A DNA stretch of 61,649 bases, the filler included, from Stramenopiles sp. TOSAG23-3 (lineage: Eukaryota): assembly GCA_900128585.1 (NCBI GenBank). It is 6 parts of 6 records of this genome, joined end to end, with 100 filler letters (N's around TTAATTAATTAA, not from the genome) between each part and the next. Parts side by side here need not be neighbours in the genome. Positions count along the whole stretch, not along the records: positions 30,910 to 41,101 come from LT642841.1; 5 more parts are not named here. One strand, 5' to 3'. How positions within the stretch are numbered: position 1 is the first letter of the stretch; the number at the start of each line of letters is the position of its first letter. A program made the position numbers and the translations under genes. This document shows, piece after piece, positions 1 to 61,649 of this stretch. A model generated the notes under the pieces. It worked only from the letters and a program-made list of their open reading frames with translations, had not been told where the DNA came from and ran no database searches.

Positions 1-730
1 CAATGGTCAACTGCACTGCAGACGCTTCCCCGCTGAGGAAAGCATTGTTTCTGGAAGAGCACCCCAACGCGCGCAGATCGCTGGTATGCGTTACTGGGGT
101 CGTGTTGCCCCTGGAACCGTTGACAGCGACACACGAATGACACGTTTCTTGGCACCGTAAAGATGATGCACTGCATCCTGGAAGGGTACCATCCAGAGTG
201 TAGCAGATGATCCCGGCAGAAACACTCTCAAGCTCTACTCTATGGCTTAGCGCCACGTGAAGTGTGTGCGCTGGACCGCTGCTTACGGAGACTGCTGGGG
301 GCCTGTAACGCACCATTGCTGGGCGGATCGTTGTGTATTCGATTGTTCGCACCGCAGAATGCGCGCCGTCAAAAGAACAGCCCTGTATCTTGAGCGCTTT
401 GGCGTTCAAACTGATAGTCACCGGCAGGATAGAGCCATCAAAAACGGGGGCCCCTATTGTACACGTTGACCCGCCAGTGTTGCAGGCTGGAGCCGTTATA
501 TCGACGCTTCTGTTTCCAAAAGTAAAGCACAGCCTTTCCGACCCTGCAGAGGAGGCTTTTAAGTTTTTAAAGCCGTGGCTAATCGCACCATCAGCAGGGT
601 CGGGGGTTATCAGCACGTTACCGGCCCCGCCGTCGCAGGTGGTGATGGGGACGGCCAAAAGCCGTAAAAGTAAGCCCCAAAATACAGCCTTAAAATAATA
701 GGTGCGAGGCATGAGTTTTGACGTTGCCAT
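1..730 (-). CDS. Secreted/surface protein, 3'-partial, with Fn3-associated (CHB_HEX_C-like) repeats
   Basis: Not in the ORF track. Read by hand from ATG 730 (MATSKLMPRTYYFKAVFWGLLLRLLAVPITTC...), the frame stays open to the window edge. It has a hydrophobic N-terminus and the motif ICYTLDGTLPGC, which resembles the IyYTtDGs.P signature of Fn3_assoc/CHB_HEX_C repeats. An earlier degenerate repeat reads LCFTFGNRSV. Confidence 0.65.
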   Translation of the reverse strand, partial: MATSKLMPRTYYFKAVFWGLLLRLLAVPITTCDGGAGNVLITPDPADGAISHGFKNLKASSAGSERLCFTFGNRSVDITAPACNTGGSTCTIGAPVFDGSILPVTISLNAKALKIQGCSFDGAHSAVRTIEYTTIRPAMVRYRPPAVSVSSGPAHTLHVALSHRVELESVSAGIICYTLDGTLPGCSASSLRCQETCHSCVAVNGSRGNTTPVTHTSDLRALGCSSRNNAFLSGEASAVQLTI

Positions 731-1725
731 CTTGCGGAATAAAAATTGTCTGATTTTTGTCAGTACCTTGACCAATTCTTGGGTACTTTTTCGTGCGCTC
801 GTTGTGTCTTTCCTTCTGCAAACTTCTCGAATCATTTCAGGGTCAGGCCAAAAGAATAATAGCCTTTTTTTAGATATATAGTATTATAATAAAGACATTT
901 TTTATTATTTAGTATGATAATAATAATATATACTACTATTACTACTACTAATTTTTAAAAATAGGAAATAATAATAATATACCGTACTCGTAGTACCCGA
1001 ATTTATTATGTTTTAACAGCGAGCCAAAAAAAATACCAACTACCTTGGTACAACTGGAGTTTTTAAAATATTCTATATAGAATCAATTTAACATGGAACA
1101 GCATCAAATAAATCAAAAGACAAGAAAGAAAAAAGAAGGAAAAAAGAAAGAAACAAGAAAGAGAAACTGAAGAAAGAAGAAGAAAACAAGAATTTCACTA
1201 CATATTAGGAATAGTCTAAGTAAATAATAAATAGTTAATAAGTATTAAGCATAATTTGTAAATATTGTATTGAAATGATTTTATCTAGGAAAATAAATAA
1301 TAAAATGCGGGGATAATTGTAATATTATTACGAATAATTATTTATTATAAAAAATAGGAACAACAGGGCAGTAGGCAAAACGGAAGAAGAGAAAAGAAGA
1401 GAAAGAAGAGAAAGAAGAAGAGAAAGAAGAGAAAGAATTATTATTGATGAAAAATAATAATTATTATTATTATTATTATTAGGCAACTCCTCCTTCCTCT
1501 CCTCATCTTACTTCGTCGATAATAATCACAAAAATGCTCCAGAGGAATTATAAAATATTATATAAGTTTTATTTTTAAAACGAAAAGAATCACAAGAGCT
1601 TGGTCTAGGTGAACGGAAAAAAGAAAACAAGGTGGGTAAAACATACATTCGTAGTGGCATAGTTCGTCTTGTTTGTGATTTTCTATAGTTTTCTTCTCGA
1701 ACAATAACTGTATAGCCCCAGGATT

Positions 1726-3474
1726 ATGTTTGGCTTATGGGATAGGGCCGTGGGGGCGGTGCGGCGTTCGCGACCGGGGCTGGTGGCGCTCTGCTGCCTC
1801 TGCCTTCTTTGCGCGTTGGTGCGGTCTGCAAAACACACGCATAGGATCGCGCTTACGCACAAAGCGCGAACAAAGGAGCAAACGCTTCACATGCACAGGG
1901 TGCTGAACCAGGCCCATACGGCGCTCCGGGAACACCGCGAAAATTCCGGCGGCAAAAAGTCGGCCGGCTCGGACGGGCCTATCTCGGTGGAAGTGGCGAT
2001 GGCGCTGAAGAACATTAAGAACACGCAGTACATAGGAACGATCGGTATCGGCACCCCACCGCAAAACATACATGTTATTTTTGACACTGGTAGCGCCAAC
2101 TTATGGGTGACAAGCAGCCTCTGCGAGTCCGATGCCTGTGGCATGCACGAAAGTTACAACCACAAGCTGAGCACCACGTACGTCGCAAACGGGGAAGAGG
2201 TAAGCGTCCGGTTTGGAACGGGGGACATCGAGGGAATGCTGAGCGCGGACGACTTTCACGTAGGGCCGATGGTCGTAAAGGCGCAAACCTTCGGGGAGAT
2301 TACTGTGGAGAACGGCAACGTGTTCGCCACGAGCCACTTTGCTGGAATCGCGGGGCTTGCCTTCCCCGCGCTGAGCGCGTATTCGCACACGCCGGTATTT
2401 GACAATATCATGGGCCAAAAATTACTGGCGACCAACATGTTTGCGTTCTATTATAGTAAGTTGCCGCGCCAGGAAAGCGCACTCTTTTTCGGTGGCCCCG
2501 ACCCTGAGTTTTACACTGGCAAAATAACATGGATCCCCGTGATGAAGCAGTTTTACTGGGAGATCCGCCTGCAAGATATTTACGTGGGCGACACGCCGAT
2601 GAACTTTTGCAGCCCTGGGGGATCCTACACGACGGACGAAGCTGGCTGCAAGATCGTGCTCGACACGGGCACCTCGTTGATCGCTGGACCGTCCGATGCC
2701 ATCGGCAGCCTCCTGTCCCGCCTTGACGTGACCAACCACTGTAAGTCCAAGTCCGAGCTTCCGCGAATATCGTTGAAGGTGGGGGGAACGAAGTTTTTCA
2801 TGGAACCGGACGATTATGTCCTGGATGGGGAAGAGGATGAGGACTGCAAGCCAGCCTTCATGCCCCTAGATGTCCCGTCCCCGAGGGGACCGTTGTTTAT
2901 TTTGGGCGATGCGTTCATGAGAAAGTTCTACACTATATTTGACCGGGCCGAAGACCGCGTGGGGATCGCCGTGGCCCGCCAGACCGGGCCGGAAGCCCCG
3001 ATGAAAAAAGATTTGGACAACTTGGTAAAGGGCAAGGCCACGAGAGGTGAAAAGAAGCTGGTGGATGAAATTTTGAAGGAAGAAAAGTTCGCCCCGCCTG
3101 TTCCGTCCTCGAAGCCCCTGCCGTTGAAGCGTGAAGGGGAAGATGCGTACGATGCGGCGCCTCCTGGCCCGGGGTCAAAGAAAGTACTGATCCAGATGGC
3201 GGAGCAGCAACGCTTGGGGGGTGGCAAGGCGAACTCTCTGCTGCGCGGGGGGCTCCTAGGGGGTGCGTCTGCGGTGTTGGGACAGCCAAATCGCGACGAA
3301 GAAAAAAGAGCGAACGAAGAAATTAGAAACATACAAGATGGCGATGGCTCCTTGGCGGCTAAGTTGAAGCTCGACTCGTATTCGCCAGCACTGCACAGTG
3401 GCGGCGGTGGCACTTCCGACGACGACGAGGAGGACGATGGGGAGAATGCAATGGCATTGCAAAACCGGATCTAA
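1726..3474 (+). CDS. Pepsin-family (A1) aspartic protease with N-terminal signal anchor and low-complexity C-terminal tail
   Basis: Both catalytic motifs are present (VIFDTGSANLWV, IVLDTGTSLIAGP), along with GIAGLAFP, YWEI and ILGDAFMRKFYTIFD. Hydrophobic segment near aa 19-33. Confidence 0.95.
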   Translation: MFGLWDRAVGAVRRSRPGLVALCCLCLLCALVRSAKHTHRIALTHKARTKEQTLHMHRVLNQAHTALREHRENSGGKKSAGSDGPISVEVAMALKNIKNTQYIGTIGIGTPPQNIHVIFDTGSANLWVTSSLCESDACGMHESYNHKLSTTYVANGEEVSVRFGTGDIEGMLSADDFHVGPMVVKAQTFGEITVENGNVFATSHFAGIAGLAFPALSAYSHTPVFDNIMGQKLLATNMFAFYYSKLPRQESALFFGGPDPEFYTGKITWIPVMKQFYWEIRLQDIYVGDTPMNFCSPGGSYTTDEAGCKIVLDTGTSLIAGPSDAIGSLLSRLDVTNHCKSKSELPRISLKVGGTKFFMEPDDYVLDGEEDEDCKPAFMPLDVPSPRGPLFILGDAFMRKFYTIFDRAEDRVGIAVARQTGPEAPMKKDLDNLVKGKATRGEKKLVDEILKEEKFAPPVPSSKPLPLKREGEDAYDAAPPGPGSKKVLIQMAEQQRLGGGKANSLLRGGLLGGASAVLGQPNRDEEKRANEEIRNIQDGDGSLAAKLKLDSYSPALHSGGGGTSDDDEEDDGENAMALQNRI

Positions 3475-3731
3475 GCCACCGACAGGACGAGTCGGACGCA
3501 GCGAGAGTTTTCAAAGATTAGATATGGCAAAAAGTAAGAAATATATCGTTTTCACCAAAACTATTCATACACCACCCATTTTATCGTATTTTGTTGTACC
3601 AATATGATACGTAAAAATTAACGTTGCAACGTTTACGCGCAGTGCAGTCTTTTGGGTTGTTATGTTTTAAATATGTACATCTGCCAAACCATTTGTTCGT
3701 TCTTTCTTTGAAGCGTGGGCCACTTGGAACG

Positions 3732-4115
3732 CTACTTTTTTGAAGAGACTTCCTCTTTCCGCTTCTTCATTTTGATCATTAAGTTGTAAAATGATTCGTA
3801 CTCTATCGATGCCAAAAATACACCCAAGTAATGTGCAGCTTTTCCGTCCGTTTGCTGCGCCGAGCGGCAGCGAAGAAAAAACTCTTTTTCGGTCAACTGC
3901 TCCGCCTCTATAAATTTTTGGATTTGCTCTTCAAACTCTACCATGTATTGTTGGTGGTACTCGGTATATTGTATTCTATGCTCCTCTTCGTTTAAACTGA
4001 ACTTCATGCAATGTTGTTCGCAAAACCAAAAGAACTTTTCTTGAAACTCATCTTTCATACAAAACTGAACAAGGTTTTCGAGAAGCGGGTCGTCCATAAA
4101 CTGAACGTCTGACAT
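3732..4115 (-). CDS. BART-domain (ARL2BP/CFAP36-like) protein
   Basis: 127 aa. F..FCEQHC..F...EEEHRIQYTEYHQQY...FE..I..F and LASIEYESFYNLM match the pattern I recall for the BART domain. Confidence 0.8.
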   Translation of the reverse strand: MSDVQFMDDPLLENLVQFCMKDEFQEKFFWFCEQHCMKFSLNEEEHRIQYTEYHQQYMVEFEEQIQKFIEAEQLTEKEFFLRCRSAQQTDGKAAHYLGVFLASIEYESFYNLMIKMKKRKEEVSSKK

Positions 4116-4954
4116 TATTGCGGGGGCCGAGCCGTCCCCCCGGGCTCGAAAATCAACTATTTCCTAGACGTTTTCCTCTATCAATGCGTAACCGTTCAAT
4201 AAATTTAATACACTCGAATCTATTGCTCGTTGCATCTTTTACGTTTTTATTTTTTTCGTATTATAGTTTTGTTTTTCTCTAAAAGACAGTTAATTGTGCA
4301 AGCCCAACCCACTTCTTCTTCTTTCTTCTCTCTTCTTCTTTTTTCTCTTCTTCTCTCTTTCTTCTTCTCTTTCTTCTTGCTTCTTCTCTTCAACCTTCAA
4401 CAACCCATCATCATCTTAGGATCAGATCTCTCATCCATCAGATCATCATCGGAGAGACGAGAGAGGAGGTTCTTCAATTTCATATTAAGGATAAATATAT
4501 ATAAATGTTTATTAATATATATAACCTATTGTTTTGTATAGAAGAGATAAATATTGGATGTCTAATAATATAGAAGTAACATACCTTATTATAATACTTT
4601 CCTTTTATTAATGCTACGATGTTTCTTTATACTAAATACTACTACTACCGCCAATTTATTATTTTATTTATTGTATAAATATTTATTATTATTAATTATT
4701 ATATTGATTGAAATGAATGAAGAAAGGGAGCGCTCTCTCTTCTCTGTTGATGTTGTTGTTATATTATTTATTTGTGTTATTTTATATTTGATGATAAAGA
4801 AAAAAATGATGATGATGATGAATGATGATACTCGCTCTGGCGGTCATTGGTCAGATATTTTGGTACAAACGTATTGTCTAAATTACATACAGGTTAATTA
4901 GACGACTAGCAAATACCGTAAGTTTTTTTTAAACACGCTACTTTTTTGTTGTAT

Positions 4955-5950
4955 TTAACAGATGCTACAGCAGCAACAGCAAGCGCCGTTTTCTTCTTCT
5001 TTACCGCTTTCGGTACTTCCCATCGAATCCCTTCGCTGCGGGGTCCCTGTGTTTGAATTCACACCACCATAGGTGGATACTAAGCCAGGGCCAAGCAAAG
5101 GTTCGTCGAGTATACCCCCGCCCTTCTTGGACGGTCTATTGGGGCTCCTGCTCGGACTTCTCCGGTGGCCGCGCAAACTGTCGTCATTCAACAGGACGAT
5201 GTTTTGCGACACGCTATTTTCGCGACTCCCATACTTTTGCTTCCCCCCTACCTTTTCCAACAGAACCTCCCGCTCGGCCTGTAGCCTTGCAGTGGACTGC
5301 TGCTCGCGCTTCAAGCTGTCTTCTAACTCGCGCAATTTTCTCTCCATTTCGGCGGCGAGCTCGTTCGCCTCGGTCCGCTTTATATCCTCTAATTCCTCCC
5401 GTAGTCGGTACAATTCATGGTTCTGTGAGAGCATGTCTTCGTGCTGCATCAGCATGGACTCGTACAGCCCGATCTTGCTCACAATCTCGCTCTTCGCCGA
5501 TCGCTCGCGCGAGACAACGCACGCTAGCTCCGCGAGTTCTTCCTTCGCGGCGCTAAGGTCGGCTTCCGATTCCCGTTTCAGCTCGTCTATGATGGTCTCG
5601 TACTCCTCCGAAGTCTCTCTCGATTTTCGCTCCAATTTCTCTAGCTTCTTCTCCAGCCCTTTCTTGTCGTTCTTCGCCTTGGAAAGTTTTCGCTTGTAAC
5701 CCTCGATTTGATCCGTCAGCGTGCGCACGGTTTTTATGCTGTTGCTGGCGTCTTCGCGTGTCGCGCTGATTTCCGTCTTTGTTTGCGCGACCAAGTTGTG
5801 CAGCGCGTCGACCTGCTCTTTGTACAGGTTGGAGAGGTTTAAGTATTCTTCCCGTTCGTTCTCGCACTTCTTCAATTTGATTTCTAGCTCCGCGCTATCT
5901 TGCGCACCGCCCCCCCCCCCGAAGCTCCTCCAACTGCTCCTTGTAGGCAT
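4955..5950 (-). CDS. Coiled-coil protein with C-terminal Cys cluster (probably lipid-anchored)
   Basis: 331-aa ORF in GC-rich coding-like DNA with long E/K/L heptads. It contains a DEPLL dileucine-like motif and ends GACCCCCSIC. Confidence 0.75.
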   Translation of the reverse strand: MPTRSSWRSFGGGGGAQDSAELEIKLKKCENEREEYLNLSNLYKEQVDALHNLVAQTKTEISATREDASNSIKTVRTLTDQIEGYKRKLSKAKNDKKGLEKKLEKLERKSRETSEEYETIIDELKRESEADLSAAKEELAELACVVSRERSAKSEIVSKIGLYESMLMQHEDMLSQNHELYRLREELEDIKRTEANELAAEMERKLRELEDSLKREQQSTARLQAEREVLLEKVGGKQKYGSRENSVSQNIVLLNDDSLRGHRRSPSRSPNRPSKKGGGILDEPLLGPGLVSTYGGVNSNTGTPQRRDSMGSTESGKEEENGACCCCCSIC

Positions 5951-7242
5951 TCAATATCTGCCGCAGCGACGAGATTGTCTGGTTGCGTTTTATAAGCTCG
6001 GAACGAAGTTGTTCCGGCCGTTGACTCATTGTATTAGTGTTCTCTCCCTTCTTCCGCTACACTCTCTGCAACATTTACACCTAAATATGTATTTTTATAT
6101 ATTTAATCGATAGTCGGTAGAGCCAGTCTCTTCTCCTAAATACAACCCAGAAAAATCAACAGTCTTCAATGTGGTCATACGTTTAAAGGTTCAAAGCCGA
6201 AACCTTCTTTTCCTTTCCAAGAAGTGAAAAAAAGCTGTCTGTGTGATTGATGATGAAGAAAGAAGAAGGCTGAATGAAGAAGAAGAAGAAGGGGTTAGGT
6301 TTATTTATTAATAGGAGAGGAGGATAAAAAAATTAAAAAAAAAAAGCCACCAAGAAGAAGAAGAAGAAGTATTTATTAGTACTATTAATATAATAATAGT
6401 ATAGTATGATAATACAGTAAATACAATGGCTTCTTTTTTTTATTTCTTTCGCTTCTTTCTTCCGTCCTTTTTCTTGCTGCTCTTGTATTATAATCTAAAC
6501 TATTAATTGTAAATAACAAGAGAAGAGTATTACATTTTATGTCGTCGTAGTTATCTGTGTTGTACATATAAATATAATCTTCTCTTCTTCTTCCTCTTTT
6601 TTTTTTTAATTATTAAGGGCTTTTACTATAAAAAAGTATAAATGTACGGTGGCCATTTTATTATTTTTTTTATAATTAAAGAAGGGAAGAAGGAAGAAGA
6701 GAGAGAGAGAGAGGAAGGAGTTTGCAAATAACACATTTTTTATTTATTTATTATTAGGACACGGAAGAAAGAAGGGAAGAAGAAGAAGAAGAAGAAAGAA
6801 GAAAAGAAGATAAAAAGAAAGTACGAGTTTACTTTAAAATAAGTGTGTTGTAGGTACATTATATATTAATACTATTGGCAAATAGTAAGTACGTATATAT
6901 AATAGCAGCAATGAGAAAAGGGAAGGAGGAGGATGATGATTAATTTGTGGTAATTATTTAATAAGTTTAAATTTAATAATACACAGTATAATAGACTAAT
7001 AATAAAATTAATAATAATTATTATATACGTTAAAAAACAACGAAAGAAGAAAGAAAGACAAGAGAATGAAAGAAAGAACGAAAGAAAGACAGAAAGAGAA
7101 AAGACGAAGAGAGGGAAAAACAAAAAGGGAAAGCTATTTTAAAAGGTTTGACATTCTTTGTTGACAGAATATTACCCAGGAAAGTTATTCCTTTCCTGAA
7201 TATTGTGTGTGTAAAAGGTTTACAGTTATACATAGTATACTC

Positions 7243-8904
7243 ATGTGGGAGTTCATACAGTCGGCACAGCAAGCCGTCTTCGACGCAGTCGCCCCCGTCA
7301 CCGGGCCGGCCGGTATGGTGGAGTCTGCGGTAGCGTCAGGGGATATGTCCCGGGTCTCGCGCGTTTGCCAGGAGAACGGACTTCATTTGCCCAACGTGCG
7401 TGGTGGAAATGGGAAAAATATGCTTCACGTGGCGTGCGGTCGGGGGCACTATGAGATGACGCAGTACTTGCTGTCGAGCGGGGTGGATATACGGGGGGTG
7501 ACGAACAACCAAGAAACGTGCCTGCACTTTGCGGCCAAAGGGGGGAGCCTGGGCATAGTAAAGCTGTGCGTCGAGAACGGGGTCTCCGTGATTGCGAAGA
7601 ATACCAGTGGCCAGACGGCCTACGACCTGGCAGTCGGTATGTACGACGTCCGCCAGTACCTTTTGCCGCTCCAGCTGCAGCAGGACACGAGCGGGCCGGT
7701 GCCCTACTTTGCGACCACTAGCGCGCGGCATGCGGCCCAACAGTACCAAGAAGTGTCCCAAATAGGAGGGAACAGTGGGGCAAATTACAGCAATGGGGCC
7801 GCGTCGTACTCGTCCCAACCAGCATCTGGTGGGTACGGCTACAATAGCAATCACAAGCAGCATCCGCATCCGCCCCAGCACCACCAGGAACTGCAGGGCC
7901 AAATCCAAGCAGGCCCTGGCGTTTCCCATAACGTACCGTATGGAGTGCCGGCCTCTCCGACGCCCGCCGGGGACAACAACAATAGCAACATCGGGTTCCA
8001 TCCCAACGGGCCCGCAACGAACGCGGGGGTAAACGTGCCTTTGTCGGTCGCGCCCCCGAGCCCAATGGCCGGCAGCCCCGGGCCCACCTCACCCAAGCGA
8101 AGCGACGGTGGACCTGCAATTTTTCAACCTAACGCAGGGCCCGCCGCCAGTGCGCAGAATGGTGCAAACGGGGCCCCCGCCGCACCCTCGACCCCTGGCG
8201 TGCCGGCAGCGCCGCAACCGCCTGGGGGGCAGCAGGCGGGCACCCAAAACCCACAAACGTCTGCGACAATGTCGAGGAAGAAACGTCAGTTTGGAAAGTC
8301 GACTGGAAAAAAGAAAATTAGTGACTATGCGGACGGATTCGGCAGCTCGGTAGGTAATGCGCAGCTGTCGGCCAAATTTGGCAATAAATCGGGCCTGTCT
8401 TTCCCTTCGCGCAACGATCTTCCGCCCCCTCCCACAGAGTTAGGTGGGCCGGGCCCGTCCAGTTTCGCCTCTGCTGGCGCCACCCCTATCACGTCCCGTC
8501 GGTACGTTGAATATAGCCCTTACCCGCAGCAGCAACAACAACAGTTTTCTGCGCAACCCAATGGGATGTACAACTCTTTCCCCGGTACACAGCAGCAACA
8601 GTTCCAGGGCCGGCCGCAACAGCAACCATTTCAGCCACAAATGCAGCAGCAGCAATCATTCCAACCGCAAATGCAGCAGCAGCAACCATTCCATCCACAA
8701 ATGCAGCAGCAGCAACCAATACAACCACAAATGCAGCAGCAGCAACCAATACAACCACAAATGCAGCAGCAGCGACCATTCCAACCACAAATGCAGCAGC
8801 AACCTTCTGGGCCTTTTTCACAACCACAGCAGCAGCCGTTTCCAGGGCCCAGCGGTGGGTTCAATAGACACCCAGGAGGGTACGGGCAGGGAGATTCGAT
8901 TTGA
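7243..8904 (+). CDS. Ankyrin-repeat protein with Pro/Gln-rich disordered C-terminus
   Basis: Ankyrin motifs GKNMLHVACGRGHYEMTQYLL, ETCLHFAAKGGSLGIVKLCVENG and GQTAYDLA. The first in-frame ATG is 7243; the ORF track starts at an upstream GTG. Confidence 0.9.
   Translation: MWEFIQSAQQAVFDAVAPVTGPAGMVESAVASGDMSRVSRVCQENGLHLPNVRGGNGKNMLHVACGRGHYEMTQYLLSSGVDIRGVTNNQETCLHFAAKGGSLGIVKLCVENGVSVIAKNTSGQTAYDLAVGMYDVRQYLLPLQLQQDTSGPVPYFATTSARHAAQQYQEVSQIGGNSGANYSNGAASYSSQPASGGYGYNSNHKQHPHPPQHHQELQGQIQAGPGVSHNVPYGVPASPTPAGDNNNSNIGFHPNGPATNAGVNVPLSVAPPSPMAGSPGPTSPKRSDGGPAIFQPNAGPAASAQNGANGAPAAPSTPGVPAAPQPPGGQQAGTQNPQTSATMSRKKRQFGKSTGKKKISDYADGFGSSVGNAQLSAKFGNKSGLSFPSRNDLPPPPTELGGPGPSSFASAGATPITSRRYVEYSPYPQQQQQQFSAQPNGMYNSFPGTQQQQFQGRPQQQPFQPQMQQQQSFQPQMQQQQPFHPQMQQQQPIQPQMQQQQPIQPQMQQQRPFQPQMQQQPSGPFSQPQQQPFPGPSGGFNRHPGGYGQGDSI
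8620..8802 (+). repeat. Coding 30-bp tandem repeat (about 6 units) encoding QPQMQQQQP(F/I)
   Basis: Directly visible repeated CAACCACAAATGCAGCAGCAGCAACCA units. Confidence 0.95.
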
Positions 8905-9076
8905 AGTTAGGTATATCGTACTGTATGTTAAACATAACTGCTAATACTTAGTACAAATGTATAAAAGTGGCATGTATGTAAACGAACTTAACATATTTAT
9001 TTTTTTGTAAACGAACTTTACACCGCGTACAACGTTTAGAAAGAGCTTTAAAAGGCAAACCAATTAACCTCCGACG

Positions 9077-9763
9077 TTACATCCCCATCTCCGCTTCCAG
9101 GGCCGCCAGTGCTGCTTCCTCCTCTTGCTCTCCCTCGTCTATCGCAGGCTTCTCGTCTGGGATCGATGGCATACTGATGTTGTCGATAGGGTTCTGGTCA
9201 GCAACGGGTTCAACGCCTTTCATCATTTCTTCCTCCATTATGTCCGCTTCCAACTCATCCAACTCACCCATCAACTCATCTTCATCAATATCGTCCCCGC
9301 CTACTTGCTGGGACAGCATGTCTTGGATATCGTTGCCCTTCTGCATCTCGTCCTGGAGATCGTCCATTGTGTCGGCTACATCGTCCATGTTGAGCGTCTT
9401 GCTTGCTTCCTGCATTTGCTGGGCATTGTTTTTCATGGTATCGACGTAAACGGCGTTCATCGCCGAACTCTCCACGGCAAACTTTTGCGCCTCCAGGTTC
9501 ATAACCATCTGCCTTAGTTTTACTACTTCTGCTTCGTACATTTTCTTTCGCTTCAAGCAGAGCAACGCGCCCGCCTTGTTCCCCGCCTTTCCCTTCTTCT
9601 TCGCCTCAATTAGCTGCGATCTAATCTTCTTTTCTAAATGCTCCGCACGCTTTTCCGTCTGGTTGATGGAGGAGTCTAGAACTTTCATGGTATCTGCAAC
9701 GGTCTTGGGTTTCCCCGGTTTGCTCTTTGGCTTTGGCTTGCCGAAAAGGTTAAAACTTGCCAT
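9077..9763 (-). CDS. VPS32: ESCRT-III subunit Snf7/Vps32/CHMP4
   Basis: NKAGALLCLKRKKMYE, NLEAQKFAVE, DDVADTMDDLQD, DIDEDELMGELDELE and an amphipathic C-terminal helix (LAALEAEMGM). Confidence 0.92.
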   Translation of the reverse strand: MASFNLFGKPKPKSKPGKPKTVADTMKVLDSSINQTEKRAEHLEKKIRSQLIEAKKKGKAGNKAGALLCLKRKKMYEAEVVKLRQMVMNLEAQKFAVESSAMNAVYVDTMKNNAQQMQEASKTLNMDDVADTMDDLQDEMQKGNDIQDMLSQQVGGDDIDEDELMGELDELEADIMEEEMMKGVEPVADQNPIDNISMPSIPDEKPAIDEGEQEEEAALAALEAEMGM

Positions 9764-10207
9764 CGTGGGAGGAACTGTAATATGGTGTCACAGCACGCCC
9801 TGTTTCGCTTGGGTTGGAACACTTTGGGCGTGTAATAAATCCTGGTGTATCTTTCTTTCTTGCCTACTTCCTTTCCTTTTCATCGCCATCTTTCTCATTT
9901 TCTTTTTTACTTACTTACTCATACAAAATAAATTATCTAACAACTAAACTTCTCTTGTTGCTTCTTCTTCTTTCTTTTCTTTTTTCTTTCTCTTCTTCCT
10001 TCTTCTTTCTTTCTTTTTTTTTTTTCTTTCTTCTCGTTCTTCGTGTTCTCTTCTTCTATACTTCTGCTGCTATTACTATAATAAATAATAATAAAAAAAT
10101 ATTATTTTTTTATATATTTATTATTATTTTCTTCTTCTTCTTCTTCAACAAATAATAATAATAATATTATTATTAAAACAACAACTAAAAAAGTCGTCGT
10201 CTATTCT

Positions 10208-10307
10208 NNNNNNNNNNNNNNNNNNNNNNNNNNNNNNNNNNNNNNNNNNNNTTAATTAATTAANNNNNNNNNNNNNNNNNNNNNNNNNNNNNNNNNNNNN
10301 NNNNNNN
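10208..10307. other. Artificial contig linker (N44-TTAATTAATTAA-N44)
   Basis: 100-bp spacer with a six-frame stop core. The same linker recurs at 20515, 30810, 41102 and 51377. Confidence 0.98.
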
Positions 10308-10356
10308 AGTAATAGAAAGAAATATAAAAAACTCATCAGTTGAAATAGCTAGCATC

Positions 10357-11073
10357 GTGAAAACAATCTGGAAACCCTTTTTCTGGGGCAGGCAAGGAAG
10401 TTTTAATGTCACAGTTACAGCAAAGTTCCAATGTATAAAGGCAACCGCTTGCTTTACGAATTATGACGCTTGTCATAAATGTTCAAGCAGGACTAATTTT
10501 ATTAAATTAGTAAGTAACAGGAAACATGCATGCGGTCGTTGGCGGGCATTAATGCGGTATCACCAAAGGCAGTTTTTCAGTGACAAAGTAGATCCTCAGA
10601 ATAATACGGATTACACCAATGAGGAAAATCAAAATTATTCACAATGTCAAATTGTGAAGGGAGATGGTAAAAAAACAAAGCGTCTCAAAGATGTGACCAA
10701 ACAGGCAGGAAGGGAAAGAAGAAACATTCAGCCACTTACTATACGAAAATGTCACTATCTGGGGAACCATGCGCTCATTGATGTTAAAACATTTTTGTGT
10801 GCTATGGGGTTCTCTCGATATATGCTCAAGGATGAAGGGACTATCCCTTCTGATAAACACGAGTGTCTGAAAACGATAGAAACTCGAATAAAGGATACGA
10901 GTAAACGAAAACATTTTAGAGAAGTCATTTCGTTGTATTATAGTCCCGGCATAGCAACATCTCGTGCGGATTTCTCAGTTAAAATGTTTTCATGTTGTTT
11001 GTGTCGTTCAATCATTTCTGGTAAAGCAAATTATCATGCACAGGAAACTAATTTGTATTCATACCCCATTTAA
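10357..11073 (+). other. AT-rich 238-codon ORF of unknown nature (possible decayed or mobile-element sequence)
   Basis: Non-ATG start at a contig edge, no recognisable domain, and it lies among remnants. Confidence 0.25.
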
Positions 11074-11211
11074 ATACAAAGAAAGACCATGTAAATACAA
11101 AGAAAGACAAAATATCAATTTAATGTTTGTTCATTTTTTATGTTCTTGCTCCTGTGCGTCGCACGACAGAGCAATGCTCAAGATGATAGCCACAAAATGA
11201 CGGTCGCGGAA

Positions 11212-11480
11212 ATGGTAAAAGACATAAATTCAGGAAGTTCTAATAGTTCTCCGAGTTCTGTGACGCCCCTCAATGGGGAACTGTATTTCAAGCCCCAGTG
11301 ATGGAACCAAAGGAACTGAGTTATGGAAAACAGATGGAACTGAAGCTGGAACGGTTATGGTGAAAGACATCAATTTAGGAAGTTCTAATGGTTCTCCGAG
11401 TTCTTTAACGCCCTTCAATGGGACACAGTATTTCAGCGCCAGTGATGGAATGAACGGAAAGGAGTTATGGAAAACGGATA
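11212..11480 (+). pseudogene. Frameshifted fragment of an ELWxxDGT-repeat protein (about 2 repeats)
   Basis: Two tandem units start at 11212 and 11357 (period 145 = 48 codons + 1). They encode MVKDIN.GSSN.SPSS.TP.NG..YFSASDG..G.ELWKTDGT. Unit 1 has an extra A (TTCAAGCCCCAGTGA vs TTCAGCGCCAGTGAT) that produces a TGA. Confidence 0.85.
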
Positions 11481-11649
11481 ATATATTACATTATTATTCC
11501 TCCTCCTCTGTGATTGCATGCTGTTGAAGTTGTTAATTTAAATTATCATCTCATCATCCTCGTGGGACGGACTAAGAAGCAATCCATCGATCATCTTCTC
11601 AGGCCACCCGCATAAAAAGTACATCGGTTTATTATTATATTAATATATA

Positions 11650-12260
11650 GGTTCCGTTTTGGACTCAGATTCCGAGCTGTCCGGGTACGAGCGTTGGGGG
11701 TGCCGGGTGAGGGGGACGGTGTCGGCTACTTCGGCGGCGTAGTCCATTGGCAGGGCTGTTGGGGCTAAAGATGAAGATTAGGATCCCTGATGCTATGGAC
11801 TTGGTGACCACGTTAAGTATGTTCCGCTGGAAGATTCGCATCCAACAGTCCGCCCACCTCTGGCGTGCTGCTAGGTAGCTGAAGCTACCGCCGGTGGTCG
11901 GGGTTGGAAACTTTATTGCCGCAATGCGGTCGAAGAGCGCTTGGGCCCCCTATTAGAAGGCTCCACTGAAGTTACTTTGGGTGCGCCATCACGGGCAGGG
12001 TTCGTGTGGCGCAGGATTTGGAGCGCTTCCTCGTTGTCCTCGCTTCGTTGGAATGCGTTCCAGGCTTGCGCGTATTTTAGTCCTTTTGATCGTTCGTTGG
12101 TCTGTAGTTGGATGTACTTTCCCTGACAGAAATGAACGTCCCAGTGCTCGGCGTGGAGGTCCTGGTCGCGGCATGTACTGAGGGGGGTGATGAAACCAAG
12201 CTGTTCGGGTTTTGGTTGACATTGGGGCGCTGTTGTTGATCGGGAACTGGTCGCTGAGTA
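11650..12260 (-). pseudogene. GC-rich coding-like remnant, unidentified
   Basis: GC-rich island between AT-rich flanks. It carries a 121-codon minus-strand ORF (11913-12278), and continuing that frame gives several stops. Confidence 0.3.
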
Positions 12261-12345
12261 ATTAAAGTTTATCTTCATTTAAATATTTTATAATAATAGC
12301 TATATGCTTAGGCTGTGTACTAAGAATACTCAAGAGCACACATTG

Positions 12346-12894
12346 ATTAAAAACAAAAAACTGGCTGATATTTAAAGTACTTGTGGTTAAAAACAAAACA
12401 TAAGGCGGGCGGGAGCATTGCCAGCAGGATGAAACTCCGACGGGCACGCGGACGGGAACAGTATTCATAAACGCCGATTACGAACACCGACTCAAACGAC
12501 CCAACCCTATCATACCTCCACTCACAAATGACAATCCCTTGATTGGTTCACAAGACAGACAACGAGCATCTTTAAAACAATTACGCCGTTGCTTGGAGAC
12601 CAACACAAGGAATGAGTCATCTATGAGTGAGACATCGGATGAGGAAGTTGATTTTGGGTCTCCTGACATCGGCGCGATTCAATATACTGATTCGGATCAT
12701 GCATGGAAATGATAGTCAGGACTAAGTGACAACGGTATATTGATTACTAAAATCACAATTGTACAGATCATTTCGCAGTACCTGTACATGAAGGAATGTA
12801 AACCCCTAATGGGCAAATGTTGATTAGATTCATTTTCGCGGTATATGAGAAACGCAAATTCTAATTACTTAACAGCCAATTTTCTTGTTTTTAA
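12346..12894. mobile_element. Copy of a dispersed repeat family with inverted conserved ends
   Basis: 12346-12379 (ATTAAAAACAAAAAACTGGCTGATATTTAAAGTA) is a near reverse complement of the end motif at 12866-12894 (TACTTAACAGCCAATTTTCTTGTTTTTAA). The body 12600-12850 is homologous to 50907-51270 and, on the minus strand, to 47090-47159. Confidence 0.7.
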
Positions 12895-13076
12895 ATTATG
12901 CTGTTTATTTTAGCAACTGAAGTTAGCCTAAAGTTATCATATACTGAAATTTCATTCACCCTTCCTTGCAATTTAGTTTGTGGTTCTGATTTTCAGTTTT
13001 ACTTCCTTCGTGTAAACACAGAAGAATTAAATTTAATGCTGTGTTATATAATGTGATTCTGAGCCCCTCCTCAAAA

Positions 13077-16000
13077 TTAATTCCCTGTTTCTGTTATTTC
13101 AACTTTCCACTGTATTATCGATCTATCCTTGGCACCAATAGTGATCAAGAAATTATCATGAGAATTGAAAGACGCTTCTGCGCAGTTGGAAGTATGGCCG
13201 TATACATTAACAAAATTTGCACCTTTTTGTAATACTGGGTAACGAAAGAGTTTTACAATCCCGCTTTCATCAGCTGTACAAACTAATTTTTTACTCTTGC
13301 TCCGGTCCGCTGAGAGAATTTCGACCCCGTCAACATACTCGGGCCATATTGCTTGAACATACCAACCTAATGTACACGTTTGGGTATGCCAGTCCACATC
13401 TTTGCAAATCGATGGGCTATGGACATGCTCCCCATCAATCGCATTGAAAAAATGGAGTTCATAGCCACCACAATTGCTTTGAATGTAATTCGAGTCTTCG
13501 GAAAAATCAAAGTGGGTTATGAAGCTATGATGTTTTTCACATTTAGCTTTCAAGGAAAAATCTCTTTGAACGTCATACACATATATTTTATTATCATTTG
13601 ATCCTATGGCAAACGATTTCCCGTCTGGGGAAAATTTTACATCAGAAATCCACTCCCGGGAATCTCGTGCTTGATGAATGATCGACATTGAATCAGTAGA
13701 AACTACTACCATTGCTCCGTCTTTTTTTTGGCGTCCTCGTCCTACATTACCCCCCATTCCGGCTCCAATCATTGATCCATCCGGGGACCAGTCGATTGCG
13801 CGTACCATTGTATCAACAAGCACTTTCTTCACCATCTTTCTAAGCGCTGTATTCCATACACGAATTGTGTGGTCGTCCCCCGCTGTGGCAAATAACTCTG
13901 GGATGGTAGGATGAGTGCTCAAGCCCCATAGTTCATCGCGATAATGGCCTTCCACCAATATTGAAACTCGCCCAGACTGGTAGCATACTTCGAATATTTC
14001 GCTGCTTGCCGTGCCAATGATAACTACTGCTCTTTCGACATCGTAATCGCATGCCCGAACTGACATTAAATATGGTTTCGGGGAAAAATCATCGACGGCA
14101 AATGCTTTAAGCGGGTTACAAAATTGATCCCATATTTTAACTCCTCCTTCTTTTCCACCACTAATATATCCTATTTTAATTGATCTCAACACGTTCACTG
14201 ACGAGTCATGGGCTTTCACAGCCCGGCTTAAACGATTATCTTCCCACATGTATAAATGCCCACTGACCGTTCCAGTCACAACCTTTCGGCCATTTGTTGC
14301 CCCACAAAGCAATGGTTGTTCTTTACCCTTTCTTCCAAATAGCCCGTTACTGCATTCAAAGCTTTTCCCATTAACTTGCCAAAATAATATCTGATTTCTC
14401 CCTCCTGTGACTAAATGAAACTCGCCGGCAGACACAAAGGTTGCAAACAGAGTCTTGTACCGAGAACCTTTCGACGATGCTTGAAGATAACCATCTATCC
14501 ATGTTCCTGACAAGCTGGTGTACAGCGCATGAGTATGGTTGTCATCATGACCGACTGAAATAAGTTGCTTTCCATCAGCGGAAAATGACAGAAGTCCGAC
14601 GGCACGGCGATGATACTCTGGAAGAATACTAACGGGATTCCCATTCAATGCATTCCAAATATGAATCAATGGGCGCTTACTTTCATCACCTGTCGCCACA
14701 TATTGTCCACACGGAGATATTGCCAAACATATTATGTCTCCACCTTCGTGACCAGAATAAAATAATTGTCTGTGGTCTCCTTTGTCGTAAATAATTCCCG
14801 TTTTGCCTGAGTGATAGACTATGGCCCCACAGGCATTGTAAAATAAATTGTTGCGAACATCTTGACTGCGATAACCATAAATAAAATCCATTGTGACGCT
14901 CACTTCCGGTTTAGCTGGGGTTGCAATTGGTGGCACGGTCGGCGGTATTGAAGATCCTACCCATGGTTTGATGGCCATGAAGTCTTCCGTGTCGCTGTCT
15001 AAATCTTCAAAAAAACCTTCTCTATCAATATCACTATCTTCTCCACTATCTTCCGCACGCAATGCACTGTCAAGTTCAAAGGGGACAACTTTCCATTGCA
15101 TTATTGCCCTATCATTACGACCTATACTAACAATATAGTCATCTTCGGGGGCGAAACGAACCTTGCTAATATTGTTACCGTGGCCATAGTAAAGTTTGTT
15201 GCCGGCACTTGGGTCTAATGCGGGGTAACGCCATAACCGCAGACGTCCATAATTATCTCCGGTGACTAATAGATTTCCAAATTTGGACCTGTCGCATGTT
15301 CTTACATCTGTGCCATCACTGTAAGTTGGCCATGTGCCCTGCACTGGCCATCCAATTGGAAGTGTCCAAGTGTCCCACCGCACATCTTTTAGAGTCGATA
15401 TAGCTGCAATCGCTGCACCATCTTCTGCGTCAGAACACAGATACTCGAAAGCCCCACAGCATGACTGCAGGTATGCGCTATCTGCAGAAAAGTCAATTTG
15501 ATGAACAAAACTATTATGCTTGTCCATTACAGCCTTTAGTTCAAACGCAGAAGGGACATCATAAAGATAAATTTTATTGTCCCTAGATGCTATAGCTACT
15601 GTGTTCTGATCTGGTGAAAATTTGATGTCGCTAATCCATTGCTTTGCATCCCGGGATTCATGGGCTACTGAAAGGTCATCCTCATTAATTACAAGGAATG
15701 CCCCGTCTTTTTTTTGTCTCCCCTTTCCAACTCTGCCACCAAGACCAACGATTATCTTTGACCCGGAAGGATCATAACAGCATGAACGCGCCATTGTATC
15801 CAGTTTTGACTGTCGAAGAACCTGTCTATGTTTTAGAGACCATATTCTAAGAGTCTGATCGTCCCCAACGGTAGCAAATTCTTTCCTTTGAGGGTGCATC
15901 GACAACCCCCATAATTCAAAGGCATAATGGCCCTGCAAGACCGGGCCTCTATTAAGATCATTTCCATTTGCCGCATTCACTTCATATATTTCTGACCCTC

Positions 16001-19000
16001 GGGTGCCGATTAATATACGATTGTCCACTGGATCCCAACAAACACTTCTTACGCTGGGTTGTAAACTGCCTAGGGAGCTCACTTTAATTTCGATCTTTAT
16101 TTCTAGACTGGTATTCCACAACTTAACAAACCCATCTTTGCCCCCGCTTACAACGCCTTCACTACAAAAATTCAAGGCATTGACCGAGCCGGTGTGCGCG
16201 GGCACAGTTTGTATAAGCCTGCGACCTTCGAAAACGTACAGCTTCCCATTTTCAGTACCGACCACTGGGCGATTTCCGACCCAAGCGATACATAGCATTG
16301 TTTGGTTTTTTCCTTTCTTTCCTAAAAGCCCGTTTTGTGACACTGTGTTCCTACCTTGAATACTATGAAACTTAATATGTTTAATTCCAGCTTGAATAAC
16401 GCCGTATCCGTTAGGTGTGATTTGGGCAGCCAGAATTTTTTGCAGACCACCTGGAAAGCATGACGTCATGATTCCAAACTTCCAATTGTAAATAGATATG
16501 GAATGGAAATCGTCTAAACCAGCTGCCAAAAGTTGCTCCCCATCTCGCGAAAAGTGGAGTACATTTACCCCTCGACGATGATGCCCTTTTAACAACGATA
16601 TCGTCTGCAAGGTAACAACATCCCAAATAATTATTCTTGGAATTTTTCCAATGTCAGCAGTAGCTACTAAGTTTTTTTCTGTATTAATAGTGATCGCAAT
16701 TATATCACTTGTGTGCTGGGACATGAACTTTTGAAATCCCCCACCCTCTTTATTCATGACGATAGCTAGTCGACCAGTGTGTGTTACAATACTATTTGAA
16801 ATTGCATACATAACATTATTTCTACAATCATGAGAACGATACCCATGAACCCATTCTAGTTCTAATTGTTCTTTTGGTGCGTCAGTATTTTGGGCCGGGG
16901 GGTTTGTCGGTGCCACTATACTACCTCGCCAAGGCTTTACGGGTTTAAAGTTGTCGGCTTTTTCCTCAGCAATTGCTTTTTCCTCCATGTCAAATATAAT
17001 CTTCATCTCCTCGTTGTTGACAACATTATTAATTTGGGGTTGATCCCATATATCACCATCTTTCTGATCATCTTCATCTTCGCTATCTAAATCTCGATTG
17101 TAGTCATCGGCTAAATCATCGACGTCATCCATGACATGTTTCCACTGAAAAATACACCTGTCGATACTGATGGACACAAGATATTGATCCCCGGGCGAAA
17201 ATTTTAAATTAGACAGCGATTCTGAATGACCGTAGTACGTTTTACGAGCTGCTCCTACTTCTTTCACAGGAAAGCGCCACAGTTGAAGTCTGCCATAATT
17301 ATCACCCGTTGCCAAAAGACTGCTGTCCTCGGAACGAGTAACTGATGTAAAATCAACGTAATCATTATATTTTGGCCAAATACCTTGCACATACCAACCC
17401 AGTGGACATGTCCACGTTGCCCATTCCACATCTTTTAGGGATCCGGCAGCTTTGTGTTGCTCTCCTGTGTACGCATTCCAGTACAAAAGTTCATGTTGGT
17501 TGCATGTACTTTGTATCCACTGATCATCTACAGAGAAATCGACATGTTTAACTCCACCGCTATGCCCCTTGCATCGACCTTTCGAAGTAAAATCTTCAAC
17601 ATTATACAGGTAAATCGAGGAGTCCATAGTAGCAATAGCTAAAGTTTTGCCATCTTGACTAAATCGCAGTTGAGAAATGGGTTCTTTTGAATCCCTTGCT
17701 TCGTGGACTATAGTTAGATCTGTGGCTTCAAGGACGACAAATGCACCCATTTTTTTTTGGCGAGCTACACCTGGAATTCTCGCACCCAACCCAACCACAA
17801 TTACTTGCCCATCAGGAGAGTAAGAACAGCATCTGGCCATCGTATCAAGCATAACCATTTTGAGAAGAGTTTTTGTCTTTATGTCCCAAAGGCGTACACT
17901 ATGATCATCACCTACTGTGCAAAATTCGGGTTTGGTGGGGTTCATTGCGAGGCCCCACAATTCATGTTTACAATGACCTTGGATAATTGGCCCCGAGTGA
18001 AAATTTGAGCCGTCCCCCGCAGATACCTCATATATTTCGCTGCCCATTGTCCCTACTAGTAGACGAGTGCCATCAGCACTCCATGATAAACTGCGGATCC
18101 GTGGATTAAAACTTCCCAACCCACCTACATCAAATACAGCCCCAGGCTCGATTGAAGGCAGGGCCCACAGCCTAACACGACCATCACGCCCCCCACTGAG
18201 TAGACCATGTTTGCACACCAGAAGAACGTTTATACTTTTATCATGGGCCTTTATAGTTTTTGCACAATTGCGTCCATCCCACACGTAAATGTGACCAGTC
18301 ATGGTACCGGATAAAACCCGACCATCGATTAGTGAAGCAAGACTAATGTGGTTTTGTTTTTTTCCAATCTTACCTAGTATACCTTCGTGCCGTTTTCTTG
18401 ACGCCTTTTTCCCTCCCCAAAAGGTTACGTGTGATATTCCGCAGGTGACAAAATCGTTATCGTTTCGAAAGTAACAACAAAGGACTTTTGACTTCACTGT
18501 CTTTGCAGAGTATATCGGGGTATTGCTCCTCCAATCGTAAACAGCAAGACTATGCCAAATGTCCTGGCCAATACTAAGTAGACGTGTTCCATTCGGCGAA
18601 AAAGCCATAGAAGTAACGGCGCGCTGGTGAAATCCTCTCAACCCATTTAGAATCTCGCATGTACCGACGTCCCATATTATAATCCGCGGTAGCTTGCCAA
18701 TTTCCGCACTGGCGCATATTTTGCCGCTGGGGTGAAGGGTCAATTCACACACAGGACCAGTATGGAGCATCATGTACCGCTGATCATGCCGTTCAGGGTT
18801 ACACACTACGCACACTGTTCCCGCACTATACACAAAATCTCCCAATACCGTATATTGTACCGTGTTTTGAGTGTCGTGGGCACGATATCCATGTATCCAC
18901 TCTAGCTGCAATGAGCTTTCATCGGGAAGGCTGCTATCAGTGCTGGGTGGGTTTGTAGGTGTTGTATGTTCAAGAACCCCATGCCAAGGTTTTAAGGGCG

Positions 19001-19739
19001 TAAAGTTCTTTTCACCACCGTCTTGCAAAGCAGTAAAAAAATTAGCCTGGTCTTCTTCAAAAACCGCCGCTGCTTTGCAGTCGGGGACATCTGGAATAGC
19101 GATAGCTTCAATATCGGAATCCATTTGGAATTTTAATTCATCACAAATATCAATAGCATCATCAAAATGAAGTAACCATGACTGTATTTCTGGGGTACGG
19201 CCACAAAAGTCCGTAAAATCTTCTCGTGTAAGGCAGTTGTCTTTGCTTTTATTCAAATACGCGAACGCTTCTTGAGATAGCAATTCCATTGACCTTTCGT
19301 CTGGCGGTGCAATTTGGCTTAATTTACATGCTCCTGTCATTGTGGACTTCAACAATAAAGTCATCTCGTCGATGGTCATTTCGCAACTTTCGTCGAAATC
19401 AAAAAGGTTAAATATATGCAGAATCTTTTCTGTTTTCGAGAGGCCAGAAACTAGGGTTAGGGCGGCAAGAGTTTCTAAAGCGTCGATCAGACCATTATTG
19501 TCAGTGTCCAAAACGCCTTCAAACAGCGTTTCGCAAAGTCTCTCTAATGCAGGTTTTCTGATATTCCCAAGAGGAGCTTGAAGAACTGAACAAATTTCTT
19601 TAAATTCTTCCATATTGATCCCGAACCCTTCGGCCACGTCATTGAAGCTTTCCCACAGGTCATATACAGCATTTCTTTGCAGGTTCACGAAAGGCAAAGC
19701 CCCTTCTTGAAAAAGCGCACGACCCAAGACTTGTCCCAT
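13077..19739 (-). CDS. EML5/EML6-like microtubule-associated WD40 protein (three HELP/TAPE units) with N-terminal EF-hands
   Basis: Three HELP motifs (LEWIHGYRAHD, LEWVHGYRSHDCRNN, MDFIYGYRSQDVRNN), three GH...ELWGL starts and many WD40 repeats. EF-hand loops DTDNNGLIDALE and DFDESCEMTIDE. Uninterrupted 2220-aa ORF. Confidence 0.93.
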   Translation of the reverse strand: MGQVLGRALFQEGALPFVNLQRNAVYDLWESFNDVAEGFGINMEEFKEICSVLQAPLGNIRKPALERLCETLFEGVLDTDNNGLIDALETLAALTLVSGLSKTEKILHIFNLFDFDESCEMTIDEMTLLLKSTMTGACKLSQIAPPDERSMELLSQEAFAYLNKSKDNCLTREDFTDFCGRTPEIQSWLLHFDDAIDICDELKFQMDSDIEAIAIPDVPDCKAAAVFEEDQANFFTALQDGGEKNFTPLKPWHGVLEHTTPTNPPSTDSSLPDESSLQLEWIHGYRAHDTQNTVQYTVLGDFVYSAGTVCVVCNPERHDQRYMMLHTGPVCELTLHPSGKICASAEIGKLPRIIIWDVGTCEILNGLRGFHQRAVTSMAFSPNGTRLLSIGQDIWHSLAVYDWRSNTPIYSAKTVKSKVLCCYFRNDNDFVTCGISHVTFWGGKKASRKRHEGILGKIGKKQNHISLASLIDGRVLSGTMTGHIYVWDGRNCAKTIKAHDKSINVLLVCKHGLLSGGRDGRVRLWALPSIEPGAVFDVGGLGSFNPRIRSLSWSADGTRLLVGTMGSEIYEVSAGDGSNFHSGPIIQGHCKHELWGLAMNPTKPEFCTVGDDHSVRLWDIKTKTLLKMVMLDTMARCCSYSPDGQVIVVGLGARIPGVARQKKMGAFVVLEATDLTIVHEARDSKEPISQLRFSQDGKTLAIATMDSSIYLYNVEDFTSKGRCKGHSGGVKHVDFSVDDQWIQSTCNQHELLYWNAYTGEQHKAAGSLKDVEWATWTCPLGWYVQGIWPKYNDYVDFTSVTRSEDSSLLATGDNYGRLQLWRFPVKEVGAARKTYYGHSESLSNLKFSPGDQYLVSISIDRCIFQWKHVMDDVDDLADDYNRDLDSEDEDDQKDGDIWDQPQINNVVNNEEMKIIFDMEEKAIAEEKADNFKPVKPWRGSIVAPTNPPAQNTDAPKEQLELEWVHGYRSHDCRNNVMYAISNSIVTHTGRLAIVMNKEGGGFQKFMSQHTSDIIAITINTEKNLVATADIGKIPRIIIWDVVTLQTISLLKGHHRRGVNVLHFSRDGEQLLAAGLDDFHSISIYNWKFGIMTSCFPGGLQKILAAQITPNGYGVIQAGIKHIKFHSIQGRNTVSQNGLLGKKGKNQTMLCIAWVGNRPVVGTENGKLYVFEGRRLIQTVPAHTGSVNALNFCSEGVVSGGKDGFVKLWNTSLEIKIEIKVSSLGSLQPSVRSVCWDPVDNRILIGTRGSEIYEVNAANGNDLNRGPVLQGHYAFELWGLSMHPQRKEFATVGDDQTLRIWSLKHRQVLRQSKLDTMARSCCYDPSGSKIIVGLGGRVGKGRQKKDGAFLVINEDDLSVAHESRDAKQWISDIKFSPDQNTVAIASRDNKIYLYDVPSAFELKAVMDKHNSFVHQIDFSADSAYLQSCCGAFEYLCSDAEDGAAIAAISTLKDVRWDTWTLPIGWPVQGTWPTYSDGTDVRTCDRSKFGNLLVTGDNYGRLRLWRYPALDPSAGNKLYYGHGNNISKVRFAPEDDYIVSIGRNDRAIMQWKVVPFELDSALRAEDSGEDSDIDREGFFEDLDSDTEDFMAIKPWVGSSIPPTVPPIATPAKPEVSVTMDFIYGYRSQDVRNNLFYNACGAIVYHSGKTGIIYDKGDHRQLFYSGHEGGDIICLAISPCGQYVATGDESKRPLIHIWNALNGNPVSILPEYHRRAVGLLSFSADGKQLISVGHDDNHTHALYTSLSGTWIDGYLQASSKGSRYKTLFATFVSAGEFHLVTGGRNQILFWQVNGKSFECSNGLFGRKGKEQPLLCGATNGRKVVTGTVSGHLYMWEDNRLSRAVKAHDSSVNVLRSIKIGYISGGKEGGVKIWDQFCNPLKAFAVDDFSPKPYLMSVRACDYDVERAVVIIGTASSEIFEVCYQSGRVSILVEGHYRDELWGLSTHPTIPELFATAGDDHTIRVWNTALRKMVKKVLVDTMVRAIDWSPDGSMIGAGMGGNVGRGRQKKDGAMVVVSTDSMSIIHQARDSREWISDVKFSPDGKSFAIGSNDNKIYVYDVQRDFSLKAKCEKHHSFITHFDFSEDSNYIQSNCGGYELHFFNAIDGEHVHSPSICKDVDWHTQTCTLGWYVQAIWPEYVDGVEILSADRSKSKKLVCTADESGIVKLFRYPVLQKGANFVNVYGHTSNCAEASFNSHDNFLITIGAKDRSIIQWKVEITETGN

Positions 19740-20514
19740 CTTTGCCGTGTGTTATAATTGGCGGATATTGCTGTTCTCTTACTGAAGACTGCGATCAGTT
19801 TTGATCACCGATTTGTACCGCTGTGATGAGAGTTTGAATCGTCGATGATAACACCAACTGGAACCGCACGGTTTTTCCAACTTGCGTAAAAAATCAACGG
19901 GTTGACATTAAGCAACATGACTCAAAAAGTGACAGCAAAAAAATCGCCGCAAACAGATATATTGGTACTTTACTGGAAAACATTACAATTAAACCACTTT
20001 CCCAGTGCTATTCGCCTATATGACAAGCGTGTGTTGAAGGGTTTGTTATTTGTGACAAAATATTTCTCCTTAAAATCTTTCATCGTTGCTGCCAGCCTGC
20101 AGCGGTCAACGGTTCTTCGAGTTCGTTAATTAAAATACAGCCTCCCCTCCCGTTCAGGCGAGAACCCCTGATCGTAGTGATTAATACTTTTACTTAACCT
20201 ATTTAAAACACTATTATCGGGCAATAGCATCAAATATAATTGTTATTAATAGGTGGAGCCCCCACCTAGAAATTCAAGAGAAGTAATTGGTAAAATTAAG
20301 TATGCCATTTTTTTGAGGAAATATGATAGGCAAAATACTACCGCTAACAAGTACATCCAAGAAAACGCAAATTTGTTGACGACTGCTCAGGACACGGGTG
20401 TAACTGCAAGTTACTCAAAACATTATTTATATGATATTTATTAATATTACTATTTCAAATTTCTTTAAAACGAATCAGAATCAAATACTTCCAACGGGGA
20501 CTTGTTCGCACAGT

Positions 20515-20614
20515 NNNNNNNNNNNNNNNNNNNNNNNNNNNNNNNNNNNNNNNNNNNNTTAATTAATTAANNNNNNNNNNNNNNNNNNNNNNNNNNNNNN
20601 NNNNNNNNNNNNNN
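20515..20614. other. Artificial contig linker
   Basis: N44-TTAATTAATTAA-N44. Confidence 0.98.
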
Positions 20615-20615
20615 G

Positions 20616-21620
20616 CGCAGCGCGCTGCGAAAGAACAAGCTGAAAGCCAACAAAAAGTCCTTTGAAGGTTCGAAACGAGGGTATGAGCCGACCAATGCGG
20701 AGGTTTACGAAAAAGGACATTTCAGTAAATATATTGCCGAGTCTGCACTGTACGACACGATGACAGAGAAAGACAAGAAAAAGATGAAGGGCAAGCTCTC
20801 TCACCAGGACTGGATGATTCAACAGAAGCTTCAGCAGAAAAAGAGGCAGGATGAAACGAACGTCCGTTTGAACATGGCGTGGCAGGCCATACGGACAAAC
20901 GAGCCCGCCATCGTGTCCATGGAAGACTTTGTCCTAGGGTACTTGGAGCACAAAGGGAAGGAATACAAGCAAGTGTCGCGGGGCAATGCCCTTACCGACA
21001 ATTTTCACAGCATAGAAATCGAGAATAAGAAATTAGAAAAGGAGATTCGTGACCAGGAACAACTCTTGGAGAGCCAGTCCACCAAAGACCAGGCCAGAAG
21101 CGAGCTTTTGAATAAGATCATGGGAAGCATTGCTGCCGAGGAACGCGCGGCCAAAGAGGAGGAACTGAGGTACACGAAACTCATAGAAAATGCCCTGCCT
21201 GCGATTCAGAGGCTTTTGGTCTGTGGGATTTTCAATGGAGACAAAAACGTAAAAGACAAAATAATTTTGTCCCAAACAATCGACTACGGCAATGTCTCGA
21301 AGGTGCTGGGCGTCATAGAGAGCAGAATATGTACGTTTGACATTGGCCGGAAAAATAACCTTCACATCAGTGACAAGAGAAACGTTTTCGTAGATACGAA
21401 AATTCCCTCTCCGCTGAAGATCGCTGTCCCTGGCAAACGGAGAAAGGGTCGTCGGGCAACAATCGTGCACCCGTCCAAGTTGCCATCTTTTGCCGAAGAT
21501 CAGATGCAAAATGGGTTGGGGAATGAGAGTGCAACCAAGTTCATTCATTATGGGAATAAGGTCCTTTCCACGGCAGATTTAAGGAAGGCAATAATGATGA
21601 CCGCAAAATCGGGTGATTAA
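20616..21620 (+). CDS. Coiled-coil protein, 5'-partial; possibly related to outer dynein arm docking complex subunits
   Basis: The frame is open from the contig start (RSALRKNKLKANKK...) through ATG 20760 to TAA 21620. Coiled coil followed by NVSKVLGVIESRI, loosely like the C-terminal motif of ODA-DC (CCDC63/114-type) proteins. The family call is tentative. Confidence 0.65.
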   Translation, partial: RSALRKNKLKANKKSFEGSKRGYEPTNAEVYEKGHFSKYIAESALYDTMTEKDKKKMKGKLSHQDWMIQQKLQQKKRQDETNVRLNMAWQAIRTNEPAIVSMEDFVLGYLEHKGKEYKQVSRGNALTDNFHSIEIENKKLEKEIRDQEQLLESQSTKDQARSELLNKIMGSIAAEERAAKEEELRYTKLIENALPAIQRLLVCGIFNGDKNVKDKIILSQTIDYGNVSKVLGVIESRICTFDIGRKNNLHISDKRNVFVDTKIPSPLKIAVPGKRRKGRRATIVHPSKLPSFAEDQMQNGLGNESATKFIHYGNKVLSTADLRKAIMMTAKSGD

Positions 21621-21816
21621 ACGAAAAACTTGCAAGCATGTCGGGCTTAATTTAAATTGCGTGGTCGGTGCATAACATTATTTTTATGAATTCGTTTTAA
21701 ACTTAAGTTTTTGTATTCCAAGATAAATTTTTCCAATTCTTAACGGCATATATTTTGCCGCAGACGATTTCAACTGGAGTACACAAGAGGAAGACGAGCG
21801 CGTTATTTACAACACG

Positions 21817-21852
21817 CACTTACTTATAAATAACAGCCAATTTTCTTGATTT
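21817..21852 (+). mobile_element. 36-bp terminal fragment of the dispersed repeat, flanked by a 14-bp direct repeat
   Basis: TTATTTACAACACG at 21803-21816 and 21853-21866 brackets CACTTACTTATAAATAACAGCCAATTTTCTTGATTT. Confidence 0.75.
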
Positions 21853-21882
21853 TTATTTACAACACGAGAAGCACGTGCAATC

Positions 21883-23298
21883 TCACGAATCTGCTGCGCT
21901 TTGGCTCACAGCGCGCTTCCGAAGCGGTCTTTTAAAGTTACAAACGCCTATCAATTCTCCGGAACCAAGGCAGCATATGGTCGTCCCACAGTTCGGATGG
22001 CATGCCAATGCCGTCACGTTATTTTCGGGCTGTGGCGGTTTTGAGCGGTCGAGCTGCCTGCACACAGGCCTGGCGTTTGTCCGCCGGACGTCAATGTACT
22101 GCAAAATGGGGGACCTTCGCCCGCCCACACAGACTAAGCCTGTCGGGTAACCGCTGCCAAAAAAATCGACGACGTGCCCCTGTGTTGCCCAAAAAGGCTG
22201 CACTACCTCTTCGCCGTCCTCGACGACTGGTGTCACGACAGGCTCGGGCTCCAAGGACTCTATCTCTCCCATTGTGCTCAACCGGTGAGGCTCGTACACA
22301 ATGTACAGTCCTCCGCCGCTGTTTCGAACCACCACCATTCCGGACCTGGAAGGGTCCACTACCATCTCCTGGATTCGCCGCCCAACCGAGGTCTCCGTCT
22401 TTAATTTAGGTGCGGGTTTGGCCCCAAAGGTAGGAACCTTCAGCCGCCGCAGGTCCCAGCAAGCAATCTCTCCACTTGCATTTCCAGCAAAAACGCACCG
22501 CCCGTCCGTGCTGGTACAAACCGCCGTTGCTGGGGAAGTTTTTCGAAACCTTGTGGAATCGATTGTCCACTTCGGGATCAACGTGCTGGCGCTGGGCTTT
22601 GACCGTACATCCCATATTCGAACGCAACCGACAGGCCCTCCGGAGGATACCAATTGCTTGGTTCGTTCGACGAATGCAACGCAGGAGTGGCCCTGCCCCA
22701 ACCCATCCGTCCGAAGTGCAGTGTATTCTGCCATGGGATTGTCTTGCCAATGGCTCAAATCGTACTGAAAAATTTTTGGAGAGCTACGGCTGGCAGCTAC
22801 CAAAATGTTATTGTCCCACGGGCACCAGCGCACGTCATTTACCTGGGCGCGCAGCGCCAAGCAGTGGTAAGGCGTTTCTTTTTCGACCGGGGCGGCCAAG
22901 GGGACGCCTCCGGAGTTCCTGCAAAAACTCCGATGGTCATAAATGCGAATGTAGCCCATTCGATTTCCGCTCGGGGACTTTATAAAGCCACCCGCGGCAA
23001 AATAATCCCCTGATTTCTTATACCTAATGGCAAGAATTTGGTGGGAGAAGCCGTCTCGCCAGGGACCTCTGTACATACACCCAATCTTCTTACGGCTTTT
23101 CAAGCAAAACGATGTCGGCAGCCGACGGAACGACCGACCCACGGCCCTCAGAATCCGAGACGCTCGCTTGTCTGCAGCGTTTGCCTTCCTTGTAGGCTCG
23201 CCCTGAGTACCCTCTGTTTCTAACGGCTCCGGTAATGGAACAGGCGCAGACAGTGCCCGGCCGTCCCGTTTCCACGCAGACGGCAGCTTCCGCTTCAT
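21883..23298 (-). CDS. WD40-repeat protein
   Basis: WD-like repeat ends: GYIRIYD, VNDVRWCP, GCVRIWDVR, GEIACWDLR, VTALACHP. Confidence 0.85.
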   Translation of the reverse strand: MKRKLPSAWKRDGRALSAPVPLPEPLETEGTQGEPTRKANAADKRASRILRAVGRSFRRLPTSFCLKSRKKIGCMYRGPWRDGFSHQILAIRYKKSGDYFAAGGFIKSPSGNRMGYIRIYDHRSFCRNSGGVPLAAPVEKETPYHCLALRAQVNDVRWCPWDNNILVAASRSSPKIFQYDLSHWQDNPMAEYTALRTDGLGQGHSCVAFVERTKQLVSSGGPVGCVRIWDVRSKPSASTLIPKWTIDSTRFRKTSPATAVCTSTDGRCVFAGNASGEIACWDLRRLKVPTFGAKPAPKLKTETSVGRRIQEMVVDPSRSGMVVVRNSGGGLYIVYEPHRLSTMGEIESLEPEPVVTPVVEDGEEVVQPFWATQGHVVDFFGSGYPTGLVCVGGRRSPILQYIDVRRTNARPVCRQLDRSKPPQPENNVTALACHPNCGTTICCLGSGELIGVCNFKRPLRKRAVSQSAADS

Positions 23299-23960
23299 TG
23301 TGTTCAGAACAAAATCAATCGTTTCCCAAAAACGTTTATCCCGCGACCATTGTTCAGTAAATCTTGAATCTTTCTTTCTAACCTTAAACGCTTCTATATA
23401 TCAACTAAAATTCTCATGAAACATGCTTGATTTCTTTTTACAGCAGCAGGTACAATATTATTTACATTCTTGGTAGTAGTAAAAATAATGACCTCTCATT
23501 TTCAATTTTTTTTTACTAACACTGTGCTGCTGCTATTATATTAATTATAATAATAATACAGTAATAAAAAAAAAAACACAATATTTCTATCTCACAAAAA
23601 AAGGTAAGATACCGGTATAAATACATTATAACAGCACCAATAAAAAATAAAGAAGAAGAATACGGAAAATTATTCTAAATTATTATGGGAGGATGATAGT
23701 CTATGATGATGACTCTGATGGAAAAAAATGATAATAATAGAGAAAATTGATGAAGAAGAAGAAGAAGAATGAAAAAATCGATCATGGAGGGAGGCACGGC
23801 GCAAGAGGAGGAGGGCGAGGAGGAAAGAGCCTTGTTTTTCTTCTTTCTTTTCCGATTGTTAAATTGAATAAATATTTTATTTCCAACATATATGGCAATG
23901 AAGAACATTGTTTTAATGAATTAATGCAAGTAGATTTTTTCAGGGTTGTGGTGCATATTT

Positions 23961-24983
23961 ATGGAAGGGAACGCTATCAGCGCAGCGTTCACGGCTCTGT
24001 GGCGTGGGTTGGACGGGGATGAACTGTCTGCACGAGTGGCTGTGGATTTGCTCAAAACAGACCAGGTGGAAGTAATGCGCAGGGCACGCTTTGCCCCTGC
24101 TCTCCGGGCTCTTGTTGGGGCGAGGGAAAAGGCTGTAAATCAATGCCTGCGCTCTGCGTGTTACGGGGCTCAACCTGCCGACTACACTGTTTTGGAAAAC
24201 GCAGACGACGAGCTCTTCGCGCAATGTCTACGCGGGGAGTCCGACACGTCTGGAGGGAAAGAAGGGCGTATGGACTGGGATCTTCGTTGGGAACTCATTG
24301 ATAAGCAAATGCAAAATAAGGTTTCGTGTATAGAAGACAGCTCCAGTGCGGTGCATTTGCCTGCTGAAGCTGTGAAGAAGAGCAAGGTTGTCGTAGTATC
24401 GCTCGGGGCAGGCCTTGATATGCGGTGCCAGCACAGTTGTCTGAACCTAGAGGGGGAAGAGGCCGTTGCTTGGCTCCGCGTGGATCGTGAGTGTGTGCAG
24501 GTCCATGCACGTTCGTATTGTCAAGTATTAGGATGCCAAAAATGCTCGTTTATAAACGGAGATGTAGCCGCAAAATCGACTAGTAAAAAGATTTTGCATT
24601 ACTTGAAGAACTATGAACCCCATCGAGTGGTGTGGTTGGCGGAAGGACTAGTGGAATATCTCAAACCTCGGCTGCAGAAAAAAATGTTGGAGCTTATCTC
24701 GAATGTTCAAGGGCAGCTTCCTGGTGTAGAGGGTGAGTTGGTCGTGGCTTTGCTTGGAAAATCGATTAATAAGCCCATGAAGCTCCATTATGGCGCGCAA
24801 TTTGGTTGGAAGTTTTCGAGCATAAACGAAGTGGAGGTGCTTCTCACCGAAGAATTAGGTTGGAATTGTGTGCCCCGCACATCTGCCGTCAAAGCGCCGG
24901 GCGACACCACTGATGATCGTACCAGTTGCGCTACCAAGCAGCACCCTTGGGGTTTTCTGGTTCATATGCAGTACTCATCATAG
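23961..24983 (+). CDS. LCM-family (leucine carboxyl methyltransferase-like) SAM-dependent methyltransferase
   Basis: R...ID, VVSLGAGLDMR, WLRVD and WLAEGLVEYL motifs. First ATG is 23961. Confidence 0.85.
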   Translation: MEGNAISAAFTALWRGLDGDELSARVAVDLLKTDQVEVMRRARFAPALRALVGAREKAVNQCLRSACYGAQPADYTVLENADDELFAQCLRGESDTSGGKEGRMDWDLRWELIDKQMQNKVSCIEDSSSAVHLPAEAVKKSKVVVVSLGAGLDMRCQHSCLNLEGEEAVAWLRVDRECVQVHARSYCQVLGCQKCSFINGDVAAKSTSKKILHYLKNYEPHRVVWLAEGLVEYLKPRLQKKMLELISNVQGQLPGVEGELVVALLGKSINKPMKLHYGAQFGWKFSSINEVEVLLTEELGWNCVPRTSAVKAPGDTTDDRTSCATKQHPWGFLVHMQYSS

Positions 24984-25083
24984 CAGAGTGTAAGAGGTAC
25001 AAAGTACGAACTTTTCTAAATTTTACAAAGAAAGTATTTTCTAAATACATCACACTCTCAAAAAACAGACGCGGTTCTTGCTT

Positions 25084-28000
25084 TCAGACCGCCGTCAGTT
25101 CAGTCAGTTTAATCTTCCCAGGCCCTTTGGGGTCTTCTACTACAATTCCAACCGACATTTTTTGGGTGCCATGTAGAGTTGGGTCCATTGACCCGTTTTC
25201 ATTCCCAACAGATTTCTCCTGGCTGTCCTTGTAACACGCACGATAGACTATGCTTGCACCTATCGCAATAAATATGACTACTGCGGCAACATACACTAAG
25301 GTCAGGTCGTCCTGGTCCGAAGAAAGATCGGGCGAGGCGGTCACCGTGCCTTTTTCAGGGGGCCCTGTGGTGGTTGTGCCTATGGGTAAAACACTTACAA
25401 CTTTTAAATTGACAACATTTTCCAAAGGAGCAAAATTTACCGGGTTCGCCTCTTTCATGTCGTCGTAGGACCATGACATCAGTGGATTCTCGCCGGGACC
25501 AATCACTTTCCCGGTATTAGTGTCTGCTAAAGTTCCACAGTTGTCCCAAGCGGAACCCGCATCTATTTTTCCAGACTCCCCCGACAAGGTTTCTGTGCAG
25601 CTGCCTTGGACAATATTACACCAACTGTGATCGTGATAACCGTAGCCAGAATCGAAAGGATTCCCACATTTGTGGTTTGTAAAAGAGTGTGTCTTATGCG
25701 TCCAATTCTTTTGGCACTGGCACCCTTGTGCAGTTCGTGGGGCACACCGAGGGACTTTCCATCCACACGAATCTGGCACAAGCCCTGCAATTTCTGCAGC
25801 GCACGTAACCCTAGTTCTGGAGAAGGACTCGTTGTGGCATAATAACGCGGAGAGCTCCACGCACACAGACCCATGGGTTTCAACAAAGTGTTTTACCTTT
25901 TCTGCCACTTGAATGCACTCATCTTCATCCTTTGTCTTAGTCTTGTTTTCGCCAAAGGAGTCGGAGATTTGAGGGCGGGAAAAGTCAAACATTCCAAGAA
26001 TATCATTGGTCAGGTTGCCCGAAGCAAAGACAGGGTCGCGACATTGCAAGGTATCGTTCAGTTCAAAGCATGTGTGCTGAAACTCCCACACACCTTCCGA
26101 TTTTTGCTGTATGAGCCCGCCATTTCTCTCATAACAAGAGAACGTACAGCAATCTCCACCATCCCAGCACCCATCAACATTCTTGCTCTCTTGGCACGTC
26201 CCATCATTGACTAGATTCGTAGACACCCCAGCGTCAGTGCAAGCCTTCGTGGTGAGGTGAGAGAGAAGTGACTGGGACAGTCCATCTGAGTCGGGCTTTC
26301 TCCACATCCCACGCTGGTCGTCGCAGAATATGAATCTGCGTGTGGTTCCTGCAACTACCGGGGTGCAAATTACCTTGCTTCTCTCTTCCAGTAAAATAAT
26401 CCCGTTGGAGGGAGTGCTTGCTGTGACCTCAAAGTGAAGGGTATACGCCCGCTCTCCAGGATCCATGGGAGTGAGGCCGTCTTGGGCATCCAAATACATC
26501 GCAGCGTGCTGTCGCCACGCTGTCCGTTCTATTTTGGCAAATAGGCACTTATTAGTCCCTTGCACGGTTTCATGGGATACCTTGGCAATCACTTTCGACG
26601 TGTAGTCGCGCACCGTGACCGTCAAAGCGCAGGCAATGGACTGAAGGTCGTTTTGCTGCGACTGAGGCCACACGATTGCAAGTGCAACTGAACTGGCCGG
26701 GTGGCCTGGCTCGTTCACTACCGGCCCAGACACCGCAGGGTACATACCCAGGCTGGTGTTGTAACGGCTAATATTGGTGCGAATTTGAGACTGCGAGAGC
26801 CTTCGTTGCACGGTCGGTGATCCAGGGCCGCTCGGTTCTTTTCCTTTGTACTTCGAAGTAATATCGTCTAAATCTGAAGTGCAGTCCCGGGGGGTATCAT
26901 GGTTTATCGTCTTTGCACAAGCCTCGGATATATCGCCCTTTTTTTTCGTCGATATCTGCAGTCCAACTGTCGCAAATTCGTCTCCAAACGGGTCAGTTAA
27001 GAAACCGCAATTCTCTCCGCAATCTTCTGGGTAAGGCTTGTAAGACGATGCCGCCGCAATGCTGTCGGCGCCCCGTGTATGGATCAAAATATTAGCATTT
27101 GTCTCTCCAATTACAAACTGGGAGTCGAAGCAACCATACTTTGTGGATTGATTCCTGCACACAGGGTCCATATTTTTCCTGATCAATTTAATCGATGCGG
27201 GCCCCATCATGTACGCTGGATGCTCAGGAAGTCCCGCGTCGCCCCCAAAAGAGAGTTCCTGGGGTGTCCCGTCGACTGCCTGCCACCCGTCCGCGCACGA
27301 TTTGCATTTTAAGTGCTCGTTCAGAAATGGACGCCGCATGTACATTTCGTTCCAAACATGGAAGGACCAGATGGAGTCGTGCCCCATCCCGGCGGGAATC
27401 GAGGTGGGAGAAAATATCCCGGTCGCCGTGTCCACAGTATAATACTTACTAATCGACCGATCGGCGTTCGTATCATGAGCACTTTGGAATGTCGTCACGG
27501 GTCGTGTTGGTATGCCAAGCGCACGTCCTAGCGTTGTCATTACCCCGCTGTACACAAAGCACTGGCAGTACTGGACGGGGTCGCCCCCCACTTTCCTGTG
27601 AACTTGGAAGAGTTCGGAGGTGCCGGTCCAATGGCCTGGTTCAAAGCAAGGCATGTTCGTGGAACAAGTGTACCCGCCGCCGGGCCTTCCAGTGGTGTAA
27701 CTTCCTTCTCCCCATTTTCCATAGCAAATGTCTTGGCCAAGGGCGTAGGAAAGATGGCGCGAGACGAGCGCGGAATCTCCTCGCTCTTCAGTTTTCATTC
27801 GTCTGATGCTGTCCAACGATATCGCCAAATTATTGTAATCAAATTGTTGAAAGTCCCAAACGTGCGCGGTGTTGGCGTCCGACAGACCTTGCCAAATTAA
27901 GCCCTTTTCCGAAAGAAAGTACTCTTGCCGATTGGACATGCTCTGCCGAATGTTATCTTTGCGGCCGTAAGGGTTGAAGAGGACCACGATTGTTGTATTG

Positions 28001-29391
28001 CACAAGTATTCTTTCACTACGTTTGCGCTGGTGTCGGTGACACGGACCCGTACACTTATCTGATTCCATCCAACAGGCGCATCGGGGGCCAGGGTCACGT
28101 GGGCCGCTACCCTCGTGGCGCCATCTTGGGTGGTTTTGACAGAGTATGCCGAGGCCGGGTAATCAGAATTCGGTGGCACCGTTATGTAGTGCTCCTGTCC
28201 TGTATCTTCTAAGCCAAACCGATAGGATTCGCCGACCCAGCTCCGCATTGTCACGGTGACCTCCTCTGCCAAAATGCTATTCTCGGGGCTGCTTACAAGA
28301 AGCTGAAAGTCATTGTCCCTGCGAACGATGAGAACGTTGTCCGGGATTTCCCGGAACATGTCGGTCTTCGAGTCCCGCCGGTTTACAGCGTACATAAAGT
28401 CCACACAGGGCTGCACGGGTCCACCTTGGTCGTAGTCTTCGTAATAAGAATAGCTTACAATCGCGCTACCCGCCGCATAGCCGTACGCCTTCATCGCAAG
28501 CTCCGTGTTTGATTTTCCGACGACCCTCAAATATTCGTTCCCGTGGGATTCTCCGTCCCCGTAGTAGCCCGAGTAATCGTACTTGAGCCCTTTGTACGTT
28601 GTCGACTCTTCGCTTCCATCGTCGTTGTTTCCCAGCAGGCCTTTGTTGCAGTTCAAGGTGTCGCAGTAGCCAATGATGGCCTTTCCCTCTGAAAAGGTCG
28701 AGTTGTCCTCTGTGTCGTACAGCTGGATGTCTACGTCCGCGTGAGCGTACAGCCTTACCCATAAGTTTTTCTTTCCGCGAGGAATTATCCCAACATCGAC
28801 GACACTGTCCTTCCGAACATCCATTGAGAACGTCCCGGTAAAAGGCTGCAATCCCAGGCACGTTGCAGACTGCTCGCGATCAAAGTGGTAGCTCACAGCT
28901 GCGGTCCCAGCTTCGAACGCGAAGGCTTTCATAACCAGGCTGGTGGTCGACACCCCTTCCACCGAAATCCACTCTTTCCCCGGCATGCCGCCAGTCCCCC
29001 CGTACCCCGAATAGCCCACACGCATGCCCTTGTAGTATACGTAACCGGCCCCTTCCTGCGAGCCAAGCGCCCCGAGATTGCACGTTTTCGGGTCTGCGCA
29101 CCACGCAACAACTGCCTTTCCTTCCGAAAATTTTGAAACGTCCTCGGAGTCATATATTTGAACGTCGACGTCGGCCGTGGCTGTCAAGTAAATTCGGACG
29201 TTCCACTTGTTTTTCGGTATTGCCCCTATGGTGACAAGTCCCCCAACTTGGGACATGTTTACGCTGAAGTTGCCGTTTCCCCCTTCGCACCCTGCCCCCC
29301 ATTCAAAACTGCATTCCACAACGCTTGCAAAGGTAAACAAAACAACTAACGCCGCCAAGACTTCGATTGATTTTTCCCCGCCGTTACCCAT
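25084..29391 (-). CDS. Type I membrane transglutaminase (animal-type core) with duplicated N-terminal domain and LNR-like and FN2/kringle-like Cys modules
   Basis: Signal peptide; LIVRR, VLFNPY, YGKW, PVQYCQCFVYSGV (Cys at 27559-61), RALGIPTRPVTTFQSAHD, DSIWSFHVWNE (His at 27358-60), GWQAVDGTPQE (Asp at 27271-73), GPAS, DITSKYK; TM segment LTLVYVAAVVIFIAIGASIVY. Confidence 0.92.
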   Translation of the reverse strand: MGNGGEKSIEVLAALVVLFTFASVVECSFEWGAGCEGGNGNFSVNMSQVGGLVTIGAIPKNKWNVRIYLTATADVDVQIYDSEDVSKFSEGKAVVAWCADPKTCNLGALGSQEGAGYVYYKGMRVGYSGYGGTGGMPGKEWISVEGVSTTSLVMKAFAFEAGTAAVSYHFDREQSATCLGLQPFTGTFSMDVRKDSVVDVGIIPRGKKNLWVRLYAHADVDIQLYDTEDNSTFSEGKAIIGYCDTLNCNKGLLGNNDDGSEESTTYKGLKYDYSGYYGDGESHGNEYLRVVGKSNTELAMKAYGYAAGSAIVSYSYYEDYDQGGPVQPCVDFMYAVNRRDSKTDMFREIPDNVLIVRRDNDFQLLVSSPENSILAEEVTVTMRSWVGESYRFGLEDTGQEHYITVPPNSDYPASAYSVKTTQDGATRVAAHVTLAPDAPVGWNQISVRVRVTDTSANVVKEYLCNTTIVVLFNPYGRKDNIRQSMSNRQEYFLSEKGLIWQGLSDANTAHVWDFQQFDYNNLAISLDSIRRMKTEERGDSALVSRHLSYALGQDICYGKWGEGSYTTGRPGGGYTCSTNMPCFEPGHWTGTSELFQVHRKVGGDPVQYCQCFVYSGVMTTLGRALGIPTRPVTTFQSAHDTNADRSISKYYTVDTATGIFSPTSIPAGMGHDSIWSFHVWNEMYMRRPFLNEHLKCKSCADGWQAVDGTPQELSFGGDAGLPEHPAYMMGPASIKLIRKNMDPVCRNQSTKYGCFDSQFVIGETNANILIHTRGADSIAAASSYKPYPEDCGENCGFLTDPFGDEFATVGLQISTKKKGDISEACAKTINHDTPRDCTSDLDDITSKYKGKEPSGPGSPTVQRRLSQSQIRTNISRYNTSLGMYPAVSGPVVNEPGHPASSVALAIVWPQSQQNDLQSIACALTVTVRDYTSKVIAKVSHETVQGTNKCLFAKIERTAWRQHAAMYLDAQDGLTPMDPGERAYTLHFEVTASTPSNGIILLEERSKVICTPVVAGTTRRFIFCDDQRGMWRKPDSDGLSQSLLSHLTTKACTDAGVSTNLVNDGTCQESKNVDGCWDGGDCCTFSCYERNGGLIQQKSEGVWEFQHTCFELNDTLQCRDPVFASGNLTNDILGMFDFSRPQISDSFGENKTKTKDEDECIQVAEKVKHFVETHGSVCVELSALLCHNESFSRTRVTCAAEIAGLVPDSCGWKVPRCAPRTAQGCQCQKNWTHKTHSFTNHKCGNPFDSGYGYHDHSWCNIVQGSCTETLSGESGKIDAGSAWDNCGTLADTNTGKVIGPGENPLMSWSYDDMKEANPVNFAPLENVVNLKVVSVLPIGTTTTGPPEKGTVTASPDLSSDQDDLTLVYVAAVVIFIAIGASIVYRACYKDSQEKSVGNENGSMDPTLHGTQKMSVGIVVEDPKGPGKIKLTELTAV

Positions 29392-30033
29392 TTCCGAACA
29401 ATTGAGGTTTCAGATTCTGGTTGATGAAGAGCTTGTAGACACAGGCTCGTAGCAAAACAGCCTGAAATGACCATATAAATAAACGATTTGGTATTAAAAT
29501 TTTATGTTAACACGACAATACATACAATGGAAATATTTGGTATAGACAATTGAAATCAATATTCACGAAGTGACGAAAGTATTGCATCCTGAATCCTGAA
29601 GGAACGTATCTTATAATCGCAATAATAAAAACATATCCCTTACTCTATTACTATCTCCTCGTATACGTTTAATACTACTATTATTCCTCATAATAATAAT
29701 AGTACTCGTAGTATATTATTATATTTTACGGGTTATAATAATAAATTATACCGGTAAATACCTGTAGTACTACAACACTAATAAAAAAAAACTCCTCTCA
29801 TAATACTACCTGGTTCCTACCGTACCGTACCGTACCAGGCCCCGTACGGGTACATTAATATTAAATATAATACCGGCACCATCTTTTTTTTATTATATTA
29901 TCCTTTTTTTTTTGTACAAGGAACAAGTAAATGTGTTGTAAAATTGAATGATTAAATGGAGTAAGAAATTATACGCTGTTTGCCATTGCAATTTGCTTGT
30001 ATTATTTCTTCAACCTATTCTCAAGTGCCTGGA

Positions 30034-30705
30034 ATGAATTTCCTTCGCAATTCTTTGTTTGCGATTGGCTTTCTGCTTGCCACTTCCTTGGAAGCGGCGG
30101 ACGTGAAGCCAGTCAAATGGCCGAATGAGTTTTCAGTTAGGTTTGTCAGCAATGTAACGTGGAACATCACTTCGAGGGAACAGGTGACTCCAATACCAGC
30201 AACTATGTATTACAATTGGGACATTCAAAGTCAACTTGTAGAGCACGGGGCTGGTGCGGTCGAGTGCCTTCATTTCTACAATTCCGCTCTGCCCTGTAAG
30301 CTTTACTTTACAAAGACTGGGCTTTACCGGGTGCTGGAGAGGCCGTTACCTCCGGGCGAACCAGAGTGCTGCTTGGATATGCCCCAAATCAAAGCATCCC
30401 CACCGAATTGGGCGATCGTCTCAAACGCAACATATGAAGGGGTTCAGAAAGATGTTTACAGCCAAATTGAGGCCGAATCGTTTTCATTTTTGTCGGCGGC
30501 TGGGCCGATGGGTCCACACAAATACTTCCAAACCGTCGCCACGAAGCTTCCACTGATTTTTACGTTTCCGGCCCATTCAGGGCGGCAGGATTACCATTTT
30601 GACCCAACGTCCATGTCAATAAGTCCCCAAGATCCGAAACTGTTCGCTTTGCCATCCGGATGCTTCAATGTCCTATGCAACAGCACAACAGGACAACATT
30701 ATTGA
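30034..30705 (+). CDS. Secreted Cys-containing protein, probably At4g14100/ependymin-related (LolA-like fold) family
   Basis: Signal peptide MNFLRNSLFAIGFLLATSLEA; motifs PVKWPNEF, MYYNW, ECC.....PPNW and DPKLFALPSGC. The family is recognised by eye only. Confidence 0.7.
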   Translation: MNFLRNSLFAIGFLLATSLEAADVKPVKWPNEFSVRFVSNVTWNITSREQVTPIPATMYYNWDIQSQLVEHGAGAVECLHFYNSALPCKLYFTKTGLYRVLERPLPPGEPECCLDMPQIKASPPNWAIVSNATYEGVQKDVYSQIEAESFSFLSAAGPMGPHKYFQTVATKLPLIFTFPAHSGRQDYHFDPTSMSISPQDPKLFALPSGCFNVLCNSTTGQHY

Positions 30706-30809
30706 ATCCATGTAAAAACTATATGATAATGAATGGACCATCGATCTCCACCAAATTTAAATGTTTTTTTTTCGTCGTCTTCTTCTTCTAAAAAATTTAA
30801 TTATTATTA

Positions 30810-30909
30810 NNNNNNNNNNNNNNNNNNNNNNNNNNNNNNNNNNNNNNNNNNNNTTAATTAATTAANNNNNNNNNNNNNNNNNNNNNNNNNNNNNNNNNNN
30901 NNNNNNNNN
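30810..30909. other. Artificial contig linker
   Basis: N44-TTAATTAATTAA-N44. Confidence 0.98.
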
Positions 30910-30946
30910 TTTTTCTAATTCGTAATCAATTGTCACATTGTTTAAA

Positions 30947-31738
30947 TTAATCACAAATCTGCACATATATTGTTTTACAAACCCCTGTGCCCTCGCAATT
31001 TATCTCGTTTTGTTGTACACAGTGTGTGTAGTGCGAAGAGGGAGTACTTGACGGGCACACCTTTTTGCAGTACTTCCCCCCCACGCAACGCCATGTACAC
31101 CCAATATTCGGGCGTCTTCTTAAGTGGCCCATGTTCCCCAGCCTTCGGGAGAACCTGGTGGGTGGAGAGATACGCCCGACCAGCTCGTCAAACTCGGGTG
31201 ACCTATTATCTTTTTTAACTCTCGCTCTAAGTTTGCGGCGAGGAAACTTCTTCGGGCCGACGTAATTCAGTGGACCATTCACGTCGTACAACGTGCTATC
31301 CATATCATTGCCAGATGTCCCGGCGCCATCGGTTGGAGAATCTGAAGAGAGTCCATTTGCAGCACTTTCTGGACCATTTGAAGTGTCGGAATCACGGCAT
31401 TGGCAAGCCATGCCGTCCGGCCCAACTTTCCAGCAAGTGCGGTATTTGCATTTGCTTGGCGATTTCCAGACACGCCCGACCAGCTCGTCAAACTCCTTGG
31501 GGGACCTATCTTTTTTAACAATCGCCCTAAATTTGCGGCGAGGAAATTTTTTGGGGCCGTCGTAAGTCAGCGGACGAGTTGATTCAAGCCTTTGACGGGT
31601 AGAAGGAAACGATCCCGCGTCTGTCAAATACCGAGCCAATCGTCCTTTTCCTGTTGAACCTTTCGCCATGACGCCGGGCGTGAAGCCATAGGTCAGCAAA
31701 GCGCTGCAAACAACTAGTTTCGAAATGTGCGCACCCAT
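30947..31738 (-). CDS. Secreted multi-module precursor: duplicated 34-aa basic/acidic cassette plus three 4-Cys peptides
   Basis: Signal peptide MGAHISKLVVCSALLTYGFTPGVMA. Cassettes lie at 31472-31573 and 31172-31273, exactly 300 bp apart. The Cys peptides are CKYRTCWKVGPDGMACQC, CTWRCVGGKYCKKVC and CVQQNEINCEGTGVCKTIYVQIC. Confidence 0.85.
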   Translation of the reverse strand: MGAHISKLVVCSALLTYGFTPGVMAKGSTGKGRLARYLTDAGSFPSTRQRLESTRPLTYDGPKKFPRRKFRAIVKKDRSPKEFDELVGRVWKSPSKCKYRTCWKVGPDGMACQCRDSDTSNGPESAANGLSSDSPTDGAGTSGNDMDSTLYDVNGPLNYVGPKKFPRRKLRARVKKDNRSPEFDELVGRISPPTRFSRRLGNMGHLRRRPNIGCTWRCVGGKYCKKVCPSSTPSSHYTHCVQQNEINCEGTGVCKTIYVQICD

Positions 31739-32426
31739 ATTGTAGTAAGCGATAAAGTTTCAATTGTTTTGTTTCTTCTCGTTCGATATTTATTTTTACT
31801 GTTTTGTGGTACTAAGGTTTGTTGTGTTTATTATTAAAACTCTTTCCAAAACTGTTATTAAATATATATTCAACGTAAAGAATTTTGAACAAGCCGACAA
31901 GCCTTTCTTTCCTTGTCGATGGGCAAAGACAAGATAAAAATATTTATGCGTGGTGGTGGGTAGTTATTATTAGTGAGGATGATGTAGTGGTATTATACGT
32001 AGTCAATCGAGAGGGCCAAAAAAAATATTATATTTCTTATTCTCCTTCTGTTTATATTAGACTATGCTGTGTAGAGGTTATCATATACCAACTTCAATGT
32101 TTTCTTCAGCAGCTGCTTAGCTTCAATAATTCAGCGAATTCATTATTGAATTATATTTACCTTGTAAATTATTACATCATTATATTAATGAATACTACGA
32201 AACTATTACGGTTTTCCAGTTCATTTTTACCGTAATACAAGTACACTTTCTTCCTATAACCCGACGACGACGAAGATGTAATATAAAAAATGCCGTTTGT
32301 TAAATTTTAAGTAGAATAATAATTTAAATTTATCTTCTTCATGTACCGCGAATGTGAACCTGCTCCTTCTGACCATTAAAGGTTCACTTTCCTTCATGTA
32401 CTGCGAGCTTATCTCTGCTCCTGTGA

Positions 32427-32584
32427 TTTTTCTAATTCGTAATCAATTGTCACATTGTAAATTAATCACAAATCTGCACAGTCACAACATTACAAACCCC
32501 TGTGCCCTCGCAATTTACCTCGTTTTGTTGTACACAGTGTGTGTGGTGCCAGGGAGTACTTGGAATCGAATCACGGCATTGGCA
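32427..32584 (-). pseudogene. 3' remnant of a paralog of the 30947-31738 precursor gene
   Basis: Reads *CQCRDSIPSTPWHHTHCVQQNEVNCEGTGVCNVVTVQICD*, followed by 3' UTR nearly identical to 30910-30946. It has no start codon and is preceded in frame by TGA TAA. Confidence 0.85.
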
Positions 32585-32600
32585 TTATCATGTTCCCTCT

Positions 32601-35600
32601 TCAACTCAAGCCGAACCCCCCGTCCTTCGCGGATCGGATACTCAAAAGCAACTTTTCAACCATAACTTTAGAGGAAGAGTACCGTGGCAATTTCAAAAGA
32701 TTCATGCACGTTGCAGCCGTGGGCAACCGTTCGTTGTCATTTGTGATCGGAACTTCTTGTATGCACAAAGGAGGATACAGCGCTTTGAACCCCATCAGAG
32801 GGGGGCGGGAGCAGGACGTCCAAAAGTGCAGCAAAAACCCACGATCTTCGTCGCTGAAGCTGTTCAAAGCCTCCCAGAATTGCCGTATGTACGGCTGGGA
32901 TGGGTGGTACCCTGACGCGTACGTGATAAATTTCGACATGTCTGCGATGTCAAAACTGCTCACAGAGCCCCCAATCAGCATTTGAACTTCCCCAGGGTTG
33001 AACATTCGCAAAAATTCAGTCGGTATGAGGTCACGAAAGCCACGTAAAAAGGCCTTTGACTGGGCAGAAATTTGCCGGTTCAGTCGGTAGTGCGCAAGCG
33101 AGTATATGTACTGAAGGCAGTTTTCGTTCGTAACGTTAATATTTGAGCCGTTCGGCACCAGATCCACAACTTGAAGTTCCCCATAGTCCTGCTGCATTGT
33201 CGTAAAGTTCAGGTCAGCATCCGCAACGTTGTCCACAGATTTTAGCTGCATCAGGTTCTGGTAAAGCCCAATGTCCAGCGATTTGATGTCGTCCACGTAA
33301 TTCCCCCGACCCAAAAGTTTGTTTAGGAAAAAGCCCGCGAACTGGGGTTCGATTAGGATTGATTCGTACACGGCCTTTCCTAGAATTCTGCCAAGGAATG
33401 CAAAGTGGTCCAAATGAGAACTGCCAGCAACGATGGCGGACGACGGGCTGGGGTAGAGAGCCCCCCCCTCGGCCTCCTTAAACATTCCGTACTGTGGATC
33501 AAACGCCCGTTTGCTAAGCTGAACCATGAACTCTTTGAACAGGCCACCGCCATCGATGCCAGCTTCTTCTATACCGTGCTCATCCACGAACGAAATTTGT
33601 ATTCTGCCTTTCAGGTTCCCTTTCAAGGGGTTAAGCGTGTTGTACGCATCTTCGTACAGCGAACCCCGTCTAACTTTAATTTTCACCCCATGGCCTGGTT
33701 CCTCGTAGTTTCCGTCTCGCTGTTGCCGCAACGTTTTGCTGAACAGTGCAACGCGATGGTCGAACGACATTACTTGCGGGATCAGGCGCAGCAACAACGA
33801 CGACCGGAACCGGGCATCTACCCCTAGTTTATCCATTGTGCTGCCAAACGCCCCGGCCTCTATGGAAACCTTCGGCCACTCCCACGAGCTTCCTGGGCAA
33901 AACGATTTTCGACAATTTCTTTCGTACAGCTTGTTGTACAGGTTGGACGCCGCGAGCACCAGCCTGGTACGGTGCAAAGGGTACGCGGCTGGGTCAAGGG
34001 ATGAGGGCTGTTCGTCCCACACCATGCGGTGCAGCAGTGCGCTCAGCAGGCTTACCAGGCGGTACTGTTCGGGCAGCTGGAACGGTATCTGCTTTTCGTA
34101 GAAGTCAATGTCGTCCAAGGCAACGAGCAAATTACCGTACATGGTGAAGAACAGGCATAGGGAATCTTCAACGTCCGAATCGCTCAGGCAATTGAGGCAG
34201 GCGGGACCGTCGTTTGCGTCGTCGCGCCCTCGGGGAAAGACTGCGCCCGTCTCGGCAAATCGTTTCAGATCGACCGCCTGCTTTAGGGCAGCCCAGTACT
34301 GCGGAATAATAGTTCGCCCGGCCTGCAGGGCCAGGGCGTTCAAAATGGTGTGCCCCGGGCCGTGATAAAGTACCGGTGTGACTAGAACCCCGGAGCGAGC
34401 ATTAATTTTGTTGTAAAACGCGCCCAGTTTCATCATCGTGGTCTTCTCAGACAGGTCCACCCGCACCCTGTCGTCGCTTAACGTTTTCTTCTTGGCAGTA
34501 TTACCACTGCCGCCTTCCGAACATTCCCCCAAGTCGGCAGACAGAACTGCACCAAAAATAGCTTTCGCGTGCGCAGTGTCCATCAACCCTGCATTGACCA
34601 GCTCTAGCATGTTGCTGTCCGCGCCCCGGTGAGCAGTCAGGGATGCATTGACCCGCTTCGTTCTGTGCCCTTGCAAAATCTTCTTCAGGTCGGTAGAAGC
34701 AGATAATTTGGCACTGCCCCCGGCCAGACCGTTTGCTTCTGTCGGTTGCCCTGGGGCGAACAAATCGCTGCCCTCTTCGTCGGAAGAAAGAGAGCTGCTG
34801 CGGTATCGTTCCCAGATTTTGCTGACAGTAGTCTTCTCTTCTGGGCTTAGAAAACAAACATCAGGGAGCCCGTCGATAAGTATGGCCAGGATGTTCACAT
34901 GGCAGACCAACATCTCCTTGTCGCGGAGGAGCACGCCAAAGACATCCTTGTGCTTCACTATGTACATCAGGTTTGCAAAGATCCAGTTGTAGTCAACGGG
35001 GACATTTTGCTCCGGGACCCATCGCATCATCGCATATAAGCAGCTGCGCCACATGTTTGGGATTTGGAACAAAGGGTGTATTAAATGCTTCATCAGGCTT
35101 ATTCTGGTCCCGGAGCTTGGCGCCGACAACATCGGCAACGGCAGGACAAATCGCGTAAACTCTTCGAAGGCGCTCGTGATGGCCGTGGATGATCGCTTGT
35201 GTTTTGCTGCGGACGAAAACGCACGAACTATCATGTCACACATGTTTTGTTGAAAATGGAGCATAGGGCTGGATCCCATCGCGGCTTCGCCGCCGCCACC
35301 GTTTGCGAAGGAATTCTCGATGGTATCCGCCTCCTTCAGCACTTTGATCAAGACCTGAATTAGACTTTCCCCGTATTTCGTCGTAAAGTTTTCTGACAGC
35401 AGCAGATGCAGCAGGACGAGATCGCACGCATTGTTCTCTTCCCTCTCCCCCCAAGACGACTCGCCCGTAATTAAATTCACAAGGTCAAGAACCAGCCTGA
35501 AGCTGCTCGACCGGTTGTCGGTAAAAACAAGCAACCCCAGGGCGCTTCGAAGGAAGGTGCTGACCTGAAACACCCAAGGCATGCTGGGGCAGCCTGCGCT

Positions 35601-36044
35601 GCCTGCCAGCGAGCGGTAGTTTACACGCTTGTCTTTCGCCCCGAAGCTTGCCCACAAAAAGTTACAAAGCAAAAGTATGCGTGGTCTATCTTGCTCAGGG
35701 CTGTAGCAGTGGAAAAAATTAAACGACTGAACGAGCGGGGACAGCACGTGAAGGGGAGGGACAAACTCTTTCCCCGTCGCCTTCAGGATCAGGGAAACCT
35801 TCTGCAGGTCCCCTGCTCGTTTGTCAAACAAAGCTCGGAACGTATCTCGTACCGTCTTGGCCACCCACCGCCCTCGAAAAACGCGCTGAATCTGGAGTGC
35901 AGCAGCCGCGTCTTTACGCGTCTTTTCCCTACGCTCCCTCTCTTGCCGAGCCCGTGACAACCGTTCTGCCCTTGAGATAAACCGGTTGTTAGTCCCTCCC
36001 ATCGACACCTTTTTCGAGGACGTCTTGCCATCGAAGAACGCCAT
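32601..36044 (-). CDS. HECT E3 ubiquitin ligase, UBE3C/UPL6-like, with N-terminal IQ motif
   Basis: MAFFDG..KKVSMGG, RARQERERRE, IQRVFRG; HECT motifs EEAGIDGGGLFKEF, FLGRILGKAVY, FWTSCSRPPLMGFKAL, RLPTAATCMNLLKLP and the GFGLS terminus. First ATG is 36044. Confidence 0.96.
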   Translation of the reverse strand: MAFFDGKTSSKKVSMGGTNNRFISRAERLSRARQERERREKTRKDAAAALQIQRVFRGRWVAKTVRDTFRALFDKRAGDLQKVSLILKATGKEFVPPLHVLSPLVQSFNFFHCYSPEQDRPRILLLCNFLWASFGAKDKRVNYRSLAGSAGCPSMPWVFQVSTFLRSALGLLVFTDNRSSSFRLVLDLVNLITGESSWGEREENNACDLVLLHLLLSENFTTKYGESLIQVLIKVLKEADTIENSFANGGGGEAAMGSSPMLHFQQNMCDMIVRAFSSAAKHKRSSTAITSAFEEFTRFVLPLPMLSAPSSGTRISLMKHLIHPLFQIPNMWRSCLYAMMRWVPEQNVPVDYNWIFANLMYIVKHKDVFGVLLRDKEMLVCHVNILAILIDGLPDVCFLSPEEKTTVSKIWERYRSSSLSSDEEGSDLFAPGQPTEANGLAGGSAKLSASTDLKKILQGHRTKRVNASLTAHRGADSNMLELVNAGLMDTAHAKAIFGAVLSADLGECSEGGSGNTAKKKTLSDDRVRVDLSEKTTMMKLGAFYNKINARSGVLVTPVLYHGPGHTILNALALQAGRTIIPQYWAALKQAVDLKRFAETGAVFPRGRDDANDGPACLNCLSDSDVEDSLCLFFTMYGNLLVALDDIDFYEKQIPFQLPEQYRLVSLLSALLHRMVWDEQPSSLDPAAYPLHRTRLVLAASNLYNKLYERNCRKSFCPGSSWEWPKVSIEAGAFGSTMDKLGVDARFRSSLLLRLIPQVMSFDHRVALFSKTLRQQRDGNYEEPGHGVKIKVRRGSLYEDAYNTLNPLKGNLKGRIQISFVDEHGIEEAGIDGGGLFKEFMVQLSKRAFDPQYGMFKEAEGGALYPSPSSAIVAGSSHLDHFAFLGRILGKAVYESILIEPQFAGFFLNKLLGRGNYVDDIKSLDIGLYQNLMQLKSVDNVADADLNFTTMQQDYGELQVVDLVPNGSNINVTNENCLQYIYSLAHYRLNRQISAQSKAFLRGFRDLIPTEFLRMFNPGEVQMLIGGSVSSFDIADMSKFITYASGYHPSQPYIRQFWEALNSFSDEDRGFLLHFWTSCSRPPLMGFKALYPPLCIQEVPITNDNERLPTAATCMNLLKLPRYSSSKVMVEKLLLSIRSAKDGGFGLS

Positions 36045-36459
36045 GTTTCTCAACGATCAGAATGTTCAAACGAATAAATAAATTGAGACAAACTTCTACC
36101 AACCCGTACACCTATCACTTGTTTGCTTTTCGAAAAAATGAACATGAATCATTACCAATTGTTCACGTTTATGAACGTAAGTGAATACAAAGCCTTCTTT
36201 CAAAATATTTAGTAAGTCCATAATAGTAAAAATGTTTTGTGCGTGATGTGATCGATGATATTTTTTTTCATTTTCAAAGTGTTATAATGTTGCTTATCAT
36301 ATTAAATATATTAATATAAATAATTAATAGCATAGGAATGTGTGGTACCGGTTCGAATCAATAGTTTATTGATATACATAACGTATTTCAATGAATTCAA
36401 TTTGAGGGACGAAGAAGAAGAAGGAGGTGGGCCACACCAACAATAATAATCTTTTCTGT

Positions 36460-36461
36460 TT

Positions 36462-36533
<72 letters not shown>

Positions 36534-36560
36534 TCNNNNNNNNNNNNNNNNNNNNNNNNN

Positions 36561-36634
<74 letters not shown>
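36460..36634. repeat. (TTTC)n microsatellite spanning an internal N gap
   Basis: Directly visible. Confidence 0.97.
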
Positions 36635-36637
<3 letters not shown>

Positions 36638-36650
36638 TCACAAGAAAGTA

Positions 36651-38093
36651 TCAGTTCAATTCTTTGATGCATAAATTGCATGCACATGTGAACCCATATT
36701 CAAGCAAACGTTTCTGACGTTCTTCTACGGTCGTAGGGTTGAAGCATTCTTCCTCACTTTCATTACTTGATGCACAGTCGTCTTCGTCGGCGAAGCTACT
36801 CTCGTCGAATTCCTCTTCCTCCTCCTCCTGAAAATGTTCCTTCAATTCAATGAACGTTCTCGATGGTGTATAGTTTCGAAACCGATTTGGGCCAAGGTCT
36901 TCCTCCACATTATCGATAGGTATGTACGTGATGCAAATTTCTTCGAGAGGTTGAATGTCCCTTGTTGCCACTAGTGAAGCTCTGTTTGACCCGTGCAAAA
37001 ACTCAATTGATGTATTCGGACGACAGCTGTGGTTTGCCAACGACAAAAGCGGGTAGAGTGCCGATCCTGAAATCGCAGTTGGCTCAATTTTACTTTTCAG
37101 CTTCGTCCCCAGGGACGACGGCATATACTTTCGATCCAACACCCGTGCGGTAGAACCAAGTAACGAAAAAAGCCGAAAGTATTCTTGGCAAGGCGAAGGG
37201 TCTATTTCCACGACCATGACATTGCAGGACAGCATCCCCATGATCTCTCCAAAGTTGCTAAGTGATACAATTTCAGAAAGAATATCGTCTAGTGCCCGGT
37301 GGGGCAAATGTTGCATCATGCGCGTTTTCATCGCGGTCAACAGCAGGTCTAACGCTGTCTTGCAAAGCGATTTTCTTCTAGCCTTTTCTTCCTTGCTGAG
37401 GTTCCCATGAACGTTCCACCATTTTGGGTGGACATACTCCCTCCACCAAGCGTATGTTCCACGCACTTCTTTGTCAAACGGCACCTTGCGCAGCACCAGC
37501 TGTGCAATTATTTTGGCAAACGCTTGAGCAACTAACAGCAATTGTGGCAAACCGTGTTCGGTGGCATATTCGACGTATCGCTCCACGCAAGGGACGCTCT
37601 GGCAAAACAGTGAATGCCCAATCCTCTCCCGTTCAAAACCTTCCCTGCGAGAGCAAGGTTCGCACCACACTCGTTTGCATGCATCGCAGCGGAAGCCGAC
37701 ACGCTCTTGGCGTTGTAGCCTACGATATGGTGGCAAAAAGCAACTCCCAATTTCCTTCAACTGTTTCCGCAAACCTAGAACGGGGTGGTTGCATCGTTCG
37801 CAAACGAGCTGGTTCGAGACTTCGTTACCGGGGGTCTGGATGTTAATAACGGGATCTTCAGTGATCAGTACCTCCCCACACTGAATTAGGCCGTTGGCAA
37901 CAAGTGCGTAACCAGAACCCTTACGATATATACATTTCAAACGAAAATGGCCGCAAGAGCGTTTCCGCTTGGTACCTGTTCGCTGCCCGGAAAACGAGAC
38001 GTCGTGGTCTATGTCGGAGCGTGCAATTGCTCGACTTCGGGACGTAGTAGGAAAGAGCCGTGTCGCCGAGCGACCTTTAACTTGGGACAACAT
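36651..38093 (-). CDS. SMYD-type (SMYD5-like) SET-domain lysine methyltransferase
   Basis: KGSGYALVA...GE, a MYND-like insert (CERC...CDAC...CEPC...H..FC), ALYPLLSLANHSCRPN, EEICITYI, an acidic insert and post-SET YGFTCACNLC. First ATG is 38093; the frame is open to 38255. Confidence 0.9.
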   Translation of the reverse strand: MLSQVKGRSATRLFPTTSRSRAIARSDIDHDVSFSGQRTGTKRKRSCGHFRLKCIYRKGSGYALVANGLIQCGEVLITEDPVINIQTPGNEVSNQLVCERCNHPVLGLRKQLKEIGSCFLPPYRRLQRQERVGFRCDACKRVWCEPCSRREGFERERIGHSLFCQSVPCVERYVEYATEHGLPQLLLVAQAFAKIIAQLVLRKVPFDKEVRGTYAWWREYVHPKWWNVHGNLSKEEKARRKSLCKTALDLLLTAMKTRMMQHLPHRALDDILSEIVSLSNFGEIMGMLSCNVMVVEIDPSPCQEYFRLFSLLGSTARVLDRKYMPSSLGTKLKSKIEPTAISGSALYPLLSLANHSCRPNTSIEFLHGSNRASLVATRDIQPLEEICITYIPIDNVEEDLGPNRFRNYTPSRTFIELKEHFQEEEEEEFDESSFADEDDCASSNESEEECFNPTTVEERQKRLLEYGFTCACNLCIKELN

Positions 38094-38399
38094 GGGACGG
38101 ACCAGTTGTAACGACCAGTTCGTATTGCAATGGCTTTCCTTTTTTTCCTCTAGAACATTGTATTTAGAGGATATCTTCTTCGCTTGTGAAAAGCTGGTTT
38201 GGTTTCCATTATTGCGCTCGGTGCACGTATAATATGTGCCCAGAAGAAGATTCACAGTGTTGTTTTGACCCTATAGACACAGCATAGACAAAAAATACAG
38301 GCGTTTTTGATTATATTATTGAATGATGAAGAAAAAAAAATGGGAAGAAAAAAAAAAAAGAAGAAAAATTATTAATTCACACTTAATTATATTAAAATA

Positions 38400-40241
38400 T
38401 TAAATTCCCACCAAACAACGAACCATGCAAACGCAACCTTCGACACGTTCCCATACACCAAGACCATAGTAGAACTTTGCCAACCCCTCCGTAAACGTCG
38501 CAGAGCGGCCTTGGACCGGGTAATCCAACAATGGGGGGAGAACCAAGCTGGTCGTGAGCCAGGAGAGCTTGTTTTTCGTCAACGACTTCATCGAACAGCA
38601 TTGGCGAAGCCCCTCAGGGCCACCGAAACGACCAAAGCCGGAGGACCCGACACCCCCGAACGGCAAATCTTGAATCATGTAGTTCACTCCAAAATCGTTC
38701 AAATTGCACATCCCTACCTTCAAATTCTCCGCAATTTTCTCCCCACGTTCCTGGCTCGACGAGAAGATGCTACTCCCTAGCCCAAACTCAGAGTTGTTGG
38801 CCATCTTGAGCATGTCCTCATCGGTCGAGTACCGAAACACTACCATGAGGGGCCCAAAGGCTTCTTCGTGAAAAATTCTCATCGAGTCGTCAACGCCAAC
38901 CAAAATGGTCGGCTCGAAAAACAAACCGTCCAGGCTTTCGTTGCGCTTCCCCCCGACCAGCGCGCGCGCCCCTTTTGACAACGCATCGTTGACAAGGGTC
39001 TCGATGATGTGCAACTGCCCCGGCATCGTCGTTGACCCCACGTCGAACACGCCTTTGGTGGGTTGGCCCTGGCGCAGCGCCCGCACCCGTTTCACGGCTT
39101 CCGAAATGAACGCATCGTAGATCCCATCTTGGACGAGCACGCGCTCTACCCCAATGCAGTTCTGGCCAGCGTTTTGGTAGCACCCTCGGATAAGGAGCGA
39201 AAAGACGCCCTTTAGGTCTGCATCATCGCACACTACAAACGGGTCCTTCCCCCCCAGCTCCATGACGCACGGAATGCACCGGACTGCTGCTGCTTTCAAC
39301 ACAAGCTTTCCCACCTTGGTAGAGCCGGTGAAAATAATTTTGTTTATGTGCGATTGCACCAACGCCGCACCCGCATTCGGAAAGCCCGTGACGAGCTGCA
39401 CCAAATCCGGTGAGTGCCCAGACGCATTCAGCACCTCCTTGACGAGCTTAATGCCGAACATAGAGCTCCACGACGTGTGTTCGGATACTTTGATGGCCAC
39501 GGCATTTCCCGAGAAAAGGCCAGATATAACGTGGTTAATAAGGTTATGGAACGGGTAATTGAACGGCGAAATGATAGCCAGGACACCCAGGGGCTCGTAC
39601 GATACAACGGCATCTTTGTAGAACATCAAGCGGTCCGCCTTCCTATATTGTGGCTTCAGCACGTCCTCCCCGTTGTCAATCACCCATTGCAACTTCTCCA
39701 ACGACGGAATGATCTCCCCAAAATTTGCCCCGAGCTTGGTCTTCCCGCTGTCGTGCACGCACACGTGGGCAATATCAACCTGGTAGTCGATAATGGCGCG
39801 AATAAACGCTCGCATAAGATCGCGCCTCGTTTCAAAGCTCGTCTTGGCCCAATCCTTTTGCGCCGCCTTTGCCTTGTCCACTAAATCAAAGACTTCCTCC
39901 TCGTTCAGCGCTGGAACCTCGCCCAGGTGTTCCCCGGTCGCCGGGTTGTAGCACTGGACTTTGCCCGGCCTGGCCTCGTCTAACAGGGGCATGGTCGAGC
40001 TGTTTGCTCGTTTGGTCTGCTTTTCCCACGTCCCGCGACTCCCCCCCTCTGGAAACGTCAGTTGGACACGGGGCGCTCGCCTCTGCCTGTGCAAAAGGTA
40101 GTACGTAAGACAGCACAATCCCCCGTACGTGTAAAGAACCACGGGGGAAGTGTTCTGCAGCCACCCCAAGAGTGCGGCGAAGGTGTTTTCAACCCCAAAA
40201 TACGCCAGGGCGGCGGCAGCGCCTAGATAATAAAGCTTCAT
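38400..40241 (-). CDS. Membrane-anchored aldehyde dehydrogenase, ALDH22A1/Msc7-like
   Basis: N-terminal hydrophobic segments; motifs VQCYNPATG, ISPFNYPFHN, KVSE, FTGS, catalytic ELGGKD and NAGQNC, EEAFGP, LPFGG..SGFGRFGGPEGLR. Confidence 0.93.
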   Translation of the reverse strand: MKLYYLGAAAALAYFGVENTFAALLGWLQNTSPVVLYTYGGLCCLTYYLLHRQRRAPRVQLTFPEGGSRGTWEKQTKRANSSTMPLLDEARPGKVQCYNPATGEHLGEVPALNEEEVFDLVDKAKAAQKDWAKTSFETRRDLMRAFIRAIIDYQVDIAHVCVHDSGKTKLGANFGEIIPSLEKLQWVIDNGEDVLKPQYRKADRLMFYKDAVVSYEPLGVLAIISPFNYPFHNLINHVISGLFSGNAVAIKVSEHTSWSSMFGIKLVKEVLNASGHSPDLVQLVTGFPNAGAALVQSHINKIIFTGSTKVGKLVLKAAAVRCIPCVMELGGKDPFVVCDDADLKGVFSLLIRGCYQNAGQNCIGVERVLVQDGIYDAFISEAVKRVRALRQGQPTKGVFDVGSTTMPGQLHIIETLVNDALSKGARALVGGKRNESLDGLFFEPTILVGVDDSMRIFHEEAFGPLMVVFRYSTDEDMLKMANNSEFGLGSSIFSSSQERGEKIAENLKVGMCNLNDFGVNYMIQDLPFGGVGSSGFGRFGGPEGLRQCCSMKSLTKNKLSWLTTSLVLPPLLDYPVQGRSATFTEGLAKFYYGLGVWERVEGCVCMVRCLVGI

Positions 40242-40769
40242 GGCCGGCCGCGCGAGTGTAAAACAAAGTGTTCAATCGATTGCTGTTAGCTTGTGGATAA
40301 TGTTAATGTATGTCTTGATTTCTTTCCTTTTAATTTGTAAAGTTTTCAAGTAGATTTATATATAGTATAAACAAAATACAATTGAGGTGTTTGGTGGAGA
40401 TATGGTTCAATTGTTGTGTTGTCTCTCTTTGTATATTATATAAATCATCATTATTATTAATTAATATAATAATAATAATAAAAAAAAGAAGATACTCTTC
40501 TTTTACTACTTCTAACATTATATAGAACTAGACTAGGACTAACACACCACCCAACAAAACAACTTCGAACAACAACGACGACACCACGAGCACGAGAGGA
40601 CGAAAATGGGTTGAATAATTCTTCTAATGCTCTGTCGTGTATTTATAATTATTATTAGTCCTATAGCTATATTTAAAATACGTATTTCCAGACTCTTCAA
40701 TGACGTAGTTATTGGCATTAATATTTTATTATTTAATTATACCGGTACGGTAATAATACCGTACCTCTG

Positions 40770-41053
40770 GAAGGAAAGAAGGAAGGAAGAGAAGAGAAGG
40801 AAGACATGACGGAAGACAATGAAGGAAGAGAAGGAAAGAAGAGAAGGAAAGAAGAGAAGGAAAGAAGAGAAGGAAAGAAGAGAAGGAAAGAAGAAAGGAA
40901 GAGAAGACGGAAGAAAATGAAGGAAGAGAAGGAAAGAAGAGAAGGAAAGAAGAGAAGGAAAGAAGAGACGGAAAGAAGAGAAGGAAAGAAGAGAAGGAAA
41001 GAAGAGAAGGAAAGAAGGGAAGGAAAGAAGGGAAGGAAAGAAGAGAAGGAAGG
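40770..41053 (+). repeat. Polypurine minisatellite, about 13-bp unit GAAGGAAAGAAGA
   Basis: Directly visible, almost purely G/A on the plus strand. Confidence 0.9.
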
Positions 41054-41101
41054 AGTCAGGAGGAAAATAAGGATAATAAATAAGCCATTCCATTTTATTA
41101 T

Positions 41102-41201
41102 NNNNNNNNNNNNNNNNNNNNNNNNNNNNNNNNNNNNNNNNNNNNTTAATTAATTAANNNNNNNNNNNNNNNNNNNNNNNNNNNNNNNNNNNNNNNNNNN
41201 N
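41102..41201. other. Artificial contig linker
   Basis: N44-TTAATTAATTAA-N44. Confidence 0.98.
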
Positions 41202-41550
41202 TTATTAATATTTGAAAATTACGGAGAGGAGTTTGGTATATTTATTATAAAAAATAATTTAAATTACATTGTCCCATCTCATACTCATCTCATCTCTTGG
41301 TATTATATTTAGTATTAATATCATATAACAAAACTTTCAAAAATTAATGTCATGTATATTATGTCATTGTTGAATTAAAACCAAATGTATAAACTCAATA
41401 CAAACGTTGTTACCAACGCCAGGAAATGCGCAGGAATGCAGTAGATGCAAAGTTTGAAATCATAAAGAAGCATTTAGAGCAACGCATTGCATATTTCGAA
41501 AGAGTTCATTTAATTTTGCAATCGGGCACGGAGACTTTTCCAATCTCCCT

Positions 41551-44500
41551 ATGGATAATGAGTCGGACAAGAGTGTATATACAGACGACAATCCTGCCAT
41601 GACCACGAACTTACTTAGGAACAATTCCAAAGACTTTGCCCATGTTAATGGTGGCAAAAAGAGACCGCCAATGGACTCAGACAAAGACTTGGAGTCGCAG
41701 GAAGCAGTGGCCATGAACGAAGAAGATCGCTCCAATGACCCCCGCAACAAGAATGTGTGGAACGCTAACACCTGGAAAGACAATACCCTTCCAGTTGGGC
41801 CAGACCTATTTACCAAATTTCCCCTGATGGAATTTCGTTCACGAAGGAAAAAGGTATCTGACTGCAAAGCATTCCTTCTACCGATATTAGTACTTTGTTG
41901 GTCGTTGGTTCTGTTTACGGCTTACTTTTGGATGACTTCCCAGAAAACTGTCGGACATTTGCGGCTCGATCAGGTGTCTAACATCACCATAAGCACAACA
42001 GGATGCGACGTCATTTTCCACCATCCAAAAATGGCGCAGAGCTGGAATTTTCTAGGTCTGGGCAAAGCATTCACGCAGGATTCGTGCGAATTCTTGATTG
42101 CTTCACAAGAGCATCTTTCACCATGCATTTCGTGGATATACAATGGCAAGTTTGACCTTTCAAATTTGTTCACTGACCAGACCTACAGGAATTCCAGCGA
42201 ATCCGATGGGAGTGGCGTTGTTGCCAGGAATACATCAACAGGAGTCGTTGTAAAAGCGTTCGAAAGATTAAACTCTTTTACGCCTTGCAAAGTCAACATT
42301 TGGGCAGCAGACCCGCTAAAAACAGTGACAATAATCAGTACTATCAGGCACATTGACGTCAAGAAAATCGACTCTGAAAGCATAAACCAATCGTGCTGTT
42401 TAGTCCGATGTCAGACGGGTCTGTTTCAGTTGAAGGCATTGGAAACCATGATCTAGCAGCAGTGGCCAGGTGGACTTTGTTCTTCAGCATTAGTCTTGGC
42501 GCCCTTACATTTTGCTGTTGCGGCTGCAAAGCAATACATTTGCCAAAAAAAATAATTACAAAAAAATATAAAGAGATGATCAAGAAGAAACGAAAACTAA
42601 GTCTTACTGAGAGGCAAATACACCTGGAAAGAAGGTCAGCGAAGCTTTGATTGGAGAGGGAGGAAAACGGTTTTTTTTGGGACGACAAAGAGCTATGGAA
42701 AAAGTACAACGATGAAAAGAAGACAAGAAGAGCAAAGAAGAGGAAGAAAGATAACGAAAAACAGCGCAGGCAAACGAATATCAATTTGCATGAAAACAGC
42801 TATTGCATGAACGTACCGTTTTTTATGGATTCAGAAAAAATTGAATTTATAGATTGTGCAATAATGTCACTTAATAATGTACTAGACATTGAACTAAGAA
42901 AAGCGAATGTGGGAGAAGAAATCGCGACGGCTGTACATGGAAACAAGGCTAAGTGCATGTCGGGGTGTAGCAAACAAGCACTTAAAAACAATTGCTCCGC
43001 GATGTTGCGTCCTTTCTTCTCTTTGTTGAGAAAACTTTCGAGCATAGTGTATTCTACTGAAGACACTTCTGACATTGAATGTTTGCGTAACAAGTTTACC
43101 ACGCTTCAGAACAGCGACAGTTTTGCGCTTTCTGTCAAGAACATCGAGGACTTGGAGAAAAAGTTAATCAAGATCGAGAGTGCCTGGTTAGAGTACAAAA
43201 AAAACCAAATCGGTAATATTGACAAGCTGTCTTTTTGGGAAGTACCTTTAATTTTCTATGAGTTTCGAATCAGGCCTTCCAAGGCAGGCGGCCTGGAAGT
43301 TTTTTTAAGAAACCATCTTTTGTACGAGAAAAAGGTATTGGCTCAATGGTGGTCGGGCTTAAAAACCAATCAATGGCTGTGGATTCTCACTAAGTTCAAG
43401 ATTAAATCTTGCATGAATTTAAAAATGCAATATGTCAGAGAAACTGCAAAGATAAAAATTTCTGATGGAAATAATGACCACTCTGAGCCAGCAGGAAAAT
43501 TTGAAGAAAGCTTTCGTAAGCTTTCCAACTCTAAAGGTATTTCACTGGCCAACCTACAGGCACGGTACGATGAGTATCGTTTCGACAGACAATTGAAAAA
43601 AAAACAAGTCAATGTAAATGCTATCGAAAAAATGCTAAGCCGAGAGTGCTTTGATATAAACTATAACCGGGAAGAACGGCGGTTAACCGAAGTCGTTTTT
43701 CTAAACAAACCAGTGACCGGCATAGACTATCTCTACGAGTCATTGATCTGGCTTGGGCTGGTTGCCTCACAGGAATTTTTGATACTATTCTTATTGTTGC
43801 CCGGTGCGGCAATCATACTCTTTCACCACCACCAGGCCAAGTTTTTCACTGCATCGCCCATGTTTCAGTACGAAGACTTGCGATATCGTCCATATACTAT
43901 CGCTAGAGTGTATGAGATGGAACCCCTGTTCGTCCCTATCGTTCTTGGTTTACTGTACTTTGTGTTGGCAAACCTTGACTTGTTCATATATTACGTGTCC
44001 TCTAGTTTATTGGAAAAACCTAATTCAGACAAATATTTCAAGACAAAAGATACTGTTAGGCAAAGAGAAAGACCTACAAAATCTAGTTCGGGAACCATGC
44101 GCAAACTGCAAAACATTGCAAAAACGTCTTGCTGTTTCTGTTGTGACTCAAGATCGCTGCACGAGTACGAAATTTACAGAAAAAATATACTCAGGGATGG
44201 GACTGTTGACAGCTATATTTGTATCAAGAAAGACGATGAAGGTAACGTGGAAGTTACATCCATGACAAAAGACTCAATAACCCGTGTTCCGACAACTAAA
44301 GACAAATGCAAATCAGTCCTGTATGCTATTGCACGAAGGGTTTGCAGGATTATCCATTTCTTGTTCAGACTGTCCATTTACTTGTTACTGTCTTTTTACT
44401 TGGCGTATGCTACCACTGTCCTGATATGGTGGATTTTGGGGGCAATAATTAACCCAGAGAGAATGCTAGCTTTTGCATCTGCAGGAATGGTCTTCGTTGG

Positions 44501-46928
44501 GACATTTTACAAGTTAGTGTCTGATTTCATGGCTATGAAACACGAAGCAAAGTTGCAGATTAAGGTGTACGTTTCTGAAATGTTTGAAAGAATCATAAGG
44601 AGGTCAAAGAATGAAATTGGTTCAAGCGTTGCTGCAGCGACTAGCAATGTAAAATTGCCAGCTTTACCGGGCGTTTTCTCTGCTTTGACAAAGAAAAAAT
44701 CCCCCCTAGAAATCTACAACAAGCTAAAAACGGAGGACGGCATAAAAGAACTCGTAAACGATGTTCTGAATTTACAATTTCAAGACTTGTTGAATGGCAT
44801 TATTTACCGGATTGTTGATAACAGCATTGAGAAGATAAGCAAAGACCTGGAGAGCAAGCCAGGCCGTGGACAAGACGACATTGAAACGGACAAGATGGTA
44901 AAACGAGTACTGCTTCTTGAAAACAAAATCTTTGAAGTATTGAAAAGTGAATCGCCAACTAGCACTTTAGCAAATTTATGCAAATCTCACGTCCCAAAAA
45001 GCATCCATCCGAATTTATACGTTTTAGACGAGCTTAGCAAGAAGGCTCACAAGTTCGAGTTTGCTCTTCTCATTCTTAAAGAATTTGTCAAATGTCTTAT
45101 GCACCCAAAGCCTGAGCTCGCAACGTCTTTTAGGTCGTTCCTAGGAAAGACGCTGGAAAAAATGGTTGAAAAATACTGCTGTAAGGAGGAAGACAAGGTG
45201 CCCAAGCCAGACAAGGCGCCTGTTCGCCTCGTGTGCTACACAGTGGGCTTATTAGCATCCCGAGACAATTTCTACGCTCACGTTTGGTTGAATAAGTTAG
45301 AAGCAGAAGCACTTACCATCGTTTCAGAAAACAATGCGGACCCGAACACAAAGGAATATGTAAAACTTATATTTTGGGTCGCAGGCGTGCTGTTTGAGGA
45401 TGAAAAGATATTTCTAACGTTTGTGCACCACATTCTTGATATTTTTTCTTTTGTAACGAAGACGAAGTCAAATGATACCGTAAAAGGGAACAAAAGGTCG
45501 AAGAGCGCAGACAAGAAAACACTTCCATGCACATTACTGATGAAGAATATCTATTTGGTGAAGGTTTTGTACATTCCTCAAATATTAAAGCAGTGGAACA
45601 GCATTCGGACTGAAGAAGATGTAGAGGGTTTGGTCAAGATTCTTAAAGATGTCCAAAACGATGTAATCAGGATGATCCCAATCGCTTTGAACGGCGGCAC
45701 GCAGTTCTTCCAGTCTGGCACGTGGAAAATAGGATTATCCCGAATTACAAATTCATTTTTTCCCAACCCTAACCCAAAGAATGAAATCTCTTTGACAAAA
45801 TCTGAATCGGATGAGAATAATATGAAGGGCTTTAAAACATTGGTAAACCTTTTTGGCAGAGTGATTCAATTGCTTTTTTCTGTTCCCGCCGTGAAAATGA
45901 ACAACAAGGATTTTCAGAAAATTATTGAAAACGAGAAAAAAATATTACGAAAGATAGACAGTAAGGAGGACACGACTGTTTTGAGTCTGGAAAAGAAACA
46001 CTCAGATGAAAAAAATACCGTCACTGATACAGACATAGTGAGCGTGTTTCATAATTTCCTTGACGAAATAATTTTGAAAAATATGAAGGTGCTTCCGCAC
46101 AGGCACATGCCTGACGTTTTAGAGAGTCTGACACGTTGGCTTGCCGGACAAATGATTGTAAATGAAAAAACAGGAGATCATGAAGATGTATTACACAAAA
46201 ACATAAAAAAAGTGGAAACATTTTATTCCCATTTTCACGCAATCTTATCGTCATCGGACAGTCCTGCTCAAACGCTGCAGCATGGAAAAAAGATAGTGAT
46301 AGATTTCGTTGAACTCTATTTGCCAAATGAGCTCGACAAGGCCCTTACTTTTATAAGGGACGGGGAGAGAATTCGGAACACAGCAATGAAATTGAAGTTG
46401 AAAGCAATGCAAGCAATGCGTGATGTTTCACCATCCGATAAGTACGACGCAATGTTTTACGAAGTGGACACTAGTGGTGATGGAAAAATAGATTATGCAG
46501 AGTACAAAATGCTATGTAACGATACTTTGAGCTTGAACTTGAGCGAGCACAAAATGAGACAACTGTTTGCCAATTCAGACGTTAGCAACGAAGGTAACCT
46601 GAACATTAACGAATTCAGAGGAGCCATGGATAAGCTCCAGGCTGAAATGTCAAAAAGCGTCCTCTCAAGGCTGGGATTAGGCCGCCAGGATCTTCTGAGT
46701 TCTGTTTTATACGTTGTAGTTTCATTGGGTTGCATTCTAACTTTCATACTTTTTGGATTCCACGCCTTTACTGGGGGAAGCGCAATAGCCGCAGGAATCG
46801 GAGCTTTGCTGCCGCTGGTAACAGGATTTACAGGGAAAGCAATGGGGCTCCCACAAACGTTCAAGCGCGTGGATCTAAGAAAGTTAATCGACAGAGTGAT
46901 GAAGGAAGATTTTCAGGAAAGCAACTGA
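41551..46928 (+). pseudogene. Large multi-pass membrane protein with C-terminal EF-hand pair, disrupted by a frameshift (about 42378-42393) and an in-frame TGA (42648-42650)
   Basis: Three consecutive ORFs (41551-42456, 42393-42650, 42651-46928); the last two share a frame and are separated only by TGA. Several TM segments; EF loops DTSGDGKIDYAE and DVSNEGNLNINE. The 42651-46928 part is an intact 1425-codon frame. Confidence 0.65.
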
Positions 46929-47043
46929 AGACAGTTCGAGTTAGAATGCTTAAAGTCTTAGTACTTTTTCCAAAAAAGAGACACAGCGCCTTAGAGAACA
47001 GTTTACCTAAATAACCGCCATTTTATATTAATTTAAAATTATA

Positions 47044-47270
47044 ATAAAAACAAGAAAATTGGCTGTTATTTAGGTAATTAAAATTAATGTACTGCGAACT
47101 GAACTCTAAATTTCGAACTTATCATCCGATATCTCACTCATAGGTGACTCAATCCTTGTACAAAATTATATAAATAATCATTTTCGCGGTATAATAATAT
47201 TAAAAACAAGAAAATGAAGACGATAAATTTTAATTACTAAAAAAAAAAACAGCCAATTTTTTGTTTTTAT
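47044..47270. mobile_element. Two back-to-back deleted copies of the dispersed repeat family
   Basis: The reverse complement of 47044-47159 reads ACAAGGATTGAGTCACCTATGAGTGAGATATCGGATGA...AGTTCGCAGTACATTAATTTTAATTACCTAAATAACAGCCAATTTTCTTGTTTTTAT. The plus strand 47179-47270 has CATTTTCGCGGTATA and AACAGCCAATTTTTTGTTTTTAT. Confidence 0.75.
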
Positions 47271-47473
47271 TGAAGTACTAATACTTGGTAATTGATCTTC
47301 CTGTAGCATGGTATTATATTATCGTACGGTACCGCCGTGAAAATGTAATAAATGGTATATAATTAATACGAATTTATAATTTTTTGTTTTTAATTTACAA
47401 ATCGAGGAGCAGGAAACCTCTGAAGCAGACACACACACGCAATCAACCCCGCCGGCACATTTCTTGTTCGCAG

Positions 47474-48703
47474 TTAGGCATCATATCGTTGATATGACAA
47501 AGATTTCACAGGACTGATGATACCATTGTCCCCCAAGGGATTGTCTCTTCTAAATTTTTCAGTAATGTTTTTTGTAGCTTTGGTAAAATCGTCCAAGTAT
47601 TTAAAAAATTCCGGTGTTGGAATGGCACTGCCCCCCCCCGTTACAGGAACGGCATTCGCCTGGTGCTGTTTGGAACCATTTCTTTTGGCCGCACTGCTCG
47701 CAGCAAAGGCACGCATTTGCATTTTCACATTTGCCTGCGTTGAACCTGCCTTCTTTGCTCTTCTAATAATTTTACTTACCCCAATGCTTCCTTTCTTTGC
47801 CAATTCAATTTCTGCAGGATGAAGTTGCACCGCTGGGGCGAGCCTCATCTTCTCCTGCTCGTGCTCAGACTTCATCCTTTTCAACCTCGCCTCGAAAAAA
47901 CTCTGGTTCCGCTCTAATTCAATTTTTCCGTGGGATTTTATATCCTTTGATTCTCGTTCTAGGAATTCAATCCTGGCCTTCTGAGCGGAAATCAGGGTTT
48001 CTAACTGAAGAATTTTTGCTTTCAGTTTACTAATGGACACTTCGTGCATCTCTTCCAACTGAACCTTTTCCTCCTTTAGTGCTTGGGCATCGTGCATGTA
48101 CTTTTTATCGGCTGGCGTGAGCAGCCCTAGGGATGTAATCTTTACACGTGATCCAGGCGTTTGCTTTCCGTTCGATTTTTCAGCACGCCTCGATGGGGAT
48201 TTTTCAGAGGGGGAAGTCGCATAGCCCTCGCCGTCGCGTTTGCCCTGCGGCGCGTTTCTTGCGTACGGGCTGGCCGCACTTCCGTTTCCCATGCGTTTTG
48301 GCGTGGACGTTGGAGTCTTTAGAAGGCCTTTTTCTTCGGAATTACTGGCCTTCTTTGCAACTTTCTTTCTTGACACGCCCTTCCCGTGCGTGGAAAAATT
48401 TCCCAATTGGGCAGGTGGATTTTTGTTGAACGGTTCTCTAAAGTTAGGCAGGTCCATTTGTCCCAGAAGTGCTTGGGCATACGTGTTTCGCAACCGTTTC
48501 CACACCAGCACAGTAGTGGGTTCATCAAGTTTTTTGACCCAGTTGCGCACAATTGCCTGCCTTGTACGTTTGAGGCTAACATTTTTTTCTAATATGAGCG
48601 TCTTCAGTGTTTCATACTCCCGGTCGCGTTTATTTTTTGTGTTTGTTTTGGCCGCGACCTGCTTCTGAACAGCAGACCATCCGCTTTTTCTTCGCGTGGC
48701 CAT
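47474..48703 (-). CDS. DUF4485 (CEP112 N-terminal-like) domain coiled-coil protein
   Basis: WVKKL......WKRLRNTYAQALL.QM....FREPFNKNPP matches the DUF4485 pattern I recall; a coiled coil follows. Confidence 0.8.
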   Translation of the reverse strand: MATRRKSGWSAVQKQVAAKTNTKNKRDREYETLKTLILEKNVSLKRTRQAIVRNWVKKLDEPTTVLVWKRLRNTYAQALLGQMDLPNFREPFNKNPPAQLGNFSTHGKGVSRKKVAKKASNSEEKGLLKTPTSTPKRMGNGSAASPYARNAPQGKRDGEGYATSPSEKSPSRRAEKSNGKQTPGSRVKITSLGLLTPADKKYMHDAQALKEEKVQLEEMHEVSISKLKAKILQLETLISAQKARIEFLERESKDIKSHGKIELERNQSFFEARLKRMKSEHEQEKMRLAPAVQLHPAEIELAKKGSIGVSKIIRRAKKAGSTQANVKMQMRAFAASSAAKRNGSKQHQANAVPVTGGGSAIPTPEFFKYLDDFTKATKNITEKFRRDNPLGDNGIISPVKSLSYQRYDA

Positions 48704-49545
48704 TTTCGTCGCTTAGTTCGGTTTTGCAGCGATGCCAATTCCTCTACAACACACCCACTTATTAAAATAGAAGCAAATGCACAGGTCGCCAAAAAAAAAC
48801 AATGTTCATTCACTGTAACCCCCTGCTTGAAAACCACCAACCACTTTTATTGTAAACACACCAATACTAGAACTAATAACTCTTTTCACGGAGCACGGCA
48901 AAGTAGTCTGCTGACGACGAGAAGAAGAAGAAAAAGAAGAAAGAACAACGAGAAGAAAGAGGAGAAAATCGTCCTTCTCGCTCAATGCTTCTTCTTCCTA
49001 TTTCCATGCTAATCTATACCATTAATCATTTTTTTGCGCAATTCTAGTAGCATGTAGTTATCAACTGAATGTAAAAACCGAACCCACCACAAAGAAACTG
49101 AAAACGAACAAATTTTGGGTCGATTTTACCCAAACTGGTAGTTAAGATTATTTAGACTATTCTATAATTCTATCTATGATCAAATGCATCAATGTTATAA
49201 TAAATTTAGCATAGAATCTATTTTAATATGTATCCTATAAAATAATTCAATTAACTACAAAAAATAAATATCTAAAGAAGAAATATCGATTGCCAAGTAG
49301 TAGAGAAAGAAAGACGTAGTTTTCGTCTTCTGTGTGATGAGATAGAAGATCAAAATAATAATACGCAAAAGACGAATTAAACGGGGGGAGTCAAACAATT
49401 CACACGGTAAAACTTTTATAATGATATCTAAATAACAGCATTCGTTTTGTTTTTTTAAAGCAGGGGGTGTTTGTGTTCCTCGTTTTCACCAGTTAGCATC
49501 AGTTGGCGAAAGAAGGAAGGGGAGAATGCGGACGACTGAATAGTG

Positions 49546-50880
49546 ATGTTATTGGCTAACAATGGGAAGAATACTGAAGCAGCGTCGTTGTGCGAAATTC
49601 TAGTTGGCCATCTTGTTCTTGATGGCGGCGCTTGCCTTGCCACGGGCTTGCCTTACTACGACCCAAGGATCCAAAAGTTGTTGTACGCGCAACGATCAAA
49701 GTTGCTCAAATTTTTAGAAAGTTACCCTACTATATTTCATTGCACGCGGCCCACGGAACGCTCGCATATCGTGTCACTTGTGAATGTTGATAAAACTGTT
49801 GACTTTAGCAGTCACATCAGAAGCGCCCTCTCCGCGTGCAATGAAGAGACAGTCGTCTCATCGCTAGAGAACAAGGCATTGGCTTTATTGAATTCGCGTA
49901 TGTTGAAGTTGCAAAGACGAAGCGTAAAGCGAAAAGAAAGCGTCGACAAAGTGGAACTGGGTGCACCGGTTCACTGGCTCGTTAAAAGGCTTCACACGGA
50001 CCTGCACACTTACCTTCGTTTGAAGCGTTTTTACTGCAACGATGCGCGCCCAAACTTGACAGGCGCAATAGTAGGGTCAGCAGAATGGCACCTGGCAGCT
50101 TTGAAGGAGCTGCAATCTTTTCTTGGCGCCCGTCCCACGTTGTTTCTGGTGATAGGATCACTAGTGTTCCCGCTGAAAGAACCGAAAACAGTGGTGGCAC
50201 CACCAAAATTGAAGCACGCCAATCATTTGGTGGCTACCGATGCCGAAGGCATGTTCAGTGTGACTTGCGGGAGGTCTGCAAAAGAAATGGTATTACTGGT
50301 GAAAAAGTATTACATGAAGTGGAATGGAGGAGGATGCCGAACACGTTTTGTTGACATGACTGCAGGCGTGGGTAGCATCGCCGTGAAATCTTTTCGACAC
50401 TTTGACCGTGTCGATTGCTACGAGACCGATCGAACGAGGTACCAGTTACTCCTGGAGAATGTTAAAAAACAATCCTCCTGTGGGTCTAGCACTGCCGAAG
50501 TGACGTGTTACTGCGAAGATAGCATAGCGGGTATGCAGCAGAGAAATAGGGCTCCTGTATGCGCCATTTTTGACCCACCGTGGGGTGGATTGGGTTATGA
50601 CAAATCGAACGAGATTCTTTTCAACAAGAAGCCGTTGCGTACTATTCTCGAAGAGCTTGCGGGCACGGGGGTTAATGGCGATGGTAGGCGCAGCAAACCG
50701 CCGGTTTCATTGGTTGTGGGCATAAAGTTACCTCTGGGGTACGATATCAAGAGACATTTATTGCCACAAAACGATGATGGCAAAACTGACGTTCGGCCGA
50801 CTTTCGTCACCCTTGTGCATGTGAAGAAAATTTGGAAGCAGCTGTTTGCCGTCTTCTACCTGGGGAGAGCCGTGACATGA
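49546..50880 (+). CDS. Trimethylguanosine synthase (Tgs1/Tgs2)-like cap methyltransferase with an unrecognised N-terminal region
   Basis: VDMTAGVGSIA (motif I), YETD..RY.LL..NV, IFDPPWGG..Y and IKLP motifs. First ATG is 49546. Confidence 0.8.
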   Translation: MLLANNGKNTEAASLCEILVGHLVLDGGACLATGLPYYDPRIQKLLYAQRSKLLKFLESYPTIFHCTRPTERSHIVSLVNVDKTVDFSSHIRSALSACNEETVVSSLENKALALLNSRMLKLQRRSVKRKESVDKVELGAPVHWLVKRLHTDLHTYLRLKRFYCNDARPNLTGAIVGSAEWHLAALKELQSFLGARPTLFLVIGSLVFPLKEPKTVVAPPKLKHANHLVATDAEGMFSVTCGRSAKEMVLLVKKYYMKWNGGGCRTRFVDMTAGVGSIAVKSFRHFDRVDCYETDRTRYQLLLENVKKQSSCGSSTAEVTCYCEDSIAGMQQRNRAPVCAIFDPPWGGLGYDKSNEILFNKKPLRTILEELAGTGVNGDGRRSKPPVSLVVGIKLPLGYDIKRHLLPQNDDGKTDVRPTFVTLVHVKKIWKQLFAVFYLGRAVT

Positions 50881-50906
50881 TGTGAATAGAACGCAATAAA
50901 TTTCAG

Positions 50907-51370
50907 GAGATAAGTTCGCAGTACATGAAGGAACGTAAACCTTTAATGGACAAAATGAGCAGGATCCACATTCGTAAGGGACTAATGCAGCAGGTTCACT
51001 TTCGTGGTATATGTAGAAGATATAAAGTGAGAGTCTTAAAGCATACTCTCTATAATATGTTTTTTTCTTCTTAAAACCACACAAGGAATGATTCATCTAT
51101 GACTGAGATATCGGATGAGGAAGTTGATTAGGGGTCTTTTGACATCGACGCAATTCAATACACCGATTCGGATCATGCATGGAGTACACATGAAAATGAT
51201 AGTCAAGACAAAGTGACAAGGGCAATATTGATTACTAAAATCACAATAGTTGAGATCAGTTCGCAGCACATTAATTTTAATTACTTAAATTAACAGCCAA
51301 TGTTCTTGTTTTTAATTTACTACAATTTGTAAGTATGTAAATAACAGGCCGCCAATTTTTGTTTTTAATT
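50907..51370 (+). mobile_element. Partially tandem copy of the dispersed repeat family with duplicated end motif
   Basis: 50907-51013 matches about 12765-12847 and 51076-51270 matches about 12600-12781. The end motif is at 51282-51316, with a degenerate second copy at 51334-51370. Confidence 0.75.
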
Positions 51371-51376
51371 TCAGAT

Positions 51377-51476
51377 NNNNNNNNNNNNNNNNNNNNNNNN
51401 NNNNNNNNNNNNNNNNNNNNTTAATTAATTAANNNNNNNNNNNNNNNNNNNNNNNNNNNNNNNNNNNNNNNNNNNN
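51377..51476. other. Artificial contig linker
   Basis: N44-TTAATTAATTAA-N44. Confidence 0.98.
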
Positions 51477-53881
51477 TTATTGTTGAAATTGGTCTCCATC
51501 TCCATGGCCCTCGCTTTTACCTCGTATTTTTCATTCATTAACTGGTACTGTGCAGACTCCATTTCTCCTTCAAATTGTTTTCTCTGTATATCCAATTGTT
51601 CAGCAGCATACATAGATTTTCCAATTGCAAAACTACATTCAATTGCCATTTTTTCTTCTTCGAACGCGTTCGCCATTTCTTTTTCGCGAATCGATGCAAG
51701 CGCTGTTGCGGATGCAAGCTTTTCGTTTTCTTTTTCAAGATGGGCTATTTGCTGAAATTTCGATTCAATATCCTCCCGTAATTGGATTATTTTTACGTTA
51801 CTCGATGCGCTTGCCTCTTGGAGCCTTTTGGTCAAACTACTATTCATGTCCACAAGATCCCGCTTTTCGCTTTCAAACGCTTTTGTGACAGATTGCACTT
51901 CTTCCGCAATTTTCGCCTGTAATGATTCCTCGCACAATGCTACCTGTTCTGTGGCATATAAAAGTTTTTCTGCTGCATTAGTAATGCAAAGTGCTTCAAT
52001 TTCCTTCACGTAAAAAGCCTTGTTTTCGCTGATTTCCTTCTTTCGCTGTTCTTCCCATGCGTATCCTTTACTGGTGATCTGCAACTGTTGTTCTGCAATC
52101 GTATTGTTCAATTCCTTTACTGCCGCTTCTAGACCATTCTTCTTTAATGCAAATGCTTGTTGCATATCAGCTATTATGACATCCTTTGAACGCAATTTTT
52201 CTTCAAGTTCTTTGTGCTTTGTATCGTTTGCGGTGACTAAGTCGCTCGTTCTGGCATTGTTCGAAGCGATTTCTTGCTTCAATAGCTCTGATTTTCTTTC
52301 CAATTCGGCTCGTAACGCCTTGATTTCTTCATTTTTTGCTGCCGTGTCGGCGTCGAAACTTGCAACATTTTCCTTCCACTCCGCGTCGAATTCAGCCCTT
52401 AATAGCTTTTCGCGGGACTGCAGTCCTTCATTCTTTTCTATTTCAAAGGCCTCTTTCATTTGTTTCATTTGTGCATTAAACTTGTTTTCGAAATCCAGCT
52501 TCTCAGCTTCAAAACGTTTTTTCAAGTCTTCTAGCTCTGCTTCAAAAGTCTGTTTCATACTGATTTCTTGAGCAAGTAGATTTTGCGAATTGGTCTCGGC
52601 AGCTGCTTTTTGGTCGTTCTCAAATGCTGTAGCCAGGGATTCCAATTCCATGGTAAGTTTAGTAGCCTTCGATTCGGCCTCTTCAAGCGAGTGCTGTCGT
52701 TCGGAAAGTAACGCGTCTTTCTCGTCGATGGTAGTTTTTAGTTCGCTGGATATTGCCTCTTTTGCGGCCACTACAGCTTCGGCCATTTCCTTCTCTTTTT
52801 CGGAAGTCACAGAAGCTACTTGTTTGTCACTATAAACTTTCATTTCGGTTATTTCCCTGGCGTACTGTTCGTGTACCTTCTTCATTTCGATATCATGCTG
52901 CTGCATAAATTCTTCTTCTAGACTTTCTTTCAAGTCCATCAGCTCGCTCCTCTTTATATCCTCTGCATTTTGCATAATGTCTTGTATGTTCTGCTCATAA
53001 CGCTCCTCTCGTAATTTTTTTTCAGCTTTTATCGCTTTGTTTTCGGAAATAAGTTCTTCGTGCTTTAAATTGTTTTCTGCGGCGGTTGGCGTGCCTGTAT
53101 CCGAAGGGAAAATGCCATTCCACCCCATGTTATTGTCTTGGGGAAGCTCTTCTTTTGGAGTGAAAGATTCTTCAGAATTTGCAAGATCGCGCTGTGGCGC
53201 TTCGGCCCCACCAAAGACAACGTTGCAAATACTATGAGCGTGTTTGTCAAACCACTGTTCAGAAAGGCAGTCCAAGGCGACCGAGCCGACTGCAAGCATT
53301 CCTTTCTCGGCTAGCTCGTGAACCGAAATAATGCCCGAGTGCAGGGCGCTATCGTTCGTAACGGCGCAAAGGGTAACTCGAATAGAAACTCCCTTTTCGA
53401 CGTCAAACTTTGCTAGCACGTGCTGGCCGTTGAATTTCATGCCTATTCGGTGCTGTAGAACTGAAGAGTACATCATTGACGGCGAATCAACATCCATGGA
53501 CATGTTTGACGTAAATGATGCGTCCAATGCTTTAAATGCAGGGGATACAAACAACTTTTTTGATGATTTTACGGCTGAGCTAAATGGCTTTTCGGCGATT
53601 TTGTTAGCACAAGTTGGGGTTGTATTCTCATCGGCAACAGGGACCACTTGGGCATTACAGTCTCCACAAACATAACTATTTTCTTCTCCACTCGGAGCGG
53701 GAAAAGTAACAAACGATGGACCACATGAAGGGCATTTAAAAGCTGCTTTGCTTGGGTTTTGCTTAAAAGCAGAGCTGTGAGCTCTGACTGTAGCGGGGCA
53801 AGCCCTTTCTTTGCGAGAGTAGTTTCCATTTTTCGGAGTCAACGACTGCAAATTTACAGTGTTGAACGTGATTTCTTCCAT
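51477..53881 (-). CDS. Long coiled-coil protein with N-terminal CxxC...CxxC zinc ribbon, 3'-partial
   Basis: FKCPSCG...YVCGDC followed by more than 500 aa of E/K/A heptads running into the contig end. First ATG is 53881. Confidence 0.8.
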
Positions 53882-55129
53882 GGTACTTATGTGCAGCGGG
53901 TACAATCTGCGATTGGGGTAATTTATTGTTAAAAAACTGGGCTTTCTACAATTCCTGTCGTTTATTATTTTTGTGCCTTTTGAAACCTCGAAATTCTCTT
54001 TTTATTTTTCATCAATTAAACGTTGTTTGCTTCAATCCAAAATTCAGATGAATTGCTCCTTTACTCGAACTATGAAATACAGTTCGTACCAACCACCTCT
54101 TAGAGGAGGACCATCAGCAAGGAAGAAGCAGTCATCATCAAAGAAGAAGAAGAAAAAAAAGAAGAAAAAAGAAGAAGAAGAAAAAAGAAGAAGAAGCAGC
54201 AGCAAGAGAGTACCGGGTACCGGTTTGGAAGCCCTTCTTCTTCCTTCTTCCTCTATAAATAAGTAAATTGCGAAGAAGAAGAATAGAAGAAGTGTATGTC
54301 CTGTTATACACCTGTTATTTATGAAGCTCAACAAAAAAAAAGAGATAGATTTGGAAATTAATAATGGATGCTGTGTTATTATTAATTCGTTTGAAAATCA
54401 TTTGGGTATTACGAAGACAACGTTCACCGGTTTCAGTGCTTTCAGTGCTTTCAGTGCGATTTATAATTTAGATTTGTCTAGCAAGTAGTTCCTCGTATTT
54501 TAATAAGTACAATTGAATCCTATCAATTTTTGTATTTTATTATTTTATTTCGTAGTCGAGCTTAATTATTACAGTACTATTCGTTCTAGTTATTTTCTCT
54601 ATTTAATATAATTGAAAGACAACGTGCAACGTGTGCCCATTTTCCACATTTCCACATTCATGCTTGGATCGCCCGTCCAGGTAAATTATTTAAATAAGGC
54701 ATAAAACATTCCGCTAAAAAGAGCATCTCTTTCGTATTTATATGCTAGTCTATTTGTTGCGATAATGCTCTATTTATTTAGACGACTATCCATTGGTAAT
54801 CCAATGTTAAACCCTAAATTAAAACCTAATATATTATTTTAAAATAAAAAATAGTAGGAGCGAGCGGCGAGGGAGCGAGGGAGAAAACAAAAAAAATAAT
54901 TGAACTCCTATGTTGTGTAATGTAAATATTATTCTACTGCCCAAGAAGAAGAAGAAGAAGAAGAAGTATATTATAAATAATAATAATAATATAACAAGGA
55001 AAAAATAATATAATGAAAATATATACAGTACGGCGCAACAAAAAAAGGGTGTGTTGAAAAGAAATCAAAAAGTTGGAGTTGGGTGGAGACAGGATAGGAA
55101 ATACATGAGGTCTAAACGGAAAATAGGCA

Positions 55130-55936
55130 ATGGGAATGATTCGTCTTAAATCGTTTCTGCAGGTGCTAGTTGTTGCCGCGGTGTGCGCGCCTCGAAATGT
55201 GTGGGGGAAAGAGCCGCCCAACGCGGGAGGGTATTTTTGCAAAGGCTGCAGCGTGGTCATGGAACACACCTTCCATGATTTAAACAAAAAGATGGAACGT
55301 TTGCAAGGAAGCATTGCTGCTGGTGTTGAAAAGGAAATAAAGATTAACATCAGGGAAGAAATTGTTCTACCTCTTTGCGAAAAAAATTCATTTCAAGCGT
55401 ACACCAAGGAGATCAAAGACGCGTGCAAACAGATTGTGTCGAAGAATGCGCACGTAGTCGATCATGCTTTCAAAGGTTTTCGACAAAATTACAACGATTT
55501 GTACAAAAGGACGAACACCGTTTGCGTACAAGAAATGAATCTCTGCTCTGGGGAGCCTTCTGAAATTGATCTAGGCAACAAATGCGAGGTCTGTCTCGGG
55601 GTGGTCCAGGACATACAGGCCGTGCTGACTAGGAAGAAAGGCTCGAAGGATTACTTGACTCGAAAACACATTTGGAGCTCCATCGAAGCTGAGTGTCAAG
55701 AAATCGTATTCCGGTTTGACGGTCGGGTGGGTAGAAAAATGCAGAGCATGTGTGAAAATCTTCTTGATGATTACGAAGAAGAGATTGCAGATGCATTTTT
55801 CAGTGGGAATGAAAACCCAGGTAAATTGATCTGTGGGAAAGCGGGGGCCCGTATGTGCAAAAAAAGGAAAGGAGATTGGGTAGGGAAGTTGTCGCCTTGG
55901 AGTCAGGTTCAAGTAACGACGCACAATGAATTATAG
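55130..55936 (+). CDS. ER-luminal protein with two saposin-like (Canopy/DUF3456-type) domains
   Basis: Signal peptide; two CxxC...C...C...C....C modules (CKGC, CEVC; MCENLLDDYEEEI); C-terminal HNEL retention-like signal. Confidence 0.85.
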   Translation: MGMIRLKSFLQVLVVAAVCAPRNVWGKEPPNAGGYFCKGCSVVMEHTFHDLNKKMERLQGSIAAGVEKEIKINIREEIVLPLCEKNSFQAYTKEIKDACKQIVSKNAHVVDHAFKGFRQNYNDLYKRTNTVCVQEMNLCSGEPSEIDLGNKCEVCLGVVQDIQAVLTRKKGSKDYLTRKHIWSSIEAECQEIVFRFDGRVGRKMQSMCENLLDDYEEEIADAFFSGNENPGKLICGKAGARMCKKRKGDWVGKLSPWSQVQVTTHNEL

Positions 55937-56109
55937 AGGGCAGAAAGAGAGCGAGGCGAAGAGCGCCAGCACGCGGGTTATACTTTGTTTACGTAGGCGC
56001 TTCGCGCATAATTTTAAATTGTCTATATCGGAATGTTTTTCTTTTTGTATTTACGAGTACATGCATCGTACTTCACACATTATAAATGGGTATGAGTATT
56101 TAATTATCA

Positions 56110-56137
56110 TACTTAAATAACAGCCAATTTTCTTGTT
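56110..56137 (+). mobile_element. Solo end motif of the dispersed repeat family
   Basis: TACTTAAATAACAGCCAATTTTCTTGTT. Confidence 0.7.
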
Positions 56138-56242
56138 AAAAATAAAAGAGTACACATACGTCGTTACATTGAGCAGGAGAGCTCCGGTTACACACACACA
56201 CTCCATGATCGGTTGGAAAAAGGCTCCACGCCTCCCTGGACT

Positions 56243-57880
56243 CTAGACTGAAAAAAGAAAATGCTGAAGCAATGGAACCACTAACAGCTGACTCGGATCC
56301 CCAAGAATATCTTTTACATCCTGTACGTCCCTGGTTTTCATCAAATTGTGCGACCGGTAAACAAAAATCGACGCTGCCAAAACAGGAAGGAGGAGAAGCC
56401 CATCCTTGCCTTGAGCAAGAATACGGTCCCACAGCAAGAGGAGCTGATCGGATTGCAAGTACCCTACAAAACCTAATTGGATCCAGCTAAACGCGAGTGC
56501 AAGTGGAGCAATCCCAACGTCCAGCAGATGCCGGAACAGCTCAGGTTCGTACCTCTGGACAAGAACTTCAAATAGTTTCGACAACATTACAATGCACGAT
56601 CGCTCGGAATTAATGGAGTTTAGCTTGCACCATAATTGGCTAAACATTTCCCGGAACACAAAGTATATTTCATAATGCTCGTGGTATATGAAGCAAAGGG
56701 GTGCCGCATACGACACGAGCCCGCGAAAGGGCTGCACCCCGCACGGCGGGAACACCCCCACGGTGTGGCCGTCCGCAGTTCGCCCTACCAGTGGCGGGTG
56801 GACACGGTTGGCGCAGTTTTTCAATACCCACGGGTCTCTGCTGAAGGCCATCACCGTGTCATCTAATTCTTGGTCAAAAGGAAAATACGAATCGTCGTCT
56901 ATTGCATGCTCGACGTCCATGTGAAACAGCTGGTCTACAAGAATATCAACGGTGCCGACCTGCGTTTGAAGCACATCAAAATAATTCCTTGCGGCCTGGT
57001 CTAGTTCTAAATTTAACATCTTCTTCCACATCTTTGACCTCAGGCCGGACGGGACGCCACGTTTTGCGTACTGCCTGATCACAGCAATATACCCAGCGCT
57101 TAAAATTTTCTCTCCCAGTTCACACCGTTCCTCCAGCCACTTCTCGTTGCCTTCAAGCGCATCGTCCAGCCCAATCTGGCTCATCGACGGGTGCAACTCT
57201 GAAAAAATACTTCGCAATTCGTTGATGTCCGGCGTCTTCAGCAACACCCGGACCATGCCCCAACTCTGGATGCGAGTGACGTTACTGCTATGGTTGGGTG
57301 AGTCAATCGATGCAATGGCTTCCAACAAGTCTTCGCTATCAAAAAGAAAGCGCCGGGTATTCTGCTGCGTGGGGTCGGCCCCTTTCTCTGCAAACGTACG
57401 AGCGCGCTCGCCCGCGCTAACGTCGTTGCGCAGCCGGGCGAGAGGCCGTTGCTGCTCCAATCCTAATGCGTTCAATTCCTCACATATCCCTTCCTCCCAC
57501 TGTCTGCGTGCTTCGTTCACGGTGTCTAGCTCGTTTTCTTCCTGGTCAAACCCAAACTCCTCGTTTCCCCCGGCGCGGGCCACCGATACCACGTCGCTGC
57601 GGTCGTTCTTAAGGGAAGTCGGGTCGCTCGACGTGGCAGACGCCGAAGTCTTGGAGTTCGAGGTACTATACTTTCGGTGATATATTTCATATATGGCATT
57701 CCTAAGTTTCGTCGTTAACCCCATCTCCTCCATTACTTTTGGAATTAGAGTCGCCACATCCTTCGATTTGTATTGGGGTTTTATAATTTCATTCTTCACT
57801 TGACGCTTTATGTCCCAGTACACCAGCTGCGCGGCTAAGTCGTTGGTCAATTGCGCGCGTCTGGCAATAGACTCGGACAT
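56243..57880 (-). CDS. TBC1D19-like Rab-GAP (TBC domain) protein
   Basis: GVPSGLRSKMWKKML, DDDSYFPF, FSRD, FPPCGVQPFRG...AAPLCFIY, FREMF...WCKL, LLLWDRIL, LAASIF.YR and C-terminal VVPLLQHFLF. Confidence 0.88.
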   Translation of the reverse strand: MSESIARRAQLTNDLAAQLVYWDIKRQVKNEIIKPQYKSKDVATLIPKVMEEMGLTTKLRNAIYEIYHRKYSTSNSKTSASATSSDPTSLKNDRSDVVSVARAGGNEEFGFDQEENELDTVNEARRQWEEGICEELNALGLEQQRPLARLRNDVSAGERARTFAEKGADPTQQNTRRFLFDSEDLLEAIASIDSPNHSSNVTRIQSWGMVRVLLKTPDINELRSIFSELHPSMSQIGLDDALEGNEKWLEERCELGEKILSAGYIAVIRQYAKRGVPSGLRSKMWKKMLNLELDQAARNYFDVLQTQVGTVDILVDQLFHMDVEHAIDDDSYFPFDQELDDTVMAFSRDPWVLKNCANRVHPPLVGRTADGHTVGVFPPCGVQPFRGLVSYAAPLCFIYHEHYEIYFVFREMFSQLWCKLNSINSERSCIVMLSKLFEVLVQRYEPELFRHLLDVGIAPLALAFSWIQLGFVGYLQSDQLLLLWDRILAQGKDGLLLLPVLAASIFVYRSHNLMKTRDVQDVKDILGDPSQLLVVPLLQHFLFSV

Positions 57881-58049
57881 GGCTCTCTTGCGGTTCGGGG
57901 ACGTAACGTACGAGAATAAATCGAGCCAAACAGTGGTCTATAAAATTCGTTCTATTCATACATACCCTACTCCTTTCAACCTTTCTCTTAAAGCACAATT
58001 GTTGTTCAAGACCTCCTCCTTTTATTTATTATTTTTTACGAAAAAAAGT

Positions 58050-58098
58050 AGAAGAAGAAGAAGAAGAAGAAGAAGAAGAAGAAGAAGAAGAAGAAGAA
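58050..58098. repeat. (AGA)n microsatellite
   Basis: Directly visible. Confidence 0.95.
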
Positions 58099-58607
58099 TA
58101 TTAGGACTATTAAAATATTATTATTGTGTCAATCGATTGATACATCCGCATTATAATGTATTAATACCCGTACACTACCCCCCCGGTGGTAGATACGTAT
58201 AGCTCTCCTCCTCTATATAATCAATAAGAGAATACGATATATCTGTACTTATAAAAGGAACTTCGTAAATAATAAATAAAAAATCCAATTTCAAAATTCG
58301 AACTTTATTATATTTTAATTATCCTATCGTATCCTCGTAGATGACTTGAAAGTCTTTTTTTTNNNNNNNNNNNNNNNNNNNNNNNNNNNNNNNNNNNNNN
58401 NNNNNNNNNNNNNNNNNNNNNNNNNNNNNNNNNNNNNAATAATAGGCTAAAATAATAAAATAAATAAAGAAGTGGATTTCGAATCGCTTGTCCGTCCGTC
58501 CATGCAACAACACAACAAATACGAGGAACCCTCCTATTAACCTTCTATTTGATGTTAGAAGACTAATAGAACTACTAGTATTCTTTTTTACAAATAAATT
58601 AAAAAAA

Positions 58608-58634
58608 CAACAACAACAACAACAACAACAACAA
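58608..58634. repeat. (CAA)n microsatellite
   Basis: Directly visible. Confidence 0.9.
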
Positions 58635-58975
58635 GGAAAAAAAATAAAAAATAAAAACAACCATCCTCTCCTCTTCTTCTCTCCTCTTCTCTCCTCTTCT
58701 CTCCTATCTCCTCCACCACCACCACCATAATAAAAAAAAATATACAGTAATAATAATAATAATATTGGTATTTTGATACTTCACTTCTTTGATTATCTGT
58801 TTATAGATTAAACTATTTGTTTAACATAAAATATGTGAATATGTACATGGCTATTGTTATGCAATGGAAATTCTCCATCTCCGACTGATCCATTGAAATT
58901 TGAACTGTTTACATTAGTCGAAATCAGGACCCCGTACAGTTTGTAGTATATTTGTTTTAAATAGTAGTTTGCAAC

Positions 58976-59443
58976 ATGGCCCTTCCGAGGAGAATCGTGA
59001 AAGAAACGCAACGCTTGCAGCAAGAGCCTGTGGCGGGTATTAGTTGTGCGCCATACGAAGACAATTTGCGCTACTTCCGTGTGGTGCTCCAAGGTCCTCA
59101 GGACACCCCGTATCAAGGTGGTCTTTTTTCTCTTGAGATGTTTCTGCCAGGTGAATACCCTATGGTACCCCCAAAAGTACGCTTTCTGACCAAAATATAC
59201 CATCCGAATATCGACAAGCTGGGGCGTATTTGTCTTGATATTTTGAAAAGTAAGTGGTCTCCTGCGCTGCAAATGCGAACGGTTTTGTTGAGTGTCCAAG
59301 CGCTTTTGTCAGCCCCAAATCCCGATGATCCCTTGGACACTGGTGTAGCTGACCACTGGAAATCCGATGAAAAAGGTGCGATGCAAAACGCAAGAGCGTG
59401 GACTCAGAGGTACGCCACGGGAGACGGCAAGCCCAGTGCCTAA
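58976..59443 (+). CDS. UBC13: Ubiquitin-conjugating enzyme E2 N (Ubc13)
   Basis: [69 protein letters not shown]. Confidence 0.97.
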
Positions 59444-60055
59444 TAGAGAATCGTGGTGCCCGGGAGATCCACAACCGCGGGTATCAGGAACACCTTAGTT
59501 ACAAGATGTTGGCGCGCGCCGGTCAACGAAGCCTGCGCCTGCTGACGACGGGGGGTGTTTCCGGAAACATTAGCATAGCTGAATAAAATATATATACAAC
59601 ATTAATTCGTATTTCGTATTATTTATATAATTTGTTTTTTTTAAGAATACTTTATATCATAACACTTATGAACACACTTCTCAGGGTGTAAAAAAACATA
59701 TCTCCTAGAATGTCATCATCAATTGTAAACATCATTATAATATATTATCATTGGTATAGGAGGTGTATCATAAACGGTATTATATGTTGTTATAAAATTC
59801 GTATTCGTTTAAAAAAAAAGAAGAGAAATAAAAAAATTTGTAATTTTTTAAAACCTTATTTTAGTTATTCGTATTTTTACTACCCTTATATATTTGCCCC
59901 TCGCTTCGAATTGAACACGGGGAGTTGCGCAAAGTTTTCTTATACACAATTGTTTTCAACTTTACGCCAATGTAGCATGTGCTCTTTCCACAGTGATCCT
60001 TTCTTCCGCCCTTCACAAAATACGATTTGAACCCGCTCCCTCTTTTCCAATGGCC

Positions 60056-60517
60056 TCACTTCTTGCCGCCGGCGCTGGCTTTGTAGTGCACTTCGATCTT
60101 GTCTCCTGCTGTCAAACTAATGATGTCCAGAACCAACAGCTCGTACCTTTTCCTGCATTCGTTCGGAGACTTCGCCCCTGCCAAGTGTTTCGATACTTTC
60201 TTCCAACGGTCCTCCGAAGGGTCTGAAGGATATAGGGTCAACGCTTTCTCAAACTCCATCTCTTGCTCCCAAGTCCATTTTCTATCGTCCAAACGTTTTC
60301 GTGGTTCTTCAATTTCGCTCTGCCTATCTTTCTTCGCTTGTTGAAGTTTCAACAAGTACTTCTCCGCGTGCTTCAGGCAATCGGCCTGAGTTCGACCATT
60401 CCCTACATGCTTTGCTAATTTTGCCACCTCCGCACCTGACTGCAAGCTTCCAAACTTCTCCAACGCTTGAAGAAAACGCTCGTGCTCCTCCTTTGTCCAG
60501 GGCTTCTCGTTACTCAT
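60056..60517 (-). CDS. Two-repeat Myb/SANT protein
   Basis: PWTKEEHERFLQALEKFG...KHAEKY (SHAQKYF-class) and WTWEQEMEFEKAL..YP...DRWKKV...GAKS..ECRKRYELLV.DI (RADIALIS/ZRF1-type SANT). First ATG is 60517. Confidence 0.88.
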   Translation of the reverse strand: MSNEKPWTKEEHERFLQALEKFGSLQSGAEVAKLAKHVGNGRTQADCLKHAEKYLLKLQQAKKDRQSEIEEPRKRLDDRKWTWEQEMEFEKALTLYPSDPSEDRWKKVSKHLAGAKSPNECRKRYELLVLDIISLTAGDKIEVHYKASAGGKK

Positions 60518-61543
60518 ACTAATTTCCTTCAAAAGTCCTGCGGGTTCAGTGTATAGTGTGTGTGTCCCACTTGTTCCTCCCTTTTCTACTAAAATTCTCA
60601 CTTTTCTTTAAATTATTTCAAACGTTTATTAAACCCTTTCTGTTAACTTTTACATTCGATGGATTGGTTCCTTGAAGTTATAATTATTTTTGATTGTTGG
60701 TTATCAATCACACATATAATTCTTCGTACCAAGTAGTTAAATTATACTTCTATCTCTTGTGGTACAATTAAAGCCACTCCTCCCCCTCCTCGAGAGAGAG
60801 ACAGTATTATATATAATAATAACAGTGTAGTATGAAGGTAGTAGAGCGTTAGTTCGTTCGACCTAATAATACCAAGTAATATCGATTATAAGCACATCGA
60901 AATACCGTAGAAGTAGTAAAACTGATATTTTGATAGGTATATATTACATATAGACTAGTTTTAAATATAGTCTACTTAAATAATTTTATTTAGAGGACTT
61001 CGTACGCTACGTAGTACAATACCTCGTAGACTGACTATGAATTTTTATCTGTTGTTGTCAATCAATCATCAAGCCAAAAAGTGTCTCAAAAATAATGCTT
61101 TTTTTGAAAAGAGGAAGTAAATGTTTCAATAGTCGTCTACGTAGTGTGTAATGTACGTATTAATATACGAGGAGTAGTACGTAAATAGTAGTAATTCTGA
61201 TATAAAAATTGACACTACTCGACGGACACTCGACTACAACGCGACACGCGACGACGACGACGACATATAATACAACAAAACGATCTTCTCTAGGAGAGGA
61301 GGATATATGACTATTTTTTTTTTTTTTTTAAAATAAAAAAAATAATTAGTAGTAGTATTTTGGATAGAAAAAAATTACTAATCTATATGTATGTTGATGA
61401 AGATGGATTATCCAACGTATACCCAATAGAATTTGAAGAGATAGAAAGATTTATAACAGAAATCGTATATAGCTACCGCGTAATAGTTAGTGTAATATTT
61501 TTTACAACACAGGCAGTAGCACTCTATACGGATATAAAATTCA

Positions 61544-61649
61544 ATGTCGACGACTGAGGCACCAAGTGCCCCTCCGGCTGCGGTCGTTTCGAACGAGGCC
61601 GTTGTCAAAAGCGAACCACCAGCGCCCCAAAGCGGCGACAATGCTGCAG
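61544..61649 (+). CDS. 5' start of a gene, truncated by the contig end
   Basis: Abrupt switch from AT-rich to GC-rich DNA at the ATG; MSTTEAPSAPPAAVVSNEAVVKSEPPAPQSGDNAA is open to the edge. Confidence 0.65.
   Translation, partial: MSTTEAPSAPPAAVVSNEAVVKSEPPAPQSGDNAA

Follow-up and report, generated by a model that had tools for sequence, protein, structure and literature searches.

The window, i.e., the whole stretch of DNA which was analysed, is 61,649 nucleotides long and consists of six contigs of about 10.2 kb from Stramenopiles sp. TOSAG23-3, separated by linkers of the form N44-TTAATTAATTAA-N44. The gene considered here is located on the piece from 30910 to 41101. It is an ORF on the minus strand, 30947..31738, which starts with ATG, ends with TAA and codes for a protein of 263 amino acids (P0001). 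An in-frame TGA at 31760-31762 closes the ORF upstream, and the GC content is 0.51 in the ORF versus 0.32 in the upstream intergenic region 31739-32426. The stop codon lies 37 nt from the contig end. Further genes on this 10-kb contig, according to Pfam, include HECT, SET and aldehyde dehydrogenase genes; an ORF at 30034-30705 sits on a different contig. Rfam gave 0 matches across the whole window. The initial annotation described the gene as a candidate precursor of several disulfide peptides; what it had seen in the sequence was confirmed, and its interpretation found support in part. It had a bacterivorous flagellate in mind as a plausible host, whereas what could be established is a eukaryote which occurs in marine metagenomes (an Atlas look-up of the aldehyde dehydrogenase likewise gave eukaryote). 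Its features are given here from the N- to the C-terminus, followed by the flanking ones (identities are means among unique sequences at the protein level):

30947..31738, minus strand: whole ORF, 263 aa (P0001), stop codon at 30947-30949
31664..31738, minus strand: candidate signal peptide, residues 1-25, with its hydrophobic core spanning 8-19 and V-M-A preceding the proposed cut
31574..31663, minus strand: basic pro-region, residues 26-55, net charge +5
31472..31573, minus strand: cassette copy 1, residues 56-89, net charge +6
31388..31471, minus strand: slot 1, consisting of a short linker, core A and R-D-S; Cys 97/102/112/114, C-x4-C-x9-C-x-C
31274..31387, minus strand: acidic Ser/Asp/Gly-rich spacer, residues 118-155; mean identity 0.85, 3 unique versions among 19
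31172..31273, minus strand: cassette copy 2, residues 156-189, net charge +7; mean identity 0.89, 3 unique versions among 19
31100..31171, minus strand: basic linker, residues 190-213, net charge +6, with RR and RRR sites
31055..31099, minus strand: core B, residues 214-228, Cys 214/218/224/228, C-x3-C-x5-C-x3-C, net charge +4
30950..31021, minus strand: C-terminal tail, residues 240-263, Cys 240/248/254/262, C-x7-C-x5-C-x7-C, net charge -2
30910..30946, minus strand: 3' UTR stub of 37 nt, reaching the contig end and matching 32427-32461
32462..32584, minus strand: copy B, a relic of the 3' end of a paralog (the last two Cys of core A, linker, tail and stop)

The hydrophobicity of the leader (Kyte-Doolittle, 9-residue window) peaks at 2.5 at residues 8-16, and V-M-A follows. 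Residues 1-18 are invariant in all 31 relatives which have the same start, residue 19 is F or V, and the signal and pro-region together have a mean identity of 0.92 across 9 unique versions. The protein starts with M-G-x-x-x-S-K, which we take to be a match to a loose N-myristoylation pattern.

The 34-aa cassette, which was reported to be present twice, was indeed found in two copies spaced by exactly 300 nt. At the DNA level the repeat appears as D1 (69 nt, 86%) and D4 (28 nt, 96%); at the protein level the copies agree in 26 of 34 residues without gaps, or in 29 of 33 aligned pairs when two one-codon indels are introduced. The copies differ by 6.5 synonymous differences in 23.7 sites versus 4.5 non-synonymous differences in 75.3 sites (pS 0.27, pN 0.06; the counts are small). 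Since the synonymous differences exceed the non-synonymous ones, the repeat seems, as far as such small counts go, to be kept as protein and not by chance, and the cassette is, judged from these few substitutions, under purifying selection. The basic sites pointed out earlier (KK, RRK, LVGR, SRRL and LRRR) all occur in P0001.

The three 4-Cys segments are present as quoted earlier. Charges alternate along the protein, with +2 and +4 in cores A and B, +6 and +7 in the cassettes and -7 in the acidic stretch (residues 115-155). Both in core B and in the tail, the Cys stand in an exact cross-strand register (214+228 = 218+224 and 240+262 = 248+254). P0001 has no CC, and C-x3-C occurs in core B only. 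The basic linker is bordered by dibasic sites and takes the position of an amphipathic basic linker in the relatives. When all 21 distinct core contexts of the family are considered, K or R directly precedes the first Cys in 19; in the case of core B, G precedes the first Cys and RRR lies five residues upstream (2 contexts of this kind). The core is followed by x-[D/G]-S in 18 contexts, by D-S in 1 and by P-S-S in 2. The cores have no basic site on their C-terminal side, and a second protease therefore has to be assumed if they are to be released.

AlphaFold with the family alignment gave a pLDDT below 50 for 211 of the 263 residues (mean 41.8), and the cassette and the acidic spacer were predicted to be disordered. 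The sole elements in the full-length model are three beta-hairpins of low confidence, one for each Cys segment. The hairpin of core A has its strands at 102-105/109-112 with a pLDDT of about 54. When residues 190-263 were folded alone, the hairpins of core B (215-219/223-227) and of the tail (240-249/253-262) reappeared at the same positions; 13 residues then had a pLDDT of 70-90 and the mean was 56.4. For core B the family alignment gave block means of 59 and 57, and folding alone gave 64 and 68. A Foldseek search of the PDB with the C-terminal model gave no match (best E 6.5). The suggested closeness of core B to a two-disulfide hairpin agrees with the Cys register and with the low-confidence AlphaFold hairpin. 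Pfam found no family in P0001, P0015, P0016 or P0017 (for P0001 with an E cutoff of 1), and a sequence search of the PDB gave chance matches only (MccF, E 0.71). Together with the predicted disorder this argues against the cassette being part of a known folded domain, an objection which the initial annotation had raised against itself.

The family is small, unannotated and was seen in marine metagenomes only. Relatives came from a search with 14 matches among 324 candidates, from an exhaustive scan covering 1.84 billion representatives, with 9 matches, and from a profile search with 17 matches among 5244 candidates. There was no usable match in the ESM Atlas and no family member among proteins of 30-90 aa. 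A DNA pattern search with alignment A3 gave 110 metagenome and 35 viral matches, 0 of them confirmed, and a 20-nt word from the cassette gave 9 loci, all judged as chance by tblastn, with only an 8-aa word in common.

The relatives retain the signal and pro-region, the acidic spacer, the cassette and the tail, while the Cys cores are swapped; whole core modules are exchanged or lost and the frame is unaltered. In the 28 of 31 same-leader proteins which have both slot bounds, slot 1 has a mean identity of 0.44 and falls to 0.15 at the lowest, versus a mean of 0.92 for the signal and pro-region. The prediction that the cassette should recur with other Cys cores was borne out by alignment A2 and the module maps, and paralog-like variants carrying other cores do exist. 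The cores had been expected to be hypervariable; what was found is a mosaic in which some five types recur and point variation is modest. Three Cys frameworks cover 16 distinct core strings, and inspection by eye added a fourth framework as well as one Pro/Trp-rich core with no Cys. The types co-occur in varying combinations with up to four cores in a protein, and the slot-1 cores vary by substitutions and indels within the Cys loops. In P0005-type relatives the first cassette has no C-terminal half and is still located upstream of cores. P0014 and P0015 carry the shared cores and the tail behind another N-terminus, which resembles a textbook signal peptide and precedes a 6-Cys domain with P-K-R-R-L at its end; in P0018 and P0019 this same leader is found on an ankyrin-repeat cargo.

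Variant forms recur on separate contigs, in clusters of 5, 9, 9 and 12 members and on contigs of up to 61.8 kb. The exact 263-aa form is absent from a collection of 15 billion proteins, and its nearest relatives (the P0002 cluster) are longer by 44 aa at the K96/C97 junction, where they have an extra core and linker. Among the listed contigs, many end at 31446/31447 and two cross this position (X1 and X15, with 15 and 11 differences). It should be noted that short-read metagenome assemblies, from which all relatives were taken, can misjoin repeats.

The terminal 4-Cys peptide, which the initial annotation counted among the variable products, is there; it may rather be a constant tail, because it is the most conserved Cys module, is anionic and has relic copies behind unrelated genes. 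Its mean identity is 0.87 (4 unique versions among 16), and among the tail variants all four combinations of two variable spots occur. Copy B lies 17 nt behind the stop of the HECT gene, out of frame with it and with two stop codons directly upstream. It is the only further copy within the window. This relic retains the entire core A in other runs (joint 32567>31389, 4 of 4 runs), and relic tails are also found behind genes of cytosolic type (HECT, P0016). The contig with the precursor gene ends at the point where the dispersed repeat starts in copy B. We read the tail as coding because its Cys are kept while a patch of four codons is replaced, which led us to reject the idea of a mere non-coding repeat entered by the ORF, and because 23 of 32 full-shown family proteins (P0001-P0015 and 17 cluster members) end in it; the remainder are mostly of the truncated P0013 type or fragments.

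Contigs from three RNA libraries (three studies) cover sections of the ORF and of the region 5' to it. They are mostly 90-99% alike to the stretch, and thus come from relatives. Loose ends at 31391, translated by hand, gave the core end of P0008 in run X15 and that of P0007 in the oligo-dT run X17, i.e., RNA-library contigs of two studies link core ends of both types to the acidic spacer. X15 and X17 also cover intergenic DNA at 32000-32235, and DNA carry-over or read-through is therefore possible; the region 30910-31080 is without cover in any of the three runs. Transcript support, which had been set as a test of the first reading, is thus found at the level of the family as variants in RNA-library contigs, and it is not clean.

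The explanation we work with, to which we would give about an even chance, is that the gene codes for a polyprotein precursor for the secretory pathway, belonging to a lineage-restricted and undescribed family of an uncultured marine eukaryote; the anatomy, the family, the contrast in conservation and the basic residue ahead of the cores are shown, as are, at low confidence, the predicted hairpins, whereas secretion, cleavage, disulfide pairing and activity are inferred. From the N-terminus the layout would be a signal peptide, a basic pro-region, a cassette, a short basic linker ending in K or R and a cationic 4-Cys core, continued by an acidic disordered spacer, the second cassette, a basic linker, the second cationic 4-Cys core and a constant anionic 4-Cys tail. 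The model proposes that the Cys segments are oxidised in the ER to two-disulfide beta-hairpins and that proteases cutting after basic residues (Kex2/furin-like or cathepsin-like) would free the N-termini of the cores. A second cut, after the conserved C-x-[D/G]-S, would take off the acidic spacer, which may neutralise the cationic cores until it is removed. The repeated cassettes and spacers would recombine unequally and so redistribute the cores over the gene copies. The window's six contigs hold no Kex2-type protease; a single pepsin-like protease is located at 1726-3474, on a contig other than that of the precursor gene.

If peptides are released, their likeliest use would be as membrane-active antibacterial or prey-killing agents, a suggestion we make tentatively; signalling or pheromone peptides are less likely than these and seem improbable to us. 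A more far-reaching version, which we regard as rather doubtful, is that an abundant uncultured marine protist possesses a combinatorial peptide arsenal. The constant leader, cassette and acidic spacer would serve as a frame for recombination, in which warheads could be exchanged from one gene copy to another, and proteolysis would release them against bacterial prey or competitors, which they would kill or manipulate. Such warheads may comprise four disulfide frameworks, linear Trp/Pro/Arg-rich and amphipathic peptides, and an ankyrin domain on a sister leader. The constant tail and the 3' UTR may then spread as well and come to lie at the ends of unrelated genes, and the whole may by analogy be a unicellular counterpart of the logic of cone-snail toxins or polymorphic toxins.

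The protein could also be secreted and never cut, a minority view in our judgement although a serious one. It would then be a modular protein outside the cell or inside an organelle (surface coat, adhesive, extrusome or vacuole matrix), with mini disulfide hairpins held together by charged, disordered linkers and with a constant tail which sorts or anchors the protein. That the tail and the leader are the most conserved parts is what one expects of sorting or anchoring signals; the cores have no basic site behind them, matrix proteins also have alternating acidic and basic disordered blocks, and the alternative leader serves another cargo, the ankyrin repeats. This has to be weighed against the K or R right before the first Cys in nearly all contexts and the dibasic sites flanking the basic linker. 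The cores are moreover swapped or lost with no change of the frame, which fits independent products better than one architecture. That the diversity, and perhaps the 263-aa form itself, is largely an artefact we find unlikely. Short-read assembly would in that case have misjoined cassettes from one or two genes or strain variants, and the gene would be a fast-evolving orphan with no peptide logic. The gene does lie at a contig end adjoining a dispersed repeat, the exact protein is missing from the collection, module borders coincide with break points of many run contigs, and the tail variants combine freely at their two spots. Against misjoining speak the independent recurrence of several forms (clusters have 5 to 12 members, and some of these lie on contigs of 16 to 62 kb), the substitutions and indels inside the Cys loops of slot 1, by which the cores differ in addition to joins, the two slot-1 cores which RNA-library contigs link to the acidic spacer, and the mostly synonymous differences between the cassette copies of one contig.

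It is very unlikely, in our opinion, that the protein is not secreted at all, being N-myristoylated on the cytosolic face of a membrane or having the cassettes as nuclear targeting signals, with Cys which bind metal. The start presumably suits the former and the K/R-rich cassettes resemble bipartite nuclear signals, and relic tails do occur behind genes of cytosolic type; yet a 12-residue hydrophobic stretch comes directly after the start, the Cys occur in fours in a hairpin register, P0014 and P0015 have the shared cores behind a classic-looking signal peptide, and the relic adjoining HECT is out of frame with stops before it. Least probable of all, and hardly to be expected, is a RiPP-like precursor, in which a modifying enzyme, encoded elsewhere, would recognise the cassette as a leader and the cores would be modified beyond cutting and oxidation. 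A leader-like conserved cassette does stand ahead of each variable core, and ustiloxin-type repeat precursors of fungi, as presented in PMC7329392, unite Kex2 sites and modification. The P0005-type first cassette, however, still precedes cores when its C-terminal half is missing, and the cores give no hint of a known modification. The earlier statement that no modifying enzyme is encoded on the contig stands in so far as no candidate enzyme was found there; it speaks for 10 kb only, because the window is made up of separate contigs.

Precursors of several small Cys-rich or pore-forming peptides are already established elsewhere (Ib-AMP, naegleriapore B). The propeptide spacers of the Ib-AMPs are acidic. 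PMC4695807 describes the Ib-AMPs of Impatiens balsamina as several basic peptides of about 20 aa from one transcript, each with four Cys in a CC and a C-x3-C motif and two disulfides bonded I-III/II-IV. The likeness to this build which was claimed for our gene holds in that P0001 has several 4-Cys peptides in one precursor, i.e., two cationic cores and one anionic tail in 263 aa. It fails in that the Ib-AMP copies are near-identical, whereas the cores of P0001 have different Cys frameworks and no CC; one system is a plant and the other a protist, and similarity of sequence is neither expected nor, by Pfam, was it seen.

The fungal KEPs, according to PMC6339444, have a signal peptide and repeats with di-basic borders, and their products are secreted peptides (pheromones, toxins and effectors). 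The definition given there demands that a signal peptide be predicted and transmembrane segments be absent, that the genome encode a Kex2-type protease, and that in-silico cuts at KR/RR, or failing these at KK, leave three or more fragments which resemble one another. P0001 shares repeats and basic sites with them, and its hydrophobic N-terminal stretch with V-M-A is a candidate signal peptide. In silico, KR/RR sites split it into 6 fragments and KK sites likewise into 6, of which no more than two resemble each other (the cassette halves), and the proposed likeness was thus not upheld under this definition. Furthermore, the repeat of a KEP is the released peptide, while that of P0001 is a spacer in 2 copies only and the presumed products differ.

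In tachyplesin the loop is one residue shorter than in core B. The review PMC13001179 presents the beta-hairpin AMPs (tachyplesin, polyphemusin, gomesin, arenicin-3, capitellacin) as cationic peptides of 14-25 residues with two cross-strand disulfides, derived from larger proproteins, and the two-disulfide ones it treats are all from animals. Core B would be like them in its spacing, its net charge and its hairpin, which is predicted at low confidence; P0001 is unlike them in having no C-terminal amidation signal and, by Pfam, no BRICHOS or cathelin-type prodomain. Cone-snail toxin superfamilies and frog-skin precursors have a conserved prepro region and a variable mature peptide, with one product each. 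The same organisation, which does not mean homology, is found here at the protein level in the contrast between leader and slot 1, and an acidic propiece lies beside a cationic product; the differences are that there would be two to four products and a constant tail, and that the variation arises largely by module swapping. Among protists, naegleriapore B and Dictyostelium Apl are cited in PMC11542183 as precedents for several antimicrobial or pore-forming peptides from one precursor. P0001 would resemble these amoeba polyproteins in this respect. Theirs are helical saposin-like domains of about 80 aa with six Cys, in contrast to the predicted beta-hairpins of P0001, in which no saposin B-type domain was found (0 Pfam families, no helices in the AlphaFold model).

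Provided that the products are real, no family of multi-peptide disulfide-hairpin precursors would have been described from a free-living marine protist before this one, as judged by word searches, which can miss papers. Two gene-expression studies of marine bacterivorous flagellates do not contain "lysozyme" or "cysteine-rich", and "antimicrobial" appears once, in the title of a reference. The module swapping would provide a natural experiment on how a peptide arsenal diversifies in a unicellular eukaryote, and the short cores (15-20 residues with two disulfides) can be synthesised and tested cheaply. Runs from 14 studies of marine samples contain parts of the stretch, and the peptides could therefore matter in the interactions between protists and bacteria at sea.

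The gene under study codes for P0001, a protein of 263 residues with 13 cysteines, 12 of them arranged in three groups of four. The features needed here are:

30947-31738, minus strand: open reading frame of P0001, 263 codons
Residues 97, 102, 112 and 114: cysteines of group 1 (core A)
Residues 214, 218, 224 and 228: cysteines of group 2 (core B)
Residues 240, 248, 254 and 262: cysteines of group 3 (C-terminal tail)

The reading frame is closed upstream by an in-frame TGA at 31760-31762, and its G+C content is 0.51 versus 0.32 in the 690 nt upstream. A cassette of 34 amino acids is present at residues 56-89 and again at 156-189, with a spacing of exactly 300 nt; in the DNA the repeat consists of 69 nt at 86% and 28 nt at 96%. 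If two one-codon indels are allowed, the copies agree at 29 of 33 aligned residues. Most of the differences are synonymous (pS 0.27, pN 0.06; 6.5 synonymous against 4.5 non-synonymous changes, which are small counts), and the cassette is therefore maintained at the protein level. The initial annotation had described the repeated cassette, the three 4-Cys segments and a list of basic sites; all of these were recovered, every listed basic site being found in P0001.

Relatives were found by a word-seeded search (14 related proteins among 324 candidates), an exhaustive phmmer search of 1.84 billion representatives (9 at E up to 0.001) and a profile search (17 among 5244 candidates). They all come from JGI or ENA assemblies, carry no other name than "hypothetical protein" and contain no Pfam domain; searches of Pfam, PDB sequences and the Atlas gave nothing related to the family. 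The window is present at least partly in 20 of the 24 runs listed, from 14 studies, and those runs are all marine metagenomes except one coded organism and one unlabelled run. The exact sequence of P0001 is absent from the protein collection searched. It equals the type of P0002, one of the metagenomic relatives (98% in aligned columns), less one core and linker (44 aa).

The same signal and pro region opens 31 of the 50 proteins compared. Behind this leader each protein is a mosaic drawn from a small set of modules, with the tail always last.

Modules and core types of the family
Cassette: full, or an N-terminal variant without the acidic end
Linker: ends in K/R and is followed by a Cys core
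Post-core module: acidic spacer, or basic amphipathic linker with RR and KK at its borders; then more cassette-core units
Core C-x4-C-x8/9-C-x-C: three sequence families
Core C-x3-C-x5-C-x3-C
Core C-x3-C-x10-15-C-x2-3-C: six variants with loop indels and substitutions
Core C-x2-C-x2-C-x11-C
Cys-free Pro/Trp-rich segment: one

The modules around the place of core A (slot 1) are conserved, and the content of that slot varies.

Mean identity of unique sequences in 28 of the 31 proteins; the other three are without slot bounds
Signal and pro region: 0.92
Cassette 2: 0.89
Tail: 0.87
Acidic spacer: 0.85
Slot 1: 0.44 (minimum 0.15)

The basic residues have a fixed position: K or R directly precedes the first Cys in 19 of 21 distinct core contexts, and the two exceptions, both core B, have RRR five residues upstream. 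Behind the last Cys the same 21 contexts continue as x-[D/G]-S (18), D-S (1) or P-S-S (2). In the relatives P0014 and P0015 the same cores and tail stand behind another, classic-looking signal peptide. In P0014, P0015, P0018 and P0019 this second leader includes one 6-Cys domain or two, with P-K-R-R-L as the last residues of each, and in P0018 and P0019 it carries an ankyrin-repeat domain with a C-terminal C-x-G-C-S-L-C-P end. Outside the window, P0035 and P0036 of the P0013 cluster have each lost one core Cys (C to R and C to F), a hint from the sequences that the truncated P0013 type may be decaying.

In the AlphaFold model made with the family alignment the mean pLDDT was 41.8 and 211 of the 263 residues fell below 50; its only elements were three predicted beta-hairpins (102-105/109-112, 215-219/223-227 and 240-249/253-262). 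When residues 190-263 were folded alone the last two hairpins appeared again, with 13 residues at pLDDT 70-90. The Cys positions sum pairwise to 442 in core B and to 502 in the tail, the register which two cross-strand hairpin disulfides require; core A fits less well. The initial annotation had named a cassette that belongs to some known folded family as grounds against its reading. The prediction points the other way: in a model of low confidence throughout, cassette, spacer and linkers look disordered, which would place them outside any such fold. A Foldseek search of the PDB with the C-terminal model (residues 190-263) gave no match.

Cone-snail and frog-skin peptides have a conserved leader and a variable product, an organisation like that of the present family. 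A similar organisation is found in the Ib-AMP polyprotein (PMC4695807), the fungal Kex2-processed repeat proteins (PMC6339444), the two-disulfide beta-hairpin antimicrobial peptides that are released from proproteins (PMC13001179) and the processed saposin-like polyproteins of amoebae (PMC11542183). The family belongs to none of these systems, since P0001 falls short of the at least three similar released fragments of the KEP rule (PMC6339444), lacks the Ib-AMP Cys motif and has no saposin, BRICHOS or other domain in Pfam. Further distinguishing features are the mixture of Cys frameworks within one precursor, the exchange of modules between copies, an anionic tail that stays constant and a sister leader which carries a different cargo. 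Word searches of the literature (main texts) found no such family described in protists; the family is real, undescribed and lineage-restricted.

The idea of a multi-peptide precursor, proposed in the initial annotation, has been strengthened by the comparative data, and the architecture is as seen there; this is no proof, and we give the processed precursor an even chance. According to this model P0001 would be a polyprotein of the secretory pathway, and its Cys segments would form small disulfide hairpins. Cleavage at the basic residue in front of the first Cys would free the cores, and their positive charge would stay hidden by the acidic spacers until a second cut after C-x-[D/G]-S. The amphipathic basic linkers between RR and KK could be products as well. 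The sequences establish the anatomy, the contrast in conservation and where the basic residues stand; we infer secretion, cleavage, disulfides and activity of the products alike. If the precursor is processed, an antibacterial or prey-killing use is a tentative suggestion, and a signalling use would be rather surprising. The repeated cassette and spacer DNA offers places where unequal recombination could act. This would account for the mosaics, for the 44 aa by which P0001 differs from P0002 and for the relic copies.

Among the other explanations, a modular secreted protein which is never cut has the strongest claim, and we regard it as unlikely. It is improbable that most of the family consists of assembly mosaics built on an orphan gene; the P0002, P0007, P0013 and P0015 forms recur 5, 9, 9 and 12 times, some of them on contigs of 16-62 kb. 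A non-secreted protein, myristoylated or nuclear, is still harder to credit, and we attach the least weight to a RiPP-type precursor.

The window consists of separate pieces of 10207, 10207, 10195, 10192, 10175 and at least 10173 bases, ordered by length and joined by five identical linkers, N44-TTAATTAATTAA-N44, at 10208-10307, 20515-20614, 30810-30909, 41102-41201 and 51377-51476; genes on either side of a linker have no genomic linkage. The gene lies on piece 30910-41101 with its stop codon 37 nt from the contig end. On the same piece and strand are:

32462-32584, minus strand: copy B, relic of a paralog 3' end, out of frame with the HECT gene and 17 nt past its stop
32601-36044, minus strand: HECT ubiquitin ligase
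SET-domain protein, minus strand
Aldehyde dehydrogenase, minus strand; the Atlas assigns it to a eukaryote and no more narrowly

The remaining pieces hold ordinary eukaryotic genes (pepsin-like protease, Snf7, EML-type protein, transglutaminase, BART domain, RabGAP, Myb protein), and the long reading frames of the window are without interruption. Their GC3 ranges between contigs from 0.38 to 0.69 (13077-19739 and 42807-46928 versus 32601-36044 and 38400-40241), reflecting either strong gene-to-gene variation or contigs from more than one organism in the assembly. The neighbouring contig has a reading frame at 30034-30705 (plus strand; 223 aa) with a signal-like hydrophobic start, several N-x-S/T sites and no Pfam family. 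At 36500-36600 there is a long (TTTC)n microsatellite, broken by a 25-N gap.

The RNA evidence consists of contigs rather than reads. Contigs of three RNA libraries, from as many studies, map to 31195-31935; most are 90-99% alike and thus come from relatives. In the oligo-dT run (X17) 4 of 6 contigs are at least 99% alike; of the contigs listed, those with no more than one difference cover the start codon, the intergenic stretch and copy B. Contigs of runs X15 and X17 also span intergenic 32000-32235; none of the RNA contigs covers the C-terminal 170 nt of the gene. Transcription of the gene is likely. Loose ends at 31391, translated by hand, gave a P0008-type core end in X15 and a P0007-type core end in X17, each joined to the acidic spacer, and a 12-nt insertion at 31570 in run X18 is the one that encodes P-I-P-R in the P0005 type. 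RNA libraries therefore contain the variant forms.

Copy B retains the final two Cys of a core A, a linker, the tail and the stop; two stop codons stand in front of it, and the same 3' UTR start comes after it. All four runs examined include a form with a complete core A joined straight to the copy B tail (joint 32567>31389), and one oligo-dT contig leads from core A through a short ATT/TAA repeat to the HECT 3' end. Copy B is therefore real, longer in other strains and no assembly slip. Outside the window, P0016 is an otherwise unrelated protein (486 aa, no Pfam domain, start not signal-like) whose in-frame end is the same 4-Cys tail; together with copy B this suggests that tail and 3' UTR have been copied onto the 3' ends of other genes, and the P0016 tail may instead be the product of a chimeric contig.

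Just 3' of copy B, the depth over positions 32335-32448 is 6-50 times as high as on either side in X15, X18 and X1, the three deeper runs, with many different loose ends, and copies are found on other contigs (50907-51022, 12784-12851). These positions belong to a dispersed repeat, some 70-110 nt long, which contains a direct repeat of its own and could be either a small mobile element or an element common to several 3' UTRs. It also follows the reading frame at 49546-50880, in sense orientation and 27 nt after the stop. The contig of the gene stops exactly where the repeat would start, which accounts for the break beside the gene.
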